The notes under the pieces are model-generated. The model searched no databases and was not told the origin of the DNA. It saw only the letters and a list, made by a program, of their open reading frames with translations. Positions 1 through 50,786 of a stretch of DNA of 50,786 bases are shown here, one piece after another; the first letter of the stretch is position 1, and every line of letters begins with the position of its first letter. The stretch comes from a virus (lineage: Duplodnaviria > Caudoviricetes), in IMG/VR virus record IMGVR_UViG_3300028610_001199, positions 1 through 50,786 of that record. One strand, 5' to 3'. Both the position numbers and the translations under genes were made by a program.

Positions 1-144
1 TTAGATAAAATTAAAGAACATATTAATTTAAAGGAGAAAGAATAATATGAGAAAATGGATTAGAAATTGGTTATTAAAAGACGAAGAAGACTATATAAAC
101 TTAAAAGAAAAATTAAAGGATCATAAAGAATATGCAGAACAAGA
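1..144. repeat. Terminal direct repeat, copy 1 (identical to 50643-50786); indicates a circular/complete assembly
   Basis: ttagataaaattaaag...tatgcagaacaaga is identical at both ends, and ORF 47 restarts at 50689. Confidence 0.95.
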
Positions 145-478
145 AATAGAAAGACATACTAATGCAATAAAAGATACCTTAAAAACGAATAAAAAGAATA
201 TTGAAAATCAAACAGATAGAGATGCTGAAAAGCTAGCGGAAATGTTTTACTCTATAATAAACCATACGACAAGGATAGACGTGGGATATCATCGTGATTA
301 TATTTATCGAGAATATGTAAAAGATGCCATGGTTAGAATTTCCGAAGAGTATGCTTTAAAGGCAATTGATGAAAAAATAACTGACGCACAAAGTAAAATT
401 GATGAGATTGTAAATAAAGATAGTTTTATAAGAGAGTTAGTAATTAAAATTAATGAATCTCAATTAAATAAAGGATAG
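47..478 (+). CDS. Hypothetical coiled-coil protein
   Basis: 143-aa ORF with AAGGAG SD, tightly packed with neighbours. Confidence 0.75.
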   Translation: MRKWIRNWLLKDEEDYINLKEKLKDHKEYAEQEIERHTNAIKDTLKTNKKNIENQTDRDAEKLAEMFYSIINHTTRIDVGYHRDYIYREYVKDAMVRISEEYALKAIDEKITDAQSKIDEIVNKDSFIRELVIKINESQLNKG

Positions 479-479
479 A

Positions 480-1337
480 ATGATGGGAAAAGATTACAGA
501 ACATTGCTATTAGCACCATTCCCTATTGAAGATGTTGAATTTAGAGTAGGATCTACTAATAGGGACAAAACAAAAGGTATGGCGTTGGCCTATATTACAT
601 CTAGAGCTGTTATGGATAGACTAGATGAAGTATTTGGAGTCGGTGGATGGGAAGACGATTATGAGTTATGGCGGGGAAAAGGAGTAAAATGTACAATTCG
701 TGCAAATTTTGATGGTGATTGGATAAATAAAACCGATGGTGCTGATGATACAGACTTTGAAGCGACTAAAGGCGGGTTTTCAGACTCATTTAAGCGTGCT
801 GGTGTTAAGTTTGGTATTGGTAGATACTTATATCAATTACCAGCAGTATGGGTTCCTATTGCGCCAGCAGGGAAATCATTTAAGTTTAGTAATAAGGATG
901 ATATACTAAGAAAGATGAAGGGGTTTTATCCTAAGCCAATTAATATTGTAGATGAGAAGGTACCAGAAAAGCCTAAACCTAAACCCCCGCCTATACCTGT
1001 AGGTAGTTGGGAAGATGCAAGGTTAATAGTTGCACCTTATCCTGATGGGAAAAAGAAGGGTCAATGTTGGGAGAAGTTTACAAAACAAGAAGTATACTTG
1101 TTAAGTTCCTATAGAAATGATAAAAAAACTGATGAATTCAACGATAGAATTAATCTACAATCCACCAAGGAGTATTTATATAAATCATTTTTAGAATTAG
1201 ACTTAGATGAATCTGATTGGGTAGATCTATTGAAGGGAACTTTTGGTGTTGATTCTATAGATAATCTCTATGGGGTAACTAAGGGAGCAGTCGAGAACTT
1301 TTCCAAGCATAAAAAGAAAATAGGAGAACTAGTATAA
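480..1337 (+). CDS. sak: Rad52/Sak-family single-strand annealing protein
   Basis: Motifs LLAPF..EDVEFR, LAYITSRAVMDRLDEVFGVGGW and KGGFSDSFKRAGVKFGIGRYLY typical of Rad52/22-family annealases; Pro-rich linker. Confidence 0.9.
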   Translation: MMGKDYRTLLLAPFPIEDVEFRVGSTNRDKTKGMALAYITSRAVMDRLDEVFGVGGWEDDYELWRGKGVKCTIRANFDGDWINKTDGADDTDFEATKGGFSDSFKRAGVKFGIGRYLYQLPAVWVPIAPAGKSFKFSNKDDILRKMKGFYPKPINIVDEKVPEKPKPKPPPIPVGSWEDARLIVAPYPDGKKKGQCWEKFTKQEVYLLSSYRNDKKTDEFNDRINLQSTKEYLYKSFLELDLDESDWVDLLKGTFGVDSIDNLYGVTKGAVENFSKHKKKIGELV

Positions 1338-1519
1338 TGGACAAGAGAACGATTGATAGAGTAGTCCATGAGATTGAAATAATGGAGTCGATAGCCAGTG
1401 GAGATCATGATAATTCTAATATCAAGGAACATAAAGATGAATGTATAGGTCAAATAGCAGCATTAAGAACATTAAGAAAAGAAATCTTAACTTGGGAGAC
1501 AGAAGATGGAGCTGATTAG
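1337..1519 (+). CDS. Small helical hypothetical protein
   Basis: GGAG SD; coupled to the sak stop. Confidence 0.7.
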   Translation: MDKRTIDRVVHEIEIMESIASGDHDNSNIKEHKDECIGQIAALRTLRKEILTWETEDGAD

Positions 1520-1724
1520 TAAAGAAGAATTGATGAATCTGTTGAATGTAACAAGGATTGCTGTAGAGCTTTCAATAGATAAAGACGGCTCAGAAGGGAA
1601 AATGTTGACAAGTGGTGCTTTAGCTGTGTTAGAAAAAGTAGAAGAAGAAATTAATAAGCTAGTAATAAAGTTAGAAATTGATATGGCAAAACCAGAAGGA
1701 GAAGAAGATGGCAGACAAGAGTAA
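1506..1724 (+). CDS. Small helical hypothetical protein
   Basis: GGAG SD; overlapping operon arrangement. Confidence 0.7.
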   Translation: MELISKEELMNLLNVTRIAVELSIDKDGSEGKMLTSGALAVLEKVEEEINKLVIKLEIDMAKPEGEEDGRQE

Positions 1725-2004
1725 AATAGACGAAGCTTTAGATACAATTATAGATCAGATAAGAGAGAAAGCAATTACAGGTAGAGTCTTAGGAAATGTA
1801 AAACTGATAGTGGAAGGTGGGATCGCTGGACTAGAAGAAATATTAGCTGAAGGCGGGGAAGAAAGTAGGGAATCTGCTATAGGTGGGCTTAACGCACTCA
1901 CAGCGTTATTAACTATGGTTGAGAACTATCATGATCTCCAAAAGATGTACGATTCTATGAAAGAAACCGTAGATAATGGGAATAACGATACTACAATTAA
2001 TTAA
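1708..2004 (+). CDS. Hypothetical protein (probable start MADKSK at 1708)
   Basis: AAGGAG SD upstream of the ATG at 1708. Confidence 0.65.
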   Translation: MADKSKIDEALDTIIDQIREKAITGRVLGNVKLIVEGGIAGLEEILAEGGEESRESAIGGLNALTALLTMVENYHDLQKMYDSMKETVDNGNNDTTIN

Positions 2005-2015
2005 GGAGAAGAACT

Positions 2016-2087
2016 ATGTTAGAATTACTAGAATTATTATTCGGTACCCATCAAGATACAAATGATCCAAAAGTACCGCCCCTATGA
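2016..2087 (+). CDS. 23-aa peptide MLELLELLFGTHQDTNDPKVPPL
   Basis: Strong AAGGAG SD; below the ORF-track cutoff. Confidence 0.45.
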   Translation: MLELLELLFGTHQDTNDPKVPPL

Positions 2088-2199
2088 TCGCATATAATTA
2101 TCAACAAAAAGGAGAATTGCCTATAGAAAATAACTAGTTTTAAGGGCTAATATTTACTAGATTAACTAGTTGTAAGGGGCTAATTAATCTAAGTCAAAC

Positions 2200-2250
2200 A
2201 AGGGTAGTAGTTGCGTTTAAACTGGTGTACGCGATTGCTACCCTTTCTAT
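2200..2250 (+). terminator. Long hairpin between convergent transcription units (probable terminator)
   Basis: AAGGGTAGTAGTTGCGT / ACGCGATTGCTACCCTT, 17 bp with 3 G-U pairs, followed by a T-rich tract. Confidence 0.65.
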
Positions 2251-5200
2251 TTAGAATTCAGGCGCTGGTCTAGTTAAGGCTTCAGCTCCAGGAATATTTC
2301 TAGTTCGTCTGCGTAGAAACTTCTCAACTTCATCACCAACACTAACATCCTGACTTTCATCTAACATCCTGTCAATTAATTTAATGCTGTTCTCAACTTC
2401 ATCTACCGCAGTTCCAAGAGTAGGCCCAGCAAGTAAGTCTATAGTTTTCCCATAGCTAGCAGCTTTCCATACATCACTGAAGATTCCTAACGATGCAGCA
2501 GCAGACCAATTATTCAATATCCGCTCCATACCATTGTCTTCTCGCTGATCTTTACCTTTTAAAAGATTCTTTGCCCCAATAATACCTTCTCCAGCTATTT
2601 GTGAAGTTGCTAAGAAAGTCATTAAAGGTGCAAGGTTTCCCCTTTTTGCTGGCTTGAGAACATGTTCTCCCATAAATTTAGCTTGGTTAATAGCAAACGA
2701 TTTGAATTGAAATAATAGGGACCCCATTGGATGGGATGCCCAGTAAGGTAGATCTTCTGGTCTAGCTGAGAATTGGGTCATTCTAGAAAATCTCCACATA
2801 GCATTCTCTACATCACTCTCAATTACCACTGAGACGTCACCAGCCTTAATCTTAGCGATCTTCTCCTTAGTTAGACCCAAGTTCTTCAGGTCTATCTCTG
2901 CTTGCTTTAATTTGCCTGTAGCTTTAGCCCAAACTCTATCCGGATGGGCAACGATATCTACTGCATGGTCAAAATATTGTTTCCCAACATTAGCAGCGAA
3001 TAGCCTGTTCGCTTGTTCAATCTTAGAGAATCCATTAAGTTGTAATAAGGCATTGGCAGACTTAGACGATATTCCTTTTCCAGACAACCCACTGATGTCT
3101 CGTATTGATTGCTGGATAGCTACACCAGATCTTCTTGCAGCATCATTCCCGTTATTAACCACCATCTCTTTTATTGCACCAGCTATAATCTTTGTTCCCC
3201 TAACATATCCTAATGCAGCGGCTTTCGGCACTGTTGTTATTAATGATTGCATAGAGTTTGCTATAGAAGAAAAACCTAATTTTTCTAGAACTTGAATATT
3301 TTTCATTGTACTTGCAACGACTGCTAGAGATGCATCGTTCTCAAGCCCCATAATACGACTCTTCATCTCGCCCAACATTTGTTGAGAAGGCCCGTCAGGT
3401 ATAGATTTTATTAACTCATCACCGGTTCTAAATTCAGGACCAAATACTGCCTTACCGCCATCTTCCAAATATATGTGTTCTCCGAATCTACGATTAGCAC
3501 CTTCCAAGTATTGCTCGATTCCAAGAAGTACATCATTTTTATATCTCTTATTACCACGACGAGTATCAACAAAAGACTTTGGATCTCCTAGCCAGCCGTC
3601 AACATTAAACAATCTTTCACGCTCTAGATGGGGGTCTTTACGGTTCTTGCTCCATTCCATCATCTCATTTAATTTAGCAACAGCGCCAGCTTCATCTACC
3701 CCTTCTTTCTGCATAATACTTTTAATAATCTTTTTTCTTTTCTTAGTAGTTCCCATAAAGTCAGAAGTAAAGCTATGGGGAAAATAGTTGTCAAGACGAG
3801 TAATACCTATTTTATTACCAGAAGAGTTCACAGTTTGTAAGCCTATCTGTTCTTTGAAGTTAGCGTATTTAGTTGTTAACTTCTCTAAGCCTTCACGTAA
3901 TTGGAGTTGTTTAGCAGTTAACTTGCCAATAGCTTCAGGATTCTCTAGAGATTCAACAACATTTCTCCAATCCTTGCCACCAGCTTTAAGAGAGCTGTCT
4001 AAATTCCTAATCTCAGTTAAGTCTTTAGAAAGGTTGCTATCTGTAAATTTTCTCATATTAAGAACTCTTTCAGCAAACTCTACTCCAGATTCACCAAAGG
4101 TCCGTGCCATCCCATCCATCGTTCCAAACGCATTAAATCTCATACGAGTCCAAGCTTCTTTTACTGAACTAGAAACCTCTCTTAAGCTCTCACCTATGCC
4201 TTTAAAACTTACATCAACTTCATTGCCCGTTCGAAGGATAACAGCTTTCTCTTCTGGAGTCATGCCTTTTGTGATCTTCTTTAGACGCTTCTCCATAGTT
4301 AGGATTTGTTCCTGGGTTATAGCATCTTCACCTGTAAATCTAAAATCATCAACGCCTTGACCTTCTTTAAAGGCAAGTTCTAGAGCATCACCATCAACTT
4401 TTTTGCTTTTAGCTATTGCAAACATGCGTTTCTGGTCTTTAGAAAATGACCTTCTTACGTTCCCCTTATTGTCAACTACTTGAACACGAGAAACAAATTC
4501 TTTCGGATTAGGTGGATCTGCTTTCATGGTATTGTTAAAGACCCTAATTCTTTCTTCTTCAACAGCCTTAGCTAGATCATCGCCTTCTTTAAGAAGGATT
4601 CTTTCATTAGTTTTCTTGTCTATATATGTTTCTCTAGTAACTTTCTTAACACCTTGGTTAACAGAACTAGATAATTGATCTGCATTATTTGTAATAACAG
4701 CGTCAGGAACGTCAATAGTATTTGTATTAATAACTCTTCTAACAGTAGTTACTTCATCAGGAGTTAATTCGCTAACCGATTTCTTAGCTAGTTTGCCTAG
4801 ACTCTTTTCAAGTTTAACTCCAATTGTAGCACCACCAACAACTTCTAGGCTGAAACCAACAACATCTCTAACTGATATCTCGGTACCAAACGCTTCTATA
4901 GCTGGACCAGCGGGAACACCTATTTTCTCTAGAGTAGTAGATGCTGCTTTAATTTTTGGAGTTTCTACATCAAAGGTAGTACCGAATACTCCAGGCTGAA
5001 ACGCTTTACCACCAGCTTCTAATGCAGCAGTTAATGGATTCCCACCTTCTACAATAGCTTCAGTAGCGCCTAATGCAGCTTGAATAGGAGCTTCACCTAA
5101 TGCTATAGCGCCTTCAATACCACCTACAACACCAGTAGCTCTACCAACACCTTCCATTATCTGTCCAATAGATAACTTACTAAAGTCTTCAGATGCCTTC

Positions 5201-5562
5201 CTTAACCCTTCCATTAATCCAGGTGGGGTTAAAGGTTGTGCTCTTAATTCTTCAGCAGATCCCGGTTCTGGAGTTACTTCTTGAGCTGGCAATGTAGATA
5301 TAAGGGAATCAATTTCAGTCAACTCATCTGCAGATAAATCAGTTAATTGTCCGCTCTCTCTAAGTTGCTGCAATTCCTTAATATCTGCTACCTTTTGTTC
5401 AGACAAAGGTTCTAATTTTGGAGTTGGTAATGTAGCTATTAATGAATCAATCTCTGCTAATTCACCAGCGTCAAGATCAGCTAATTGCCCACTATCCCTC
5501 AATTGCTTTAGCTCTTGTCTATCAGCTACTTGTTCATCTGTTAATTTATCGCCATTTGCCAC
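2251..5562 (-). CDS. Large internal virion / DNA ejection protein
   Basis: 1103 aa, helical, last gene of the podovirus structural module; N-terminal tandem repeat. Confidence 0.7.
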   Translation of the reverse strand: MANGDKLTDEQVADRQELKQLRDSGQLADLDAGELAEIDSLIATLPTPKLEPLSEQKVADIKELQQLRESGQLTDLSADELTEIDSLISTLPAQEVTPEPGSAEELRAQPLTPPGLMEGLRKASEDFSKLSIGQIMEGVGRATGVVGGIEGAIALGEAPIQAALGATEAIVEGGNPLTAALEAGGKAFQPGVFGTTFDVETPKIKAASTTLEKIGVPAGPAIEAFGTEISVRDVVGFSLEVVGGATIGVKLEKSLGKLAKKSVSELTPDEVTTVRRVINTNTIDVPDAVITNNADQLSSSVNQGVKKVTRETYIDKKTNERILLKEGDDLAKAVEEERIRVFNNTMKADPPNPKEFVSRVQVVDNKGNVRRSFSKDQKRMFAIAKSKKVDGDALELAFKEGQGVDDFRFTGEDAITQEQILTMEKRLKKITKGMTPEEKAVILRTGNEVDVSFKGIGESLREVSSSVKEAWTRMRFNAFGTMDGMARTFGESGVEFAERVLNMRKFTDSNLSKDLTEIRNLDSSLKAGGKDWRNVVESLENPEAIGKLTAKQLQLREGLEKLTTKYANFKEQIGLQTVNSSGNKIGITRLDNYFPHSFTSDFMGTTKKRKKIIKSIMQKEGVDEAGAVAKLNEMMEWSKNRKDPHLERERLFNVDGWLGDPKSFVDTRRGNKRYKNDVLLGIEQYLEGANRRFGEHIYLEDGGKAVFGPEFRTGDELIKSIPDGPSQQMLGEMKSRIMGLENDASLAVVASTMKNIQVLEKLGFSSIANSMQSLITTVPKAAALGYVRGTKIIAGAIKEMVVNNGNDAARRSGVAIQQSIRDISGLSGKGISSKSANALLQLNGFSKIEQANRLFAANVGKQYFDHAVDIVAHPDRVWAKATGKLKQAEIDLKNLGLTKEKIAKIKAGDVSVVIESDVENAMWRFSRMTQFSARPEDLPYWASHPMGSLLFQFKSFAINQAKFMGEHVLKPAKRGNLAPLMTFLATSQIAGEGIIGAKNLLKGKDQREDNGMERILNNWSAAASLGIFSDVWKAASYGKTIDLLAGPTLGTAVDEVENSIKLIDRMLDESQDVSVGDEVEKFLRRRTRNIPGAEALTRPAPEF

Positions 5563-5564
5563 TA

Positions 5565-6656
5565 TTATTTCCTAGATCTTTTAGCTAATAGTCTAGCACG
5601 TTCTAATGCCGTTAACTTTGTTTCTTCAGTTAGTACTTCTGGTTGACCTTCAAATCCAGATGCTTCTCCAGATGGGGTTAAAGCACTAAGTATTGATTGC
5701 GGTATTTGATTGCGTTGAACTAGTTTTTGAATTAAATCACCACGATTTTTAACAAGGAAAGCAAAATCTAGTAACTCCATAAACTCGGGGCTGATACCTT
5801 CTAATCTTTCTTCAGTTCCTTCTATTTTATCTACAAAATCCTCAACAGAAAAATCCCCTGTAAATAGACTTAAGAATCCCGTCCTTTTTGAAAGTTCCTT
5901 AAAGTCTGAGTGGGCTTTAATCTGTGCCTTAGCTTTTTTGAACAGACTTTCTCTTTCCCCTTTAGGTATAGAGATAAAGGACTTACTGCCTTCTCCCCTT
6001 GACCTAGCATTTAGAAACCCAGGAAGGAAATCTAGTTGCGTAAAATCTCTCTTAGCTTGTCTTTTATTTGTATCTCTAAAAGAATTAATACTTTCAGGAG
6101 TAAATATATTTGAGAACGTGGTTGGAATCTCATCAGTCTCTTTCAACCTTACATTTTGTTTAGCAATCTCCCTTGCAGTTGTTTCTTGTGCTAGTTGTTG
6201 CGGGGTCTCAGTTGTAGTTAATGTTGGTAGTTTTAATCCTAATTGAGTAGCTAATCCTGTTATTGCCCCACGCTCTCCAGGAGTAAACCCTTGTGGCGCT
6301 TGTTGAGATATAAACCCACCTAACCGTTGTTGTGCTTCAGTTTGTTGTTGTGCTTGTATCTGGGCTTGTCTTTGCTGTTCAATCTTAGCCCCGCTAACAT
6401 TTTCTAGATTAAGTTGTCTAAACAATTGTGGTGCTAAAGAAGCGTTACCAGTAATAGCTATAATGTCTGTTATTGTCTCACTTACAGGTTGATTAGATAA
6501 ATCTGTATCTTGTAAAAAACTAGCTAGTGTTTGAGATCGTAATTGAGATTCTTGTTGCTTTTGTTGTCTATCTCGTCGCAATCTTATAGATTCTTGCTGT
6601 CTTGACAATCCCCCTAGTGCTTGACTAAGTGGACCAAACGGATTAGGAATTCCCAT
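5565..6656 (-). CDS. Internal virion / ejection protein
   Basis: 363 aa, Q-rich and helical; position after the pilot protein. Confidence 0.6.
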   Translation of the reverse strand: MGIPNPFGPLSQALGGLSRQQESIRLRRDRQQKQQESQLRSQTLASFLQDTDLSNQPVSETITDIIAITGNASLAPQLFRQLNLENVSGAKIEQQRQAQIQAQQQTEAQQRLGGFISQQAPQGFTPGERGAITGLATQLGLKLPTLTTTETPQQLAQETTAREIAKQNVRLKETDEIPTTFSNIFTPESINSFRDTNKRQAKRDFTQLDFLPGFLNARSRGEGSKSFISIPKGERESLFKKAKAQIKAHSDFKELSKRTGFLSLFTGDFSVEDFVDKIEGTEERLEGISPEFMELLDFAFLVKNRGDLIQKLVQRNQIPQSILSALTPSGEASGFEGQPEVLTEETKLTALERARLLAKRSRK

Positions 6657-7243
6657 TATGCGAAACTCCCAAAGAATTGTTGTTGTTCAAATTGATTCCC
6701 TTGATTCCCAAATTGGAATTGGTCTTGATCAAGTTCACTATCTTGGTCAAATTGAAGGAAAGGAGCTAATTGTTGGTTAACTGATTGCATGTTCTGTTGC
6801 CCGAACTGTTGCTGTTGCTGATTTTGTCCAAATTGTTGCCCTAGTCCAAATAAAGCCCCGCCTGCACCTGCTAATCCAGATAAAGCAGCTTGTTTTTGCT
6901 GTTGCTGAAACTGTTGACTCTGAATTTGCTGTTGTCTTAACCTTGCCATAGCTTGATTTCTCCTTCCTTGGAATTGGCCTGCGATACGAGCTTGAGCATC
7001 CTGAATAACAGATTGGATAGATCCTGATTGAGATAATCCGGCAGAAGCGAATCTAGCTTGAGCTCCTGACGCTGCTTGACCAAAAGCCCTTTGCTCTTGC
7101 CCACCAATGCCTTGAAGTAATTCTTGTCGAAGTTGTCCGAAATCTGGACCTCCTTTACCAGCTCCACGAAATGCACCAACTGCACCCGCAGCACTAGATA
7201 TAGCTCCTACTCCTTGTAATATTAATGCTAATGGTAAAGCCAT
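6656..7243 (-). CDS. Ejection/pilot protein (G/A/Q-rich, hydrophobic N-terminus)
   Basis: MALPLALILQGVGAISSAAGAVG N-terminus typical of podovirus pilot proteins that follow the nozzle gene. Confidence 0.7.
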   Translation of the reverse strand: MALPLALILQGVGAISSAAGAVGAFRGAGKGGPDFGQLRQELLQGIGGQEQRAFGQAASGAQARFASAGLSQSGSIQSVIQDAQARIAGQFQGRRNQAMARLRQQQIQSQQFQQQQKQAALSGLAGAGGALFGLGQQFGQNQQQQQFGQQNMQSVNQQLAPFLQFDQDSELDQDQFQFGNQGNQFEQQQFFGSFA

Positions 7244-7244
7244 G

Positions 7245-9749
7245 TTATCTCCTTTTGTTTTCTAATTCTAAATCTAATTTGATAGAGTTGACTTCAAATA
7301 TTGTATTGTCAAAACCATTAAACTCATTTAGGAAGAACTCTATTTCTAATGTTTCCCCCCTAGCTCCTATAGGGAAATAAAATCTTTTTTCTGTTTCTAC
7401 GGGAGCTTCTGGCAGAACAAGAGTTCCACCAACCCAACTTGTTAACAACACCCCATTTAAGAAAAAACTCACAGACATATTAGTATCACATCTGTAGCGG
7501 ATAACAAACTCGCGTAGTACTAGCTCCTTGCTGATAGCCCCAGGTCTAACATCTAAGGAAGTAATTGTTTTAGTTCTCAATATAGGGGCAAGTGCAATAT
7601 CGCCAGCCTGTTTATCCCCTTTCATAAGAGTAAATATTTCAACACTATTAGTACCTAGTAATTCTCCTATGCGAGTAGGGACAAGGACCAACATTTGGTC
7701 TTCAAAGTCCATCTCAAACATATTAAATTTATTATTAGTAAGGTCTACAAAATAAGTTTTACCATCAGCAGGGAAGTGGAAGATTACCATCCTCTCTCTT
7801 TTTAAATACCCAGCAACACCTAATTCTGGTGCTGTAAGGTTATTAAAATCATCTCTCAATCCTTCTCCAATAGGTACGGATTGCCCAACAACGATAGCTC
7901 TAAACCCAGTACGTGAGATATAAAACAATTTACCTTCAGCTTGTGTAATTGCTTCAGGAGCTATACAGCCTTCTTGAGTTCCAAATCTATCAGTTGAATA
8001 ACTGACAGCAGATCCGGTTGTTACTAATTGCATTGTATATAAGTCATCATCCGTAAACACCATAATACGACGCTTAGGCGATGTTGTTTGCCCACTATCA
8101 GATACTAGAGCAACGCCAGTTATTTCCTTAGACCCATATATGCCTAGATTTAACTCATTGACCAAGGCTAAATTATCATGAGATGGGGCTCCTTCCGCAG
8201 TTACTGTAGACGCTATAAGATGGTTTGCTGTTGGTTCTCCGTCTTCATTTATAATATTTGCAGCGACAAATCTATCGTCAACACTTAGCCCATATTTAAA
8301 ATTTGGTCTTACACCTGTAGCTCCTACAAACTCTGAATAAGTAACTGTAGATATAGGATCGTCAACCATCTCAACTATTCTGCCTAGAGTACCATTAGCT
8401 AAATGGGTAAAGTCACCGTCTTTTTTTTCAAACCCACTAACACTAGATGGATTCCTATCTGGAGTTGTTGTTGTTGTATTTAAAGTATCAATAAACACTA
8501 TAGCATTGCTACCTGGTGCCTTCGCGAAGAGATAAACCCCTGTTATCCTACGTGATATGATATAAGGATTGTATTCATTTGGTATTTTAGTGGGAGTAAG
8601 TGGGGTCGGGTTAGTGTCAAAAGCTATTAGATATTCAGCAGAAACTGTTTCGAAGTTACTTTCAAAACCAAGTTGCATTTGTATTACCAAGGCATTAATA
8701 GCCCCACTCTTATTTATATTAAATGGTTCGGAAAGTGGGCCGACTTGGAACCCATCGTATTGATATGCAATAAATACCTGCCAATCTCCATTGGCTACAT
8801 TTGCTGTCGCAGTTCCGCTTGGGGGGGCAAGGGTAACATTAATTGCGGACCTAAATGGGGAAGGTGGGGCATTGTCTACAAAAGGCATTAACATTTGCTG
8901 CGTATCAAACCAGAAGTCGTCAAACGTTGGTCCAGTACCAGCCGCTAGAGTAGACCCAAACTCTCTATCAATCCACCCATACCAGACTGCTATTTGTCCT
9001 GGGAATTGACTACCAGTTCCCGTTCCACCAATAGACAAATTCTCTCTGTTAATGAACCTAATCATAGATTCGCTAACAGTAAGGCCAGCTAACGTTGGAC
9101 CTATATCTCTATTCCCATGGGCTGGATACCTGCCTAGCATAAAGTTCCCAGTACCAGACGATGGGGATAATCCACCTGTTATGAATGTAAATGTTTTACT
9201 TACTCCAACAACAACTGTGTAATCTAAGACTACAGAGCCAACACTGCCACCAGGCCCAAGGTTATAAGTTACATACCATCTATTATAAGTATCATTAGTA
9301 TCTGAATATAAGCCAAAATTTGGATTGGCAGCTAAAATAACTATTTGACTTGCATTGGTTCCCGCATCGACGGTTGTAAATTTCCCAACTTTATCTGTTA
9401 TTTTACTCAAACCATTATCAAAAGTAGCTGTATCCCTATTGTAATTTGGTCCAACATAGAGATGGTCCTCTTGGACGCCATCAGCCCCATGGAATATAAA
9501 AACGTCTCTAGCTTCAGGTCTTGTTAATGGTACTTCTTTAAATGATTTTATTGCTGTTATATCTGAGCCTAAAGTAGACTGTCCAATCAAGGGTGTTAAG
9601 TCATTAAGATAATTCCCAATCTTAACCATCTTGCCAGGTTGTCTCACAGGAGTTAAATTTACTGACTTTTGGGCAGCATTTATAGGCAGATCAGTTGCCG
9701 CCGTCTTTTTGTCTAGGAACTGGAAGTTATCTATTAATAATTCTGCCAC
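7245..9749 (-). CDS. Tail nozzle / stabilisation (tail hub) protein
   Basis: 834 aa, beta-rich; GCIAPEAI..EGKLFYISRTG propeller-type motif; position before the ejection proteins. Confidence 0.75.
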   Translation of the reverse strand: MAELLIDNFQFLDKKTAATDLPINAAQKSVNLTPVRQPGKMVKIGNYLNDLTPLIGQSTLGSDITAIKSFKEVPLTRPEARDVFIFHGADGVQEDHLYVGPNYNRDTATFDNGLSKITDKVGKFTTVDAGTNASQIVILAANPNFGLYSDTNDTYNRWYVTYNLGPGGSVGSVVLDYTVVVGVSKTFTFITGGLSPSSGTGNFMLGRYPAHGNRDIGPTLAGLTVSESMIRFINRENLSIGGTGTGSQFPGQIAVWYGWIDREFGSTLAAGTGPTFDDFWFDTQQMLMPFVDNAPPSPFRSAINVTLAPPSGTATANVANGDWQVFIAYQYDGFQVGPLSEPFNINKSGAINALVIQMQLGFESNFETVSAEYLIAFDTNPTPLTPTKIPNEYNPYIISRRITGVYLFAKAPGSNAIVFIDTLNTTTTTPDRNPSSVSGFEKKDGDFTHLANGTLGRIVEMVDDPISTVTYSEFVGATGVRPNFKYGLSVDDRFVAANIINEDGEPTANHLIASTVTAEGAPSHDNLALVNELNLGIYGSKEITGVALVSDSGQTTSPKRRIMVFTDDDLYTMQLVTTGSAVSYSTDRFGTQEGCIAPEAITQAEGKLFYISRTGFRAIVVGQSVPIGEGLRDDFNNLTAPELGVAGYLKRERMVIFHFPADGKTYFVDLTNNKFNMFEMDFEDQMLVLVPTRIGELLGTNSVEIFTLMKGDKQAGDIALAPILRTKTITSLDVRPGAISKELVLREFVIRYRCDTNMSVSFFLNGVLLTSWVGGTLVLPEAPVETEKRFYFPIGARGETLEIEFFLNEFNGFDNTIFEVNSIKLDLELENKRR

Positions 9750-10131
9750 CTTGTGTACTCCCGTTGCTTAATGTTTGTATATTGAAAGGCTTGACAATGG
9801 TAGGGAATCTACGTCTATGGATGGCCTTCCCCCTTGCTTCCCTTAGCCCCTCGTCCCACAATCTTTTATGGGTTGCTATTACATCTCTAGGGAATCTAGT
9901 TGATGGATTCATATGGAAATACCAAAAAATCACACCAGACATTAAAACATCTTCAAACTCATCAGGAATTTCTATAAGTTCATTGTCGTTAGTTACTGGT
10001 TCCGGTAAATCGTTTATAACAACATCGATAGTTGTGTTTAGAGATAGCGTCTCACCTTGGCTACCAGTAACACCTATAGACTTAACTTTCCCCTTGTCTC
10101 TTATATAATACAGCGTAGGTTCGTGACTCAT
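9727..10131 (-). CDS. Head-tail adaptor/ring protein, C-terminal-half-like
   Basis: PTLYYI...IEIPDEFEDVLMSGVIFW pattern of adaptor C-terminal halves. Confidence 0.6.
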   Translation of the reverse strand: MSHEPTLYYIRDKGKVKSIGVTGSQGETLSLNTTIDVVINDLPEPVTNDNELIEIPDEFEDVLMSGVIFWYFHMNPSTRFPRDVIATHKRLWDEGLREARGKAIHRRRFPTIVKPFNIQTLSNGSTQGGRIINR

Positions 10132-11114
10132 TTTTTACTCCATATAAAATTACCATTCTTTTGTCTTTCTTCTATCTTGAAAAAGATCTTATTGGAAGGG
10201 TTCGTCCCATCTATTCTTAAATCTTCTCCCAATTGTTTACGATCTAACTGCAAATGGGCTGGGTCTACAACTCTATCTTGAAGGAAAGTAAAATCTCTTT
10301 CTGGCTTAAAATTAAACCATATCTTAATAGAATCACTATCCTCATCACCAATATATAGTTTGTTGTTTTTAGCAATTATATGGAACCCAGATCGTATTCT
10401 ATTAATATCATCAGGAGATTGAGATCCTATTGCGACAACTCTAGTTAAAGTAGCCGTATCAAATACTTGTATTCTACCACCTTCTAGGATATATAGATAA
10501 TGGTCATTGACAGCAACTCCACGAGGATTATTAAAAACACCATCAATAGAAGCAGTTTGTGGTACTAATCCTATTTGGTTTAATCCACTATCATACTTAA
10601 GGACTCTATCATTGCCAAGGTCTGCGATATATAGACTATCGTTTAAATTATCCCAGATTATTTGATCAGGTTGGGCCATTTGCCCGTCACCAGTACCAAG
10701 ACTACCACCAGTAGCTACTATAGTTAGATCAGACAATCTTATTTTTACTATCTGATTTGCAGATGAATCAGCGACATATAGGAATTCACCATCATTTGTT
10801 ATTCCTTTTGGCCTTAAAAAAGAAAAGTCAAATGAGTTTATAAAACGAAGATCTCTTTTTCTTAAAGCATAGATTAGCTTCGTCATACTGTCCGTAACGA
10901 ATAATACGTCTTTAACTATAGTTATAGAGTAGGGATCGATTATGCCAATCTCGGCATGACCTATTGTAGCCAATGTGCCAGAAGAGTCAATCTTGCTTAT
11001 AGTAGACGTCCCCCCATCGACAATATAGAAGAACCCATTCTCAACTTCATGGCCGCGAGTAAAAGTACCTAGCCCGATCTCTTTCATTGGTTGAAAGTTC
11101 TTTATGTTTCCCAT
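10128..11114 (-). CDS. NHL-repeat beta-propeller virion protein
   Basis: Repeats PKGITNDGEFLYVADS, PDQIIWD..SLYIADLGNDRV and FNNPRGVAVNDHYLYI. Confidence 0.85.
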   Translation of the reverse strand: MGNIKNFQPMKEIGLGTFTRGHEVENGFFYIVDGGTSTISKIDSSGTLATIGHAEIGIIDPYSITIVKDVLFVTDSMTKLIYALRKRDLRFINSFDFSFLRPKGITNDGEFLYVADSSANQIVKIRLSDLTIVATGGSLGTGDGQMAQPDQIIWDNLNDSLYIADLGNDRVLKYDSGLNQIGLVPQTASIDGVFNNPRGVAVNDHYLYILEGGRIQVFDTATLTRVVAIGSQSPDDINRIRSGFHIIAKNNKLYIGDEDSDSIKIWFNFKPERDFTFLQDRVVDPAHLQLDRKQLGEDLRIDGTNPSNKIFFKIEERQKNGNFIWSKK

Positions 11115-11115
11115 A

Positions 11116-13440
11116 TTATGCTATAGTCCTACTTACTTCTTGCCAATAAACACCCGAACTATCACTTTTCTTTACAACAACTAGTTGAGAGTTAGCAGCA
11201 GGAGTCACTAGGCTAACACTACCTGCAAGTCTTAAAGCACCACCGTGGGTTATTGTTGTCAAAGCATCTATAAAGGTTAATCTTTTTTCCCTTCCTAGCT
11301 CCCCACCATCAAAAGCAGATATTGTCGTAGGTGATGTTTGATCAAGTTCAAAGTCACTCTCACCTGTAAGATCAGGAGTTGTATCCCCATCTGTAATTAC
11401 TCGAGTAAGATTTTGGAATGCAGAAGTTTTCCAATTATTATTGCCATAATAAATCTTTTGACCTTGAAGCCTAACATCCCCATTAACAGTATTTGTAATC
11501 ATATTCCCATAGATGCCTATCTCTTCAAGATTAGCAGGAGTCCCGTTGTCTAGAATAGCTATACCAATACTAGCACCATCAATAGTGTTGCAACCTATAG
11601 TAATATTTTTAATACCAGTTAAGTTAGCAGAAAAACATCTAATACCATCACCACTAACGTTTTTAACCGTATTACCAACTATAGTGACATTCTCTGTTAA
11701 ATGGGCATTTGGTGGAACAGCAGCCGAAAGGCCAATAACATTAATTCCAAGGACTAATAAAGGTGTTGCCCTAGTATCTACTATGGTGTTTCCTGTCACA
11801 GCAACTTCACTAGCTCCTGATATAATAATACCAGAATCGTTACCAACCCCATCTGCGTTTGCATTTACAATAACATTCCCAGTAACAGCGCCGTGGTGGA
11901 GATCGACTATGTTAATACCACTTGCTTGTGGCCATTTAATATGGTTTCCTGTGATGGCAAGGTTAAATTGCTTACCAGAAACAACGTCAGCTTGAATCCC
12001 ATGGCCTTGAGTTACTTCTATTTTATTTCCTGTAACAGTTACTTGTTCACCTTCAACATTATCCCCACCATCAGCACGAGACGCAGACGCCACAATGCCA
12101 GCTTCGGTGCAATTAAATATCTCATTGTTAGATATAACCCCACCAATATATGCACCACCAATTGGAGTTCTACAGTTCTCAAGTTTATTGTTTGTAACCC
12201 TAACATTTTTAGAAGCTACTCCTGGTGCTGTTGAACCAAGGAATAAACCTGCCCCACCACCTGGGCCTATTACGTTATATGTGTTGCCAATATTAAACCC
12301 ATTTGACAGTCCATTTATAAGCCCTACACCTTGTAATGTTAATGATGTTGTCGCTACGACGTCCACAACCCCATAAGAGAAGTCTGTTATATTCTTAACA
12401 ACCATCCCCCTAGTAACTCCTAGTGCTACAAAGTCAGCAGCAGTATCATTTAATAACGTTCTACTCCCAGTAGAAGTAACTGTAGCAGTTCTAGATAGAG
12501 AAGTATTGCCTACGAATTTAGAATTTCTGATATTTATATTATCACTACCAGAATCAAAAAATGAACGTGGCGTAGATGAACCAAAGATTGCATTTGTATG
12601 GACCATCCCATCTATAACAGTATCATTGCTTCTTCTTGTAGATAAAGGCCAAACATCTAGTTGATTTGTATCCCAAGAAATGTCTATGAATTTTAGTCTA
12701 TTGCAATCATCTGTTCTTATTAATGGATTTTCTCCAGAAAAAGATGTTATCTGTTGAGTAGGAACAAAAAGTCCTTTAAACCCACCATTACCAACTCCTT
12801 GTATCGTTACATCATCCCTACCTACAATAGAAAGACCTGTCCATCCGTTTGTTCCCAACCCATAGACTCTTGTTAAAAGAACCCTTTGGTTAGCACCACA
12901 CGCTAAAATAGCTCTTGAAATTGCAACTGAGAAATCAGTATTTTCATTTACATACAAATCATACCATTCTGGGTGGATATCACAAGTAGAATCGTTGCCG
13001 AAAACGACAGCAGTTGAATGGGGGGATTGAAATATTGGCTGTATAGGGGCATACAGTTTCCCATTTATAGTAACAACGATTGTATTGTCTATGGCGAGTT
13101 TTGCCCCACCAGAGAACCACAAATTAATATTGCTGGGGATTGTCAAATTACTTGATATCTTGTAAGTACCAGGCGGTATAATTATATTATGACCATTTGG
13201 GATATTACTAATTATACTATCGAAAGCCGGTTTAGAGTCAGCAACACCAGTAGGGTCAGCACCAGTATCCAGAATATTCCTCGCCTCACTCTGCATCCTT
13301 TCGGCTATATCAACTACACCTAGTCCTGTGCGGCTGTCAAAAAATACTTTATTGGGTATCGTAGTCCCAGAAACAATTCCCCCTATTTGTTCCTTAGTCA
13401 TTACAGTCCCATTGCTGTTTAGTAAATTTTCTATACTCAT
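11116..13440 (-). CDS. Tail spike, right-handed parallel beta-helix (pectate-lyase-like) receptor-binding protein
   Basis: NILDTGADPTGVADSKPAF...IIIPPGTYKI N-terminal motif and many ITGN/VTGN rungs. Confidence 0.88.
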   Translation of the reverse strand: MSIENLLNSNGTVMTKEQIGGIVSGTTIPNKVFFDSRTGLGVVDIAERMQSEARNILDTGADPTGVADSKPAFDSIISNIPNGHNIIIPPGTYKISSNLTIPSNINLWFSGGAKLAIDNTIVVTINGKLYAPIQPIFQSPHSTAVVFGNDSTCDIHPEWYDLYVNENTDFSVAISRAILACGANQRVLLTRVYGLGTNGWTGLSIVGRDDVTIQGVGNGGFKGLFVPTQQITSFSGENPLIRTDDCNRLKFIDISWDTNQLDVWPLSTRRSNDTVIDGMVHTNAIFGSSTPRSFFDSGSDNINIRNSKFVGNTSLSRTATVTSTGSRTLLNDTAADFVALGVTRGMVVKNITDFSYGVVDVVATTSLTLQGVGLINGLSNGFNIGNTYNVIGPGGGAGLFLGSTAPGVASKNVRVTNNKLENCRTPIGGAYIGGVISNNEIFNCTEAGIVASASRADGGDNVEGEQVTVTGNKIEVTQGHGIQADVVSGKQFNLAITGNHIKWPQASGINIVDLHHGAVTGNVIVNANADGVGNDSGIIISGASEVAVTGNTIVDTRATPLLVLGINVIGLSAAVPPNAHLTENVTIVGNTVKNVSGDGIRCFSANLTGIKNITIGCNTIDGASIGIAILDNGTPANLEEIGIYGNMITNTVNGDVRLQGQKIYYGNNNWKTSAFQNLTRVITDGDTTPDLTGESDFELDQTSPTTISAFDGGELGREKRLTFIDALTTITHGGALRLAGSVSLVTPAANSQLVVVKKSDSSGVYWQEVSRTIA

Positions 13441-13760
13441 GTTGATGTAGTGCTTTCCTGTAATTTAATCACAGTATCTATAGTTGTTTTGCTAGCTTGT
13501 TTACCGTCAATAATGACCCTATCAACTCTTAACGTTTTATCTGGAAGGTCATATTCAACATCTGGGTTACCATCACCACTTGTATCTGTTGTTTGGAAAG
13601 TAATAGTTTGTTCTGATGAGCCAATAATTCTACGGTATTGCGTAATTTTTTGATTAAGATATTTTCTTAAGAGAGTTCTATGGACATTGTCTCTATCCGT
13701 CCCTGGCCTTCCTATCGCTACTTGAAGTTCATCTAAAAATTCACCTACGTTTATAGCCAT
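13437..13760 (-). CDS. Head-tail adaptor/ring protein, N-terminal-half-like
   Basis: VGEFLDELQVAI..LLRKYLNQ..EYDLPDKTLRVDRVIIDG pattern of adaptor N-terminal halves. Confidence 0.6.
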   Translation of the reverse strand: MAINVGEFLDELQVAIGRPGTDRDNVHRTLLRKYLNQKITQYRRIIGSSEQTITFQTTDTSGDGNPDVEYDLPDKTLRVDRVIIDGKQASKTTIDTVIKLQESTTST

Positions 13761-13763
13761 AAT

Positions 13764-14489
13764 TTAACCTTGTTGATTTGAAATTAATTCATCTTGTTTT
13801 CTAGGGAATTCGGAAGACGTCTGGTGGGTTTGATTCTCTACTTTAGCACCTTGTGTTAATGCTATTAATTGTTGTTGAATCTTCCTTTCAACTATACCTA
13901 TCCTCACAAGGTCTGTTTGGTCTGGGCGAAGTCTAAGAAGATCGACTTCAGCAAGCTTAACGACAATATCATGGAGAATAGGGTTAAGTTCGCAATTCTG
14001 AATTGCAGATATATCTTTAGCCTCTCCAACATAATAGAAACTAACTGTTTTAGGATATGAGCCTGGTTCAACCGCTAATATATATTTATTTGCAAAAATA
14101 CTACATATAGGATCTTCAGCAGTTCCTCGGGTAAATCTATTGGCTGTAAATCCTAAATTGCCTGTTTTTACTCTCTTAGGCCATTTTATAAGACCATCAT
14201 TGTCTATAATAGATGAGTTTATAAAACCATTTCTTAGAAACGTCCTTTTCGTCAACCCGCTTAATACAAAGCCTTGAGATGTTACTACAATATCTTCAAT
14301 CTCCTGTATCTCAGATAGAAGGTCAATATAATGTTGGAGTTCCGTACCATTGGCCATTAAAAAAGAGATAACTTCCCTTTGAGCTGTATTTAAAGCTTGA
14401 AATTTAAAGGCATCTGTCCAAACAAGGGAACCAGGATCATTCATCAAATTACCTAGATTACCTGCCATTTGAGCCGCTGTTAACCCCAT
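13764..14489 (-). CDS. Head-tail adaptor/ring protein (full length)
   Basis: WTDAFKFQALNTAQREV ... CELNPILHDIVVKLA motifs. Confidence 0.75.
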   Translation of the reverse strand: MGLTAAQMAGNLGNLMNDPGSLVWTDAFKFQALNTAQREVISFLMANGTELQHYIDLLSEIQEIEDIVVTSQGFVLSGLTKRTFLRNGFINSSIIDNDGLIKWPKRVKTGNLGFTANRFTRGTAEDPICSIFANKYILAVEPGSYPKTVSFYYVGEAKDISAIQNCELNPILHDIVVKLAEVDLLRLRPDQTDLVRIGIVERKIQQQLIALTQGAKVENQTHQTSSEFPRKQDELISNQQG

Positions 14490-14492
14490 CTA

Positions 14493-14759
14493 TTACTTAC
14501 CTTTCCCTTCCCAAGGCCAAGGATCGTTAGCATATATCCCAACCTTCTTATTTTCCCACCCAGGGGCAGTATAGGTAATTTCCCCATAGGAGTCCCTTAT
14601 TTGCCCTTTAACCATAACCTTGAATCCTGATTGGTTCTTAGCATCACGCAATAAACTCCCACACGTAGGACAGTTATGTTTTAATGTTGTAGAAATCCAT
14701 TGACACTCATCATTAACACAGAGTTTTCTCTTAGCTTTACTGAAATTCGTTATAGCCAT
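14493..14759 (-). CDS. Small Zn-ribbon protein
   Basis: CVNDEC...CPTCG. Confidence 0.6.
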   Translation of the reverse strand: MAITNFSKAKRKLCVNDECQWISTTLKHNCPTCGSLLRDAKNQSGFKVMVKGQIRDSYGEITYTAPGWENKKVGIYANDPWPWEGKGK

Positions 14760-15235
14760 TAAGCAGCTCCTAGATCTTCAAAAGCAAAAGCACCAGCACC
14801 ACTACCATCAATTGTCATTCTCCACCTATGGGGGGTTCCTTCTTCATCAGTCATAATAAGTCCTAAAGACGCTGATAAGATCTCTTCAAACAATACTCTA
14901 GTCTCTTGAGCATTATTAACAAATAGTTTTTGAGCAAGGAAGCCAGACGTTCTATCGACGACATCAATGAAACCTTGTGTTCCATCATATCCAATACTAG
15001 CCCCACCACCACTCGAAGGGGTGGCAGACGTTCCACGGAACCTAACAGCTTCAGTAAAATCAAAATGTTTATTCTGGTTATTAGTAATACTCATAGTCCC
15101 ATTAGTACTATCATCCAGGTCTATAGTTATAGTATTAGTCCCGTCCGAGAATCTAATCTGACTAGTAGCTGGACCTTGAACTTCAACCCCATTCGGAAGG
15201 AAAGTATTAGCTCCTATTGAATTATATAAACCCAT
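14759..15235 (-). CDS. Short virion fibre protein (head fibre/whisker-like)
   Basis: beta-rich; C-terminal GLIMTDEEGTPHRWRMTIDGSG fibre-type motif. Confidence 0.6.
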   Translation of the reverse strand: MGLYNSIGANTFLPNGVEVQGPATSQIRFSDGTNTITIDLDDSTNGTMSITNNQNKHFDFTEAVRFRGTSATPSSGGGASIGYDGTQGFIDVVDRTSGFLAQKLFVNNAQETRVLFEEILSASLGLIMTDEEGTPHRWRMTIDGSGAGAFAFEDLGAA

Positions 15236-15583
15236 TTATGCCTCCACTATTCTTACTTTAATTGGACCTGCGTCTTGTATCACATGGAAAAAGACTGTAT
15301 TTCGGTCTTTGCCAGATTTAATGAATAATTTATGTGGGACTCTTATACTAGATAAACCACCAGGATATTTCTGATCATCAGTATCTATTACCGTAGAATT
15401 AGAAGTACTAAATCCAAAGAAGAAACTCCCATCAGCAGAAATAGACAATTCAGCAACATTATCTGAAGTTATTGTATGGTTCTGTGTGGTGCCTGATGTT
15501 GTAATTGGTGTTTTCTTATCCCAACCTACTATTTTAGCAAACCGGACAATAGCCCCTTTGCCTGCTTGTCTACTATCTGCCAT
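15236..15583 (-). CDS. Putative virion structural protein
   Basis: 115-aa beta-rich ORF in the head module with AAGGA SD. Confidence 0.6.
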   Translation of the reverse strand: MADSRQAGKGAIVRFAKIVGWDKKTPITTSGTTQNHTITSDNVAELSISADGSFFFGFSTSNSTVIDTDDQKYPGGLSSIRVPHKLFIKSGKDRNTVFFHVIQDAGPIKVRIVEA

Positions 15584-15601
15584 TACTTTTCTTCCTTTTT
15601 A

Positions 15602-15775
15602 TTATTTCTTTTTCATCATACCTGGACTAGTTCTAGCAGTACCTGAATTAAATGAACCAGTGCCAGTTTTATACATTGTTCCCATAGGCTTCTTGATTTG
15701 AGCACCAGAGCTTCTAATTATACCAGGGGTTTTGCTCATATCCCCCATACCTGGCTTCATGATTTTTGCTGACAT
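15602..15775 (-). CDS. 57-aa basic Met/Gly/Lys-rich peptide (MSAKIMKPGMGDMSK...PGMMKKK)
   Basis: AAGGAG SD; fills a gap in the head module; below the ORF-track cutoff. Confidence 0.6.
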   Translation of the reverse strand: MSAKIMKPGMGDMSKTPGIIRSSGAQIKKPMGTMYKTGTGSFNSGTARTSPGMMKKK

Positions 15776-15776
15776 A

Positions 15777-15908
15777 TTATGATCTCCTTACTCTAGCTGA
15801 AGTTCGTTTTGTTTTTTTCTTTTTAGTTGAGCCTTTAACAACACTTGAATCCTTAGGAAATTTAACGCCTTTTCCTTGATTGCCCTTATTAAGAGACTTA
15901 TGTGGCAT
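15777..15908 (-). CDS. 43-aa highly basic peptide (MPHKSLNKG...KKKKTKRTSARVRRS)
   Basis: AAGGA SD; in frame to TAA at 15777. Confidence 0.55.
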   Translation of the reverse strand: MPHKSLNKGNQGKGVKFPKDSSVVKGSTKKKKTKRTSARVRRS

Positions 15909-15924
15909 TTTTATGTCCTTTATT

Positions 15925-15946
15925 AAAAAAGGGGGCCGTAACCCCC
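15925..15946 (-). terminator. Rho-independent terminator after the capsid/decoration genes
   Basis: GGGGG-TTACGG-CCCCC-TTTTTT on the minus strand. Confidence 0.85.
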
Positions 15947-15953
15947 AATAGCT

Positions 15954-16253
15954 TTATGATGTTACACTAAAATCACGAAAGATGATTTCTGCGTCAATCG
16001 CCATCCCAGATACAGCAGTCGTAGTACGAGTTACTGTAATTGTTCCAGAAGTAATTGACTTGTCTGAATGGAGCCCAATATCAGCTCCTAGTGCCTGGAA
16101 GTTAACGTATTGTACGATATCAACATTTGCTGGCAAAGTAATAGTTAACGTTGCTGCTGTTGTAACGAAAGCCTTGGTAGTGCGAAATGATTTTAAACCA
16201 TTATTCGCCGTTCCCGTCATCGCCCCAGCATTTTCTACAAATTGATTAGCCAT
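15954..16253 (-). CDS. Capsid decoration/cement protein
   Basis: 99 aa, T/A/V-rich beta protein directly after the MCP and before the terminator. Confidence 0.6.
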   Translation of the reverse strand: MANQFVENAGAMTGTANNGLKSFRTTKAFVTTAATLTITLPANVDIVQYVNFQALGADIGLHSDKSITSGTITVTRTTTAVSGMAIDAEIIFRDFSVTS

Positions 16254-16267
16254 TATTTAATCCTTAA

Positions 16268-17590
16268 TTAAGCTGTGATTCCAAAGAGGTATCCATGGGC
16301 GTCATCATTGACGATGTGGGTAGATTTAGAAGCAAACAACTCATCTGTTCTACCGTGGACGTTATTGTTCTGAACACCAACTTTTAATTGTGGTGGGATA
16401 TATTCTAGCTGCCAGATATAATCAAGATCAACCATTAATACGTCAAGAGCAAAGTCCCCTTGACCAGTTGTTGACATATCTGTAAAGATTGGATGGCGAT
16501 GGAGTAGAGCAAGACCGTGGCCTAGTTCCAACTCAAATACGTTCCAACCATACCTTTCACTTGCTGCATCGTTAATAACCAAGTTAGTCTCTAAATCATC
16601 GTTTAGTTTAGTGAAGAATTTACCCCCACAGAACCAATCTTTAACTCGACGTTGGTTACCAACACGATACAACACTTCTGTATTCTCACGAAGTTTAGGG
16701 AACGAGAAAGCTCCAGCATTATCAAACAAGCGAGTCTCACCATCATGGGAAGTAGCAGCAGTAGAAATACGTTCTACAATACCACCTTCAAAGTACTGGA
16801 CTTTATTACCTTCGACGATGAACTTAGACTGGCGGCCCATAATAGAAGAATATTCTCTCTCACGAAAGAACTGCTCACGTTTCATGTTAGCCTTATCGCC
16901 CATAGACAACTTAGCATAAGAATCAAGGAAACGCTCCTGAGTAGATTCAGCCCAAGTCATTGAACGGAACTGGCAGAAGTTAGAAACCTGACCTTTTTCA
17001 AACGAGATCGGCTCTGGACTCACACCATTATCTGGAATAGTGTTACCAACTTTGTTAAGAACCATTGAAGTTGTTAATGGTTCAACACCAGAAGCAGCAG
17101 TATTTTTACCGTTACCCCGACGTACAACTATTTTAGCATTACTACCACCTAGCGCACCTAGCTCTACAGAAACAATTAACATCGTTTCAAGGGCAGGTTG
17201 TGCAAATTTAGTAGTAGAGAAAGTCGTACCAGCGTTGTTTGCCCAAATATCTTGAGACTGGAGACTATCGTTAGCTTGAAGGAATGTTGCTAGCCCATCT
17301 GCCAAACCAAAAGTATCTTCATCGAAATTTGTAGTAGATGAAACAACTGTAATTGGAAAGCGAATTGGACTTTCTTGTAGCGTATTTAATTTTGGTTCTG
17401 GATCTGTAACTCGGATCTTACGCTGGTTAGCAGTAAGGATAACATCTAATGGGGCTAAAGAACGCGCTTCAAGGATGATGAGGTCAGATTGGTCAAACTT
17501 ACGACTTTCTGTAAGCTGTCCTGCAATCCCCAATGGGCCTTGAGTCGTATACCTCTGGGCACCTGGGGTCGTGGATGGATTATGTGGCAT
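16268..17590 (-). CDS. Major capsid protein (HK97 fold, SU10/DUF5309-like)
   Basis: 440 aa after the scaffold; SNFCQ..., EREYSSIMG...GGI and VDLDYI motifs. Confidence 0.85.
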   Translation of the reverse strand: MPHNPSTTPGAQRYTTQGPLGIAGQLTESRKFDQSDLIILEARSLAPLDVILTANQRKIRVTDPEPKLNTLQESPIRFPITVVSSTTNFDEDTFGLADGLATFLQANDSLQSQDIWANNAGTTFSTTKFAQPALETMLIVSVELGALGGSNAKIVVRRGNGKNTAASGVEPLTTSMVLNKVGNTIPDNGVSPEPISFEKGQVSNFCQFRSMTWAESTQERFLDSYAKLSMGDKANMKREQFFREREYSSIMGRQSKFIVEGNKVQYFEGGIVERISTAATSHDGETRLFDNAGAFSFPKLRENTEVLYRVGNQRRVKDWFCGGKFFTKLNDDLETNLVINDAASERYGWNVFELELGHGLALLHRHPIFTDMSTTGQGDFALDVLMVDLDYIWQLEYIPPQLKVGVQNNNVHGRTDELFASKSTHIVNDDAHGYLFGITA

Positions 17591-17600
17591 TTTTTAAAAC

Positions 17601-18731
17601 CTATTTATTGTAGGCTATATGGTTCCCCCCAGAAGGGAATGCTATATTATGACCTGAGCCGAACTGGTTGCCGTAGTACCCACGTAGATTATCTAATTGA
17701 GTTTGGGGTCTAGTACCAGTTGCCGCACCGGTCGTAGTTGCTACCGATTGGGGTTGATCTGCTTTAGAAGCTAAGTTGTTAGCTCCACCAACATTACCAT
17801 TATTCATAGCCTGTGGTTGTTGAACCTGTGGTTGGGGAATATTACTTGGTTGCGTTTGCTGGTACATTTGATGCATAATTGTACTAGCATTGTTAGCTGT
17901 TAAATAAGACCCCATGTCTGTTTGGATTTTATTATAGTTAGTTCTGCCAAATGCGTCCTTCAGACCTAGATGGGGATTGTCCGTTGCGAACTTATCCATC
18001 TTACCGTAGAGATCATTCTGAGTTCTAGCTGCTTCATTCTTTTTATTTTCTTCTTGGATAACTTTTCTAGTATTAAAGTTATTAGTTGCCGTAGTCCAAT
18101 CATTGTAAGCATTAAAGGAACTAGTACCAGGGGTTCTACTCTCTTCAGCATCATAATCAATGTTTTTTGTGTAATCATTAAAGTCTGGCGCTTTTTGTTC
18201 TACAATTTGTTGTTGAACTTGAGCTTGTGGTTGTGGTTGTTGAACCATAGCCTGTTGATACATTGTTGCCATCTGAGTGTTTTGCTGTTCCATAAATTGC
18301 AATTTAGCTTGGGTTTCTTTATGGTTATTAACTTCCTTGTCATAACTACCCTGCCAAGTTCTTTGCTCTTCCTGGGGTTGTACACCTTGCTCTACTATAG
18401 GTTGTTGCGGTTGATCTACAGCCTGAGTTTGATTGAAATTCTGCTGGTCAACCTGCATAGTGCCTTGTTCGAATTCTGGAGTACCACCATCGTAATTATT
18501 AGGCAAAACTTGATAGCTCTGCTGTGGTAGGGGTTGTGGCGCTTGTTCTTGTTGTTGTGGGATCGTGACCCCTTCTTGTTGATTAGGTTGCGGAGCTGTT
18601 TGTTGTTCGCTACCTAATGCTTGCTCACCTTGTGCCATAGCGTTTGCAAATGTACCCTGACTTCCACCTGCTGCAACACGTTCTTGCCCAAAGGCTTGTG
18701 TGTTGCTTTGCTCGTTCTTTGCATCTCCCAT
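17601..18731 (-). CDS. Capsid scaffolding protein
   Basis: Q-rich disordered N-terminus, WQGSYDK coiled coil, position between portal and MCP. Confidence 0.75.
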   Translation of the reverse strand: MGDAKNEQSNTQAFGQERVAAGGSQGTFANAMAQGEQALGSEQQTAPQPNQQEGVTIPQQQEQAPQPLPQQSYQVLPNNYDGGTPEFEQGTMQVDQQNFNQTQAVDQPQQPIVEQGVQPQEEQRTWQGSYDKEVNNHKETQAKLQFMEQQNTQMATMYQQAMVQQPQPQAQVQQQIVEQKAPDFNDYTKNIDYDAEESRTPGTSSFNAYNDWTTATNNFNTRKVIQEENKKNEAARTQNDLYGKMDKFATDNPHLGLKDAFGRTNYNKIQTDMGSYLTANNASTIMHQMYQQTQPSNIPQPQVQQPQAMNNGNVGGANNLASKADQPQSVATTTGAATGTRPQTQLDNLRGYYGNQFGSGHNIAFPSGGNHIAYNK

Positions 18732-18794
18732 AGGATCGTAACCCTACCTTTCTAATTCTTTGACTATTTATGCAAGATCTTGACCTTGCGGTAA

Positions 18795-19007
18795 TTATTT
18801 ATTTTTATTATTATCTATTAAAATATCTAACTTTGTTTCTACTATTGCCATTTGTTTTGTTAATCCTACAATAGAAATAGCCATCCATCCCAATAATGCG
18901 GAGACAGCTAATAATGTTAAAGCGTCACGAATCCATTTCAGTATCACTTCTATGTCACTCCTTTGACTGAGAGTCTGAGTCTGATTTTGCTTTTCGTTTT
19001 GCGGCAT
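18795..19007 (-). CDS. Small membrane protein (one TM helix + coiled coil; holin/XhlA-like candidate)
   Basis: ALTLLAVSALLGWMAISIVGL then TKQMAIVETKLD; true start may be the GTG near 18947. Confidence 0.5.
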   Translation of the reverse strand: MPQNEKQNQTQTLSQRSDIEVILKWIRDALTLLAVSALLGWMAISIVGLTKQMAIVETKLDILIDNNKNK

Positions 19008-20994
19008 CTATTTCTTCGTCCCTTATAATATCTTTGAACTTGTTTGATGCTTTATCAACTTCTTGTTTAACTTGAAGAGATTGAGCTGATTGAGTGACAT
19101 GTTGCAATTGTTGACGCAACGCACTATTTTCTTCTTCTTGTTGCTGGATTTGCTGTTGGAGTTGGACGTTAACATCTATAACTTCAACAATCCTTCGTTT
19201 ATCACTATCACTTAATCCTGGTATTTTTTTAATAGCTTCACCAACAAGAGCTGGGTTTAACTGCGCTAGTTGCATCATTAAATCAAGTTCAGCAACATCT
19301 TGACTTGGCATAGTAGAACCTGCTCTAATACGATACGAAGCCTTAATACTAGTCGTTGTATTCAAAGTATTAAACGCATTCAAAGTATCTGTGAATTCTA
19401 CAGGATTAAAAAACCTTACAGAAGGATCTCCATGGGGACCAACTATATGGAACATCTTCTCGCTATCATAGAATTTAGGAATCCATTCAAGGAGAACGTT
19501 ATTAAGACTAGTTAACGCACTTTCCATATAAGTTAATGGGACTCTAAGAAGATCTGTTGCCCATTGCCCTAGCGCCATCGTAGCATTAAAGGTGTGGGGG
19601 GCTGCACTAGCATCACCTGTACGTAGTTGAAGTTGCTGGACTTCAGACATTATCTGCCCTTCTAAATACTGCTGCATAGTAAACCAAGCTTGAGTCAACG
19701 GTTCAGGTCTCACTACTTCTATAGGCCAATTTCCATTAACATCTCTCTTCATATCTATGACTTGTCCAGGCGCAGCCATATTATTGGACAACTCTTCTAG
19801 CGTCTCGTCAGTCATCCTCTCTGTGTCTGCAAAAAATCTTGTGTTAGAACCTAATGCAGCATTAAGAAAACTCAAACGTAAAGACGTGTTTAGGAGCTCT
19901 TGTGGGGCTACTAAGTTATCTACTTCCCCAATAGGATACCCATTCTTAAGATCTTGTCCAATAATCGGCTTTAAGGGGTAATCGGAAATAGGAAGGATAG
20001 TACTTTTACCTATTTGCTTTACTCCTGAAAGGGTCTTAGTAAACTTAATCCTTGGAATAGGAACTTCCTTTGTTTCAAGTCTAAAGAATTCAGGATCTAC
20101 TTGTAATAGAGCTTGAGCTTCTTCTTCTGTCTTAGCAAATTGGAGTATATCTTCCTGAGAAATTGCACCTTTTTTAAGAAATACCTTCTCACTCTCACTA
20201 GGTTCTTCCCCTTCATCCAATACTCTTGTAACTTGCCCAGTAGCAGGTTGAATAATAACAGGTATCTTTCTAATTATCTTCTCGTAACTATCAAGGACAC
20301 GTATAAAGTCCCGTCTCTCACCAGTTATAGAAGTTGTTTGTGGAGTACCATACTCAGCAATATTTCCTTGATCATTAGTAGCATCCCAATAAATCTCATC
20401 ATTAAGAACAAGAAACTGTTCATTTCTCCTTATATTAGGATTAGCTGCATAAAAATCTTCAGGCTTAACCAGCTTGCTGTGGATAATCATTGAAGTATCC
20501 GAATAGTCCCAGTTAGAAGCTGCTGGGTCCATATAGATCTCATTATAAGGTATAAACTTATACTTCAATTCACCACGTCCATAGTCAGCAATATTATCAG
20601 CAAATATCCCCATCCAGCCAATACCAACTTCATGTTGATCATTTACTGCACGAGATAGTTGAATTTGCCCATCACTATTATACCAATGGTAATCAAGGAA
20701 TTCGTTTATTAAACTAGCCATCCCTTCATCTTCCTCATGGAATCCTAGTATCTTACCAACTGGCTTGTTAGCAACTTGTAAAGCAACTCTCATGCGTAAG
20801 ACTTGTCTAATCTTATTAATATGGATATCTACTTCACCACGACTATCAATCTCATCTTTCTTTTGACGATGGGTTTGGAATCCTGCGGCCATCTTCCGCA
20901 TCTTGTCTCGTTCTTGCCTATACGATATTGTGATATCTCTAAGATCTTGATATCGATCCCACATTTGTAAGGCAACTTTATTAGGTGCAGCCAT
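18955..20994 (-). CDS. Portal protein (P22-like, C-terminal barrel coiled coil)
   Basis: 679 aa after TerL; IHINKIRQV, EIYMDP and GEVDNLVAPQELLN motifs; Q-rich C-terminal helix. Confidence 0.9.
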   Translation of the reverse strand: MAAPNKVALQMWDRYQDLRDITISYRQERDKMRKMAAGFQTHRQKKDEIDSRGEVDIHINKIRQVLRMRVALQVANKPVGKILGFHEEDEGMASLINEFLDYHWYNSDGQIQLSRAVNDQHEVGIGWMGIFADNIADYGRGELKYKFIPYNEIYMDPAASNWDYSDTSMIIHSKLVKPEDFYAANPNIRRNEQFLVLNDEIYWDATNDQGNIAEYGTPQTTSITGERRDFIRVLDSYEKIIRKIPVIIQPATGQVTRVLDEGEEPSESEKVFLKKGAISQEDILQFAKTEEEAQALLQVDPEFFRLETKEVPIPRIKFTKTLSGVKQIGKSTILPISDYPLKPIIGQDLKNGYPIGEVDNLVAPQELLNTSLRLSFLNAALGSNTRFFADTERMTDETLEELSNNMAAPGQVIDMKRDVNGNWPIEVVRPEPLTQAWFTMQQYLEGQIMSEVQQLQLRTGDASAAPHTFNATMALGQWATDLLRVPLTYMESALTSLNNVLLEWIPKFYDSEKMFHIVGPHGDPSVRFFNPVEFTDTLNAFNTLNTTTSIKASYRIRAGSTMPSQDVAELDLMMQLAQLNPALVGEAIKKIPGLSDSDKRRIVEVIDVNVQLQQQIQQQEEENSALRQQLQHVTQSAQSLQVKQEVDKASNKFKDIIRDEEIDAAKRKAKSDSDSQSKE

Positions 20995-20997
20995 TTA

Positions 20998-22689
20998 TCA
21001 AACCCTTAAACTATTAATCGTTGATGGTCCCCATTGCCTAAAATCACTTTTTCTCTTAGGTCTCTTATGGGCATATTGAGAGTATCCTGCTTGCTCTCTA
21101 TGGTAGTTTTCTTTAGTTGTATTTGGATCTTTAGTATTTGTCTCTGTGAATCTTATACCGAATTCAACCGCATCTAGAAGGTTAGGATTTTCTATATGTT
21201 GGAAAGTATCCATCTCTTCCCTAATAAGTTTGCAACCAGCTCCAATAGAAATAGAACCTAGTCTACATAAAGATTGAAGAGAGTTCCATATTCTCATCTT
21301 CTTGTTTGGCGGTTGATACTTAGGAAATATCTCATTTAATGGGTTTTGAGCTATAAAGAAATCTGAAGAAGCCTTCATCTCATAAATGGTTTGAAGTATT
21401 TGCTGACCAGATATTGCTTCTATAACAAACCCTGTTAGATAGTATTTTCTATGGAGTTCAAATAATCTATCAATAACCGCTGCTGGGTCGTCCCAATTCT
21501 TTTCTTCTTCTAGAATCCAAACCATATTATGGTAATAGCTATCACCTGTCAACCCATTGCGTTTTAATACCCTGCCTTTAGCGAAGGTAACAATAGCTCG
21601 TGGATCGTGGAGACTCTCATCTCGTCCAAATGCAGGGTCAATAGACACATAGATGTTAACTGGTACTGGGTTAGGATAATCTTCAAATATTAATACGTTA
21701 GTTCCAGCGTGGCGCTCATAGACCCCCTTGTGAATATCATACCCCTTGATGTTCTTATCTTTAGCTTCAGAGATAATATTCATCCACTCACAATCCCACT
21801 CTTCGCGTCTACCATCAGCTATTAAGTCAGATCTAAGTTTTTGAAGTACTTTAGTTGGGAATTTAGACGGGAATAGAGACTTTTCAACCCCATCACTATT
21901 TACTTCTAGACAAGAATAATGGGACCCTTTCCACATCTGGGATAGCATGATCTTAGCCAACATACAGCCAGAAGATAGAAGGTTGCCAATAATCCTAGCT
22001 CTACCACGCTCAAAATCTAGTCTAGGAATAACATCACGGTTAAGCCAAGATAAGTTATGTTTATGGCGATCTTTAGTTCTACAGTCTTCAATAGATTCAG
22101 GATCGTCTCCAATGAATAGAGTAACCCTTTGCCCCCTTCTTACTGAACCCCTAACCCCATTGCTTCTCCAGGATATACATCTTACTATAGCACGACCGAA
22201 GTTAGGACCAAACTCTAAGAATTTAGCAGAATCTTTTAGCTTCTTATTGCTTTTAATAGAGCCTATAGTTGTTTGTGGGTCTCCATAGACTGCTAGGATC
22301 TTTTCGTTCTCTGTGAATAGGATTCTAATATCATCCAACATACCTTCTGCGATATCCCCCATACCAGAAGCTATTAATGTATAGGGCTCATGGAAGTATA
22401 TAATACTATAGATAGTATATAGTTTTGTGATGATAGTTGATTTGCCAAAGTTTGATGGGCAAGTAATCCAATAGAGCTTGATAGATTGAAACATATCCTT
22501 GACGATATCCCCATGGAACGGGGCAGGTGACTTAGTGATGATGTACTGGCCAAGGTTGTCTTTATCCCCGTAGAAGTAGCAGATAAAGTCTAGGAACTTA
22601 TTACTAGACTCTTGGGCTACGATATTGCCTTTACTGTCTATTATAGGCTTAAATCTATTGTAAAGCTCTTGTCTCTTTTCTAAATCCAA
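20998..22689 (-). CDS. terL: Terminase large subunit
   Basis: Walker A CPSNFGKST, Walker B LFIGDD, nuclease motif VSIDPA, C-terminal LLDAV. Confidence 0.92.
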   Translation of the reverse strand: MDLEKRQELYNRFKPIIDSKGNIVAQESSNKFLDFICYFYGDKDNLGQYIITKSPAPFHGDIVKDMFQSIKLYWITCPSNFGKSTIITKLYTIYSIIYFHEPYTLIASGMGDIAEGMLDDIRILFTENEKILAVYGDPQTTIGSIKSNKKLKDSAKFLEFGPNFGRAIVRCISWRSNGVRGSVRRGQRVTLFIGDDPESIEDCRTKDRHKHNLSWLNRDVIPRLDFERGRARIIGNLLSSGCMLAKIMLSQMWKGSHYSCLEVNSDGVEKSLFPSKFPTKVLQKLRSDLIADGRREEWDCEWMNIISEAKDKNIKGYDIHKGVYERHAGTNVLIFEDYPNPVPVNIYVSIDPAFGRDESLHDPRAIVTFAKGRVLKRNGLTGDSYYHNMVWILEEEKNWDDPAAVIDRLFELHRKYYLTGFVIEAISGQQILQTIYEMKASSDFFIAQNPLNEIFPKYQPPNKKMRIWNSLQSLCRLGSISIGAGCKLIREEMDTFQHIENPNLLDAVEFGIRFTETNTKDPNTTKENYHREQAGYSQYAHKRPKRKSDFRQWGPSTINSLRV

Positions 22690-22690
22690 T

Positions 22691-23002
22691 TCAATCTTCC
22701 TTAATAAAGCAAATAAAAATACCGCCTTGCCTTAGCGTGGAAATACTATGGATCTTGTACCCATTTACCATATAGTACTTCCATTTCTCTTTTATATCCT
22801 CATCCCCAATATCGTTAAACACACTATTTGTTTCGAAAGAGAACACCCCTTTAGTTAATGTCATGAATCTATAGGGATCTCTAGGCGGCTTCTCTTTTAA
22901 TATCGTCTCCACCACTATTTTCTTCTTCTTTGGTTTTGACTCTACCTTTATTGTATTTCGCTTCAAGCGCGTTTTCGACTGAGTTATCTTCTTCTTTTCC
23001 AT
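22691..23002 (-). CDS. Basic hypothetical protein
   Basis: 103-aa ORF between TerS and TerL. Confidence 0.55.
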   Translation of the reverse strand: MEKKKITQSKTRLKRNTIKVESKPKKKKIVVETILKEKPPRDPYRFMTLTKGVFSFETNSVFNDIGDEDIKEKWKYYMVNGYKIHSISTLRQGGIFICFIKED

Positions 23003-23798
23003 CTAATTCTATTTCTCTAGTTGGTGGTATTTTAACTGGTTGGAATGATGTGACTCTAGCACCTTCTGGTTCCCCAATCTCAGTAGATGTTTGGACTTCA
23101 GTATCAATACTATCTACAAACTTATCGCTATAACTAGTTAAAGCATCATTCATAACTTTACCAATTTTAGCAATATCATCCCCTTTACCTTCTTCAATAG
23201 CGTTATCAAGTCCTAGCTGTATTGAATTTGTGAACTTATCCCACTTTGATAAAAACGTTTCTTTACTCATATCTACTATATCCAGCATTGACCCCATACA
23301 CGCTTTAACCATCTTTACTACTTTTGGCTGAGTAAATAAGAACAACGCATGGGAATGGGTTAGGTTAGCTTTCTTGACGGCTTGTAGGAAATCTCCTGTA
23401 TGGACAAGGTACCACACAAATATTGATTGTTTCTTAGAAAGGATAGTATCATGGTAGATTAGGTGGTAGGCTGAATCGTCGTAAAACCTTACTTGCTTTA
23501 TTCCGAAACTTATATCTCTTTTTTTGTAAGTAAGGGAAATGCCTGAATCATTTAAACATCTAAATCTATCATGAGATACTGCGACAACTGGTACAACCCA
23601 CCCATCTGTAGTCTCAATTAAATCGCCGACCTTCAACAGAATTGATTTTCCAAGATATTTTTCCAGCGCTATTGGACTATAGGAAGTTGGTGGGGTACCA
23701 GGATCTTTCAAACAATATACGTCCCCAAAACGCTCTACTAACTTGCCTCTTTTATTTTGAATCCTATAAAAACATTCTCTAGGTTTTATTTTTGACAA
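22881..23798 (-). CDS. terS: Terminase small subunit with an extra N-terminal domain
   Basis: LSKKQSIFVWYLVHTGDFLQAVKKA...FTQPKV HTH-like TerS motif, upstream of TerL. Confidence 0.6.
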   Translation of the reverse strand: MSKIKPRECFYRIQNKRGKLVERFGDVYCLKDPGTPPTSYSPIALEKYLGKSILLKVGDLIETTDGWVVPVVAVSHDRFRCLNDSGISLTYKKRDISFGIKQVRFYDDSAYHLIYHDTILSKKQSIFVWYLVHTGDFLQAVKKANLTHSHALFLFTQPKVVKMVKACMGSMLDIVDMSKETFLSKWDKFTNSIQLGLDNAIEEGKGDDIAKIGKVMNDALTSYSDKFVDSIDTEVQTSTEIGEPEGARVTSFQPVKIPPTREIELDGKEEDNSVENALEAKYNKGRVKTKEEENSGGDDIKREAA

Positions 23799-23882
23799 AA
23801 TTAATATTCCCCTTGATTCTTATTGCCTATATCTCTATTACGAAAATAAAATACAAAAGTCAAGTAAAATCTTTAAAATAAC

Positions 23883-23915
23883 AAAAAAAGCCCAGAAATC
23901 GGTGAATTCCCAGGC
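23883..23915 (-). terminator. Rho-independent terminator upstream of terS
   Basis: GCCTGGGAAT...ATTTCTGGGC followed by T7 on the minus strand. Confidence 0.7.
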
Positions 23916-24002
23916 CTTTCCCCTTCCTTAAGTTAACGCGACATCAACTTAATTAGGTATATATATCTTCTACAGTTCCCCGGGCATTCTCTTGAACGGG
24001 GA

Positions 24003-24158
24003 TTATCTTCTTTTTAATTTCTGTTTATTTTTCCTTCTATCTCTTCTATTCATTCGCTGCTTAATACGCTTAACTTCTCCTCGCCCCCAACATATGATTC
24101 TTCTCCATTTGGTAATAATATCATATTCTTCACCATTATTACTAGGAACTTTATTCAT
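24003..24158 (-). CDS. 51-aa Arg/Lys-rich small phage protein
   Basis: MNKVPSNNGEEYDIITKWRR...KRIKQRMNRRDRRK; below the ORF-track cutoff. Confidence 0.55.
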   Translation of the reverse strand: MNKVPSNNGEEYDIITKWRRIICWGRGEVKRIKQRMNRRDRRKNKQKLKRR

Positions 24159-24597
24159 CTTTCTCTTTAACTACCATATATTTATTACAAAATAATTCCA
24201 GATCTTCATTCTCTCTTATATGGAGTTCTAGCATAGCCAACATATTCCAAGCTGCATGAGATAGATGGAGTATCTCGCTTTCTCTGTCCCCTTCATCTAC
24301 AGCTAGCAAATGTCTCATCATAGCATCGTAATACCTTTCGAATCCATCTTCTACTTCTTCCCATCCATTAGGAGAGTATTTCTCAGCTCCATAGGTAGAT
24401 ACTTTAGCCACTTCCATTAAAGCTCTTCTAAAGCCGGTAAACATCAATCCAGCTCTAACTTTACCTTTATCTAACTTAGCTCCAGGTTCTTTTCTGTCTT
24501 TACCATTAGGGTCTGATTCATTGTATTGCTCAACGACTTCTTTAGTCCAGAAACCAGTTGGTCCCTGAAAGCCTTTAGGATCTATATGATTATCCAT
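24151..24597 (-). CDS. dATP/dGTP diphosphohydrolase-domain protein (DUF5664)
   Basis: GAKLDKGK..., EVAKVSTYGAEKYSPNGW, YYDAMMRHL, ESEILHLSHAAWN. Confidence 0.85.
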   Translation of the reverse strand: MDNHIDPKGFQGPTGFWTKEVVEQYNESDPNGKDRKEPGAKLDKGKVRAGLMFTGFRRALMEVAKVSTYGAEKYSPNGWEEVEDGFERYYDAMMRHLLAVDEGDRESEILHLSHAAWNMLAMLELHIRENEDLELFCNKYMVVKEKDE

Positions 24598-24863
24598 TAT
24601 TCAGTCTCCACCATTATAGCTACTTCGTAATATTTCATATCGGGATCAAATTTCTTTTCAACAGCCAGTCTCTTCTCAGCATTTAACTTAGTTCTAAAAC
24701 AAGCAGTATGATGTCCGCTTTTAGTATAGTATGTTGGTTTAAACAAACCTGTTTCGTTATGTCTAAATCCCCAAAGGTGGTTACTCTTTTCCATCATTAT
24801 CTCCTTTATCTCCTTTAAGGCTATATTCCCAATATTTCTCACCATCATAATCCATCTCCCCAT
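24597..24863 (-). CDS. Hypothetical protein (probable start near 24797)
   Basis: AAGGAG SD before MMEKSN. Confidence 0.55.
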   Translation of the reverse strand: MGRWIMMVRNIGNIALKEIKEIMMEKSNHLWGFRHNETGLFKPTYYTKSGHHTACFRTKLNAEKRLAVEKKFDPDMKYYEVAIMVETE

Positions 24864-25074
24864 TTGGTCCCAACCAATCCATGCTAATCATGGCGACTTC
24901 TTTATCGCGAGAATACTCCCAACTTCCTATTTTAAACTTAGTCTCTAAGGAGTCATCACTAAAAATCTGTATTGGTGGGCTGCAAATTCTAATAACACTA
25001 GTAGTTAATGGATTCTCATAATTAGTTATAAAATTATCAAATTCTTCTTTATTAACTTTCTTCATTTCCATCAT
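24781..25074 (-). CDS. Hypothetical protein
   Basis: AAGGAG SD; 97 aa. Confidence 0.65.
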   Translation of the reverse strand: MMEMKKVNKEEFDNFITNYENPLTTSVIRICSPPIQIFSDDSLETKFKIGSWEYSRDKEVAMISMDWLGPNGEMDYDGEKYWEYSLKGDKGDNDGKE

Positions 25075-25267
25075 CTCCTTTTAAAATATACCTACCGACT
25101 CTTCAAAACTATACTCGATTTCCTAACAACATGCACATGTTAATTAAGTTTTTAGTTAAATAGCTAATTAGAGCCAGTAAGTAGTTAAGGGTACAGATAT
25201 CTTACTACCTGATCATTGTAGCTAGGCCGTATACCCTTAGTCGACAATTAATAATACCAAAAATATT

Positions 25268-25582
25268 TTATAATAGCAAGGGGTTATTTAATTTTTTTGA
25301 TTGCCTAATAACACTAGCTATTTTAATATTAATAATTTTAACCAGCTTCAGATATTTTCTATTATTCTCTTGAGTGATTCTAATAACTGATTTTCCTTTA
25401 ATCATCACATTAATAACACCTTTTTTAAGAACCCTAACACTACACCCACTTATCTCATCATATAGACAGTCGTTTATTACGTCCCATCCTTTACTATTAA
25501 CTAATTGAATTAGATCAAGATATATTTTATGGGGCCCATACTTTTTTTCCCATCTCATAATAATCTCCAAAATTGTTACCAA
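25268..25582 (-). CDS. Hypothetical protein
   Basis: First ORF downstream of the leftward sigma70 promoter. Confidence 0.5.
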   Translation of the reverse strand: MVTILEIIMRWEKKYGPHKIYLDLIQLVNSKGWDVINDCLYDEISGCSVRVLKKGVINVMIKGKSVIRITQENNRKYLKLVKIINIKIASVIRQSKKLNNPLLL

Positions 25583-25599
25583 TAGACTTAATGGGAAGG

Positions 25600-25628
25600 A
25601 TTATAAGGATACTTCTAAACAAAGTCAA
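25600..25628 (-). promoter_or_regulatory. sigma70-type promoter, leftward
   Basis: TTGACT-N17-TATAAT on the minus strand. Confidence 0.8.
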
Positions 25629-25657
25629 GAGAAAATAACTCAAATAAATCTTTTTAC

Positions 25658-25686
25658 TTGACTTATATATATATTATTAGTACCTT
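25658..25686 (+). promoter_or_regulatory. sigma70-type promoter, rightward, driving the structured non-coding region
   Basis: TTGACT-N17-TACCTT, back-to-back with the leftward promoter. Confidence 0.65.
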
Positions 25687-25691
25687 GCCTA

Positions 25692-26030
25692 TCTATTCGG
25701 TTTATAGAAGCACAGTTTACACCGAAATAGAACTTTAGAATCGTTCTTATAAAAACTGCGCCTGTAATTATTTAGATTCTACAAGGTCAATTAGGATATA
25801 AGGACGAAGAAGAAGCCCAGGCTCTGTGTTAATGCCCACAACTTGGCACCGTAATAAGAGACTAAAAAACTTCTTTGTCCTAGAAGCTTGATAAAAGATT
25901 TGAAGCCCTTACGGGATGGGGTTCTTAAGTTGGCTAGACTTCAGAGTTTATGTGTAAGTATTAAGATAAAGAAAGCATAGAGTCTGATTTAACCTGTAAT
26001 ATTAGTATATTACGGGAAAGGGCATTCTAT
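25692..26030 (+). ncRNA. Putative large structured ncRNA / origin transcript
   Basis: No ORF of 60 aa or more; stems 25693-701/25721-30, 25741-51/25797-807, 25818-30/25974-86 and 25993-26002/26007-16, with G-U wobbles in plus-strand sense. Confidence 0.55.
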
Positions 26031-26068
26031 GCTCAAAAATAAAAACTTACCACCCTTTAATATTTACC

Positions 26069-26097
26069 TTGCATCTCTATTCCCACCTTATTATCTT
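26069..26097 (+). promoter_or_regulatory. sigma70-type promoter
   Basis: TTGCAT-N17-TATCTT upstream of the AGGAG SD of ORF 26137. Confidence 0.6.
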
Positions 26098-26136
26098 CCC
26101 CTATCCAACAATACAATTTCAAACTAGGAGTACTTT

Positions 26137-26505
26137 ATGGCTGAACAAGACTTATTAACCTACTGGAACTCTAGAAAACTAATAACCCATAGAAGACCCC
26201 CTAAGAACGGTAATAAGAAACTAAAGACTTGCCTTAAGGATGCGTTAGAATATTACTCTACAGAAGAGATAAAGAGTAGTATATTCAATTATAGTGTTGT
26301 ATTGAAGTCTAAGTCATCTTATTTTAAATACAAATGGAATGCTGCTGAATTCTTAGATCGTGGCTTAGAGAAGTTTATGGGCAATCCTGATGAAGTCTAT
26401 GGTACTTATACTGATGGGAAAGTAATGATGGAAGTTATAGAAGATAGCACCCACCCAGATTATCAACAATATAGTAAATTCTCAATGATGGGAGAGATTA
26501 ATTAA
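26137..26505 (+). CDS. Replication-initiator C-terminal-like (helicase-loader-recruiting) protein
   Basis: LLTYWN...LKDALEYYSTEEIKSSIFNY...KWNAAEFLDRGLEKF resembles C-terminal domains of phage replisome organisers; no N-terminal HTH. Confidence 0.5.
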   Translation: MAEQDLLTYWNSRKLITHRRPPKNGNKKLKTCLKDALEYYSTEEIKSSIFNYSVVLKSKSSYFKYKWNAAEFLDRGLEKFMGNPDEVYGTYTDGKVMMEVIEDSTHPDYQQYSKFSMMGEIN

Positions 26506-26506
26506 T

Positions 26507-26740
26507 ATGGTCAAGGAAACAACATGTCCTCTAGAATCTATTGAACACACCCTAGCACTTGCGTCTATAGATTGGAGTCTTAATAAAAACAATGCTTGGC
26601 TTTGGGGAATTACTTGTGGTTGGGATGATGATTGCCTAAGAGAACTATCAGATAGGTTTGGATGGTCTACTAAAACAGTTGAAAGATTAAAAGAACTACA
26701 TAAGTCATTCAATAAATTAAAAATTCAACAATTACTATAA
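26507..26740 (+). CDS. Conserved-type phage hypothetical protein
   Basis: AWLWGITCGWDDDCLRELSDRFGW. Confidence 0.65.
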   Translation: MVKETTCPLESIEHTLALASIDWSLNKNNAWLWGITCGWDDDCLRELSDRFGWSTKTVERLKELHKSFNKLKIQQLL

Positions 26741-26787
26741 ACCTATAGCCTGATAAACTAACTTTAAATTTAAAGGTATAACTTGAT

Positions 26788-27234
26788 ATGGATAGAGAAA
26801 GACGCAGAGAATTAGAAGAAGAAGTCCATAGTAGTCCTCTTACGGGAAGAGAGATAGCTTTAGGATACCATTTCTGTCCAGATTGGGACGGCATGTTAAT
26901 TGGGCCTACTACTGGCATACAATTAGATGTATGTTGTTGTGATATTGCTTTTAAGAAGACTGAAGAGTATGAAAGAATTATGTTTCTGGGTGAGCTTGCG
27001 ATATTACTAAGTAAATACGATGCTTTTCTACATGTAGCAAGCGATAAACCTATTGATTTATGGCATTTAGATCAGTACAGAGAATTCCATGATAACGTAA
27101 CCCATGATGAATTAGTAGATCTTATTGAGAAAGAAATAGAATCAATAGACCATTTAAAACTCAAATGCATAGTAGAAGAGAACAAAACAGGCACTAACCC
27201 TATTGATTGGTTCGGAGATGAAAATGAAGCCTAA
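26788..27234 (+). CDS. Hypothetical protein (HFCPDWDG...CCC metal-binding motif)
   Basis: ORF with a Cys/His cluster. Confidence 0.6.
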   Translation: MDRERRRELEEEVHSSPLTGREIALGYHFCPDWDGMLIGPTTGIQLDVCCCDIAFKKTEEYERIMFLGELAILLSKYDAFLHVASDKPIDLWHLDQYREFHDNVTHDELVDLIEKEIESIDHLKLKCIVEENKTGTNPIDWFGDENEA

Positions 27235-27772
27235 AGGTATTAATGACGTTATAGATCTAGTTGTAAAGACTTATCAAGTTGCTAGAAATCCGTCTATGGT
27301 TGCTGAATGGGGGAATACTGATGTACCAGATAGTGAAATATGGGATACGTTCTATAGTTGCCACCATCAACGTGGGGCGAAGAATAGGACGCCTATGACA
27401 GCTAGTGAAATGAATAGCTTCTACCACGCCCAGAAGGAGATTAAGGCCCATAAACAGTCTTCTTTCAGTAAAGCAGATAGTGAAGTATTCTTTGGTAAGA
27501 TTAACTATATGACTAATATTAATAAAGCTCGAAAGGTTGACTACTATATTAGAGATAAAGAGAATATTATTGATAGAGATCCTGCTAAATATTTCCAAAA
27601 TATAGATCTTATGTCTAGTAAATATAAGGAGTATAAAGATAAGGCATTAGCGTACATTGAAGATAAGATCCCCCATAGTTGTGGGTGTGATATGGGATTT
27701 AAATACTATTTCTTTAAAGAAGAGAATATCTCCCTTTGTGTTAATTGTACGACAGAAAGGTTGGCTCTATGA
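27218..27772 (+). CDS. Hypothetical protein with C-terminal Zn finger; possible helicase loader/replication accessory
   Basis: CGCDMG...CVNC; GGAG SD; replication-region context. Confidence 0.5.
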   Translation: MKMKPKGINDVIDLVVKTYQVARNPSMVAEWGNTDVPDSEIWDTFYSCHHQRGAKNRTPMTASEMNSFYHAQKEIKAHKQSSFSKADSEVFFGKINYMTNINKARKVDYYIRDKENIIDRDPAKYFQNIDLMSSKYKEYKDKALAYIEDKIPHSCGCDMGFKYYFFKEENISLCVNCTTERLAL

Positions 27773-28029
27773 GAGACGATGACTATAGAGGAAGTATTAA
27801 ATATGATCAAAGCATCTATAAGGAGAAAGTAAAACTAGGAGAATTTAAAAATCTAGAAAATTGCCATATTGCTAAAAAAGGAGATGATACTAATGAAGAA
27901 TTAATAGTTAAAGCGATAAAAGAATTCAAGGATGAAGATGGCAAGAAAAGGGTTGTCCTTATTTGTTTAGATAAAAAAGGAAATACAGAAATAGTCTTGC
28001 AAGGCGATTACCACATAAAAAGGTATTGA
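27769..28029 (+). CDS. Hypothetical protein
   Basis: ATGA overlap with the previous stop. Confidence 0.55.
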   Translation: MRDDDYRGSIKYDQSIYKEKVKLGEFKNLENCHIAKKGDDTNEELIVKAIKEFKDEDGKKRVVLICLDKKGNTEIVLQGDYHIKRY

Positions 28030-28033
28030 TATA

Positions 28034-28735
28034 ATGGTCAAAAGATTAATTAGATATTTAATTATAGTTTCATTAACAGTTTTGGTAGGTGGGGCAATCT
28101 ATGGGTTCATGAATCCTGTTATGGTGGTGACTTTAAGTTGGGATAGTAACACGGAATCGGATCTTGATGGGTATAAAGTCCATATCGGTACTAAGAGTAG
28201 AGATTATTCTCTTGTTGTTGATATTGGAGATACCACATCATACGAATATACTGTCGCTAATAGTACCTACCCTTACTTCTTCGCAATTACAGCCTACGAT
28301 ACTAGTGGTAATGAAAGTGGGTATTCTATGGAAGTAACTACTGGGATTATTGATAGCGTAGATAATGGGGGTTGCGATACTACATTAATAGTACCTTATA
28401 TGAAAGTTAATAATGGTAGCTGGGAACAAGCTAGTATAGCCCATATGAAGAAAGGCGGTGGGGTTAGTTTTGGTCCCCAACCTATTGACAATAACTGGGA
28501 ATGGGAAGGGCCGGATAACTATGAAAGAACTTCTAGGGAAATAACCTTAGATAATATTCAGAAGAGTAGTAACTATACAGCTATATATACTAATGATTGC
28601 GGGGTTGTAACTACACAATTATTTAGTATTATAATAGACAAAGAACCAATTATTATTAAAGTAACGAAAGCTCCAAAAATTGGGGTTATCACAATAAAGA
28701 AACAACGTAAATGGTGGATACACAGACAATGGTAA
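28034..28735 (+). CDS. Membrane-anchored fibronectin type III + Ig/PKD-like protein
   Basis: N-terminal TM; LSWDSNTESDLDGYKVHIG...YFFAITAYDTSGNESGYS (FN3); GPQP..WEWEGPDNY..TSREIT..YTNDCG (Ig-like). Confidence 0.85.
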   Translation: MVKRLIRYLIIVSLTVLVGGAIYGFMNPVMVVTLSWDSNTESDLDGYKVHIGTKSRDYSLVVDIGDTTSYEYTVANSTYPYFFAITAYDTSGNESGYSMEVTTGIIDSVDNGGCDTTLIVPYMKVNNGSWEQASIAHMKKGGGVSFGPQPIDNNWEWEGPDNYERTSREITLDNIQKSSNYTAIYTNDCGVVTTQLFSIIIDKEPIIIKVTKAPKIGVITIKKQRKWWIHRQW

Positions 28736-29271
28736 GAAATATATTAACTTTATTAGTTTTATCAACTGGGGTGGTTTTTGGGCAAGATACAACTAAGGTA
28801 GTTATTTTTAAGACTAGTGCAAATGTTGAGATGAATTATACTCCTTCAGTATTTAAAATAGGTAGTGCTAGTGCAGACGGTAGTGCGTTACAAGTATCTG
28901 GTGGGGCGGGTAGGTTCTCTGGTGGGGGGCCTGGAATTACTAGCGGTAAAGGATTAGAACTTACATACGATTGGAAAGGTGGGTGGATTAATTCTGTTGA
29001 TAGAAATAGTGGGTTTATGTTAATGCCTTTATTTGTTAGCGCAAGTAAGTTCGCCATTAACGGTAATCAGATCGGGATTGGCCTCTCATCAGACTCTTCA
29101 ATAACTGCCAATTTAGATATTAAGGGCATTAATATTAGACTTAGATTGCCATCTACTCCTTTATCATCTGCTGCTAATGGGAATCAAGGTGAGATGAAGT
29201 GGGATACGAACTATTTTTATATTTGTGTTAGTGCCAATAATTGGAAAAGAATCCCTTTACAAAGTTTCTAG
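28729..29271 (+). CDS. Secreted phage-fibre-like protein
   Basis: Signal peptide MVRNILTLLVLSTGVVFG/QD; C-terminal GNQGEMKWDTNYFYICVSANNWKRIPL fibre motif. Confidence 0.75.
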   Translation: MVRNILTLLVLSTGVVFGQDTTKVVIFKTSANVEMNYTPSVFKIGSASADGSALQVSGGAGRFSGGGPGITSGKGLELTYDWKGGWINSVDRNSGFMLMPLFVSASKFAINGNQIGIGLSSDSSITANLDIKGINIRLRLPSTPLSSAANGNQGEMKWDTNYFYICVSANNWKRIPLQSF

Positions 29272-29280
29272 GTTAATACT

Positions 29281-29808
29281 ATGGTAAAATCAATAATTGC
29301 AGCTATATTTATATGGGCTAGTATAGGTTCTGGATGGTGCCAAGATACACTCCACGTTGCCCATGGAGATACTTTAAGACTATTAATAACCCCACCAACT
29401 AACTACAAGGATAATACGCCAATAGGCCAAGGTGTTATAGACTCTTTAAGATATAAATTCCTCCTATCTAAAGTAGGCGGTTTCTCTTGGGACGATATGG
29501 TTGACGGGAGATATAGATCTTATCTAGCAAAAAAAGAAAATAATAGTGTTGTTATTAATATAATTATTAATATATTGGGTAAGGATAGGATAGGAGTTAA
29601 GACTCAAGATACTATCAAGAGTAATCCTATTAAAGAAGGGTTGTACAAATTTACTGCTAGTGCGGCGGTTAACGATACTAGTGGGATTAGTGGTGGGGGT
29701 GGGATTAGATTGATATCTTTCCTGCCTGATGACCCAGACTTACCTTGGGAACCTTATCTGCCAAAAGGCAAGTCAAAAGTAGTCAATATAACAATTAACT
29801 TTTACTAA
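29281..29808 (+). CDS. Secreted Ig/FN3-like protein
   Basis: Signal peptide MVKSIIAAIFIWASIGSGWC/QD; PPTNYKDNTP and EGLYKFTASAAVNDTSG beta motifs. Confidence 0.65.
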   Translation: MVKSIIAAIFIWASIGSGWCQDTLHVAHGDTLRLLITPPTNYKDNTPIGQGVIDSLRYKFLLSKVGGFSWDDMVDGRYRSYLAKKENNSVVINIIINILGKDRIGVKTQDTIKSNPIKEGLYKFTASAAVNDTSGISGGGGIRLISFLPDDPDLPWEPYLPKGKSKVVNITINFY

Positions 29809-29818
29809 AGGAAGATCT

Positions 29819-30157
29819 ATGAGTAGGAAAGAAGTAGTAAAGAGAAATATTAAAGTCGATTATACCAGCGATGAGATTATGGTATTTAAGGCTAATATTG
29901 GTGTTACTGAATTTGAGATTATGGAACTTGAGGATGAAGCATCCCAGATTAAAGCTCCGATTAAAGATATGAAAGAAGCAAAGAAAGATCTTTATACTAA
30001 GATTAAGTTAGGTTTTAGATTTGAAGATGTAGATGTTATTGAATTTAAGAATTTTGAAGATAATATAATTGAGTATACCGATCCTATTACTGGTGAGTTG
30101 TTAGGCAAAAGAGATATGGTGTCTGGAGATCATCAACTTAGAATGGAAGTAGCTTAA
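29819..30157 (+). CDS. Conserved-type phage hypothetical protein
   Basis: Coiled coil then DPITGELLGKRDM..HQL; AAGGA SD. Confidence 0.7.
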   Translation: MSRKEVVKRNIKVDYTSDEIMVFKANIGVTEFEIMELEDEASQIKAPIKDMKEAKKDLYTKIKLGFRFEDVDVIEFKNFEDNIIEYTDPITGELLGKRDMVSGDHQLRMEVA

Positions 30158-30158
30158 G

Positions 30159-30728
30159 TTGGATTGGAAGAGTTATGATAAGGAGATCGGGGGTCTCCTT
30201 GATAGTTATAATAAGCTCCATTATTCAATAGAAGTACCATTTGTTATGATAACCATGAACAGACTAAAACAATTAAATCCAAGGTTTTGTAAGTATTCTA
30301 GCCTGGTATTGGGTGGTGTTTTTATGGCTATACATTATGGACTTACTCTTAGAGAAGGCAATGGAGTTATTCTTAATAAAGAGAACGCTGAAGAGTTAGG
30401 ATTTCCATTTGAAGCATATAGAAGACGTATAAGGGCGAAAAGGGTAGGCGATCGCAAGTCACTGCCACCCATCCCTAAAGACTTCTTTATACCGCAAAAA
30501 GAGAAAGAGAAAAAAGGAGATAAGGGTCCATTTATTATTAAGATACATGAAACCCGTGTCGCTAGTACTGATTGTGATGGTAGTAGTTACAAAGCTTTAA
30601 TAGACGCCTTGAGATATTGTGGTGTTATTTACGATGACGACAAGAAACATGTTAAATATATATTCAGCAAGTCAGTAAAAGATAGAAGCAAAGAAGAATC
30701 AACTTTAATCAGTATATGGAGAAAATAG
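30159..30728 (+). CDS. rusA: RusA-like Holliday junction resolvase
   Basis: DCDG..YKALIDALRYCGVIYDDD catalytic pattern. Confidence 0.7.
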   Translation: MDWKSYDKEIGGLLDSYNKLHYSIEVPFVMITMNRLKQLNPRFCKYSSLVLGGVFMAIHYGLTLREGNGVILNKENAEELGFPFEAYRRRIRAKRVGDRKSLPPIPKDFFIPQKEKEKKGDKGPFIIKIHETRVASTDCDGSSYKALIDALRYCGVIYDDDKKHVKYIFSKSVKDRSKEESTLISIWRK

Positions 30729-30911
30729 ATGGTACTAGTATTATCATTATCATTAATATCGTCCATTGGCTTGCTTTATTTCCACTATGAGATGATGTTT
30801 GAAATTGCCTATTATGAACAAAAACTAAGAAATCACAATATAAAAGATTCTGTTCAAGGAAAGACTTTATGGGCTCTACTTAATAGAAAGGAAGATAATG
30901 AGAGATTCTGA
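30729..30911 (+). CDS. Small membrane protein
   Basis: Hydrophobic N-terminus; GGAG SD. Confidence 0.55.
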   Translation: MVLVLSLSLISSIGLLYFHYEMMFEIAYYEQKLRNHNIKDSVQGKTLWALLNRKEDNERF

Positions 30912-31239
30912 TACTGAGATAGCTAAAATAAAAGAATATCAAGACTCTGATACGGTTGAAGCGCAACTAAGGAATATATTGGAAATTTATAAAGATAGAA
31001 TTGCAGAAAAAATAACATTAGAATTTGAATGTGCCATAGAGCGGAGCAAGTTCCATGGTTATGCGCACTATACCCCTAGAGATACTTTTGCTTCACTTAT
31101 TTTTATGAGAGATAAACTAGATGATGACAGTTGTGATGTAGCTAATCAAATAGAAACTCTTAAGGATGATTTAAACCATAGAATTAAATACACAAAAGAT
31201 GCTAAAAAAGACTATGTAAATGGAGAAAATGATGAGTGA
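30898..31239 (+). CDS. Helical hypothetical protein
   Basis: 113 aa; AAGGA SD. Confidence 0.6.
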   Translation: MRDSDTEIAKIKEYQDSDTVEAQLRNILEIYKDRIAEKITLEFECAIERSKFHGYAHYTPRDTFASLIFMRDKLDDDSCDVANQIETLKDDLNHRIKYTKDAKKDYVNGENDE

Positions 31240-31648
31240 TTATAAAAGGTTCCCAGAAGGGTCTACTAAAATAACTATCCTTGGCAAGCTATGGAAGGAT
31301 ATTGAAGTTAATGATTATGGCGGCAAGGTAGCTTTAGTAAATAGCCCTTATAGTGGGGGTAAAGGTGATCCAGTTAGTTTGTTTTATGATATATATATTA
31401 GTGAAAAAGAAGTAGAGAGAATGGGTAAATTGGGAGTTGGTAAAGGCTCAAAGCTCTTAGTTACTTGCAATGTTACAGGATACCTTGGCAACGGGGAAAA
31501 GTACGCAAGACATAACTATAAAGCTGTAGATATCCACGTTGAATGGGTTCGTAAGGATGATAAGCAAGCTAATAGTCCAGAAGTTGTAGAAGAAGTTGAT
31601 GATGGTGAATCTGATGATGATAGTGGGGGAGATAGCCTTCCATTTTGA
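31220..31648 (+). CDS. ssb: Single-stranded DNA-binding protein
   Basis: ITILGKL, KGSKLLV OB-fold pattern; acidic tail ending DSLPF. Confidence 0.85.
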   Translation: MEKMMSDYKRFPEGSTKITILGKLWKDIEVNDYGGKVALVNSPYSGGKGDPVSLFYDIYISEKEVERMGKLGVGKGSKLLVTCNVTGYLGNGEKYARHNYKAVDIHVEWVRKDDKQANSPEVVEEVDDGESDDDSGGDSLPF

Positions 31649-32169
31649 GTAAAACTAGAAAAGATTTAACACAAAAATATTTAAAAAGTATACTTGACTA
31701 TGATTCTACCACTGGGATTTTTCTTTGGAAAGAAACTAGATCTCAGAGAGCTCGTATTGGAGATCAGGCTGGAACAGTAGATAAGTATGGGTATAATGTG
31801 ATAAATATAGATGGGTATCCTAGGAGAGCACATAGATTGGCATGGCTTTATGTTAAAGGGCATTGGCCAAATGGAGATATCGATCATATAAATCAATCAA
31901 AATATGATAATAGGATTGATAATCTAAGAGACGTAGATCATGCTGTGAATGGGAGAAACCAATTAATAAATAAAAATAATACAAGTGGTTTTGCTGGTGT
32001 ATGTTGGAATAAGAAAAGTAAAAAATGGGAAGCTTCAATAATGGTAAATTATAAAACAATGCACTTAGGACGCTTTACCAATAAAGAAGATGCTATTAAT
32101 GCTAGGAAGCAAGCCAATATTAAACATAATTTCCACCCTAACCACGGGACTAAGAAAGTAGGTGTGTAA
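31645..32169 (+). CDS. HNH homing endonuclease with AP2 domain
   Basis: AHRLAWLY..IDHINQSKYDNRIDNLR; NNTSGFAGVCW..KWEASI..HLGRF. Confidence 0.92.
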   Translation: MSKTRKDLTQKYLKSILDYDSTTGIFLWKETRSQRARIGDQAGTVDKYGYNVINIDGYPRRAHRLAWLYVKGHWPNGDIDHINQSKYDNRIDNLRDVDHAVNGRNQLINKNNTSGFAGVCWNKKSKKWEASIMVNYKTMHLGRFTNKEDAINARKQANIKHNFHPNHGTKKVGV

Positions 32170-32171
32170 TT

Positions 32172-32315
32172 TTGAAAGTCTGGGATGATTTTGTAGACAA
32201 TATTATTACAGCCTGGAACGACTTTAAAGATAATGTAGAAACAGAAGAAGTAGAAGACCCTAATAATCAAGTTGACGAGCCCGACTTTAGCAGTAACGAA
32301 GAAGATACGGAGTAA
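32172..32315 (+). CDS. 47-aa acidic peptide
   Basis: TTG start; fills the gap; very D/E-rich. Confidence 0.5.
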   Translation: MKVWDDFVDNIITAWNDFKDNVETEEVEDPNNQVDEPDFSSNEEDTE

Positions 32316-32320
32316 GTATT

Positions 32321-33166
32321 ATGGTAATTAGACCTAGTTGGCAGTTAAGTGAAGATTGTATAGATGTGAGGATCACGCCTACAGGTAATAATTGGGAGCA
32401 ATGGGTGTTGTTACGTGGGGATGCCCATTGGGATAACCCTTGTAATAATAATGATCTGGAGATGGCCCACCTAAAGCAAGCTAAAGAGCGAGATGCGCTT
32501 ATATTTGATGTTGGTGATATGGTTTGTGGGATGCAGGGTAAAGGTGATCCAAGAGCTAATTTATATGATTTAAAACCTGAACATAAAGGTGGGAATTACT
32601 TAGATCTTTTATGTACTACTACTGCTGCTAGGTATGAGCCATATAAAGAGAATTGGGTTATGCTAGCGCAAGGAAACCATGAGAGTGGGATACTAAAGCG
32701 TAAAGAAACAGATATAACTCAAAGGGTAGTTGATATCATCAATTATACTGGCGGGAATATGATAAATGGGCAATTTTTTGGTGCTGTAAGGTTTATATTT
32801 TATAAACGTAACAGTATTAATATGTTTTATTCCCATACCCCTGGAGTTGGTGGTAAGGCTACTAAGGGAACTAGTTCAGTACCTTATAGAGCTGGGTATT
32901 ATCCTGATGCAGATATTGTATGGAGTGGGGATATCCACGACACTTGGCATATGACCCATGGGAGAGTAAAGTTATTACCTAATGGGAAAATGAAACTATG
33001 CAGACAAGACCATATCATTACATCTACTTATAAAGATGAGTTTACAGCCAAAAGAGCTGGATTCCATCATGAGAAGGCGCGTGGACCTAAACCATTAGGA
33101 GCTTATTGGTTAAGGTTCTATCGTAAGGATAAACGTATAGATTATGATATTATACAGGCTAAATAA
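32321..33166 (+). CDS. Calcineurin-like metallophosphoesterase
   Basis: GDAHWD, VGD, GNHE and GDIHD metal-binding motifs. Confidence 0.88.
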   Translation: MVIRPSWQLSEDCIDVRITPTGNNWEQWVLLRGDAHWDNPCNNNDLEMAHLKQAKERDALIFDVGDMVCGMQGKGDPRANLYDLKPEHKGGNYLDLLCTTTAARYEPYKENWVMLAQGNHESGILKRKETDITQRVVDIINYTGGNMINGQFFGAVRFIFYKRNSINMFYSHTPGVGGKATKGTSSVPYRAGYYPDADIVWSGDIHDTWHMTHGRVKLLPNGKMKLCRQDHIITSTYKDEFTAKRAGFHHEKARGPKPLGAYWLRFYRKDKRIDYDIIQAK

Positions 33167-33169
33167 TAT

Positions 33170-33460
33170 ATGGATCTACTAGAAGAAGAATATATATGGA
33201 TGAGTGTTAATAGTAGTGAAGAAGAGTTAATTGAGTTTACTCTAGACGAAGAAGAACATCTAATCTACATGTACCTTAGCGATAACGCTACTGACTATAT
33301 TATAGTTAAAAAAGGATATTTTCTTATTGATGGCGAGAAGGTATTTGAATTGCCCGAAGATGAGATCGAACTAGACGATGATAGAGTCTATACTATATCT
33401 CAAATAGGCAAACCCATCCATTATCTTGATATAGATTTTCTAGATAGAAAAAGGAACTAA
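33170..33460 (+). CDS. Highly acidic hypothetical protein
   Basis: E/D-rich, 96 aa. Confidence 0.6.
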   Translation: MDLLEEEYIWMSVNSSEEELIEFTLDEEEHLIYMYLSDNATDYIIVKKGYFLIDGEKVFELPEDEIELDDDRVYTISQIGKPIHYLDIDFLDRKRN

Positions 33461-33475
33461 TTAATAGGAGTTGTT

Positions 33476-33646
33476 ATGGGCAAGTATCGAAGCATTAGCG
33501 AAGGGAAGGTGATCTTTAAGTCTATCCTACCGAAACTGAAGGATAATCCAACTATAACTGTACTTATTGCTGCCCTAGTAATATTGTATCTTCTAGGCTA
33601 CTTAACGGATGAAGTCTTCTTCTCTCTCATAAGTTCCCTTCCCTAA
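33476..33646 (+). CDS. 56-aa membrane protein (holin candidate)
   Basis: AGGAG SD; TM segment ITVLIAALVILYLLGYL; last gene of the unit. Confidence 0.5.
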   Translation: MGKYRSISEGKVIFKSILPKLKDNPTITVLIAALVILYLLGYLTDEVFFSLISSLP

Positions 33647-33682
33647 TCCCTACCTTTAGATTGTAGGGGGATATTTTTCCCC

Positions 33683-33711
33683 TTGCAATTCTCCTTTCCC
33701 TATCTTATATT
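33683..33711 (+). promoter_or_regulatory. sigma70-type promoter, preceded by a CCCTAC/GTAGGG hairpin (probable terminator)
   Basis: TTGCAA-N17-TATATT upstream of the AAGGAG SD of 33742. Confidence 0.65.
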
Positions 33712-33741
33712 CTCCTAACTACTAATCAAAGGAGATAATTA

Positions 33742-34194
33742 ATGGGTACAAAATTCAAAGTCGGTGACAAGGTCATGGTAACAGATCCTATGTATGCAGA
33801 AGATATTATATATTGTAATAAAGTTTTTACTGTTAATAATGTAGATGATGCTGGAGATTGTTATGTAGATGAGAATGATGATATATGGATTGAGAGTGAA
33901 TTGACTAAAGTAGAAGAGAAGAAACCTATGGAAGAAAACTATGCTATATTACTAGCAGGTGTGTTGGTTAGAGAAAGTAATTTAAAGAAGGAATTAGAAG
34001 AATTAAAAGAAGAATTAAGGAGATCAGACCAAAGTAACACGGATCTTAGAAAACACCTAGAAAGTGAAGACTGTAAAAAGTGTAAGGAATTGGAAGTAGT
34101 GGTTGATGCTTATAAGAGAAAAGTAATTCGATTAGATAGTGAAAAAAATATGTGGTTTAGGGAATATCAAGATTTAAAGGAGACCTTTAGATGA
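33742..34194 (+). CDS. SH3/KOW-like domain + coiled-coil protein
   Basis: KFKVGDKVMV...WIESELTKV followed by heptads. Confidence 0.65.
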   Translation: MGTKFKVGDKVMVTDPMYAEDIIYCNKVFTVNNVDDAGDCYVDENDDIWIESELTKVEEKKPMEENYAILLAGVLVRESNLKKELEELKEELRRSDQSNTDLRKHLESEDCKKCKELEVVVDAYKRKVIRLDSEKNMWFREYQDLKETFR

Positions 34195-34484
34195 AGGTAA
34201 TTAATAAGAAAATTATAGTAGAGAACTTTGTAGTAGCAAGAGAAGCTACGGAGAATGGGATTATAACGCTAGGTGTAGTAGATCTTGGATATGGCATAGG
34301 CGTTATCTATGCGGGTGATGAGAAGGCAATGGAAGGAAATGGTTTGGCTGTAGGGGATATGGTATACTATCCTATAGGCGGCGGTATTGAAGAATTTGAC
34401 TATGATGGTAAGGATTTAACTGTTCTCCATGTGAATGCTATTATGGGGAAGAAGGAAGGGGTAGATGAATATGGAAAAGATTGA
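34191..34484 (+). CDS. groES: GroES-like co-chaperonin
   Basis: MKVINKKIIVE..TENGII..GVIYAG..LAVGDMVYY..EFDYDGKDLTVL..AIMG. Confidence 0.75.
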   Translation: MKVINKKIIVENFVVAREATENGIITLGVVDLGYGIGVIYAGDEKAMEGNGLAVGDMVYYPIGGGIEEFDYDGKDLTVLHVNAIMGKKEGVDEYGKD

Positions 34485-34665
34485 GCTAAACATGTTTGGT
34501 CCAAGCCCTTCTATAGAAGAAGTTATTGATAAGGTTCGTTTCCATAATATAGTTAAAATTGAACGATGTAGAGCTGAAGATGAAAATATTATAGCTATGA
34601 CATTGTCTAGATACCATAAATTACTAGAGAAACTGGCAGAAGGGGTTATAGATAATGAAATATAG
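34465..34665 (+). CDS. Hypothetical protein
   Basis: Overlapping operon ORF. Confidence 0.55.
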   Translation: MNMEKIELNMFGPSPSIEEVIDKVRFHNIVKIERCRAEDENIIAMTLSRYHKLLEKLAEGVIDNEI

Positions 34666-35116
34666 AGAAAAGAAGTCTTATAAATATGTGGTAGAAGAAA
34701 CCTATATCAAGGAATTACACTTAGACGAATATCCTAATTTAGATAGAGAATGTGATGGAGTGGGTAGTATGGCGCTAGAGAATGCTTTTGGTGAAAGATT
34801 AGGTGGTATTTGTCGATATGCTGGGACCCGTTGCAGTACTATGAGTATACAAGTTAATCCTGGGTATACTTGGGATGGGTGCAGCGGCCCAACTGTAGAT
34901 ACGGCTAACACTATGGCAGCTGGCCTCGTCCATGACTTCCTTTACCAGATGGTTAGAGAAGGAATCATATCCAAAGACTGCAAAGAAGATATTGACAATC
35001 TATTCCATAGTATATTAAGAGAATGTGGGGTAATCAAGATTAGGGCTTGGTATTACCATGAAGCTGTGAAGAGATTCGGCCACAGTAGTCTAGAATCAAA
35101 AGTTATAGAAGTCTAG
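34655..35116 (+). CDS. DUF1353-family protein
   Basis: PGYTWDGCSGP..AGLVHDFLYQ..DNLF..AVKRFG. Confidence 0.8.
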   Translation: MKYREKKSYKYVVEETYIKELHLDEYPNLDRECDGVGSMALENAFGERLGGICRYAGTRCSTMSIQVNPGYTWDGCSGPTVDTANTMAAGLVHDFLYQMVREGIISKDCKEDIDNLFHSILRECGVIKIRAWYYHEAVKRFGHSSLESKVIEV

Positions 35117-35118
35117 CT

Positions 35119-35773
35119 ATGGGAGAATTATATGAAGAAGATAAAGTTTTTATCGAGCTAACTAAGTCTATCAAAGGAGATGATGACGATTACTACCTAT
35201 TCCTACTAAAGTCTTATCAAGCTACTAATAGCATTGATCTAGTTAGGGATTTAATTGAAGATAGATACTCCCAAAACAAGGGTAATAATTTTAAAGGAAA
35301 TGTATAGCTATGGTAGGAATTAAATATAAGTTAGTTTGTGATGGGACTGATATCTATGGTAGTGGTGAGCAAATTATTGTCTATGAGAAAGGTTGTAGTC
35401 GATATAACGATCTAATAGCTAGTGTAGATAATAATGATATTGTTACTAAATGTAGATATGTAGCTCGGATTTTTGGATCTTATAATACCACTAGGACATA
35501 CTATATCTTAGTAGGAGAGAGTATAACTGTCGAAGGAACTACTTATTTAGGAGTTGAATAATTATGGATATGACTGATAATTATGAGTTTGCTTTATTCT
35601 CGTTTATAGTTAAATATGGGGAATGGTGGGTTGATTTAGCTAGAATTGATATTCCTTGCTTTAATGGGGCGTTATTTGGGATAGCTTTTCAATATGGTGA
35701 ATTAGATTATTTCGATATATTGTATCTAGGACAATTCACTTGGCATAAGAAGAAAAAGGAGAAAGAAGAATAA
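35119..35773 (+). other. Three small hypothetical CDSs (35119-35307, 35310-35561, 35564-35773)
   Basis: Contiguous ORFs with 2-nt gaps. Confidence 0.6.
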
Positions 35774-36393
35774 TGGGACCGTTTATAAATAAACTATATG
35801 AAGATTGTTGGAAAGAGAATCAGAAGCTCCATAAAAAGATTGCTGAACTAGAAACTAGTCGTAACTCTTTTAAGGAAATGGTTAAAAGGTATAAGACTAA
35901 AAATGAGTCTATGGGAATTGGTATAAGGAACCTTGAATTACTTAATCGGGAGAAAATTGAAGAATTGGAAGAGTATATTGAAGCAGTAGAAACAGATCGG
36001 GAGTACTATAAAAATGGGAGTGGTTTAAAACAAGCTGAGTTTACAATAGAAGTCCTTAAAAAGGATATTGAAGGGTTAAAAGAGCGACTAAACGAGAGAA
36101 GTTCTATTAAAGAAGATTATCAACTAGAAGAAATAGAAAGGTTAAATGGTACTATAAGGCACCAACGAGAAGAGATGGAAAGGATGGTGGACAGGGGGAA
36201 TGAAGTTATAGAAGGACTAGAAGAAGAAAGGGATAAACTCCTAGGTGCTATCCATGGCAATCGAGTTGATACTGAGAAGTTAGAAGCCCTTGAGTTGGAG
36301 AATAAGGATCTATATGACGCTGTTGATGATTTAGAAGATATGAATAAGATACTATTAATCCATTTACGAAGGATAGAAGGAGAAGGTAAGTGA
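35773..36393 (+). CDS. Long coiled-coil protein
   Basis: Continuous heptads, 206 aa. Confidence 0.7.
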   Translation: MGPFINKLYEDCWKENQKLHKKIAELETSRNSFKEMVKRYKTKNESMGIGIRNLELLNREKIEELEEYIEAVETDREYYKNGSGLKQAEFTIEVLKKDIEGLKERLNERSSIKEDYQLEEIERLNGTIRHQREEMERMVDRGNEVIEGLEEERDKLLGAIHGNRVDTEKLEALELENKDLYDAVDDLEDMNKILLIHLRRIEGEGK

Positions 36394-37113
36394 AAAAGTA
36401 TTCTGTCAAGAAATCTGAGTTAGAAGATGGTGTGGCGATAGACGTAGGTGATGGTGTGGGAATTGAAGAATTAATGGATCTAGTTACTAAACAATATGGT
36501 AGACATAATTGGTATGAGATTCATATAGTTGAAGATGCTAACATCCCTGGTTGGTATAATACCTTAAGTTATATCTCCAATAAGGAATATGTGGCGAAGG
36601 CAAAGGAGAGAAGATATAGCTTGGAAGATTTACTTAAAGAGACCCCACCTGGAAAACAGATAAAACATTTAAAGGGAGAGATTCAGAAAGGGAAGGATAA
36701 ATAATGGAATGGAAAGATCAGCAGTTGATTAACCTTGCAAAAGAGAAGAAAAATGCTACGGAACAAAACGAGAGACTATTTGACGAGGTTACTAGACTTA
36801 AGGAGAGAATAGAAGAAGTAGAGATGGAAAATAGAGTCCATTTAATTACTATGAAAGCATATATTACTTATATAATGGAGATAGAAGAATAATGGTAATT
36901 AAATATTTCTATGAGTTTAATGAAGATGGAGATGGTGGGGAACATTTCAATGTGACTGTTGATGATGAAGAATTCGTTGACCTTTATTCTCCCGTTGAAG
37001 ATAAAGAGATACTAGGTGTTATTGAAACTTTGATGGGACTTGTAAAGATGGCTTATGCTGCTGGTAAAGCTGGGGAAGAATTAGAGTTTATTGAAGAAAC
37101 AAAAGGATTGTAA
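36390..37113 (+). other. Three hypothetical CDSs (36390-36704, 36704-36892, 36892-37113)
   Basis: Coupled stop/start junctions with SDs. Confidence 0.65.
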
Positions 37114-37119
37114 GATAAC

Positions 37120-37156
37120 GGGGCAATTAAGGGGTCGCAAAAACTCCCTAAGCCCC
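37120..37156. terminator. Hairpin between convergent blocks
   Basis: GGGGC..TTAAGGGGT / ACTCCCTAA-GCCCC. Confidence 0.5.
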
Positions 37157-37163
37157 ATACTCC

Positions 37164-38620
37164 TTATACCTTCTTACCTTCCCGACTCCCACAACATTTC
37201 AAACATAGTAGTATTTTCTCTCCTACGTTACCAAAGAATTCAATCTCATCAACATTATCTACTACTAGGAATTGTTTGCTATTCTTATCAGTCTTACCAC
37301 AAGATTGGCAAGATAAGCCTTTATACTCTTTATCTAGGTACTTATTCAAATTATCCGTATCGTAATTCTTCATCAGTTCCATTAATTTCGACGTCCTTAT
37401 CATATTTAATTGCTTGTATTTCAAGTAGGTTAATTGTATAGTATACAAACCCACCAGCACTAGAGTCTGGATCTGGGTCTGTAAGTATTTGTATTTCAGC
37501 TATTCTTCTATCTGGATACTTCCTTTCTATGTAGGTTATAATATCTTCAACTTCAAACCCACTATCAACCCATACTCTCTTGGTCTTACTAAGATGGTTC
37601 TTTCTAGTAAACTCCCCCATCAACATTAGTCGGATTCTAGTTAAACGTGAATAGTCTCTAACCATTATTATAAATCGCCGTAATAGGTTCTGGAACTATA
37701 GGTAATATCTTAGCAGTCTCTTTACAATATTTTAGCCATCGTCGATAAGCTCCAGGGCAAGCTATACCTTTCTTTCTACTCTTCTTTTGTCGTTTTCTCA
37801 TTATCTCCCCCATTATTATTTCCCGTAAAAGAATCCCATTGTTCCAGGAAGAGTTTTAGGGCATCTTTAGTGGATTCAGGTGAAGGTATTACAATATTAC
37901 CAGAGACCCTATTCAATACATCAATATCGATCGGGCCAAAGTTTATACCCTGGTTAAGGTTAAATGCCGCTTCCCCTAGATTAATTCCATAATCAGCAGG
38001 ACCGTAGTATACTCTATTCTTTTTCTTAGCAATTCTCTGGTTAGATTTAATAAGGTTGCGTTTCTTAATATTCATATTTACCCCCCATTATGTAAAGGTA
38101 GTCGTTGACTTTAGCGCGGTCATTACGTTTAGCAGCAGCACGACTTTCCATAGTATTACCCCTATCACTAGGACCACCCAATTTAGCAAGTGTACGATCA
38201 AAACTGTTCCGATCTCTCTGTTCTTCTAATTCTTTCTGTCTATTACCCCCAATTGCTTCACCCAACGTTTCTTCTAATTCCCTTACAGTTGCTTTAAATA
38301 TACAATAATCCCACCTAAGACCACCAAAATCCTTCATACCGCCAGTATAGTGAGCTATCTTATGATTTATATCTTGTAGTATTCCTGGATGGAATTCCTT
38401 TAATTGTTGAATAACATCGATTCTACGTTCTAATTCAGTCATTATCTTTTATCCTTTAACTAGTATATATTCTTAGAAAAGATAGGAGAACAAAAAGATT
38501 CATCCCTATCGCTATTAAAAAGATATTAAAACGTTTAACTTTATCTTCATCTAGTATAAGTACTAGAAACGCAGTAGATATAGGCATACACACAAAATAC
38601 ATAAATACTGCCGCTACCAT
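37164..38620 (-). other. Leftward small-gene block: 37164-~37403 (Zn ribbon), 37351-37665, 37658-37801, 37776-38075, 38065-38442, 38456-38620 (2-TM)
   Basis: Overlapping or coupled minus-strand ORFs with SDs. Confidence 0.6.
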
Positions 38621-39588
38621 TATTTACTATCCCTTTCCATTATATCGTAACTATACCAGCCTTGAGTACCGTATTCTTTATCAATCTTTGCTGTTATCTC
38701 TTTCTTGTTTAAATTAGCCCTAACATACATACTTTCATTATGTTTATAATCAGAATTAAGATAGATTACAATTTCTATTAAAGGGGTGTTGTATACCCTT
38801 CTCCATTCATCTTTAGGTTGGTTAAGGGCTACGTCCTTAGGATCGTATTGTAGTGGTACGTAGGGGGAGACTTCCCAACGACCGTTAGAGTTGGCAAGGT
38901 CTTCCATTACTAACTCAGCGTCTTTATGTGTATCAAATACTAGAGCGTGGGCAATATCAACAGAAAGATTCCACCCATGGGACTCTGACTGACAATAGTA
39001 TATCCATCCCCCTTCAAAAGATCTCCTTATCACATATTTAGTTTCTGGTTCTTTATAAGGGACAACTTCCCATCTTACTCCTGACATAGAATTCCTTTCT
39101 TCTATTGCGTCTTCCACATCATCAAAAACAGCAGCTTGTTGAAGATTGTCACCAATGTGGTTTTCTACGGAATAGTCGAAGTAACACCATCCAGTAATAT
39201 CAGAAGGCCTTCTTACCACATACTTAGTTCCTAGCTCTTTACGTTTCTTTAATTCTTCTTCAGTTATTGTACTGATACTAACTCCTTTACCTGAACCACA
39301 ATTACCGCAATTATTGACTAAATCATGTCCAAAATACATCTGTGAGATAGGTCTCTCACACTCTCTACAAAATATCTTATCTTCTTCCATTTCCTTCTCC
39401 TTATTAACTTCTAACCATACCTTTAAACTCTTCTCCCCTTCTTCTCGTAAACTATCAATATCTGCCCCAAAGAAATCAAACCCACCACTACCATCATCAA
39501 AGTCTACTTGCCCACGGTACCATCCTTCGTATTCAGTAGGACTAATAGCCGCTAGATATTTATCGCCTATAACCATTGTTCCTTCCAC
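38620..39588 (-). CDS. Chimeric protein: HicB-like N-domain + Zn ribbon + two tandem domains
   Basis: YLAAISPTEYEGWYRGQV...GGFDFFGADIDSLREEGEKSLKVWLE; CREC..CGNC; two TKYV.RR...W.Y...A.VFD...A...RWEV.PY units. Confidence 0.65.
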   Translation of the reverse strand: MEGTMVIGDKYLAAISPTEYEGWYRGQVDFDDGSGGFDFFGADIDSLREEGEKSLKVWLEVNKEKEMEEDKIFCRECERPISQMYFGHDLVNNCGNCGSGKGVSISTITEEELKKRKELGTKYVVRRPSDITGWCYFDYSVENHIGDNLQQAAVFDDVEDAIEERNSMSGVRWEVVPYKEPETKYVIRRSFEGGWIYYCQSESHGWNLSVDIAHALVFDTHKDAELVMEDLANSNGRWEVSPYVPLQYDPKDVALNQPKDEWRRVYNTPLIEIVIYLNSDYKHNESMYVRANLNKKEITAKIDKEYGTQGWYSYDIMERDSK

Positions 39589-39591
39589 TAT

Positions 39592-40085
39592 CTATTCTCC
39601 TAATAATTCTAATAATTCGTCAAGTGCGTCAATAGCACTATCAGATGATTGCATGCCCTGTAGTTCTTTAATTACTTCTATCAAATCATCTCTATCAATA
39701 TAATCGCCATTCTTATCACCCTCCATACAACCACCACCATAACCATTAACTAATTCCCATCTAGTTATCTTTTCTACCATTATTAATCATTCCTTATAAG
39801 TTCATTCTACTCTTTAAACCAATCTAATGCTTCCTGTAGGCCTAGTTCCAAATCATAATGGTATATCTGTACAGATCCAACTGGAGTATCAGGATGGAAG
39901 CAGATATCTATAATAGTATCTAACTCCACCATCTTATCTATTACTTCCTTACTGGTGAATTGTAAACAAACAGCCCCATTATTTAATCTTTTTTCTGCAG
40001 TCTCGTAGCAGCATCTATGGTCATTTATCCATATATCTACACTCACCTTACAAAGACCAATTAACTCTTGTAGTTTACTGTCCAT
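39592..40085 (-). other. Two hypothetical CDSs (39592-39780, 39807-40085)
   Basis: AAGGA(G) SDs. Confidence 0.65.
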
Positions 40086-40914
40086 TATCTTTCTCCTTTA
40101 ATATTAATTAGTTAATCACCTTCTTATATACTAGTACAACTAGTTTTAGTATAGGGAATATATCTGTTAATTACTACTAAAAAATAGTAAATTCTAGTAT
40201 TGGATTTTAGAGTATTATATATTTAGAGTAGTCTAGTAAAATTGTAATATTTTGTACTATTGTTTTTTATTATAGTATATATTTAGAGAGGCTATACTAT
40301 ATCCCCTGCAGTTCCCTACCCCTATCCTATATCACTCCCATACCCCTTTAAGGTACACCCGGGGGTTAATCCTAATTGTATCTATTACCTATTATAATGG
40401 GTTCTTACTTCGTATTCTTCCCATATTGATAGTACTATACTAGAGCCTAGAGTATAGGTGTGTTCTGCTTACAGCTTCTTCACAACTCCTTCGACACAAT
40501 GCTTTGGTCTCTCTCAAACAAGTGGGTTCTGGCTGTCGCCTTCTCTCCAAGCTATATAGTTACTCGGAATTAGTAATGGTTAGTTCGTTCATAGTGCAGA
40601 ATAGTTAATACTATCCTTTCTATTTACCTGTATTAGTAGTAATACTCTATCTTATTTATTAAAAGTTCGCCCAAAATGCGGGCTAGATAACCTCCTCCCC
40701 TAGGGTAGAGAAATTAAAAATAAAGAGAAACTATCCCCTCCTCCTATATAGAGAGTAAAAGACTATAAGCTACTGTTAATACTAGTAGTTAGCTACTTAT
40801 TATAACTAGTAATTTAAATAGTCCTTGTAGAAGGGGATTTATTTACTAAATTGCATTATGCCTGATTACCACTAGGGTTACTAGTCACATTATTAATTAA
40901 AAAGGAGAGAGTTT
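40086..40914. other. Large non-coding divergent region (candidate genome end/pac or origin)
   Basis: ~830 bp with no long ORF; TATATATTTAGAG twice, C-runs, CCCGGG, several ACTAGT. Confidence 0.5.
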
Positions 40915-41106
40915 ATGTTATCAAGTTTAATTGGTTGGATGTTAGTAGTTATATTCTACATAGTAATAAGTGCTCTTGCTGCGTGTTCTGTAGCTGAGAG
41001 ATATTTTGTTAATAGTGGCGATGAAGATGATGATACTTTAGGTTGGTTAACATTTATATTCTTTTCAATATTATCCTATTTTACATTAAAAGTATTGGGT
41101 TTATAA
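40915..41106 (+). CDS. Two-TM small membrane protein
   Basis: AAGGAG SD; two hydrophobic segments around an acidic loop. Confidence 0.65.
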   Translation: MLSSLIGWMLVVIFYIVISALAACSVAERYFVNSGDEDDDTLGWLTFIFFSILSYFTLKVLGL

Positions 41107-41109
41107 CTA

Positions 41110-41361
41110 ATGGTGTTTAAAAACAAGATGAAGACTAGTATTAAAGCTAGTAAGAAACGATCACAAAGAGCTAGAACAAGAGAACTTAAAAAGAACAATC
41201 TCTCAGGCGTTACAGGAGTCTGGTATAATTCCCATAGATCAAAATGGATAGCTGAGATAACTTACAATAATTATAAATTCAAACTTGGAGCCTATAAATC
41301 AAAAGATAAAGCTATTGAAGAAAGAAAGAAAGCAGAAATCGCACTAAGATTCTATAAATAA
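41110..41361 (+). CDS. Stand-alone AP2 DNA-binding domain protein
   Basis: NNLSGVTGVWY..KWIAEI..KLGAY..AIEERKKAE, no HNH domain. Confidence 0.75.
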   Translation: MVFKNKMKTSIKASKKRSQRARTRELKKNNLSGVTGVWYNSHRSKWIAEITYNNYKFKLGAYKSKDKAIEERKKAEIALRFYK

Positions 41362-41390
41362 TCAAATAACCCACTCAGAAAGGCTTTAAA

Positions 41391-41606
41391 ATGAAGACAA
41401 CTAAAGAAAAAAAAGATGAATTACATATTAGGCTAAGTTATTTAACTAGTTATGTGCAATTACAACAATCTATATTAAACTACTGCGCTAAAAACAAGGA
41501 TTATGAAATAGATAACGTATTAAATATTTTAAGAAAACCACCAATGATGCATGAAACATCTAATGTGCTAGACCTATTAGAATTATATTTCACAATAAAG
41601 GACTAA
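41391..41606 (+). CDS. Hypothetical protein
   Basis: 71-aa ORF. Confidence 0.55.
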   Translation: MKTTKEKKDELHIRLSYLTSYVQLQQSILNYCAKNKDYEIDNVLNILRKPPMMHETSNVLDLLELYFTIKD

Positions 41607-41630
41607 AGATACTAAATAACCTGACGATAT
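41604..41630 (+). promoter_or_regulatory. sigma28-type promoter 1
   Basis: TAAA-N15-GACGATAT, upstream of the 41-aa membrane ORF 41661-41786. Confidence 0.7.
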
Positions 41631-41767
41631 CTATAGTACAACTTAACAACGGAGTTTATTATGGTAGATATCAGTCCTTCAACAGTATTACTAGCAATCA
41701 AACTAATTAAAACACTAGGATTTTTATGGGGTCTTTATTTATCCCACAGAGTATTTTGTTTTTTTAC

Positions 41768-41794
41768 TAAAGCTTTTAATAAGTAGGCCGATAC
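41768..41794 (+). promoter_or_regulatory. sigma28-type promoter 2
   Basis: TAAA-N15-GCCGATAC upstream of 41827. Confidence 0.8.
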
Positions 41795-41826
41795 CTTTAT
41801 TACACGACTAACAAGGGAGATATAAA

Positions 41827-42174
41827 ATGAGTCTAGACTTTAGCCTATATAGAAACGGCAAGTGGGATGATGGCGAAACGTTTACAACTGCGGTATTTGA
41901 TACAAATATCACCCATAATTTAAATGATTTGGCTGACGCTGTCGGCATTTATAACGCTCTTTGGAGACCTGAAGAAAATAATTTTATCTATGCTAAAGAT
42001 ATTATTCCTGTTGTCGATAAAGGGTTAAAGGAGTTGAAGGATAACCCAGAGAAATACAAGAAATATGACTCGCCTAACGGCTGGGGAGTATATAAAGACT
42101 TCGTCCCATGGGTTGAAGAGCTGTTAAAAGCCTGTAAAGAACATCCTAATTCAAAAATAGAGACAAACCGATAA
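41827..42174 (+). CDS. Conserved-type phage hypothetical protein
   Basis: NITHNL..ALWRPEE..SPNGWGVY..ACKEHP. Confidence 0.75.
   Translation: MSLDFSLYRNGKWDDGETFTTAVFDTNITHNLNDLADAVGIYNALWRPEENNFIYAKDIIPVVDKGLKELKDNPEKYKKYDSPNGWGVYKDFVPWVEELLKACKEHPNSKIETNR
41994..42020 (+). promoter_or_regulatory. sigma28-type promoter 3 (intragenic)
   Basis: TAAA-N15-GTCGATAA. Confidence 0.6.
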
Positions 42175-42265
42175 CTAAGGGAAACATCACACCAGAGCAT
42201 GCAAAAAAGACGCTCCGTTCGGTGATATTGGAATAGAAGACCCAACTCATTAACAAACTAGATTA

Positions 42266-42478
42266 ATGGAGAACATTATGCACATACCGTTCACCTGTAA
42301 ACACGACTGGAAAGTATTATCTGAGACTGTAACTAAATCAAGATTCGAAGTGCTTACTCAAATAGGAGATTTTGAAGGCTTAAAAACGAGGGGAGGTAGT
42401 ATGTTTAAAAGAAAACACATTCAAATAATCACCTGCGATAAATGCGGTAAATTAAAACGATTCGTAGATGAGATATAG
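42266..42478 (+). CDS. Small Zn-binding protein
   Basis: CKHDW...CDKCGK. Confidence 0.65.
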   Translation: MENIMHIPFTCKHDWKVLSETVTKSRFEVLTQIGDFEGLKTRGGSMFKRKHIQIITCDKCGKLKRFVDEI

Positions 42479-42480
42479 AC

Positions 42481-42744
42481 ATGAAAAAGCAAGAAATCAT
42501 TGGTAAAGTATTTAAATGCGTACATGAACTCGGCGAAGTTAATCGCGCTCTAGGATTGTTGGATCTAAAAATTATGCTTAAAGAGAATGTTCCGAATGAT
42601 TTAAAAGGCTTTCTTGAGAAGAATATTAAAAATGCTGATAAACTAATATCAGAAAGTAAGAGAATAAGAAAAGAAATAGAAAAAGAATTAAAAACTATTC
42701 TTGAAAATAATATTAAAGATTCTGAAAGCTCTACCAATAACTAA
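42481..42744 (+). CDS. Helical protein, paralogue of 43195-43419
   Basis: KQE.I...LKT.LENNIKD shared. Confidence 0.7.
   Translation: MKKQEIIGKVFKCVHELGEVNRALGLLDLKIMLKENVPNDLKGFLEKNIKNADKLISESKRIRKEIEKELKTILENNIKDSESSTNN
42714..42740 (+). promoter_or_regulatory. sigma28-type promoter (variant -10)
   Basis: TAAA-N15-ACCAATAA upstream of the XRE regulator. Confidence 0.55.
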
Positions 42745-42786
42745 GATAATCAATGACATGAGTAGACAAGTTAAGGAGATATAAGC

Positions 42787-43077
42787 ATGCAATTAGGTGG
42801 AGTAATAAAGCACTACAGGAAAAGAGAGAAGATGAGACAGTATGAACTTGCTGAGCTCTTAGAAGTGACTCAAAGCTATTTATCACAAATAGAAAACAAT
42901 AAGAGATATCCAAGCATTGACTTACTAAAAGAATTGGCTGACGCATTCGGCCTTCTAGTGTCTCACATGATATTTATAGCTGAACACAACTTAGAAGAGC
43001 ACGAGATTAGCACTGTTGATAACCATTATCTAGAAATAACTCAACAAATCTTTAGAGACGCTAACAAGGAGCTTTAA
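42787..43077 (+). CDS. XRE-family HTH transcriptional regulator
   Basis: IKHYRKREKMRQYELAELLEVTQSYLSQIENNKRYPSIDLLKELA. Confidence 0.9.
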   Translation: MQLGGVIKHYRKREKMRQYELAELLEVTQSYLSQIENNKRYPSIDLLKELADAFGLLVSHMIFIAEHNLEEHEISTVDNHYLEITQQIFRDANKEL

Positions 43078-43194
43078 CAATGAAAAAATTCATTAATGAC
43101 AACCCAGAAATGACGATTATTGTTGTTATGACAGCGTTAATAATTATTCACGATTTATTAAAATAATAACTAACATCATCTAGGGAGCTGTAAC

Positions 43195-43419
43195 ATGAAC
43201 AAGCAAGAGCTTATTAATCAGATTTTGAAGCACGTTAAAGACCTTAACGAAATTACCTACACTTTGGGACAAGCAAAGCAAGCCATGAAAGAAAGGGGAG
43301 TGAAGGATACTAAGGGACTTATTAAAGAAGGAATAGAGATAAAAAAAGAAGCAGAGAAACAATTAAAAACCTTTCTTGAAAATAATATTAAAGATTATAA
43401 AGAGTCTACCGATAACTAA
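43195..43419 (+). CDS. Helical protein, paralogue of 42481-42744
   Basis: 64-bp 3' repeat with 56/64 identity. Confidence 0.7.
   Translation: MNKQELINQILKHVKDLNEITYTLGQAKQAMKERGVKDTKGLIKEGIEIKKEAEKQLKTFLENNIKDYKESTDN
43389..43415 (+). promoter_or_regulatory. sigma28-type promoter
   Basis: TAAA-N15-ACCGATAA, upstream of the 30-aa TM ORF 43458-43550 (AGGAGG SD). Confidence 0.8.
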
Positions 43420-43554
43420 GATAAGCAACACAACAACTTACACCTTAGGAGGACATTATGATTGAATTCAAACTTGCCCTACAAATCATCCTTTACACAA
43501 TTACTGCCATGTCTACAGTCCTAGCATTTAGCACAATGAAGAAAGGTTAGTATT

Positions 43555-43818
43555 ATGAAATCAAGCGAACAATTCCCGAATGGAATAGATAGCTACCTTG
43601 AAACATATTACGAAGTTTGCACAACTATTGAACATGTTATGATTACGAAATGCTCTGACGTGGTGAACGATGCGACAAAAAAAGGCGGTAGAACAGAGTT
43701 ATATAATTTATCTGAAACGCTAACACGCAAATTTGAGACTGAGCACAAGGGTTTCAAGTGGGGTATCTATGGTGAGTTTCTTGATGAAATATGCAGTTTT
43801 ATTGAAAAAGAATTATAG
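43555..43818 (+). CDS. Conserved-type phage hypothetical protein
   Basis: FPNGIDSYLETYYEV...LTRKFE. Confidence 0.7.
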   Translation: MKSSEQFPNGIDSYLETYYEVCTTIEHVMITKCSDVVNDATKKGGRTELYNLSETLTRKFETEHKGFKWGIYGEFLDEICSFIEKEL

Positions 43819-43840
43819 TAATTAAAAAGCCTGCCGATAA
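43814..43840 (+). promoter_or_regulatory. sigma28-type promoter driving the structured RNA
   Basis: TATA-N15-GCCGATAA (perfect -10). Confidence 0.75.
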
Positions 43841-43844
43841 TATA

Positions 43845-43955
43845 GTTACAGTTCGAATCTGTAACAGTATCTACAGGGTGAGCGAGTTCGAGTCCCGCAA
43901 AGCTAAAATTCTGGTGAAAAGTAGGCTGTTGTCAGGTGTGCAGCTCTGTAGATAC
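43845..43955 (+). ncRNA. tRNA-like / Y-RNA-like structured RNA with two T-loops
   Basis: GTTACAG-TTCGAAT-CTGTAAC hairpin; 12-bp closing stem 43867-78/43944-55 enclosing GCGAG-TTCGAGT-CCCGC. Confidence 0.6.
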
Positions 43956-43985
43956 AATATTTAAAACTTAACTAAGGAGAATACT

Positions 43986-44174
43986 ATGCAAGAATATACT
44001 AACTACATGAATTACCTAGCCTTCAAAATTGGTGCTGAGTTACCTAATGACGTTGCTAAGAAGAGAGATAATATCGGTATATACTACCAAGTAGGTTCCT
44101 ATTGCTTCACTAACCCTAGATATGCTCTTAATTACTCTACTATTTACCAAAACTTAAAGGATGTGTACAAATGA
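43986..44174 (+). CDS. Hypothetical protein
   Basis: AAGGAG SD. Confidence 0.65.
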   Translation: MQEYTNYMNYLAFKIGAELPNDVAKKRDNIGIYYQVGSYCFTNPRYALNYSTIYQNLKDVYK

Positions 44175-44368
44175 GAAATGAAAAGGGTTTAGGCTGGAAA
44201 CAAAGACAAATTTTAAATTTTATCAAACGAAATCATGTTACAGGCAAAGTATTCTCATTCGGTAGAGACATGTTGCAAGTCATTCAATCGCTACAAGAAC
44301 GTGATTTAGTTAAGATAATAAACATTAGTTACTATGAACATAGAGTTATTCTAAGAATCCATAAATAA
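44171..44368 (+). CDS. Small winged-helix-like protein
   Basis: LGWKQRQILNFI...IQSLQERDLVKI. Confidence 0.55.
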   Translation: MRNEKGLGWKQRQILNFIKRNHVTGKVFSFGRDMLQVIQSLQERDLVKIINISYYEHRVILRIHK

Positions 44369-44383
44369 ATCATAAAAAAGAAC

Positions 44384-44410
44384 TAAAGTAATTCTACTAA
44401 CTACCGATAC
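44384..44410 (+). promoter_or_regulatory. sigma28-type promoter
   Basis: TAAA-N15-ACCGATAC upstream of 44451. Confidence 0.8.
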
Positions 44411-44450
44411 TATATTTAGACAACAGAACAACACAACTAAGGAAAACATC

Positions 44451-44786
44451 ATGAAACATCTAAAAGAATTATCAAAAGGCGATGGCTTTATTTACAATCA
44501 ATTAGTTGACTTAAGAAATGCTTTATTGAAAGGCCGCTTTTATTCATCCGTTGAAAGCGTGAGTAAATCAGGTTCAGGTCGTATAATTAAATTCGGTTAT
44601 ATTAAAAACAATAGATTGGTTGTTGTCCATCGGGAAGAAATAAAGAATTTAGCCGGATGTAATAAAAACGGCCGCATTACTGGTGGTGGTATGGATATGC
44701 TTTTCCACTCTCAATATATCCTATTCAGAAAACTATGTCCTAAATCTGACTATAGAACTCACATGAAAGAATACAACAGGCTCTAA
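44451..44786 (+). CDS. Conserved-type phage hypothetical protein
   Basis: VSKSGSGRII..GGGMDMLFH motif. Confidence 0.7.
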   Translation: MKHLKELSKGDGFIYNQLVDLRNALLKGRFYSSVESVSKSGSGRIIKFGYIKNNRLVVVHREEIKNLAGCNKNGRITGGGMDMLFHSQYILFRKLCPKSDYRTHMKEYNRL

Positions 44787-44804
44787 AATAAGGATGGTGA
44801 TGCA

Positions 44805-45191
44805 ATGGGTAGGAAGAAAAGAAGGTTCGGGGAAGGTCTAGAGCTAGGAAAACACCAAAAAGATATACTAGCCTATCTAGAGAAAGAAGGTAGTTTTATA
44901 ACTATAAACTCTAGATGTAAACAAACCCTAGCGCTATTAGAAAGAAGAAAGCTGATTACAATTGTTAAAGGTGGGGAGATTGGACAACTGAAATATATAC
45001 AATACAAAGAAAGTTTAAAACTATGGCAAGTCAAGATATATTGTAACCAAAAAATAAAACACATAGGTAATTTTAAAACCAGAGCCGAAGCCGTAGAAGC
45101 TAGGAATGAAAGTGACCTCCTTATCCCCCATACCAGAAAACAAAGAAATAAATCATGCTGGACTGCTTATTTAATTAAAGGACTAATATAA
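44805..45191 (+). CDS. Winged-helix-like + AP2 domain protein
   Basis: LGKHQKDILAYL..LLERRKLITI then WQVKI..KHIGNFKTRAEAVEARN. Confidence 0.6.
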   Translation: MGRKKRRFGEGLELGKHQKDILAYLEKEGSFITINSRCKQTLALLERRKLITIVKGGEIGQLKYIQYKESLKLWQVKIYCNQKIKHIGNFKTRAEAVEARNESDLLIPHTRKQRNKSCWTAYLIKGLI

Positions 45192-48100
45192 TGGTAATAC
45201 CAATGGGACTTACAGAATTTCTACTATTTTTTATAGGACTACTAAATTGTATCTACGGATATGCAAACAATAACGATACCTATCTAATAATTGCCCATAT
45301 ATTTCTAGTTGGTGGTGTGGTATGTATGAAAATAGAAAGTACAAGACAATGGGAAAGATGACTATAGACGAGAAAATAGAGCAATTCAATACTCTATGTG
45401 AAGTAAAAGACGTGCCGGACGAGATAACCCTAGAAACTAATGTGAAACTCCCAACAGGCGAAAACTTAGTTCTTACTGTTAGCTGGAATCATGGGAAAAC
45501 ATTAGCCAAGATGTTGTTTGAAGATCTACAGAATTGAGATAATTAGGCTCTAATATCAATCCTAAGCAACTTTAATAGTTTCTAGGTACTATCTACTTAA
45601 ATAGAGATAAGGAAGGCTTAAAATGGCAGAAATCAGATGGTGTTTTTTCGATAATAGTTCAGGTTGGGAAGTTTGTTCAGAGCCAACGACCACAGATTTA
45701 ATTGATTTAGCTAATAAGAGATTGAAAGACGATGATGAGTTTAAATGTTGTAAGAATTGTCCACCAAAGAATATTGACAATGTTAAAACTTTATTGAATA
45801 CGCTAAATGAAGATGAATTAAAATCACATAATGATAACTTTGAACATACAATAGAATTAGAAATTACTATAAGTCCAGGTACTTCAACGGCTGAAGAGAT
45901 AAAAGAATTATATAACGCGCTAGATCATCTTCATCGTGCTTGTGGCGGGTATGGGATATTAATTAAGGACAGAGAATAATGGAAAGCTATAGAACAAATA
46001 ACCCTCTACGATCGGCCTTATGTATATTTATGGTTATGATTGTGGCTATTGATACCCTTACAATTAACACAACAATTATTTTTTATTCAATATGTTTTGC
46101 AATAGGTGGTATATTATATTATATGGAAAGGCGATACTATGGAACAAGGAAAGTTTACGCAAGCAGCTGTTATAGATCATAGTCTATTTGAATTTAAGAG
46201 ACTATTAGAAAGTGCTACTTTTGATAATGACGGCAATATAGAAATTACTTATGATGGCTCTTATTATGAATTTGATGGATATATATTTAAACAGATGGTA
46301 GAAGCTAAAATTAAAGACCTAGAAAAACAATTTAAGGAGTTGTAAAATGAATAGAGTAAAAATTAATTTAGCTAATGAATTAGCTGCAGAAATAGACCTT
46401 TTAGACGAAGTTATGGACCGTATAAGAGATGATAAAGGGTACTTGATTGAAATTAATACAACTGGTGGGAGCTATTGCCTAAACAGTGAAGATTTAAAGA
46501 AAGGTATAATGAATTTAATAGATGAGCGATATGACCAGCTTTGTCATGAGCTTGAAGCGCTATGAATAAAAGAGAAGAAATTGAGAAAATCACAACTAGA
46601 GCGGCAGTCGGGCAAATTCTAAAAGGTATTGAAAATAAGAGTAAGCAATATTATGAAGCACAAACAACCTTCACATTAAAAACTATGTTGACTAATAATG
46701 AAATTGTAACCCAAGAGATTGAAAATATGCCAGAAGAAGTTGATAAAGCATTTGGTGCGGATTTATTAGTAATAATATCGACTATATCTTTAAATAATAA
46801 CTATATTATCGAAGTATTAACAGAACGTGGTGAATTATGATAACAGATGAGAAAGTTCAAGAATTAATTAAAGCTATTAGAAACGCTGACGATGATATTA
46901 CTACAGCGGCAAGGAAACAAGATAATCCGCGCATAGAGATTAGAGAGAGAAAGTCGTCTGAACGATTAAAAAGGAGATTGAATAATGGGAGCTATTAAAT
47001 TTGAAAAGCCTAAGACCGTGACCGGATATAGTGATAACACTGGGGCTATTCACCAAGACGAGATTAGCGCTAGAGAAGAAAACTTTAACGAAGCTCTTAT
47101 CATATTCACAGAAAAGAGAGACCTTGACTTCGCTGACTTTAAATATGCGATTATCCACCACAGTTATGATATACAAGCTTTTATAGCTGAAATTGAGTTA
47201 ATTGATCAATTATTGAAAGGGAGGTTGAATAATGGCTGAATATGAAAAGATAATCGCGTATAAAATAATAGATGGTGATAATTCTTTAGAAATATTTGAT
47301 ACGGAGAAAGAAGCTATTTCCTATTGTAAAATAATTGAACTCGAAGAAGCATTTGAGATTGCTGGCGCGATTATAACATTAGGACATATCAAAGATTGGC
47401 TTGATGAAAATTCTACTATTGTTATTAATTATTTACAAAGAGATGACGATAACAAAGAAGAGACTAAACCTAATATTAGATTGTTAAAAAATAAGGAGCT
47501 TATGAAAGAAGGTGACCTTGATTATGACTTCCATTTAGAAAGTTGGTTCCCTTTTAAATATAGCTTAGTTGATATTAAATACGACCACATAGCCCATGGA
47601 CAAATTGGAAGGTTAATATAATGGCTACTAATAGCGGGACTATTCGACAGACAGCATTTAGAACACTATCAAACCTTAACGACTACGAAAGAGACGCAGC
47701 AATAAGAAGACTAGAAAAGGTGTACTTTAAGATCACAGGTATTGAAGGCCAGATTGACTTTCAAAGAACTATGATAAATGATTTAAGGCTTAAATGGTCT
47801 AATAACGATGGGTTGATTGTAGATCCGGCTACGTTAAGCCTGGGGGCTATAGTCTTCTGGACTGAAGGGGAAAAGCTCCACGCTTCATGCCCTGATATTT
47901 TTGATGCATTTGATATAAAAGATCATAGAGAATTAATAACTTATGGAGAAGAATAATGAAAGAGATAGCTGGATTAGCAATAATCATATTTCTAGGATAC
48001 AGTATTATAGGTACTGGGACACGTGTAGACGAAATAAGAGCTAAAGTCCCTGAATCTATAGCGGGAAGAAGCTGGAAAATTATAAGATATGAAGGATACC

Positions 48101-48589
48101 AGTATGGTAGTTGGTGTAACCACGGGGGAAAAGTTTGGTACCATGTAAAAGATTTAAAACAAAAAAATACTTATTACAGGGTTTACGTGACTATTTGGGG
48201 CAATGAATTACAATATAATTATGGAGAACCAGAAACCCTTAACCGTGTAGATCTAGAGATTACAGGTGATTATAATGGGAATTAAGCAACAACGCGCTAA
48301 TTCACGAGCAACTAAGACTGACTGGGAAGCTCTCGAAAAAGAAGAGCGTAGTATGTATAAGACAGGGTTTGCAATTGAAACAGTACGTCATATTCAAAAT
48401 CTTCTTAATCCAATAGAATCTGATGAGCATGTATATGAAGTAATTGCCCACGAGCTAAAGGTTTTATCAACAGAGTACGATGTATATTGTAGTAGATACA
48501 GAGAATTAAGTAAGTTTGTAATTAAGGATCTACAATTTGAGATTAGTGAGTTTGAAAAAGAAAAGAAGGAGATTGAAGATGGAGTATGA
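45191..48589 (+). other. Run of small hypothetical CDSs (45191-45361 2-TM, 45358-45537, 45623-45979, 45979-46182 TM, ~46139-46345, 46347-46565, 46562-46840, 46985-47239, 47232-47621, 47621-47956, 47956-48285 signal anchor, 48266-48589)
   Basis: Tightly coupled same-strand ORFs with SDs. Confidence 0.65.
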
Positions 48590-48985
48590 TAAATTAAAAA
48601 TTCAAATGGCAATAGTTCTTTGGGATAACCACAAAACAATCGAAGTTGATGTTGGTGGGAACACATGTATCCATTGCGGTAACAGCACTCACTTTCAACC
48701 TCACAAAGTTGATTGTATTATACCAGATGTTAAAGAATATTTAATAACTATTGGAGTTTGAAAAAGAGAAAAAGGAGATTGAAGATGAAGGTTGATAAGC
48801 TCAAAATCAAGATGGCCGCAGCTATTTGGGATAAACACTTAGTTGTAGATCATAATGGTAGCGCTGCCTGCAATTATTGTGGGACAGTTGAAAAGTACTG
48901 GCACGACGATGATTGCCTTGTCTTGGATGTTAGAAGATATTTAATAGAAAAAGAAAAGAAGGAGATTGAAGATGGAAGAGATTAA
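48579..48985 (+). other. Tandem paralogous Zn-finger CDSs (48579-48761, 48785-48985)
   Basis: DKLKI.MA...WD.H...CxxCG...H..DC...DV..YLI in both; same RBS repeat upstream of each. Confidence 0.75.
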
Positions 48986-49135
48986 AATAATTCAAATTAC
49001 CGCTAGTGAAGATGGAGAGATCCATGGGTTAGGAAGCAATGGGTTGGTTTATTGGCTAGTGTCTAGTTCTAGCGCTAATTACAAAGAAGGTGAATGGCTT
49101 TGTGTTTCTAGTAATGTTTTTAAGGAGAAAAAATA

Positions 49136-49369
49136 ATGGCTGTAATATCAACACTACCGAATGACGCGATGGCTAAAGAACAAGACTATCCTAAATTAAT
49201 GAAGGTAAAGGACACAGGCTTAATTGTACTATTCTCATCAAGAAAGATGGGGCAAGTAGTGTTTGCCGATAAAAATTGGCCTATTGGAGAGACATCCAAC
49301 AATTGAGACATGCACGGATTCGAAGACTATAGCGGATCTGTAACTTTACAAAACAAAAAAGGAGAGTAG
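49136..49369 (+). pseudogene. Small gene interrupted by an in-frame TGA at 49304
   Basis: YPKLMKVKDTGLIVLF...GETSNN*DMHGFEDYSGSVTLQNKKGE continues in frame to the next gene. Confidence 0.55.
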
Positions 49370-49371
49370 AT

Positions 49372-50223
49372 ATGGCTTTATACAATTCATACGGCGAACT
49401 AGTCTACGAAGTCCCTACAGCTAAGGGCGATAAGATGAAAAGCGTTAACACTACTGAAATTGCTAGAAGAATTAAAGACCCTAGTATAGGCGGTATGCTG
49501 TATCCTAGAGTATCTGACATCCTATCAGTATGGAATAAGCCAAGTCTAGTACAATGGATTAAAGAACAAGGAATATTGGCTGCATTAACTACAGATAGAT
49601 TAGAAGGAGAAGACGATATAGCTTTTATGAAGAGATTAGAAGTTGATAGTAATGATGCTAGGGATAAAGCTGCTGAAGCTGGTACTATTATCCATAAGTA
49701 TTTACAATTATTAATTATAGAGCAAGAAGTTGAACCATTTCCCCACCGCCATCTTTACGATATAGCTTATCTAGCTTACTATGAAATCGAAAACTACTTA
49801 TACGAGAACTATGGTGCTAAATTTTCTATTGGCAGACTTGAGACCGAAATCCCTTTAGTAAATAGAGAATTAGGTTATGCTGGGACTGTAGATTGCATTA
49901 TTAATTCTGGAGGTAGCTCACCAATTTACCTAGACTTTAAGACAAAAGACCGCCTTGATAAGAAGAATAAAAGTGATTATGTTTTTACTGAGAACGGACA
50001 ACAGCTCTGTGCATATGCTTTAGCTAGAAAAGAATTCGATAATGCTATACTCATAAACGTCTATATCGATAGAGAAACAGGTCATGTAGAGTTTTTTCAG
50101 TGGGTTGAAGGAGACAATAAGCTTCATAGTAAGTGGAGAAAATCTACACAAAAGGAACTGTTCTTAAACGCATTAAATTCTTACCACCTAATGAGAAATA
50201 TCGATTACTCTAAAATATTCTAA
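49372..50223 (+). CDS. PD-(D/E)XK (RecB/Cas4-like) exonuclease
   Basis: YPRVSDIL, AGTIIH, E.PL, YAGTVD, LDFKT and QLCAYA motifs. Confidence 0.85.
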   Translation: MALYNSYGELVYEVPTAKGDKMKSVNTTEIARRIKDPSIGGMLYPRVSDILSVWNKPSLVQWIKEQGILAALTTDRLEGEDDIAFMKRLEVDSNDARDKAAEAGTIIHKYLQLLIIEQEVEPFPHRHLYDIAYLAYYEIENYLYENYGAKFSIGRLETEIPLVNRELGYAGTVDCIINSGGSSPIYLDFKTKDRLDKKNKSDYVFTENGQQLCAYALARKEFDNAILINVYIDRETGHVEFFQWVEGDNKLHSKWRKSTQKELFLNALNSYHLMRNIDYSKIF

Positions 50224-50232
50224 GGGAAAAAT

Positions 50233-50451
50233 ATGAAAATATTAATAGTTTTATTGTCTTTAATTATGATAGGTTGTACAGGGAGTCATGGATCAATAAG
50301 GATTAATAACAAAAATTACTCAACTGAAGTGAGTTATAAGGTAGTTAAAATAGATAGATGTGAATATATATTCGTTCAGCCCCCTAGTCGTCGAGGACTT
50401 CAAGTTATCCATAAAGAGAATTGTAATAACCCATACCATAAGGAGAAATAA
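50233..50451 (+). CDS. Small lipoprotein
   Basis: Lipobox IMIG/C; IDRCEYI..HKENCNNPYH. Confidence 0.7.
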   Translation: MKILIVLLSLIMIGCTGSHGSIRINNKNYSTEVSYKVVKIDRCEYIFVQPPSRRGLQVIHKENCNNPYHKEK

Positions 50452-50453
50452 TC

Positions 50454-50687
50454 ATGAGCTTAGAGATTACGTATTACAGCTGTGAATTAGAAAAAACTGA
50501 AGTATGTAAAAGCAAAATGACCGGACAAACCTATACTACTTTAACATTAAATAAGAACTTTGAATTTGAATATACAGAATCTATCTACATTATAGAATCA
50601 ATCCTTAAGTCCCATGGGGTTGATATATTTACCGACGAGCAATTAGATAAAATTAAAGAACATATTAATTTAAAGGAGAAAGAATAA
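50454..50687 (+). CDS. Hypothetical protein
   Basis: AAGGAG SD; runs across the terminal repeat. Confidence 0.65.
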   Translation: MSLEITYYSCELEKTEVCKSKMTGQTYTTLTLNKNFEFEYTESIYIIESILKSHGVDIFTDEQLDKIKEHINLKEKE

Positions 50688-50786
50688 TATGAGAAAATGG
50701 ATTAGAAATTGGTTATTAAAAGACGAAGAAGACTATATAAACTTAAAAGAAAAATTAAAGGATCATAAAGAATATGCAGAACAAGA
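50643..50786. repeat. Terminal direct repeat, copy 2
   Basis: Exact 144-bp match to 1-144. Confidence 0.95.

What the first reader, a model, noticed from the sequence alone, without database searches (positions are those of the whole stretch)
41604..44410. Phage gene island wired to host flagellar sigma28 (FliA/SigD) promoters
Seen: a bipartite motif with an exact 15-nt spacer recurs on the + strand at 41604 (TAAA..GACGATAT), 41768 (TAAA..GCCGATAC), 41994 (TAAA..GTCGATAA), 42714 (TAAA..ACCAATAA), 43389 (TAAA..ACCGATAA), 43814 (TATA..GCCGATAA) and 44384 (TAAA..ACCGATAC). In all seven the -35 tetramer is followed by G. There is also a -10-only site ACCGATAA at 42167 and an outlier at 46869 (TAAA..GACGATGA). 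Most sites lie just upstream of an A/C-rich leader and SD. Established: TAAA-N15-GCCGATAA is the sigma28 consensus. Other promoters I found (25600, 25658, 26069, 33683) are sigma70-type, and I see no phage sigma factor or RNAP. Inference: this block, next to the candidate genome end, is transcribed only in cells with active sigma28. The phage could be reading host motility state, or titrating sigma28 away from flagellin genes to cut receptor supply. The controlled genes include an XRE regulator, wHTH/AP2 proteins, tiny membrane peptides and an ncRNA.
Basis: partly seen in the sequence, partly recalled or inferred. Interest (0 to 1): 0.9.

Follow-up and report, generated by a model that had tools for sequence, protein, structure and literature searches.

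The report
Flagellar-sigma-type promoter array in a phage
A 2.8-kb stretch of a complete, otherwise unknown phage genome carries a real, far-from-chance row of promoter-like sites that match the consensus of the bacterial flagellar sigma factor, but with the host unknown and no RNA data it is not shown who reads them.

Summary
All nine motifs are at the stated coordinates. The exact pattern TAAAG-N16-CGATA occurs 5 times, all on the + strand at 41604-44409, against 0.11 expected. Seven sites within two mismatches of TAAA-N15-GCCGATAA fall in 2.81 kb of one strand; the largest such cluster in 1000 dinucleotide shuffles was 4.

The sites behave like promoters. They are co-oriented with the genes, lie 23-138 nt before start codons with Shine-Dalgarno sequences, have A/T-rich upstream flanks, and carry an A eight bases after the -10 octamer in 8 of 8. 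They match the published sigma28 consensus TAAAGTTT-n11-GCCGATAA, including the G.

No sigma-like gene was found in the complete 50.8-kb phage.

The reading as host sigma28 control is only partly supported:
- The host is unknown.
- The one host clue points to Cloacimonadota, where FliA is uncommon (14 of 121 genomes).
- No relatives or RNA data exist.
- An unrelated phage record with the same motif encodes its own divergent sigma.

Two sites are paralogous copies and one is intragenic. Best reading: a host sigma28-family factor reads them, about 0.5.

The parts
41604..41630 (+). P1: TAAAG-N14-GACGATAT. It overlaps the stop codon of ORF 41391-41606. Predicted start A at 41638, 23-nt leader to ATG 41661.
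41768..41794 (+). P2: TAAAG-N14-GCCGATAC (1 mismatch to consensus), spanning the end of ORF 41661-41786. Predicted start A at 41802, 25-nt leader to ATG 41827.
41994..42020 (+). P3: TAAAG-N14-GTCGATAA inside ORF 41827-42174, with no start codon nearby. Either an internal promoter or the one chance member.
42167..42174 (+). P4: -10-type octamer ACCGATAA only; AATT stands at the -35 position. It overlaps the stop of ORF 41827-42174. The following ACCGATAACTAAG is shared with P5 and P6 in a different reading frame. 84-nt leader to ATG 42266.
   Evidence: (D13)
42714..42740 (+). P5: TAAAG-N14-ACCAATAA, with A in place of the G of the CGA core. It lies within the 3' end of ORF 42481-42744. 39-nt leader to the XRE gene at ATG 42787. 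Paralogous copy of P6.
   Evidence: (D3)
43389..43415 (+). P6: TAAAG-N14-ACCGATAA within the 3' end of ORF 43195-43419. Leader of about 35 nt to the ATG at 43458 of a 30-aa hydrophobic peptide.
43814..43840 (+). P7: TATAG-N14-GCCGATAA, overlapping the stop of ORF 43555-43818. Predicted start A at 43848.
   Evidence: (D4)
43848..43985 (+). 138-nt structured leader or candidate ncRNA downstream of P7. It has a 5' hairpin with a T-loop-like TTCGAAT, then a long stem. No terminator follows; SD and ATG 43986 come next.
   Evidence: MFE -36.2 kcal/mol, z -1.76; 7 of 200 shuffles fold as well; no Rfam match; no tRNA
44384..44410 (+). P8: TAAAG-N14-ACCGATAC in the 82-nt gap before ORF 44451-44786. 33-nt leader that is 82% A+C. 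It is 75% identical to P7 over 44 nt. It is the last promoter-like site before a tightly packed + strand gene string that runs to 50687 and on to Erf at 480-1337.
   Evidence: (D4)
41661..41786 (+). 41-aa hydrophobic peptide ORF downstream of P1.
41827..42174 (+). 115-aa ORF, phrog_4019 (unknown function), downstream of P2.
42266..42478 (+). 70-aa ORF, phrog_5841 (unknown function; CxxC pair at the C-terminus).
42481..42744 (+). 87-aa ORF, paralogue of 43195-43419. Its 3' end encodes P5.
42787..43077 (+). 96-aa XRE-type HTH regulator (HTH_3, E 4.9e-15), downstream of P5.
43080..43166 (+). 28-aa hydrophobic peptide ORF, read from the sequence.
43195..43419 (+). 74-aa ORF, paralogue of 42481-42744. 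Its 3' end encodes P6.
43458..43550 (+). 30-aa hydrophobic peptide ORF downstream of P6.
43555..43818 (+). 87-aa ORF, phrog_34395 (unknown function).
43986..44368 (+). Two overlapping small ORFs (62 aa and 65 aa) downstream of P7 and its leader. No family hit. That the second looks like a winged helix is my reading of its sequence only.
44451..44786 (+). 111-aa ORF downstream of P8. Its homologues (43-54% identity) lie in four IMG/VR contigs that lack Shine-Dalgarno sequences and lack the motif.

Best explanation
The stretch 41.6-44.4 kb is an array of sigma28-class promoters (the FliA/SigD/WhiG type). There are six independent full sites: P1, P2, P3, P5/P6 counted once, P7 and P8. There is also one -10-only site, P4. 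All point the same way as the genes.

Most sit on the last codons of one small gene and fire into the next. With no terminators between them, they would give nested transcripts across about a dozen small genes: membrane peptides, an XRE regulator, two paralogues and proteins of unknown function. From P8 transcription would run on into the long + strand string that ends with the exonuclease and Erf recombination genes.

The phage has no sigma factor of its own. The most likely reader is therefore host RNA polymerase carrying the host's sigma28-family factor, so the output of this module would follow the amount of free sigma28 in the infected cell.

Shown: the motif, its enrichment, its strand and its positions; the match to the consensus; and the lack of a detectable phage sigma. 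Inferred: that the sites are promoters, that a host sigma28 reads them, and any link to motility.
For: - Match to the published consensus. E. coli TAAAGTTT-n11-GCCGATAA, with activity falling from 223 to 50 units when the G of the aer -35 is changed (passages of PMC2859248). The general flagellar consensus TAAA / GCCGATAA is used with at most 2 mismatches to find promoters, 12 of 20 of which had mapped starts (passages of PMC8325347). All 7 sites meet that criterion.
- Enrichment and strand bias.
- Fixed 15-nt spacer with unconserved spacer sequence, as for a sigma factor rather than a dimeric repressor.
- Promoter context: A/T-rich upstream flanks, A at +8 after the octamer in 8 of 8, and leaders of 23-84 nt (138 for P7) ending in SD and ATG.
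- The octamer plus CTAAG recurs at three ORF ends in two different reading frames, so the conservation is at the DNA level (D13).
- In the paralogue pair, the 90 nt holding the promoter are 84% identical while the 5' 95 columns are about 55% identical.
- No sigma in the complete record: Sigma70_r2, r4, r4_2 and FliA_WhiG models on six frames gave 0 hits, with controls positive in 10-14 of 14 genomes. A local FliA profile and the G236 sigma against 277 six-frame fragments gave a best E of 0.055.
- An unrelated phage record (G236) shares no protein with the window yet carries the same universal motif: 12 sites against 0.66 expected. This fits a reader that is conserved across bacteria.
- Precedent: single prophage genes on FliA promoters, namely flxA (PMC1935009 Table 2) and fliCP (passages of PMC10705468).
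Against: - The host is unknown, so the presence of a sigma28 factor in it is unknown.
- The only host clue is the Erf N-domain. It is closest to two Cloacimonadota MAGs (58% and 53% identity) that have no FliA above the curated cut-off. In that phylum 14 of 121 sampled genomes have one.
- The portal has no relative in 232 genomes of that phylum, apart from one weak hit, so even this clue is thin.
- No transcript data: the only run holding the DNA is a DNA run.
- No relative carries the island, so conservation could not be tested.
- G236 encodes a divergent sigma70-family ORF, which shows that a phage with this motif can have its own sigma.
- P5 has CAA instead of the CGA core, P7 has TATA, P3 is intragenic, and P5/P6 are copies.
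- Each octamer is followed by a TAnAnT-like hexamer (TATAGT, TATATT, TAAGAT). A weak sigma70-type -10 cannot be excluded, though no -35 fits (one search lists none of these sites).
Confidence: 0.5

Rival explanations
1. The sites are promoters, but a phage-encoded specificity factor reads them or is required for them. This could be an unrecognisably divergent sigma or a sigma-appropriating protein. The likeness to sigma28 promoters would then be convergent or inherited from a captured factor.
For: About 70 of the roughly 99 ORFs have no family assignment. Phage sigmas can be very divergent. The unrelated record G236, with 58 sites against 12.4 expected, encodes a 260-aa sigma70-family ORF that scores only 20-23 bits on Sigma70_r2 and that the FliA_WhiG model missed at E<=1.
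Against: Four sigma models, a local FliA profile, the G236 sigma as query and a region-2 motif search all find nothing in the complete window. The G236 protein resembles RpoD/SigA region 2, not FliA (14.8 bits), so it is not shown to read the motif even there. A non-homologous factor arriving at all 12 consensus positions and the exact spacing of sigma28 is unlikely a priori (inference).
Confidence: 0.22
2. The conserved [A/G]CCGATA box is chiefly a binding site for a phage DNA-binding protein, and is not or not only a -10 element. Candidates are the stand-alone AP2-like protein 41110-41361, the 44805-45191 protein or the XRE regulator.
For: An AP2-like ORF lies just upstream of the island: Pfam AP2 at 22.2 bits, below the cut-off, and a match to the AP2 part of HNH endonuclease phrog_99 at E 6e-12. 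Plant AP2/ERF domains bind [A/G]CCGAC-type boxes; this is recalled and comes from no call. The -10-only site P4 and the GCCGATAA at 49265 have the box without a proper -35.
Against: This does not explain TAAAG at a fixed 15-nt distance in 7 sites, the single orientation, or the constant distance to start codons. The box is not palindromic or repeated, as XRE operators usually are (one search shows no such repeats at the sites). ORF 44805-45191 has no Pfam hit and only a marginal likeness to the AP2 ORF (E 0.094).
Confidence: 0.13
3. Chance plus local duplication: an A/T-rich region with a duplicated gene end that happens to resemble the consensus.
For: The whole-window count at up to 2 mismatches is only about twice the expectation: 12 against 6.1, with 26 of 1000 shuffles reaching 12. 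Two sites are copies of each other.
Against: The cluster has 7 sites (6 counting the copies once), against a maximum of 4 in 1000 shuffles. There are 5 exact extended matches against 0.11 expected. All are on the coding strand and placed before start codons, with an A at +8 in 8 of 8.
Confidence: 0.03

Closest known systems
Sigma28 (FliA / SigD / WhiG) class promoters of bacterial flagellar, chemotaxis and related regulons
   Same: The -35 TAAA(G), the 15-nt spacer (11 between the octamers) and the -10 GCCGATAA-type octamer with a CGA core. Position a few tens of nt before start codons.
   Different: They are on a phage genome, clustered 6-8 in 2.8 kb, in front of small phage genes of unknown function rather than motility genes. 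No start sites or sigma dependence are known.
Single prophage cargo genes driven by host FliA: flxA of the Qin prophage in E. coli (PMC1935009, Table 2 passage) and prophage flagellin fliCP in Enterobacter (PMC10705468, passages)
   Same: A phage-borne gene placed under the host flagellar sigma factor.
   Different: Those are one gene per prophage, expressed from a lysogen, and in the fliCP case the gene is itself flagellar. Here a whole co-oriented module of about a dozen genes, and possibly the operon behind it, would be wired this way. The phage has no integrase that I could find (no Pfam or PHROG hit in the ORFs scanned).
Multi-promoter early or host-takeover modules of virulent phages, such as the SPO1 terminal-repeat module and the T7 A1-A3 and T5 early promoters (recalled, from no call)
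   Same: Many small genes of unknown function, each with its own promoter and a strong Shine-Dalgarno sequence, all in one direction.
   Different: Those use the host's primary sigma (sigma70/SigA). Here the consensus is that of the flagellar alternative sigma. The temporal class of this module is not known.
IMG/VR record G236 (120.6 kb, 73% complete; loci L124, L159-L165)
   Same: Strong enrichment of the same motif: 12 sites at up to 1 mismatch against 0.66 expected, and 58 at up to 2 mismatches against 12.4. Of the 12 sites with up to 1 mismatch, 10 lie shortly before an SD and ATG.
   Different: It shares no protein with the window. Its sites also share the spacer (TTTTTTAAAAAA-like) and are spread over the record. 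It encodes a divergent sigma70-family ORF.

Membership tests
sigma28-class (FliA/SigD/WhiG) promoter | -35 element TAAA, extended TAAAG in the E. coli consensus | tested here: met
   TAAAG in 6 of 7 full sites and TATAG in 1 (P7). P4 lacks it. Consensus from PMC2859248 passages.
sigma28-class (FliA/SigD/WhiG) promoter | Spacer of 15 nt between TAAA and the -10 octamer (11 nt between the two octamers) | tested here: met
   Exactly 15 nt in 7 of 7.
sigma28-class (FliA/SigD/WhiG) promoter | -10 octamer GCCGATAA with a CGA core | tested here: met
   CGATA in 6 of 7 full sites and in P4; P5 has CAATA. Total mismatches to TAAA+GCCGATAA are 1 in four sites and 2 in three.
sigma28-class (FliA/SigD/WhiG) promoter | Transcript start a few bases downstream of the -10 octamer | not testable with these tools
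   An A eight bases after the octamer in 8 of 8 sites is compatible. There are no RNA data.
sigma28-class (FliA/SigD/WhiG) promoter | Activity depends on RNA polymerase carrying a sigma28-family factor | not testable with these tools
   Needs in vitro transcription or fliA+/- reporters.
sigma28-class (FliA/SigD/WhiG) promoter | The organism in which it acts encodes a sigma28-family factor | tested here: inconclusive
   Host unknown. The MAGs nearest by Erf (G001, G002) have no FliA_WhiG hit over the cut-off, while G003 and G005 do. In the phylum of G002, 14 of 121 genomes have one.
promoters of a phage-encoded sigma factor | The phage encodes a sigma70-family protein | tested here: not met
   0 hits for PF04542, PF04545, PF08281 and TIGR02479 on six frames of the complete record. 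Local profile and phmmer searches gave a best E of 0.055. A sigma too divergent for these models cannot be excluded.
single-subunit phage RNA polymerase promoters (T7-like) | A contiguous conserved stretch of about 20 nt, and a phage RNAP gene | tested here: not met
   The motif is bipartite with an unconserved spacer. No ORF longer than 1103 aa and no polymerase family hit in the ORFs scanned.

The most novel reading that the evidence does not exclude
A virulent-looking phage with no sigma of its own drives a whole host-takeover-like module, and through P8 perhaps its recombination operon, from the host's flagellar sigma factor rather than the housekeeping one. These genes would then fire only in cells whose flagellar programme has reached its last stage, when FlgM has been exported and sigma28 is free. 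That is the state of a cell displaying a rotating flagellum, which would suit a phage that adsorbs to flagella. Many promoter copies on replicating DNA could also drain sigma28 from host class 3 genes. The same consensus, strongly enriched in an unrelated 120-kb phage record, suggests that sigma28-type promoter arrays are a recurrent and undescribed phage strategy.
Probability: 0.3. Interest if true: 0.8.

Novelty: new variant of a known kind. Interest (0 to 1): 0.62.

Why it matters
Phage early and middle transcription is known to use the host primary sigma, phage-encoded sigmas or phage polymerases. Use of the flagellar alternative sigma is documented only for single prophage cargo genes (flxA, fliCP).

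A module-wide array would be a new way for a phage to couple gene expression to a host physiological state, namely motility and flagellar assembly. It would be easy to test, because sigma28 specificity is conserved across phyla: a cloned fragment could be assayed in E. coli or B. subtilis fliA/sigD backgrounds even though the natural host is uncultured.

It also gives a concrete search image for mining phage genomes: clusters of TAAAG-N14-nCCGATAn on one strand. One further enriched record turned up in a capped scan.

Tried and rejected
- **Relatives to test conservation.**
  - GenBank phages gave no DNA match to 41000-46000 and no tblastn match to the portal or TerL.
  - IMG/VR: ORF 41827 gave 2 loci, and ORF 44451 gave 4 loci that lack Shine-Dalgarno sequences. 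None has the motif before the homologue.
  - The portal gave one 4.3-kb fragment (89% identity) and one distant hit.
  - The exonuclease gave none in IMG/VR and only 23-31% relatives in metagenomes.
- **RNA evidence.** No RNA holder is listed; the one run that holds the stretch is a DNA run and may be the source.
- **Host.**
  - The Erf and HNH tblastn hits are spread over many host phyla, and the tail spike gave one weak Bacillus phage hit.
  - The ESM Atlas gave only viral terminase clusters.
  - Only Erf is shared with the five bacterial loci.
  - The portal is absent from 232 genomes of the G002 phylum, apart from one weak hit.
- **Consensus in that phylum.** I looked for the motif before flagellin genes of five FliA+ genomes. 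There was no match at up to 2 mismatches before the flagellin ORFs in the six loci scanned; those genes share another upstream motif, GATTGGTTTGGTTTAGCC. The fliA loci were equally unhelpful. This says nothing about the phage.
- **Second Cloacimonadota sigma.** The 284-290-aa sigma in G001 and G002 looks RpoD/RpoS-like in region 2, by my reading without a family scan. It is not a sigma28 candidate.
- **RNA families.** Rfam gave nothing at gathering scores and only chance snoRNA hits at E 3-4. No tRNA was found.
- **G237.** This 89.9-kb record first looked like a second case but is not enriched: 3 against 0.86 and 19 against 14.8.
- **Literature.** Eight full-text searches found no paper describing arrays of sigma28/SigD promoters in a phage genome. 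The flagellotropic-phage review PMC9266447 mentions sigma factors only in its reference list. Supplements were not seen, and subscription journals are not covered.
- **Not used.** Structure prediction, fold search, complex prediction, the search for homologous proteins and the search of protein representatives were not used: there was no candidate sigma to fold, and these tools give no taxonomy for the host question.

Full report
**What the window is.** The window is a complete IMG/VR virus record of 50,786 bp. Its first and last 144 bp are identical. G+C is 36%.

It has three transcription blocks:
- A - strand structural block at 2251-25582, with the portal at 18955-20994, the large terminase at 20998-22689 and a tail spike at 11116-13440.
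- A + strand block at 26137-37629, followed by a short - block to 40085.
- After an 829-bp non-coding stretch, a + strand block from 40915 that runs through the record's end into 47-2004. This block includes an exonuclease at 49372-50223 and Erf at 480-1337.

The phage is an orphan. GenBank phages give no DNA match to 41-46 kb and no tblastn match to the portal or terminase. IMG/VR holds only a 4.3-kb fragment with an 89% identical portal. Most ORFs have no family.

- The extended pattern TAAAG-N16-CGATA occurs 5 times, all on the + strand at 41604-44409, against 0.11 expected; none of 100 shuffles reached 5.
- CCGATA occurs 6 times on the + strand, 5 of them in the island.
- I also used a published search rule, at most 2 mismatches to TAAA / GCCGATAA (passages of PMC8325347). 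The whole window has 12 sites against 6.1 expected, which alone is weak (26 of 1000 shuffles reach 12). But 7 of them fall within 2.81 kb of one strand, while the largest such cluster in 1000 dinucleotide-preserving shuffles was 4.
- At up to 1 mismatch there are 4 sites, all in the island, against 0.3 expected.

Caveats:
- P5 (42714) and P6 (43389) lie in a duplicated 90-nt stretch at the ends of two paralogous ORFs.
- P3 (41994) is intragenic.
- 46869 is intragenic and within chance.

**Why the sites look like promoters.**
- The aligned sites give A.TAAAG.t..Taaa....cT.cCGATA.......TA.
- The spacer sequence is not conserved but its length is fixed, and the two halves are not symmetric. That is the signature of a sigma factor rather than of a dimeric regulator.
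- Upstream flanks are A/T-rich.
- Eight bases after the octamer there is an A in 8 of 8 sites, preceded by T in 6 of 8 (G in P4, A in P3).
- From that A the leaders are 23, 25, 84, 39, about 35, 138 and 33 nt long. They are A-rich and T-poor, and each ends in a Shine-Dalgarno sequence and ATG.
- The promoters are packed onto gene ends. The stop codons of ORFs 41391-41606 and 43555-43818 lie in the -35 element. The stops of 41827-42174, 42481-42744 and 43195-43419 lie in or just after the octamer.
- ACCGATAACTAAG recurs at these three ends in two different frames, so it is conserved as DNA and not as protein (D13).
- In the paralogue pair, the promoter-bearing 3' 90 nt are 84% identical while the first 95 columns are about 55% identical.
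- P7 and P8 are 75% identical over 44 nt, beyond the core (D4).
- No terminator-like site lies between the units on the + strand.

**What the motif matches.** The E. coli sigma28 consensus is TAAAGTTT-n11-GCCGATAA. In the aer promoter (TAAAGATA-n11-GCCGACAT), changing T1, A3 or the G lowers activity about 4- to 10-fold (passages of PMC2859248). The flagellar-clade consensus TAAA / GCCGATAA also holds for WhiG in non-flagellated actinobacteria (passages of PMC8325347). The island sites fit in both elements and in spacing.

The phage also has a different, sigma70-like class elsewhere:
- CCCCTTGCAA-17-TATATT at 33680.
- TTGCAT-17-TATCTT at 26067.
- TTGCTA-17-TATTAT at 25283 on the - strand.

So the host evidently uses ordinary primary-sigma promoters, and the island stands apart.

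**Who reads the sites.** A phage copy of a sigma28 homologue can be set aside. Sigma70_r2, r4, r4_2 and FliA_WhiG models on all six frames gave nothing, even at E up to 1 or 10, while the controls rang in 10-14 of 14 genomes. A FliA profile built from six fetched FliA proteins, and phmmer with the G236 sigma, gave no significant hit in 277 six-frame fragments. A region-2 motif search in 99 ORFs gave one spurious hit. This leaves the host's sigma28-family factor as the simplest reader.

Against that, the host is unknown.
- The one clue is the Erf N-domain. Its nearest relatives among 185,579 species genomes are two Cloacimonadota MAGs (58% and 53% identity), then an FCB-group MAG.
- Those loci use strong Shine-Dalgarno sequences as the phage does: GGAG/GAGG before 15 of 20 and 9 of 16 long ORFs, against 12 of 36 in the window and 0-2 in the four Bacteroidetes-like phage contigs. 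One has the same G+C, 36%.
- The two MAGs have no FliA above the cut-off.
- Only 14 of 121 genomes sampled from that phylum have one.
- Only Erf is shared, and the portal has no relative in 232 genomes of the phylum.

The clue is weak either way. If it is right, it lowers the odds of a sigma28 host but does not exclude it.

**A second phage with the motif.** A capped IMG/VR scan for a 14-base version of the motif gave 116 stretches with one match each, about what chance predicts. Rescanning them for clusters singled out L124.

- Its record, G236 (120.6 kb, 73% complete, 32% G+C), has 9 exact extended matches against 1 for the reversed control.
- It has 12 sites at up to 1 mismatch against 0.66 expected, and 58 at up to 2 mismatches against 12.4.
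- Of the 12 sites with up to 1 mismatch, 10 lie shortly before an SD and ATG.
- It shares no protein with the window at E<=1e-3.

This cuts both ways. The same universal consensus in unrelated phages fits a conserved host reader. But G236 encodes a 260-aa divergent sigma70-family ORF:
- It scores 20-23 bits on Sigma70_r2.
- Its nearest matches are RpoD/SigA region 2.
- It scores only 14.8 bits on FliA_WhiG.

So a phage-borne reader is possible there. The window has no counterpart of that ORF. G237, a second candidate, is not enriched.

**What the module would do.** The genes behind the promoters are:
- three tiny hydrophobic peptides of 41, 28 and 30 aa;
- an XRE-type HTH regulator (E 4.9e-15);
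- two paralogous proteins of 74-87 aa;
- members of PHROGs 4019, 5841 and 34395 of unknown function;
- two small ORFs behind a 138-nt structured leader that begins with a hairpin at the predicted 5' end (z only -1.76; no Rfam family).

From P8 the gene string is unbroken up to the exonuclease and Erf. The layout of many small genes, each with its own promoter and a strong ribosome site, recalls host-takeover modules of virulent phages (recalled, from no call), but with the wrong sigma. No integrase was found among the ORFs scanned. Whether the module is early, or what it does to the host, is not shown.

**Comparison with what is known.** Single prophage genes on FliA promoters are known: flxA of Qin (PMC1935009, Table 2 passage) and prophage flagellin fliCP (PMC10705468, passages). 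Eight full-text searches found no report of an array of such promoters driving a phage module. The library lacks most subscription journals, and supplements were closed.

I therefore class this as a new variant of a known kind, if the host sigma28 reading holds.

**Verdict.**
- Observation: confirmed.
- Interpretation: partly supported.

| Reading | Probability |
|---|---|
| Host sigma28-family factor reads the sites | about 0.5 |
| Phage-encoded or phage-dependent reader | about 0.22 |
| Mainly a regulator binding site | about 0.13 |
| Chance | about 0.03 |
| Something not thought of | the rest |

The claims about sensing motility or titrating sigma28 are untested.

Noticed in passing
G236 = IMG/VR record behind L124 and L159-L165 (sites e.g. 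at 104231, 109057, 110682, 111029 on +; 115623, 115907, 119359 on -): An unrelated 120.6-kb phage record is heavily enriched for TAAAGTTT-N11-GCCGATAA: 12 sites at up to 1 mismatch against 0.66 expected, and 58 at up to 2 mismatches against 12.4. Most sites lie just before an SD and ATG. The record encodes a divergent 260-aa sigma70-family ORF (L171:1153-1935, - strand).
   Followed up: partly
window 40086-40914: An 829-bp non-coding stretch between the divergent - and + blocks. It has C-rich runs (40290-40375), a 44-nt direct repeat (40185/40245) and no Rfam match. It could be an origin, a packaging site or an ncRNA region.
   Followed up: no
window 25583-26136: A 554-bp non-coding stretch between the divergent structural and + strand blocks, holding sigma70-like promoters. 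No Rfam match.
   Followed up: no
window 33680 (+), 26067 (+), 25283 (-): A second promoter class with a C-rich extension of the -35: CCCCTTGC(A/T)(A/T)-N17-TATnnT. Similar strings at 9830 and 23809 lie on the + strand inside the - strand block.
   Followed up: partly
window 24151-24597 (-): A 148-aa protein with the dATP/dGTP diphosphohydrolase N-terminal domain (PF18909, E 6e-25). As I recall, this family is tied to phages with modified purines. No other gene of such a pathway was looked for. A 30% identical relative is in G237.
   Followed up: no
window 48548-49025: Three tandem copies of an 85-nt unit (80% and 61% identical), each spanning an SD and the start of a small Cys-rich ORF. This is a recently amplified small-gene family.
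   Followed up: no
window 43845-43900: Two hairpins with tRNA T-loop-like sequences (CAGTTCGAATCTG and GCGAGTTCGAGTCCCGC) at the start of the P7 leader. ARAGORN finds no tRNA.
   Followed up: partly
window 28034-29808: Three consecutive ORFs with N-terminal signal-peptide-like segments. By my reading one is FN3-like, and one has a C-terminal match to phage tail proteins (phrog_17312). They lie in the + strand non-structural block.
   Followed up: no
window 32321-33166: A 281-aa ORF with metallophosphoesterase-like motifs (GDxHW, GNHE, GDIHD) by eye, but no Pfam or PHROG hit.
   Followed up: no
window 49265-49272: A perfect -10-type octamer GCCGATAA inside ORF 49136-49306, about 100 nt before the exonuclease gene. 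There is no TAAA at the right distance.
   Followed up: partly
L033-L042 (flagellin loci of five FliA+ genomes in the phylum of G002): Four to five tandem flagellin genes per genome. In the loci inspected, several share the upstream motif GATTGGTTTGGTTTAGCC rather than a sigma28-type promoter.
   Followed up: no
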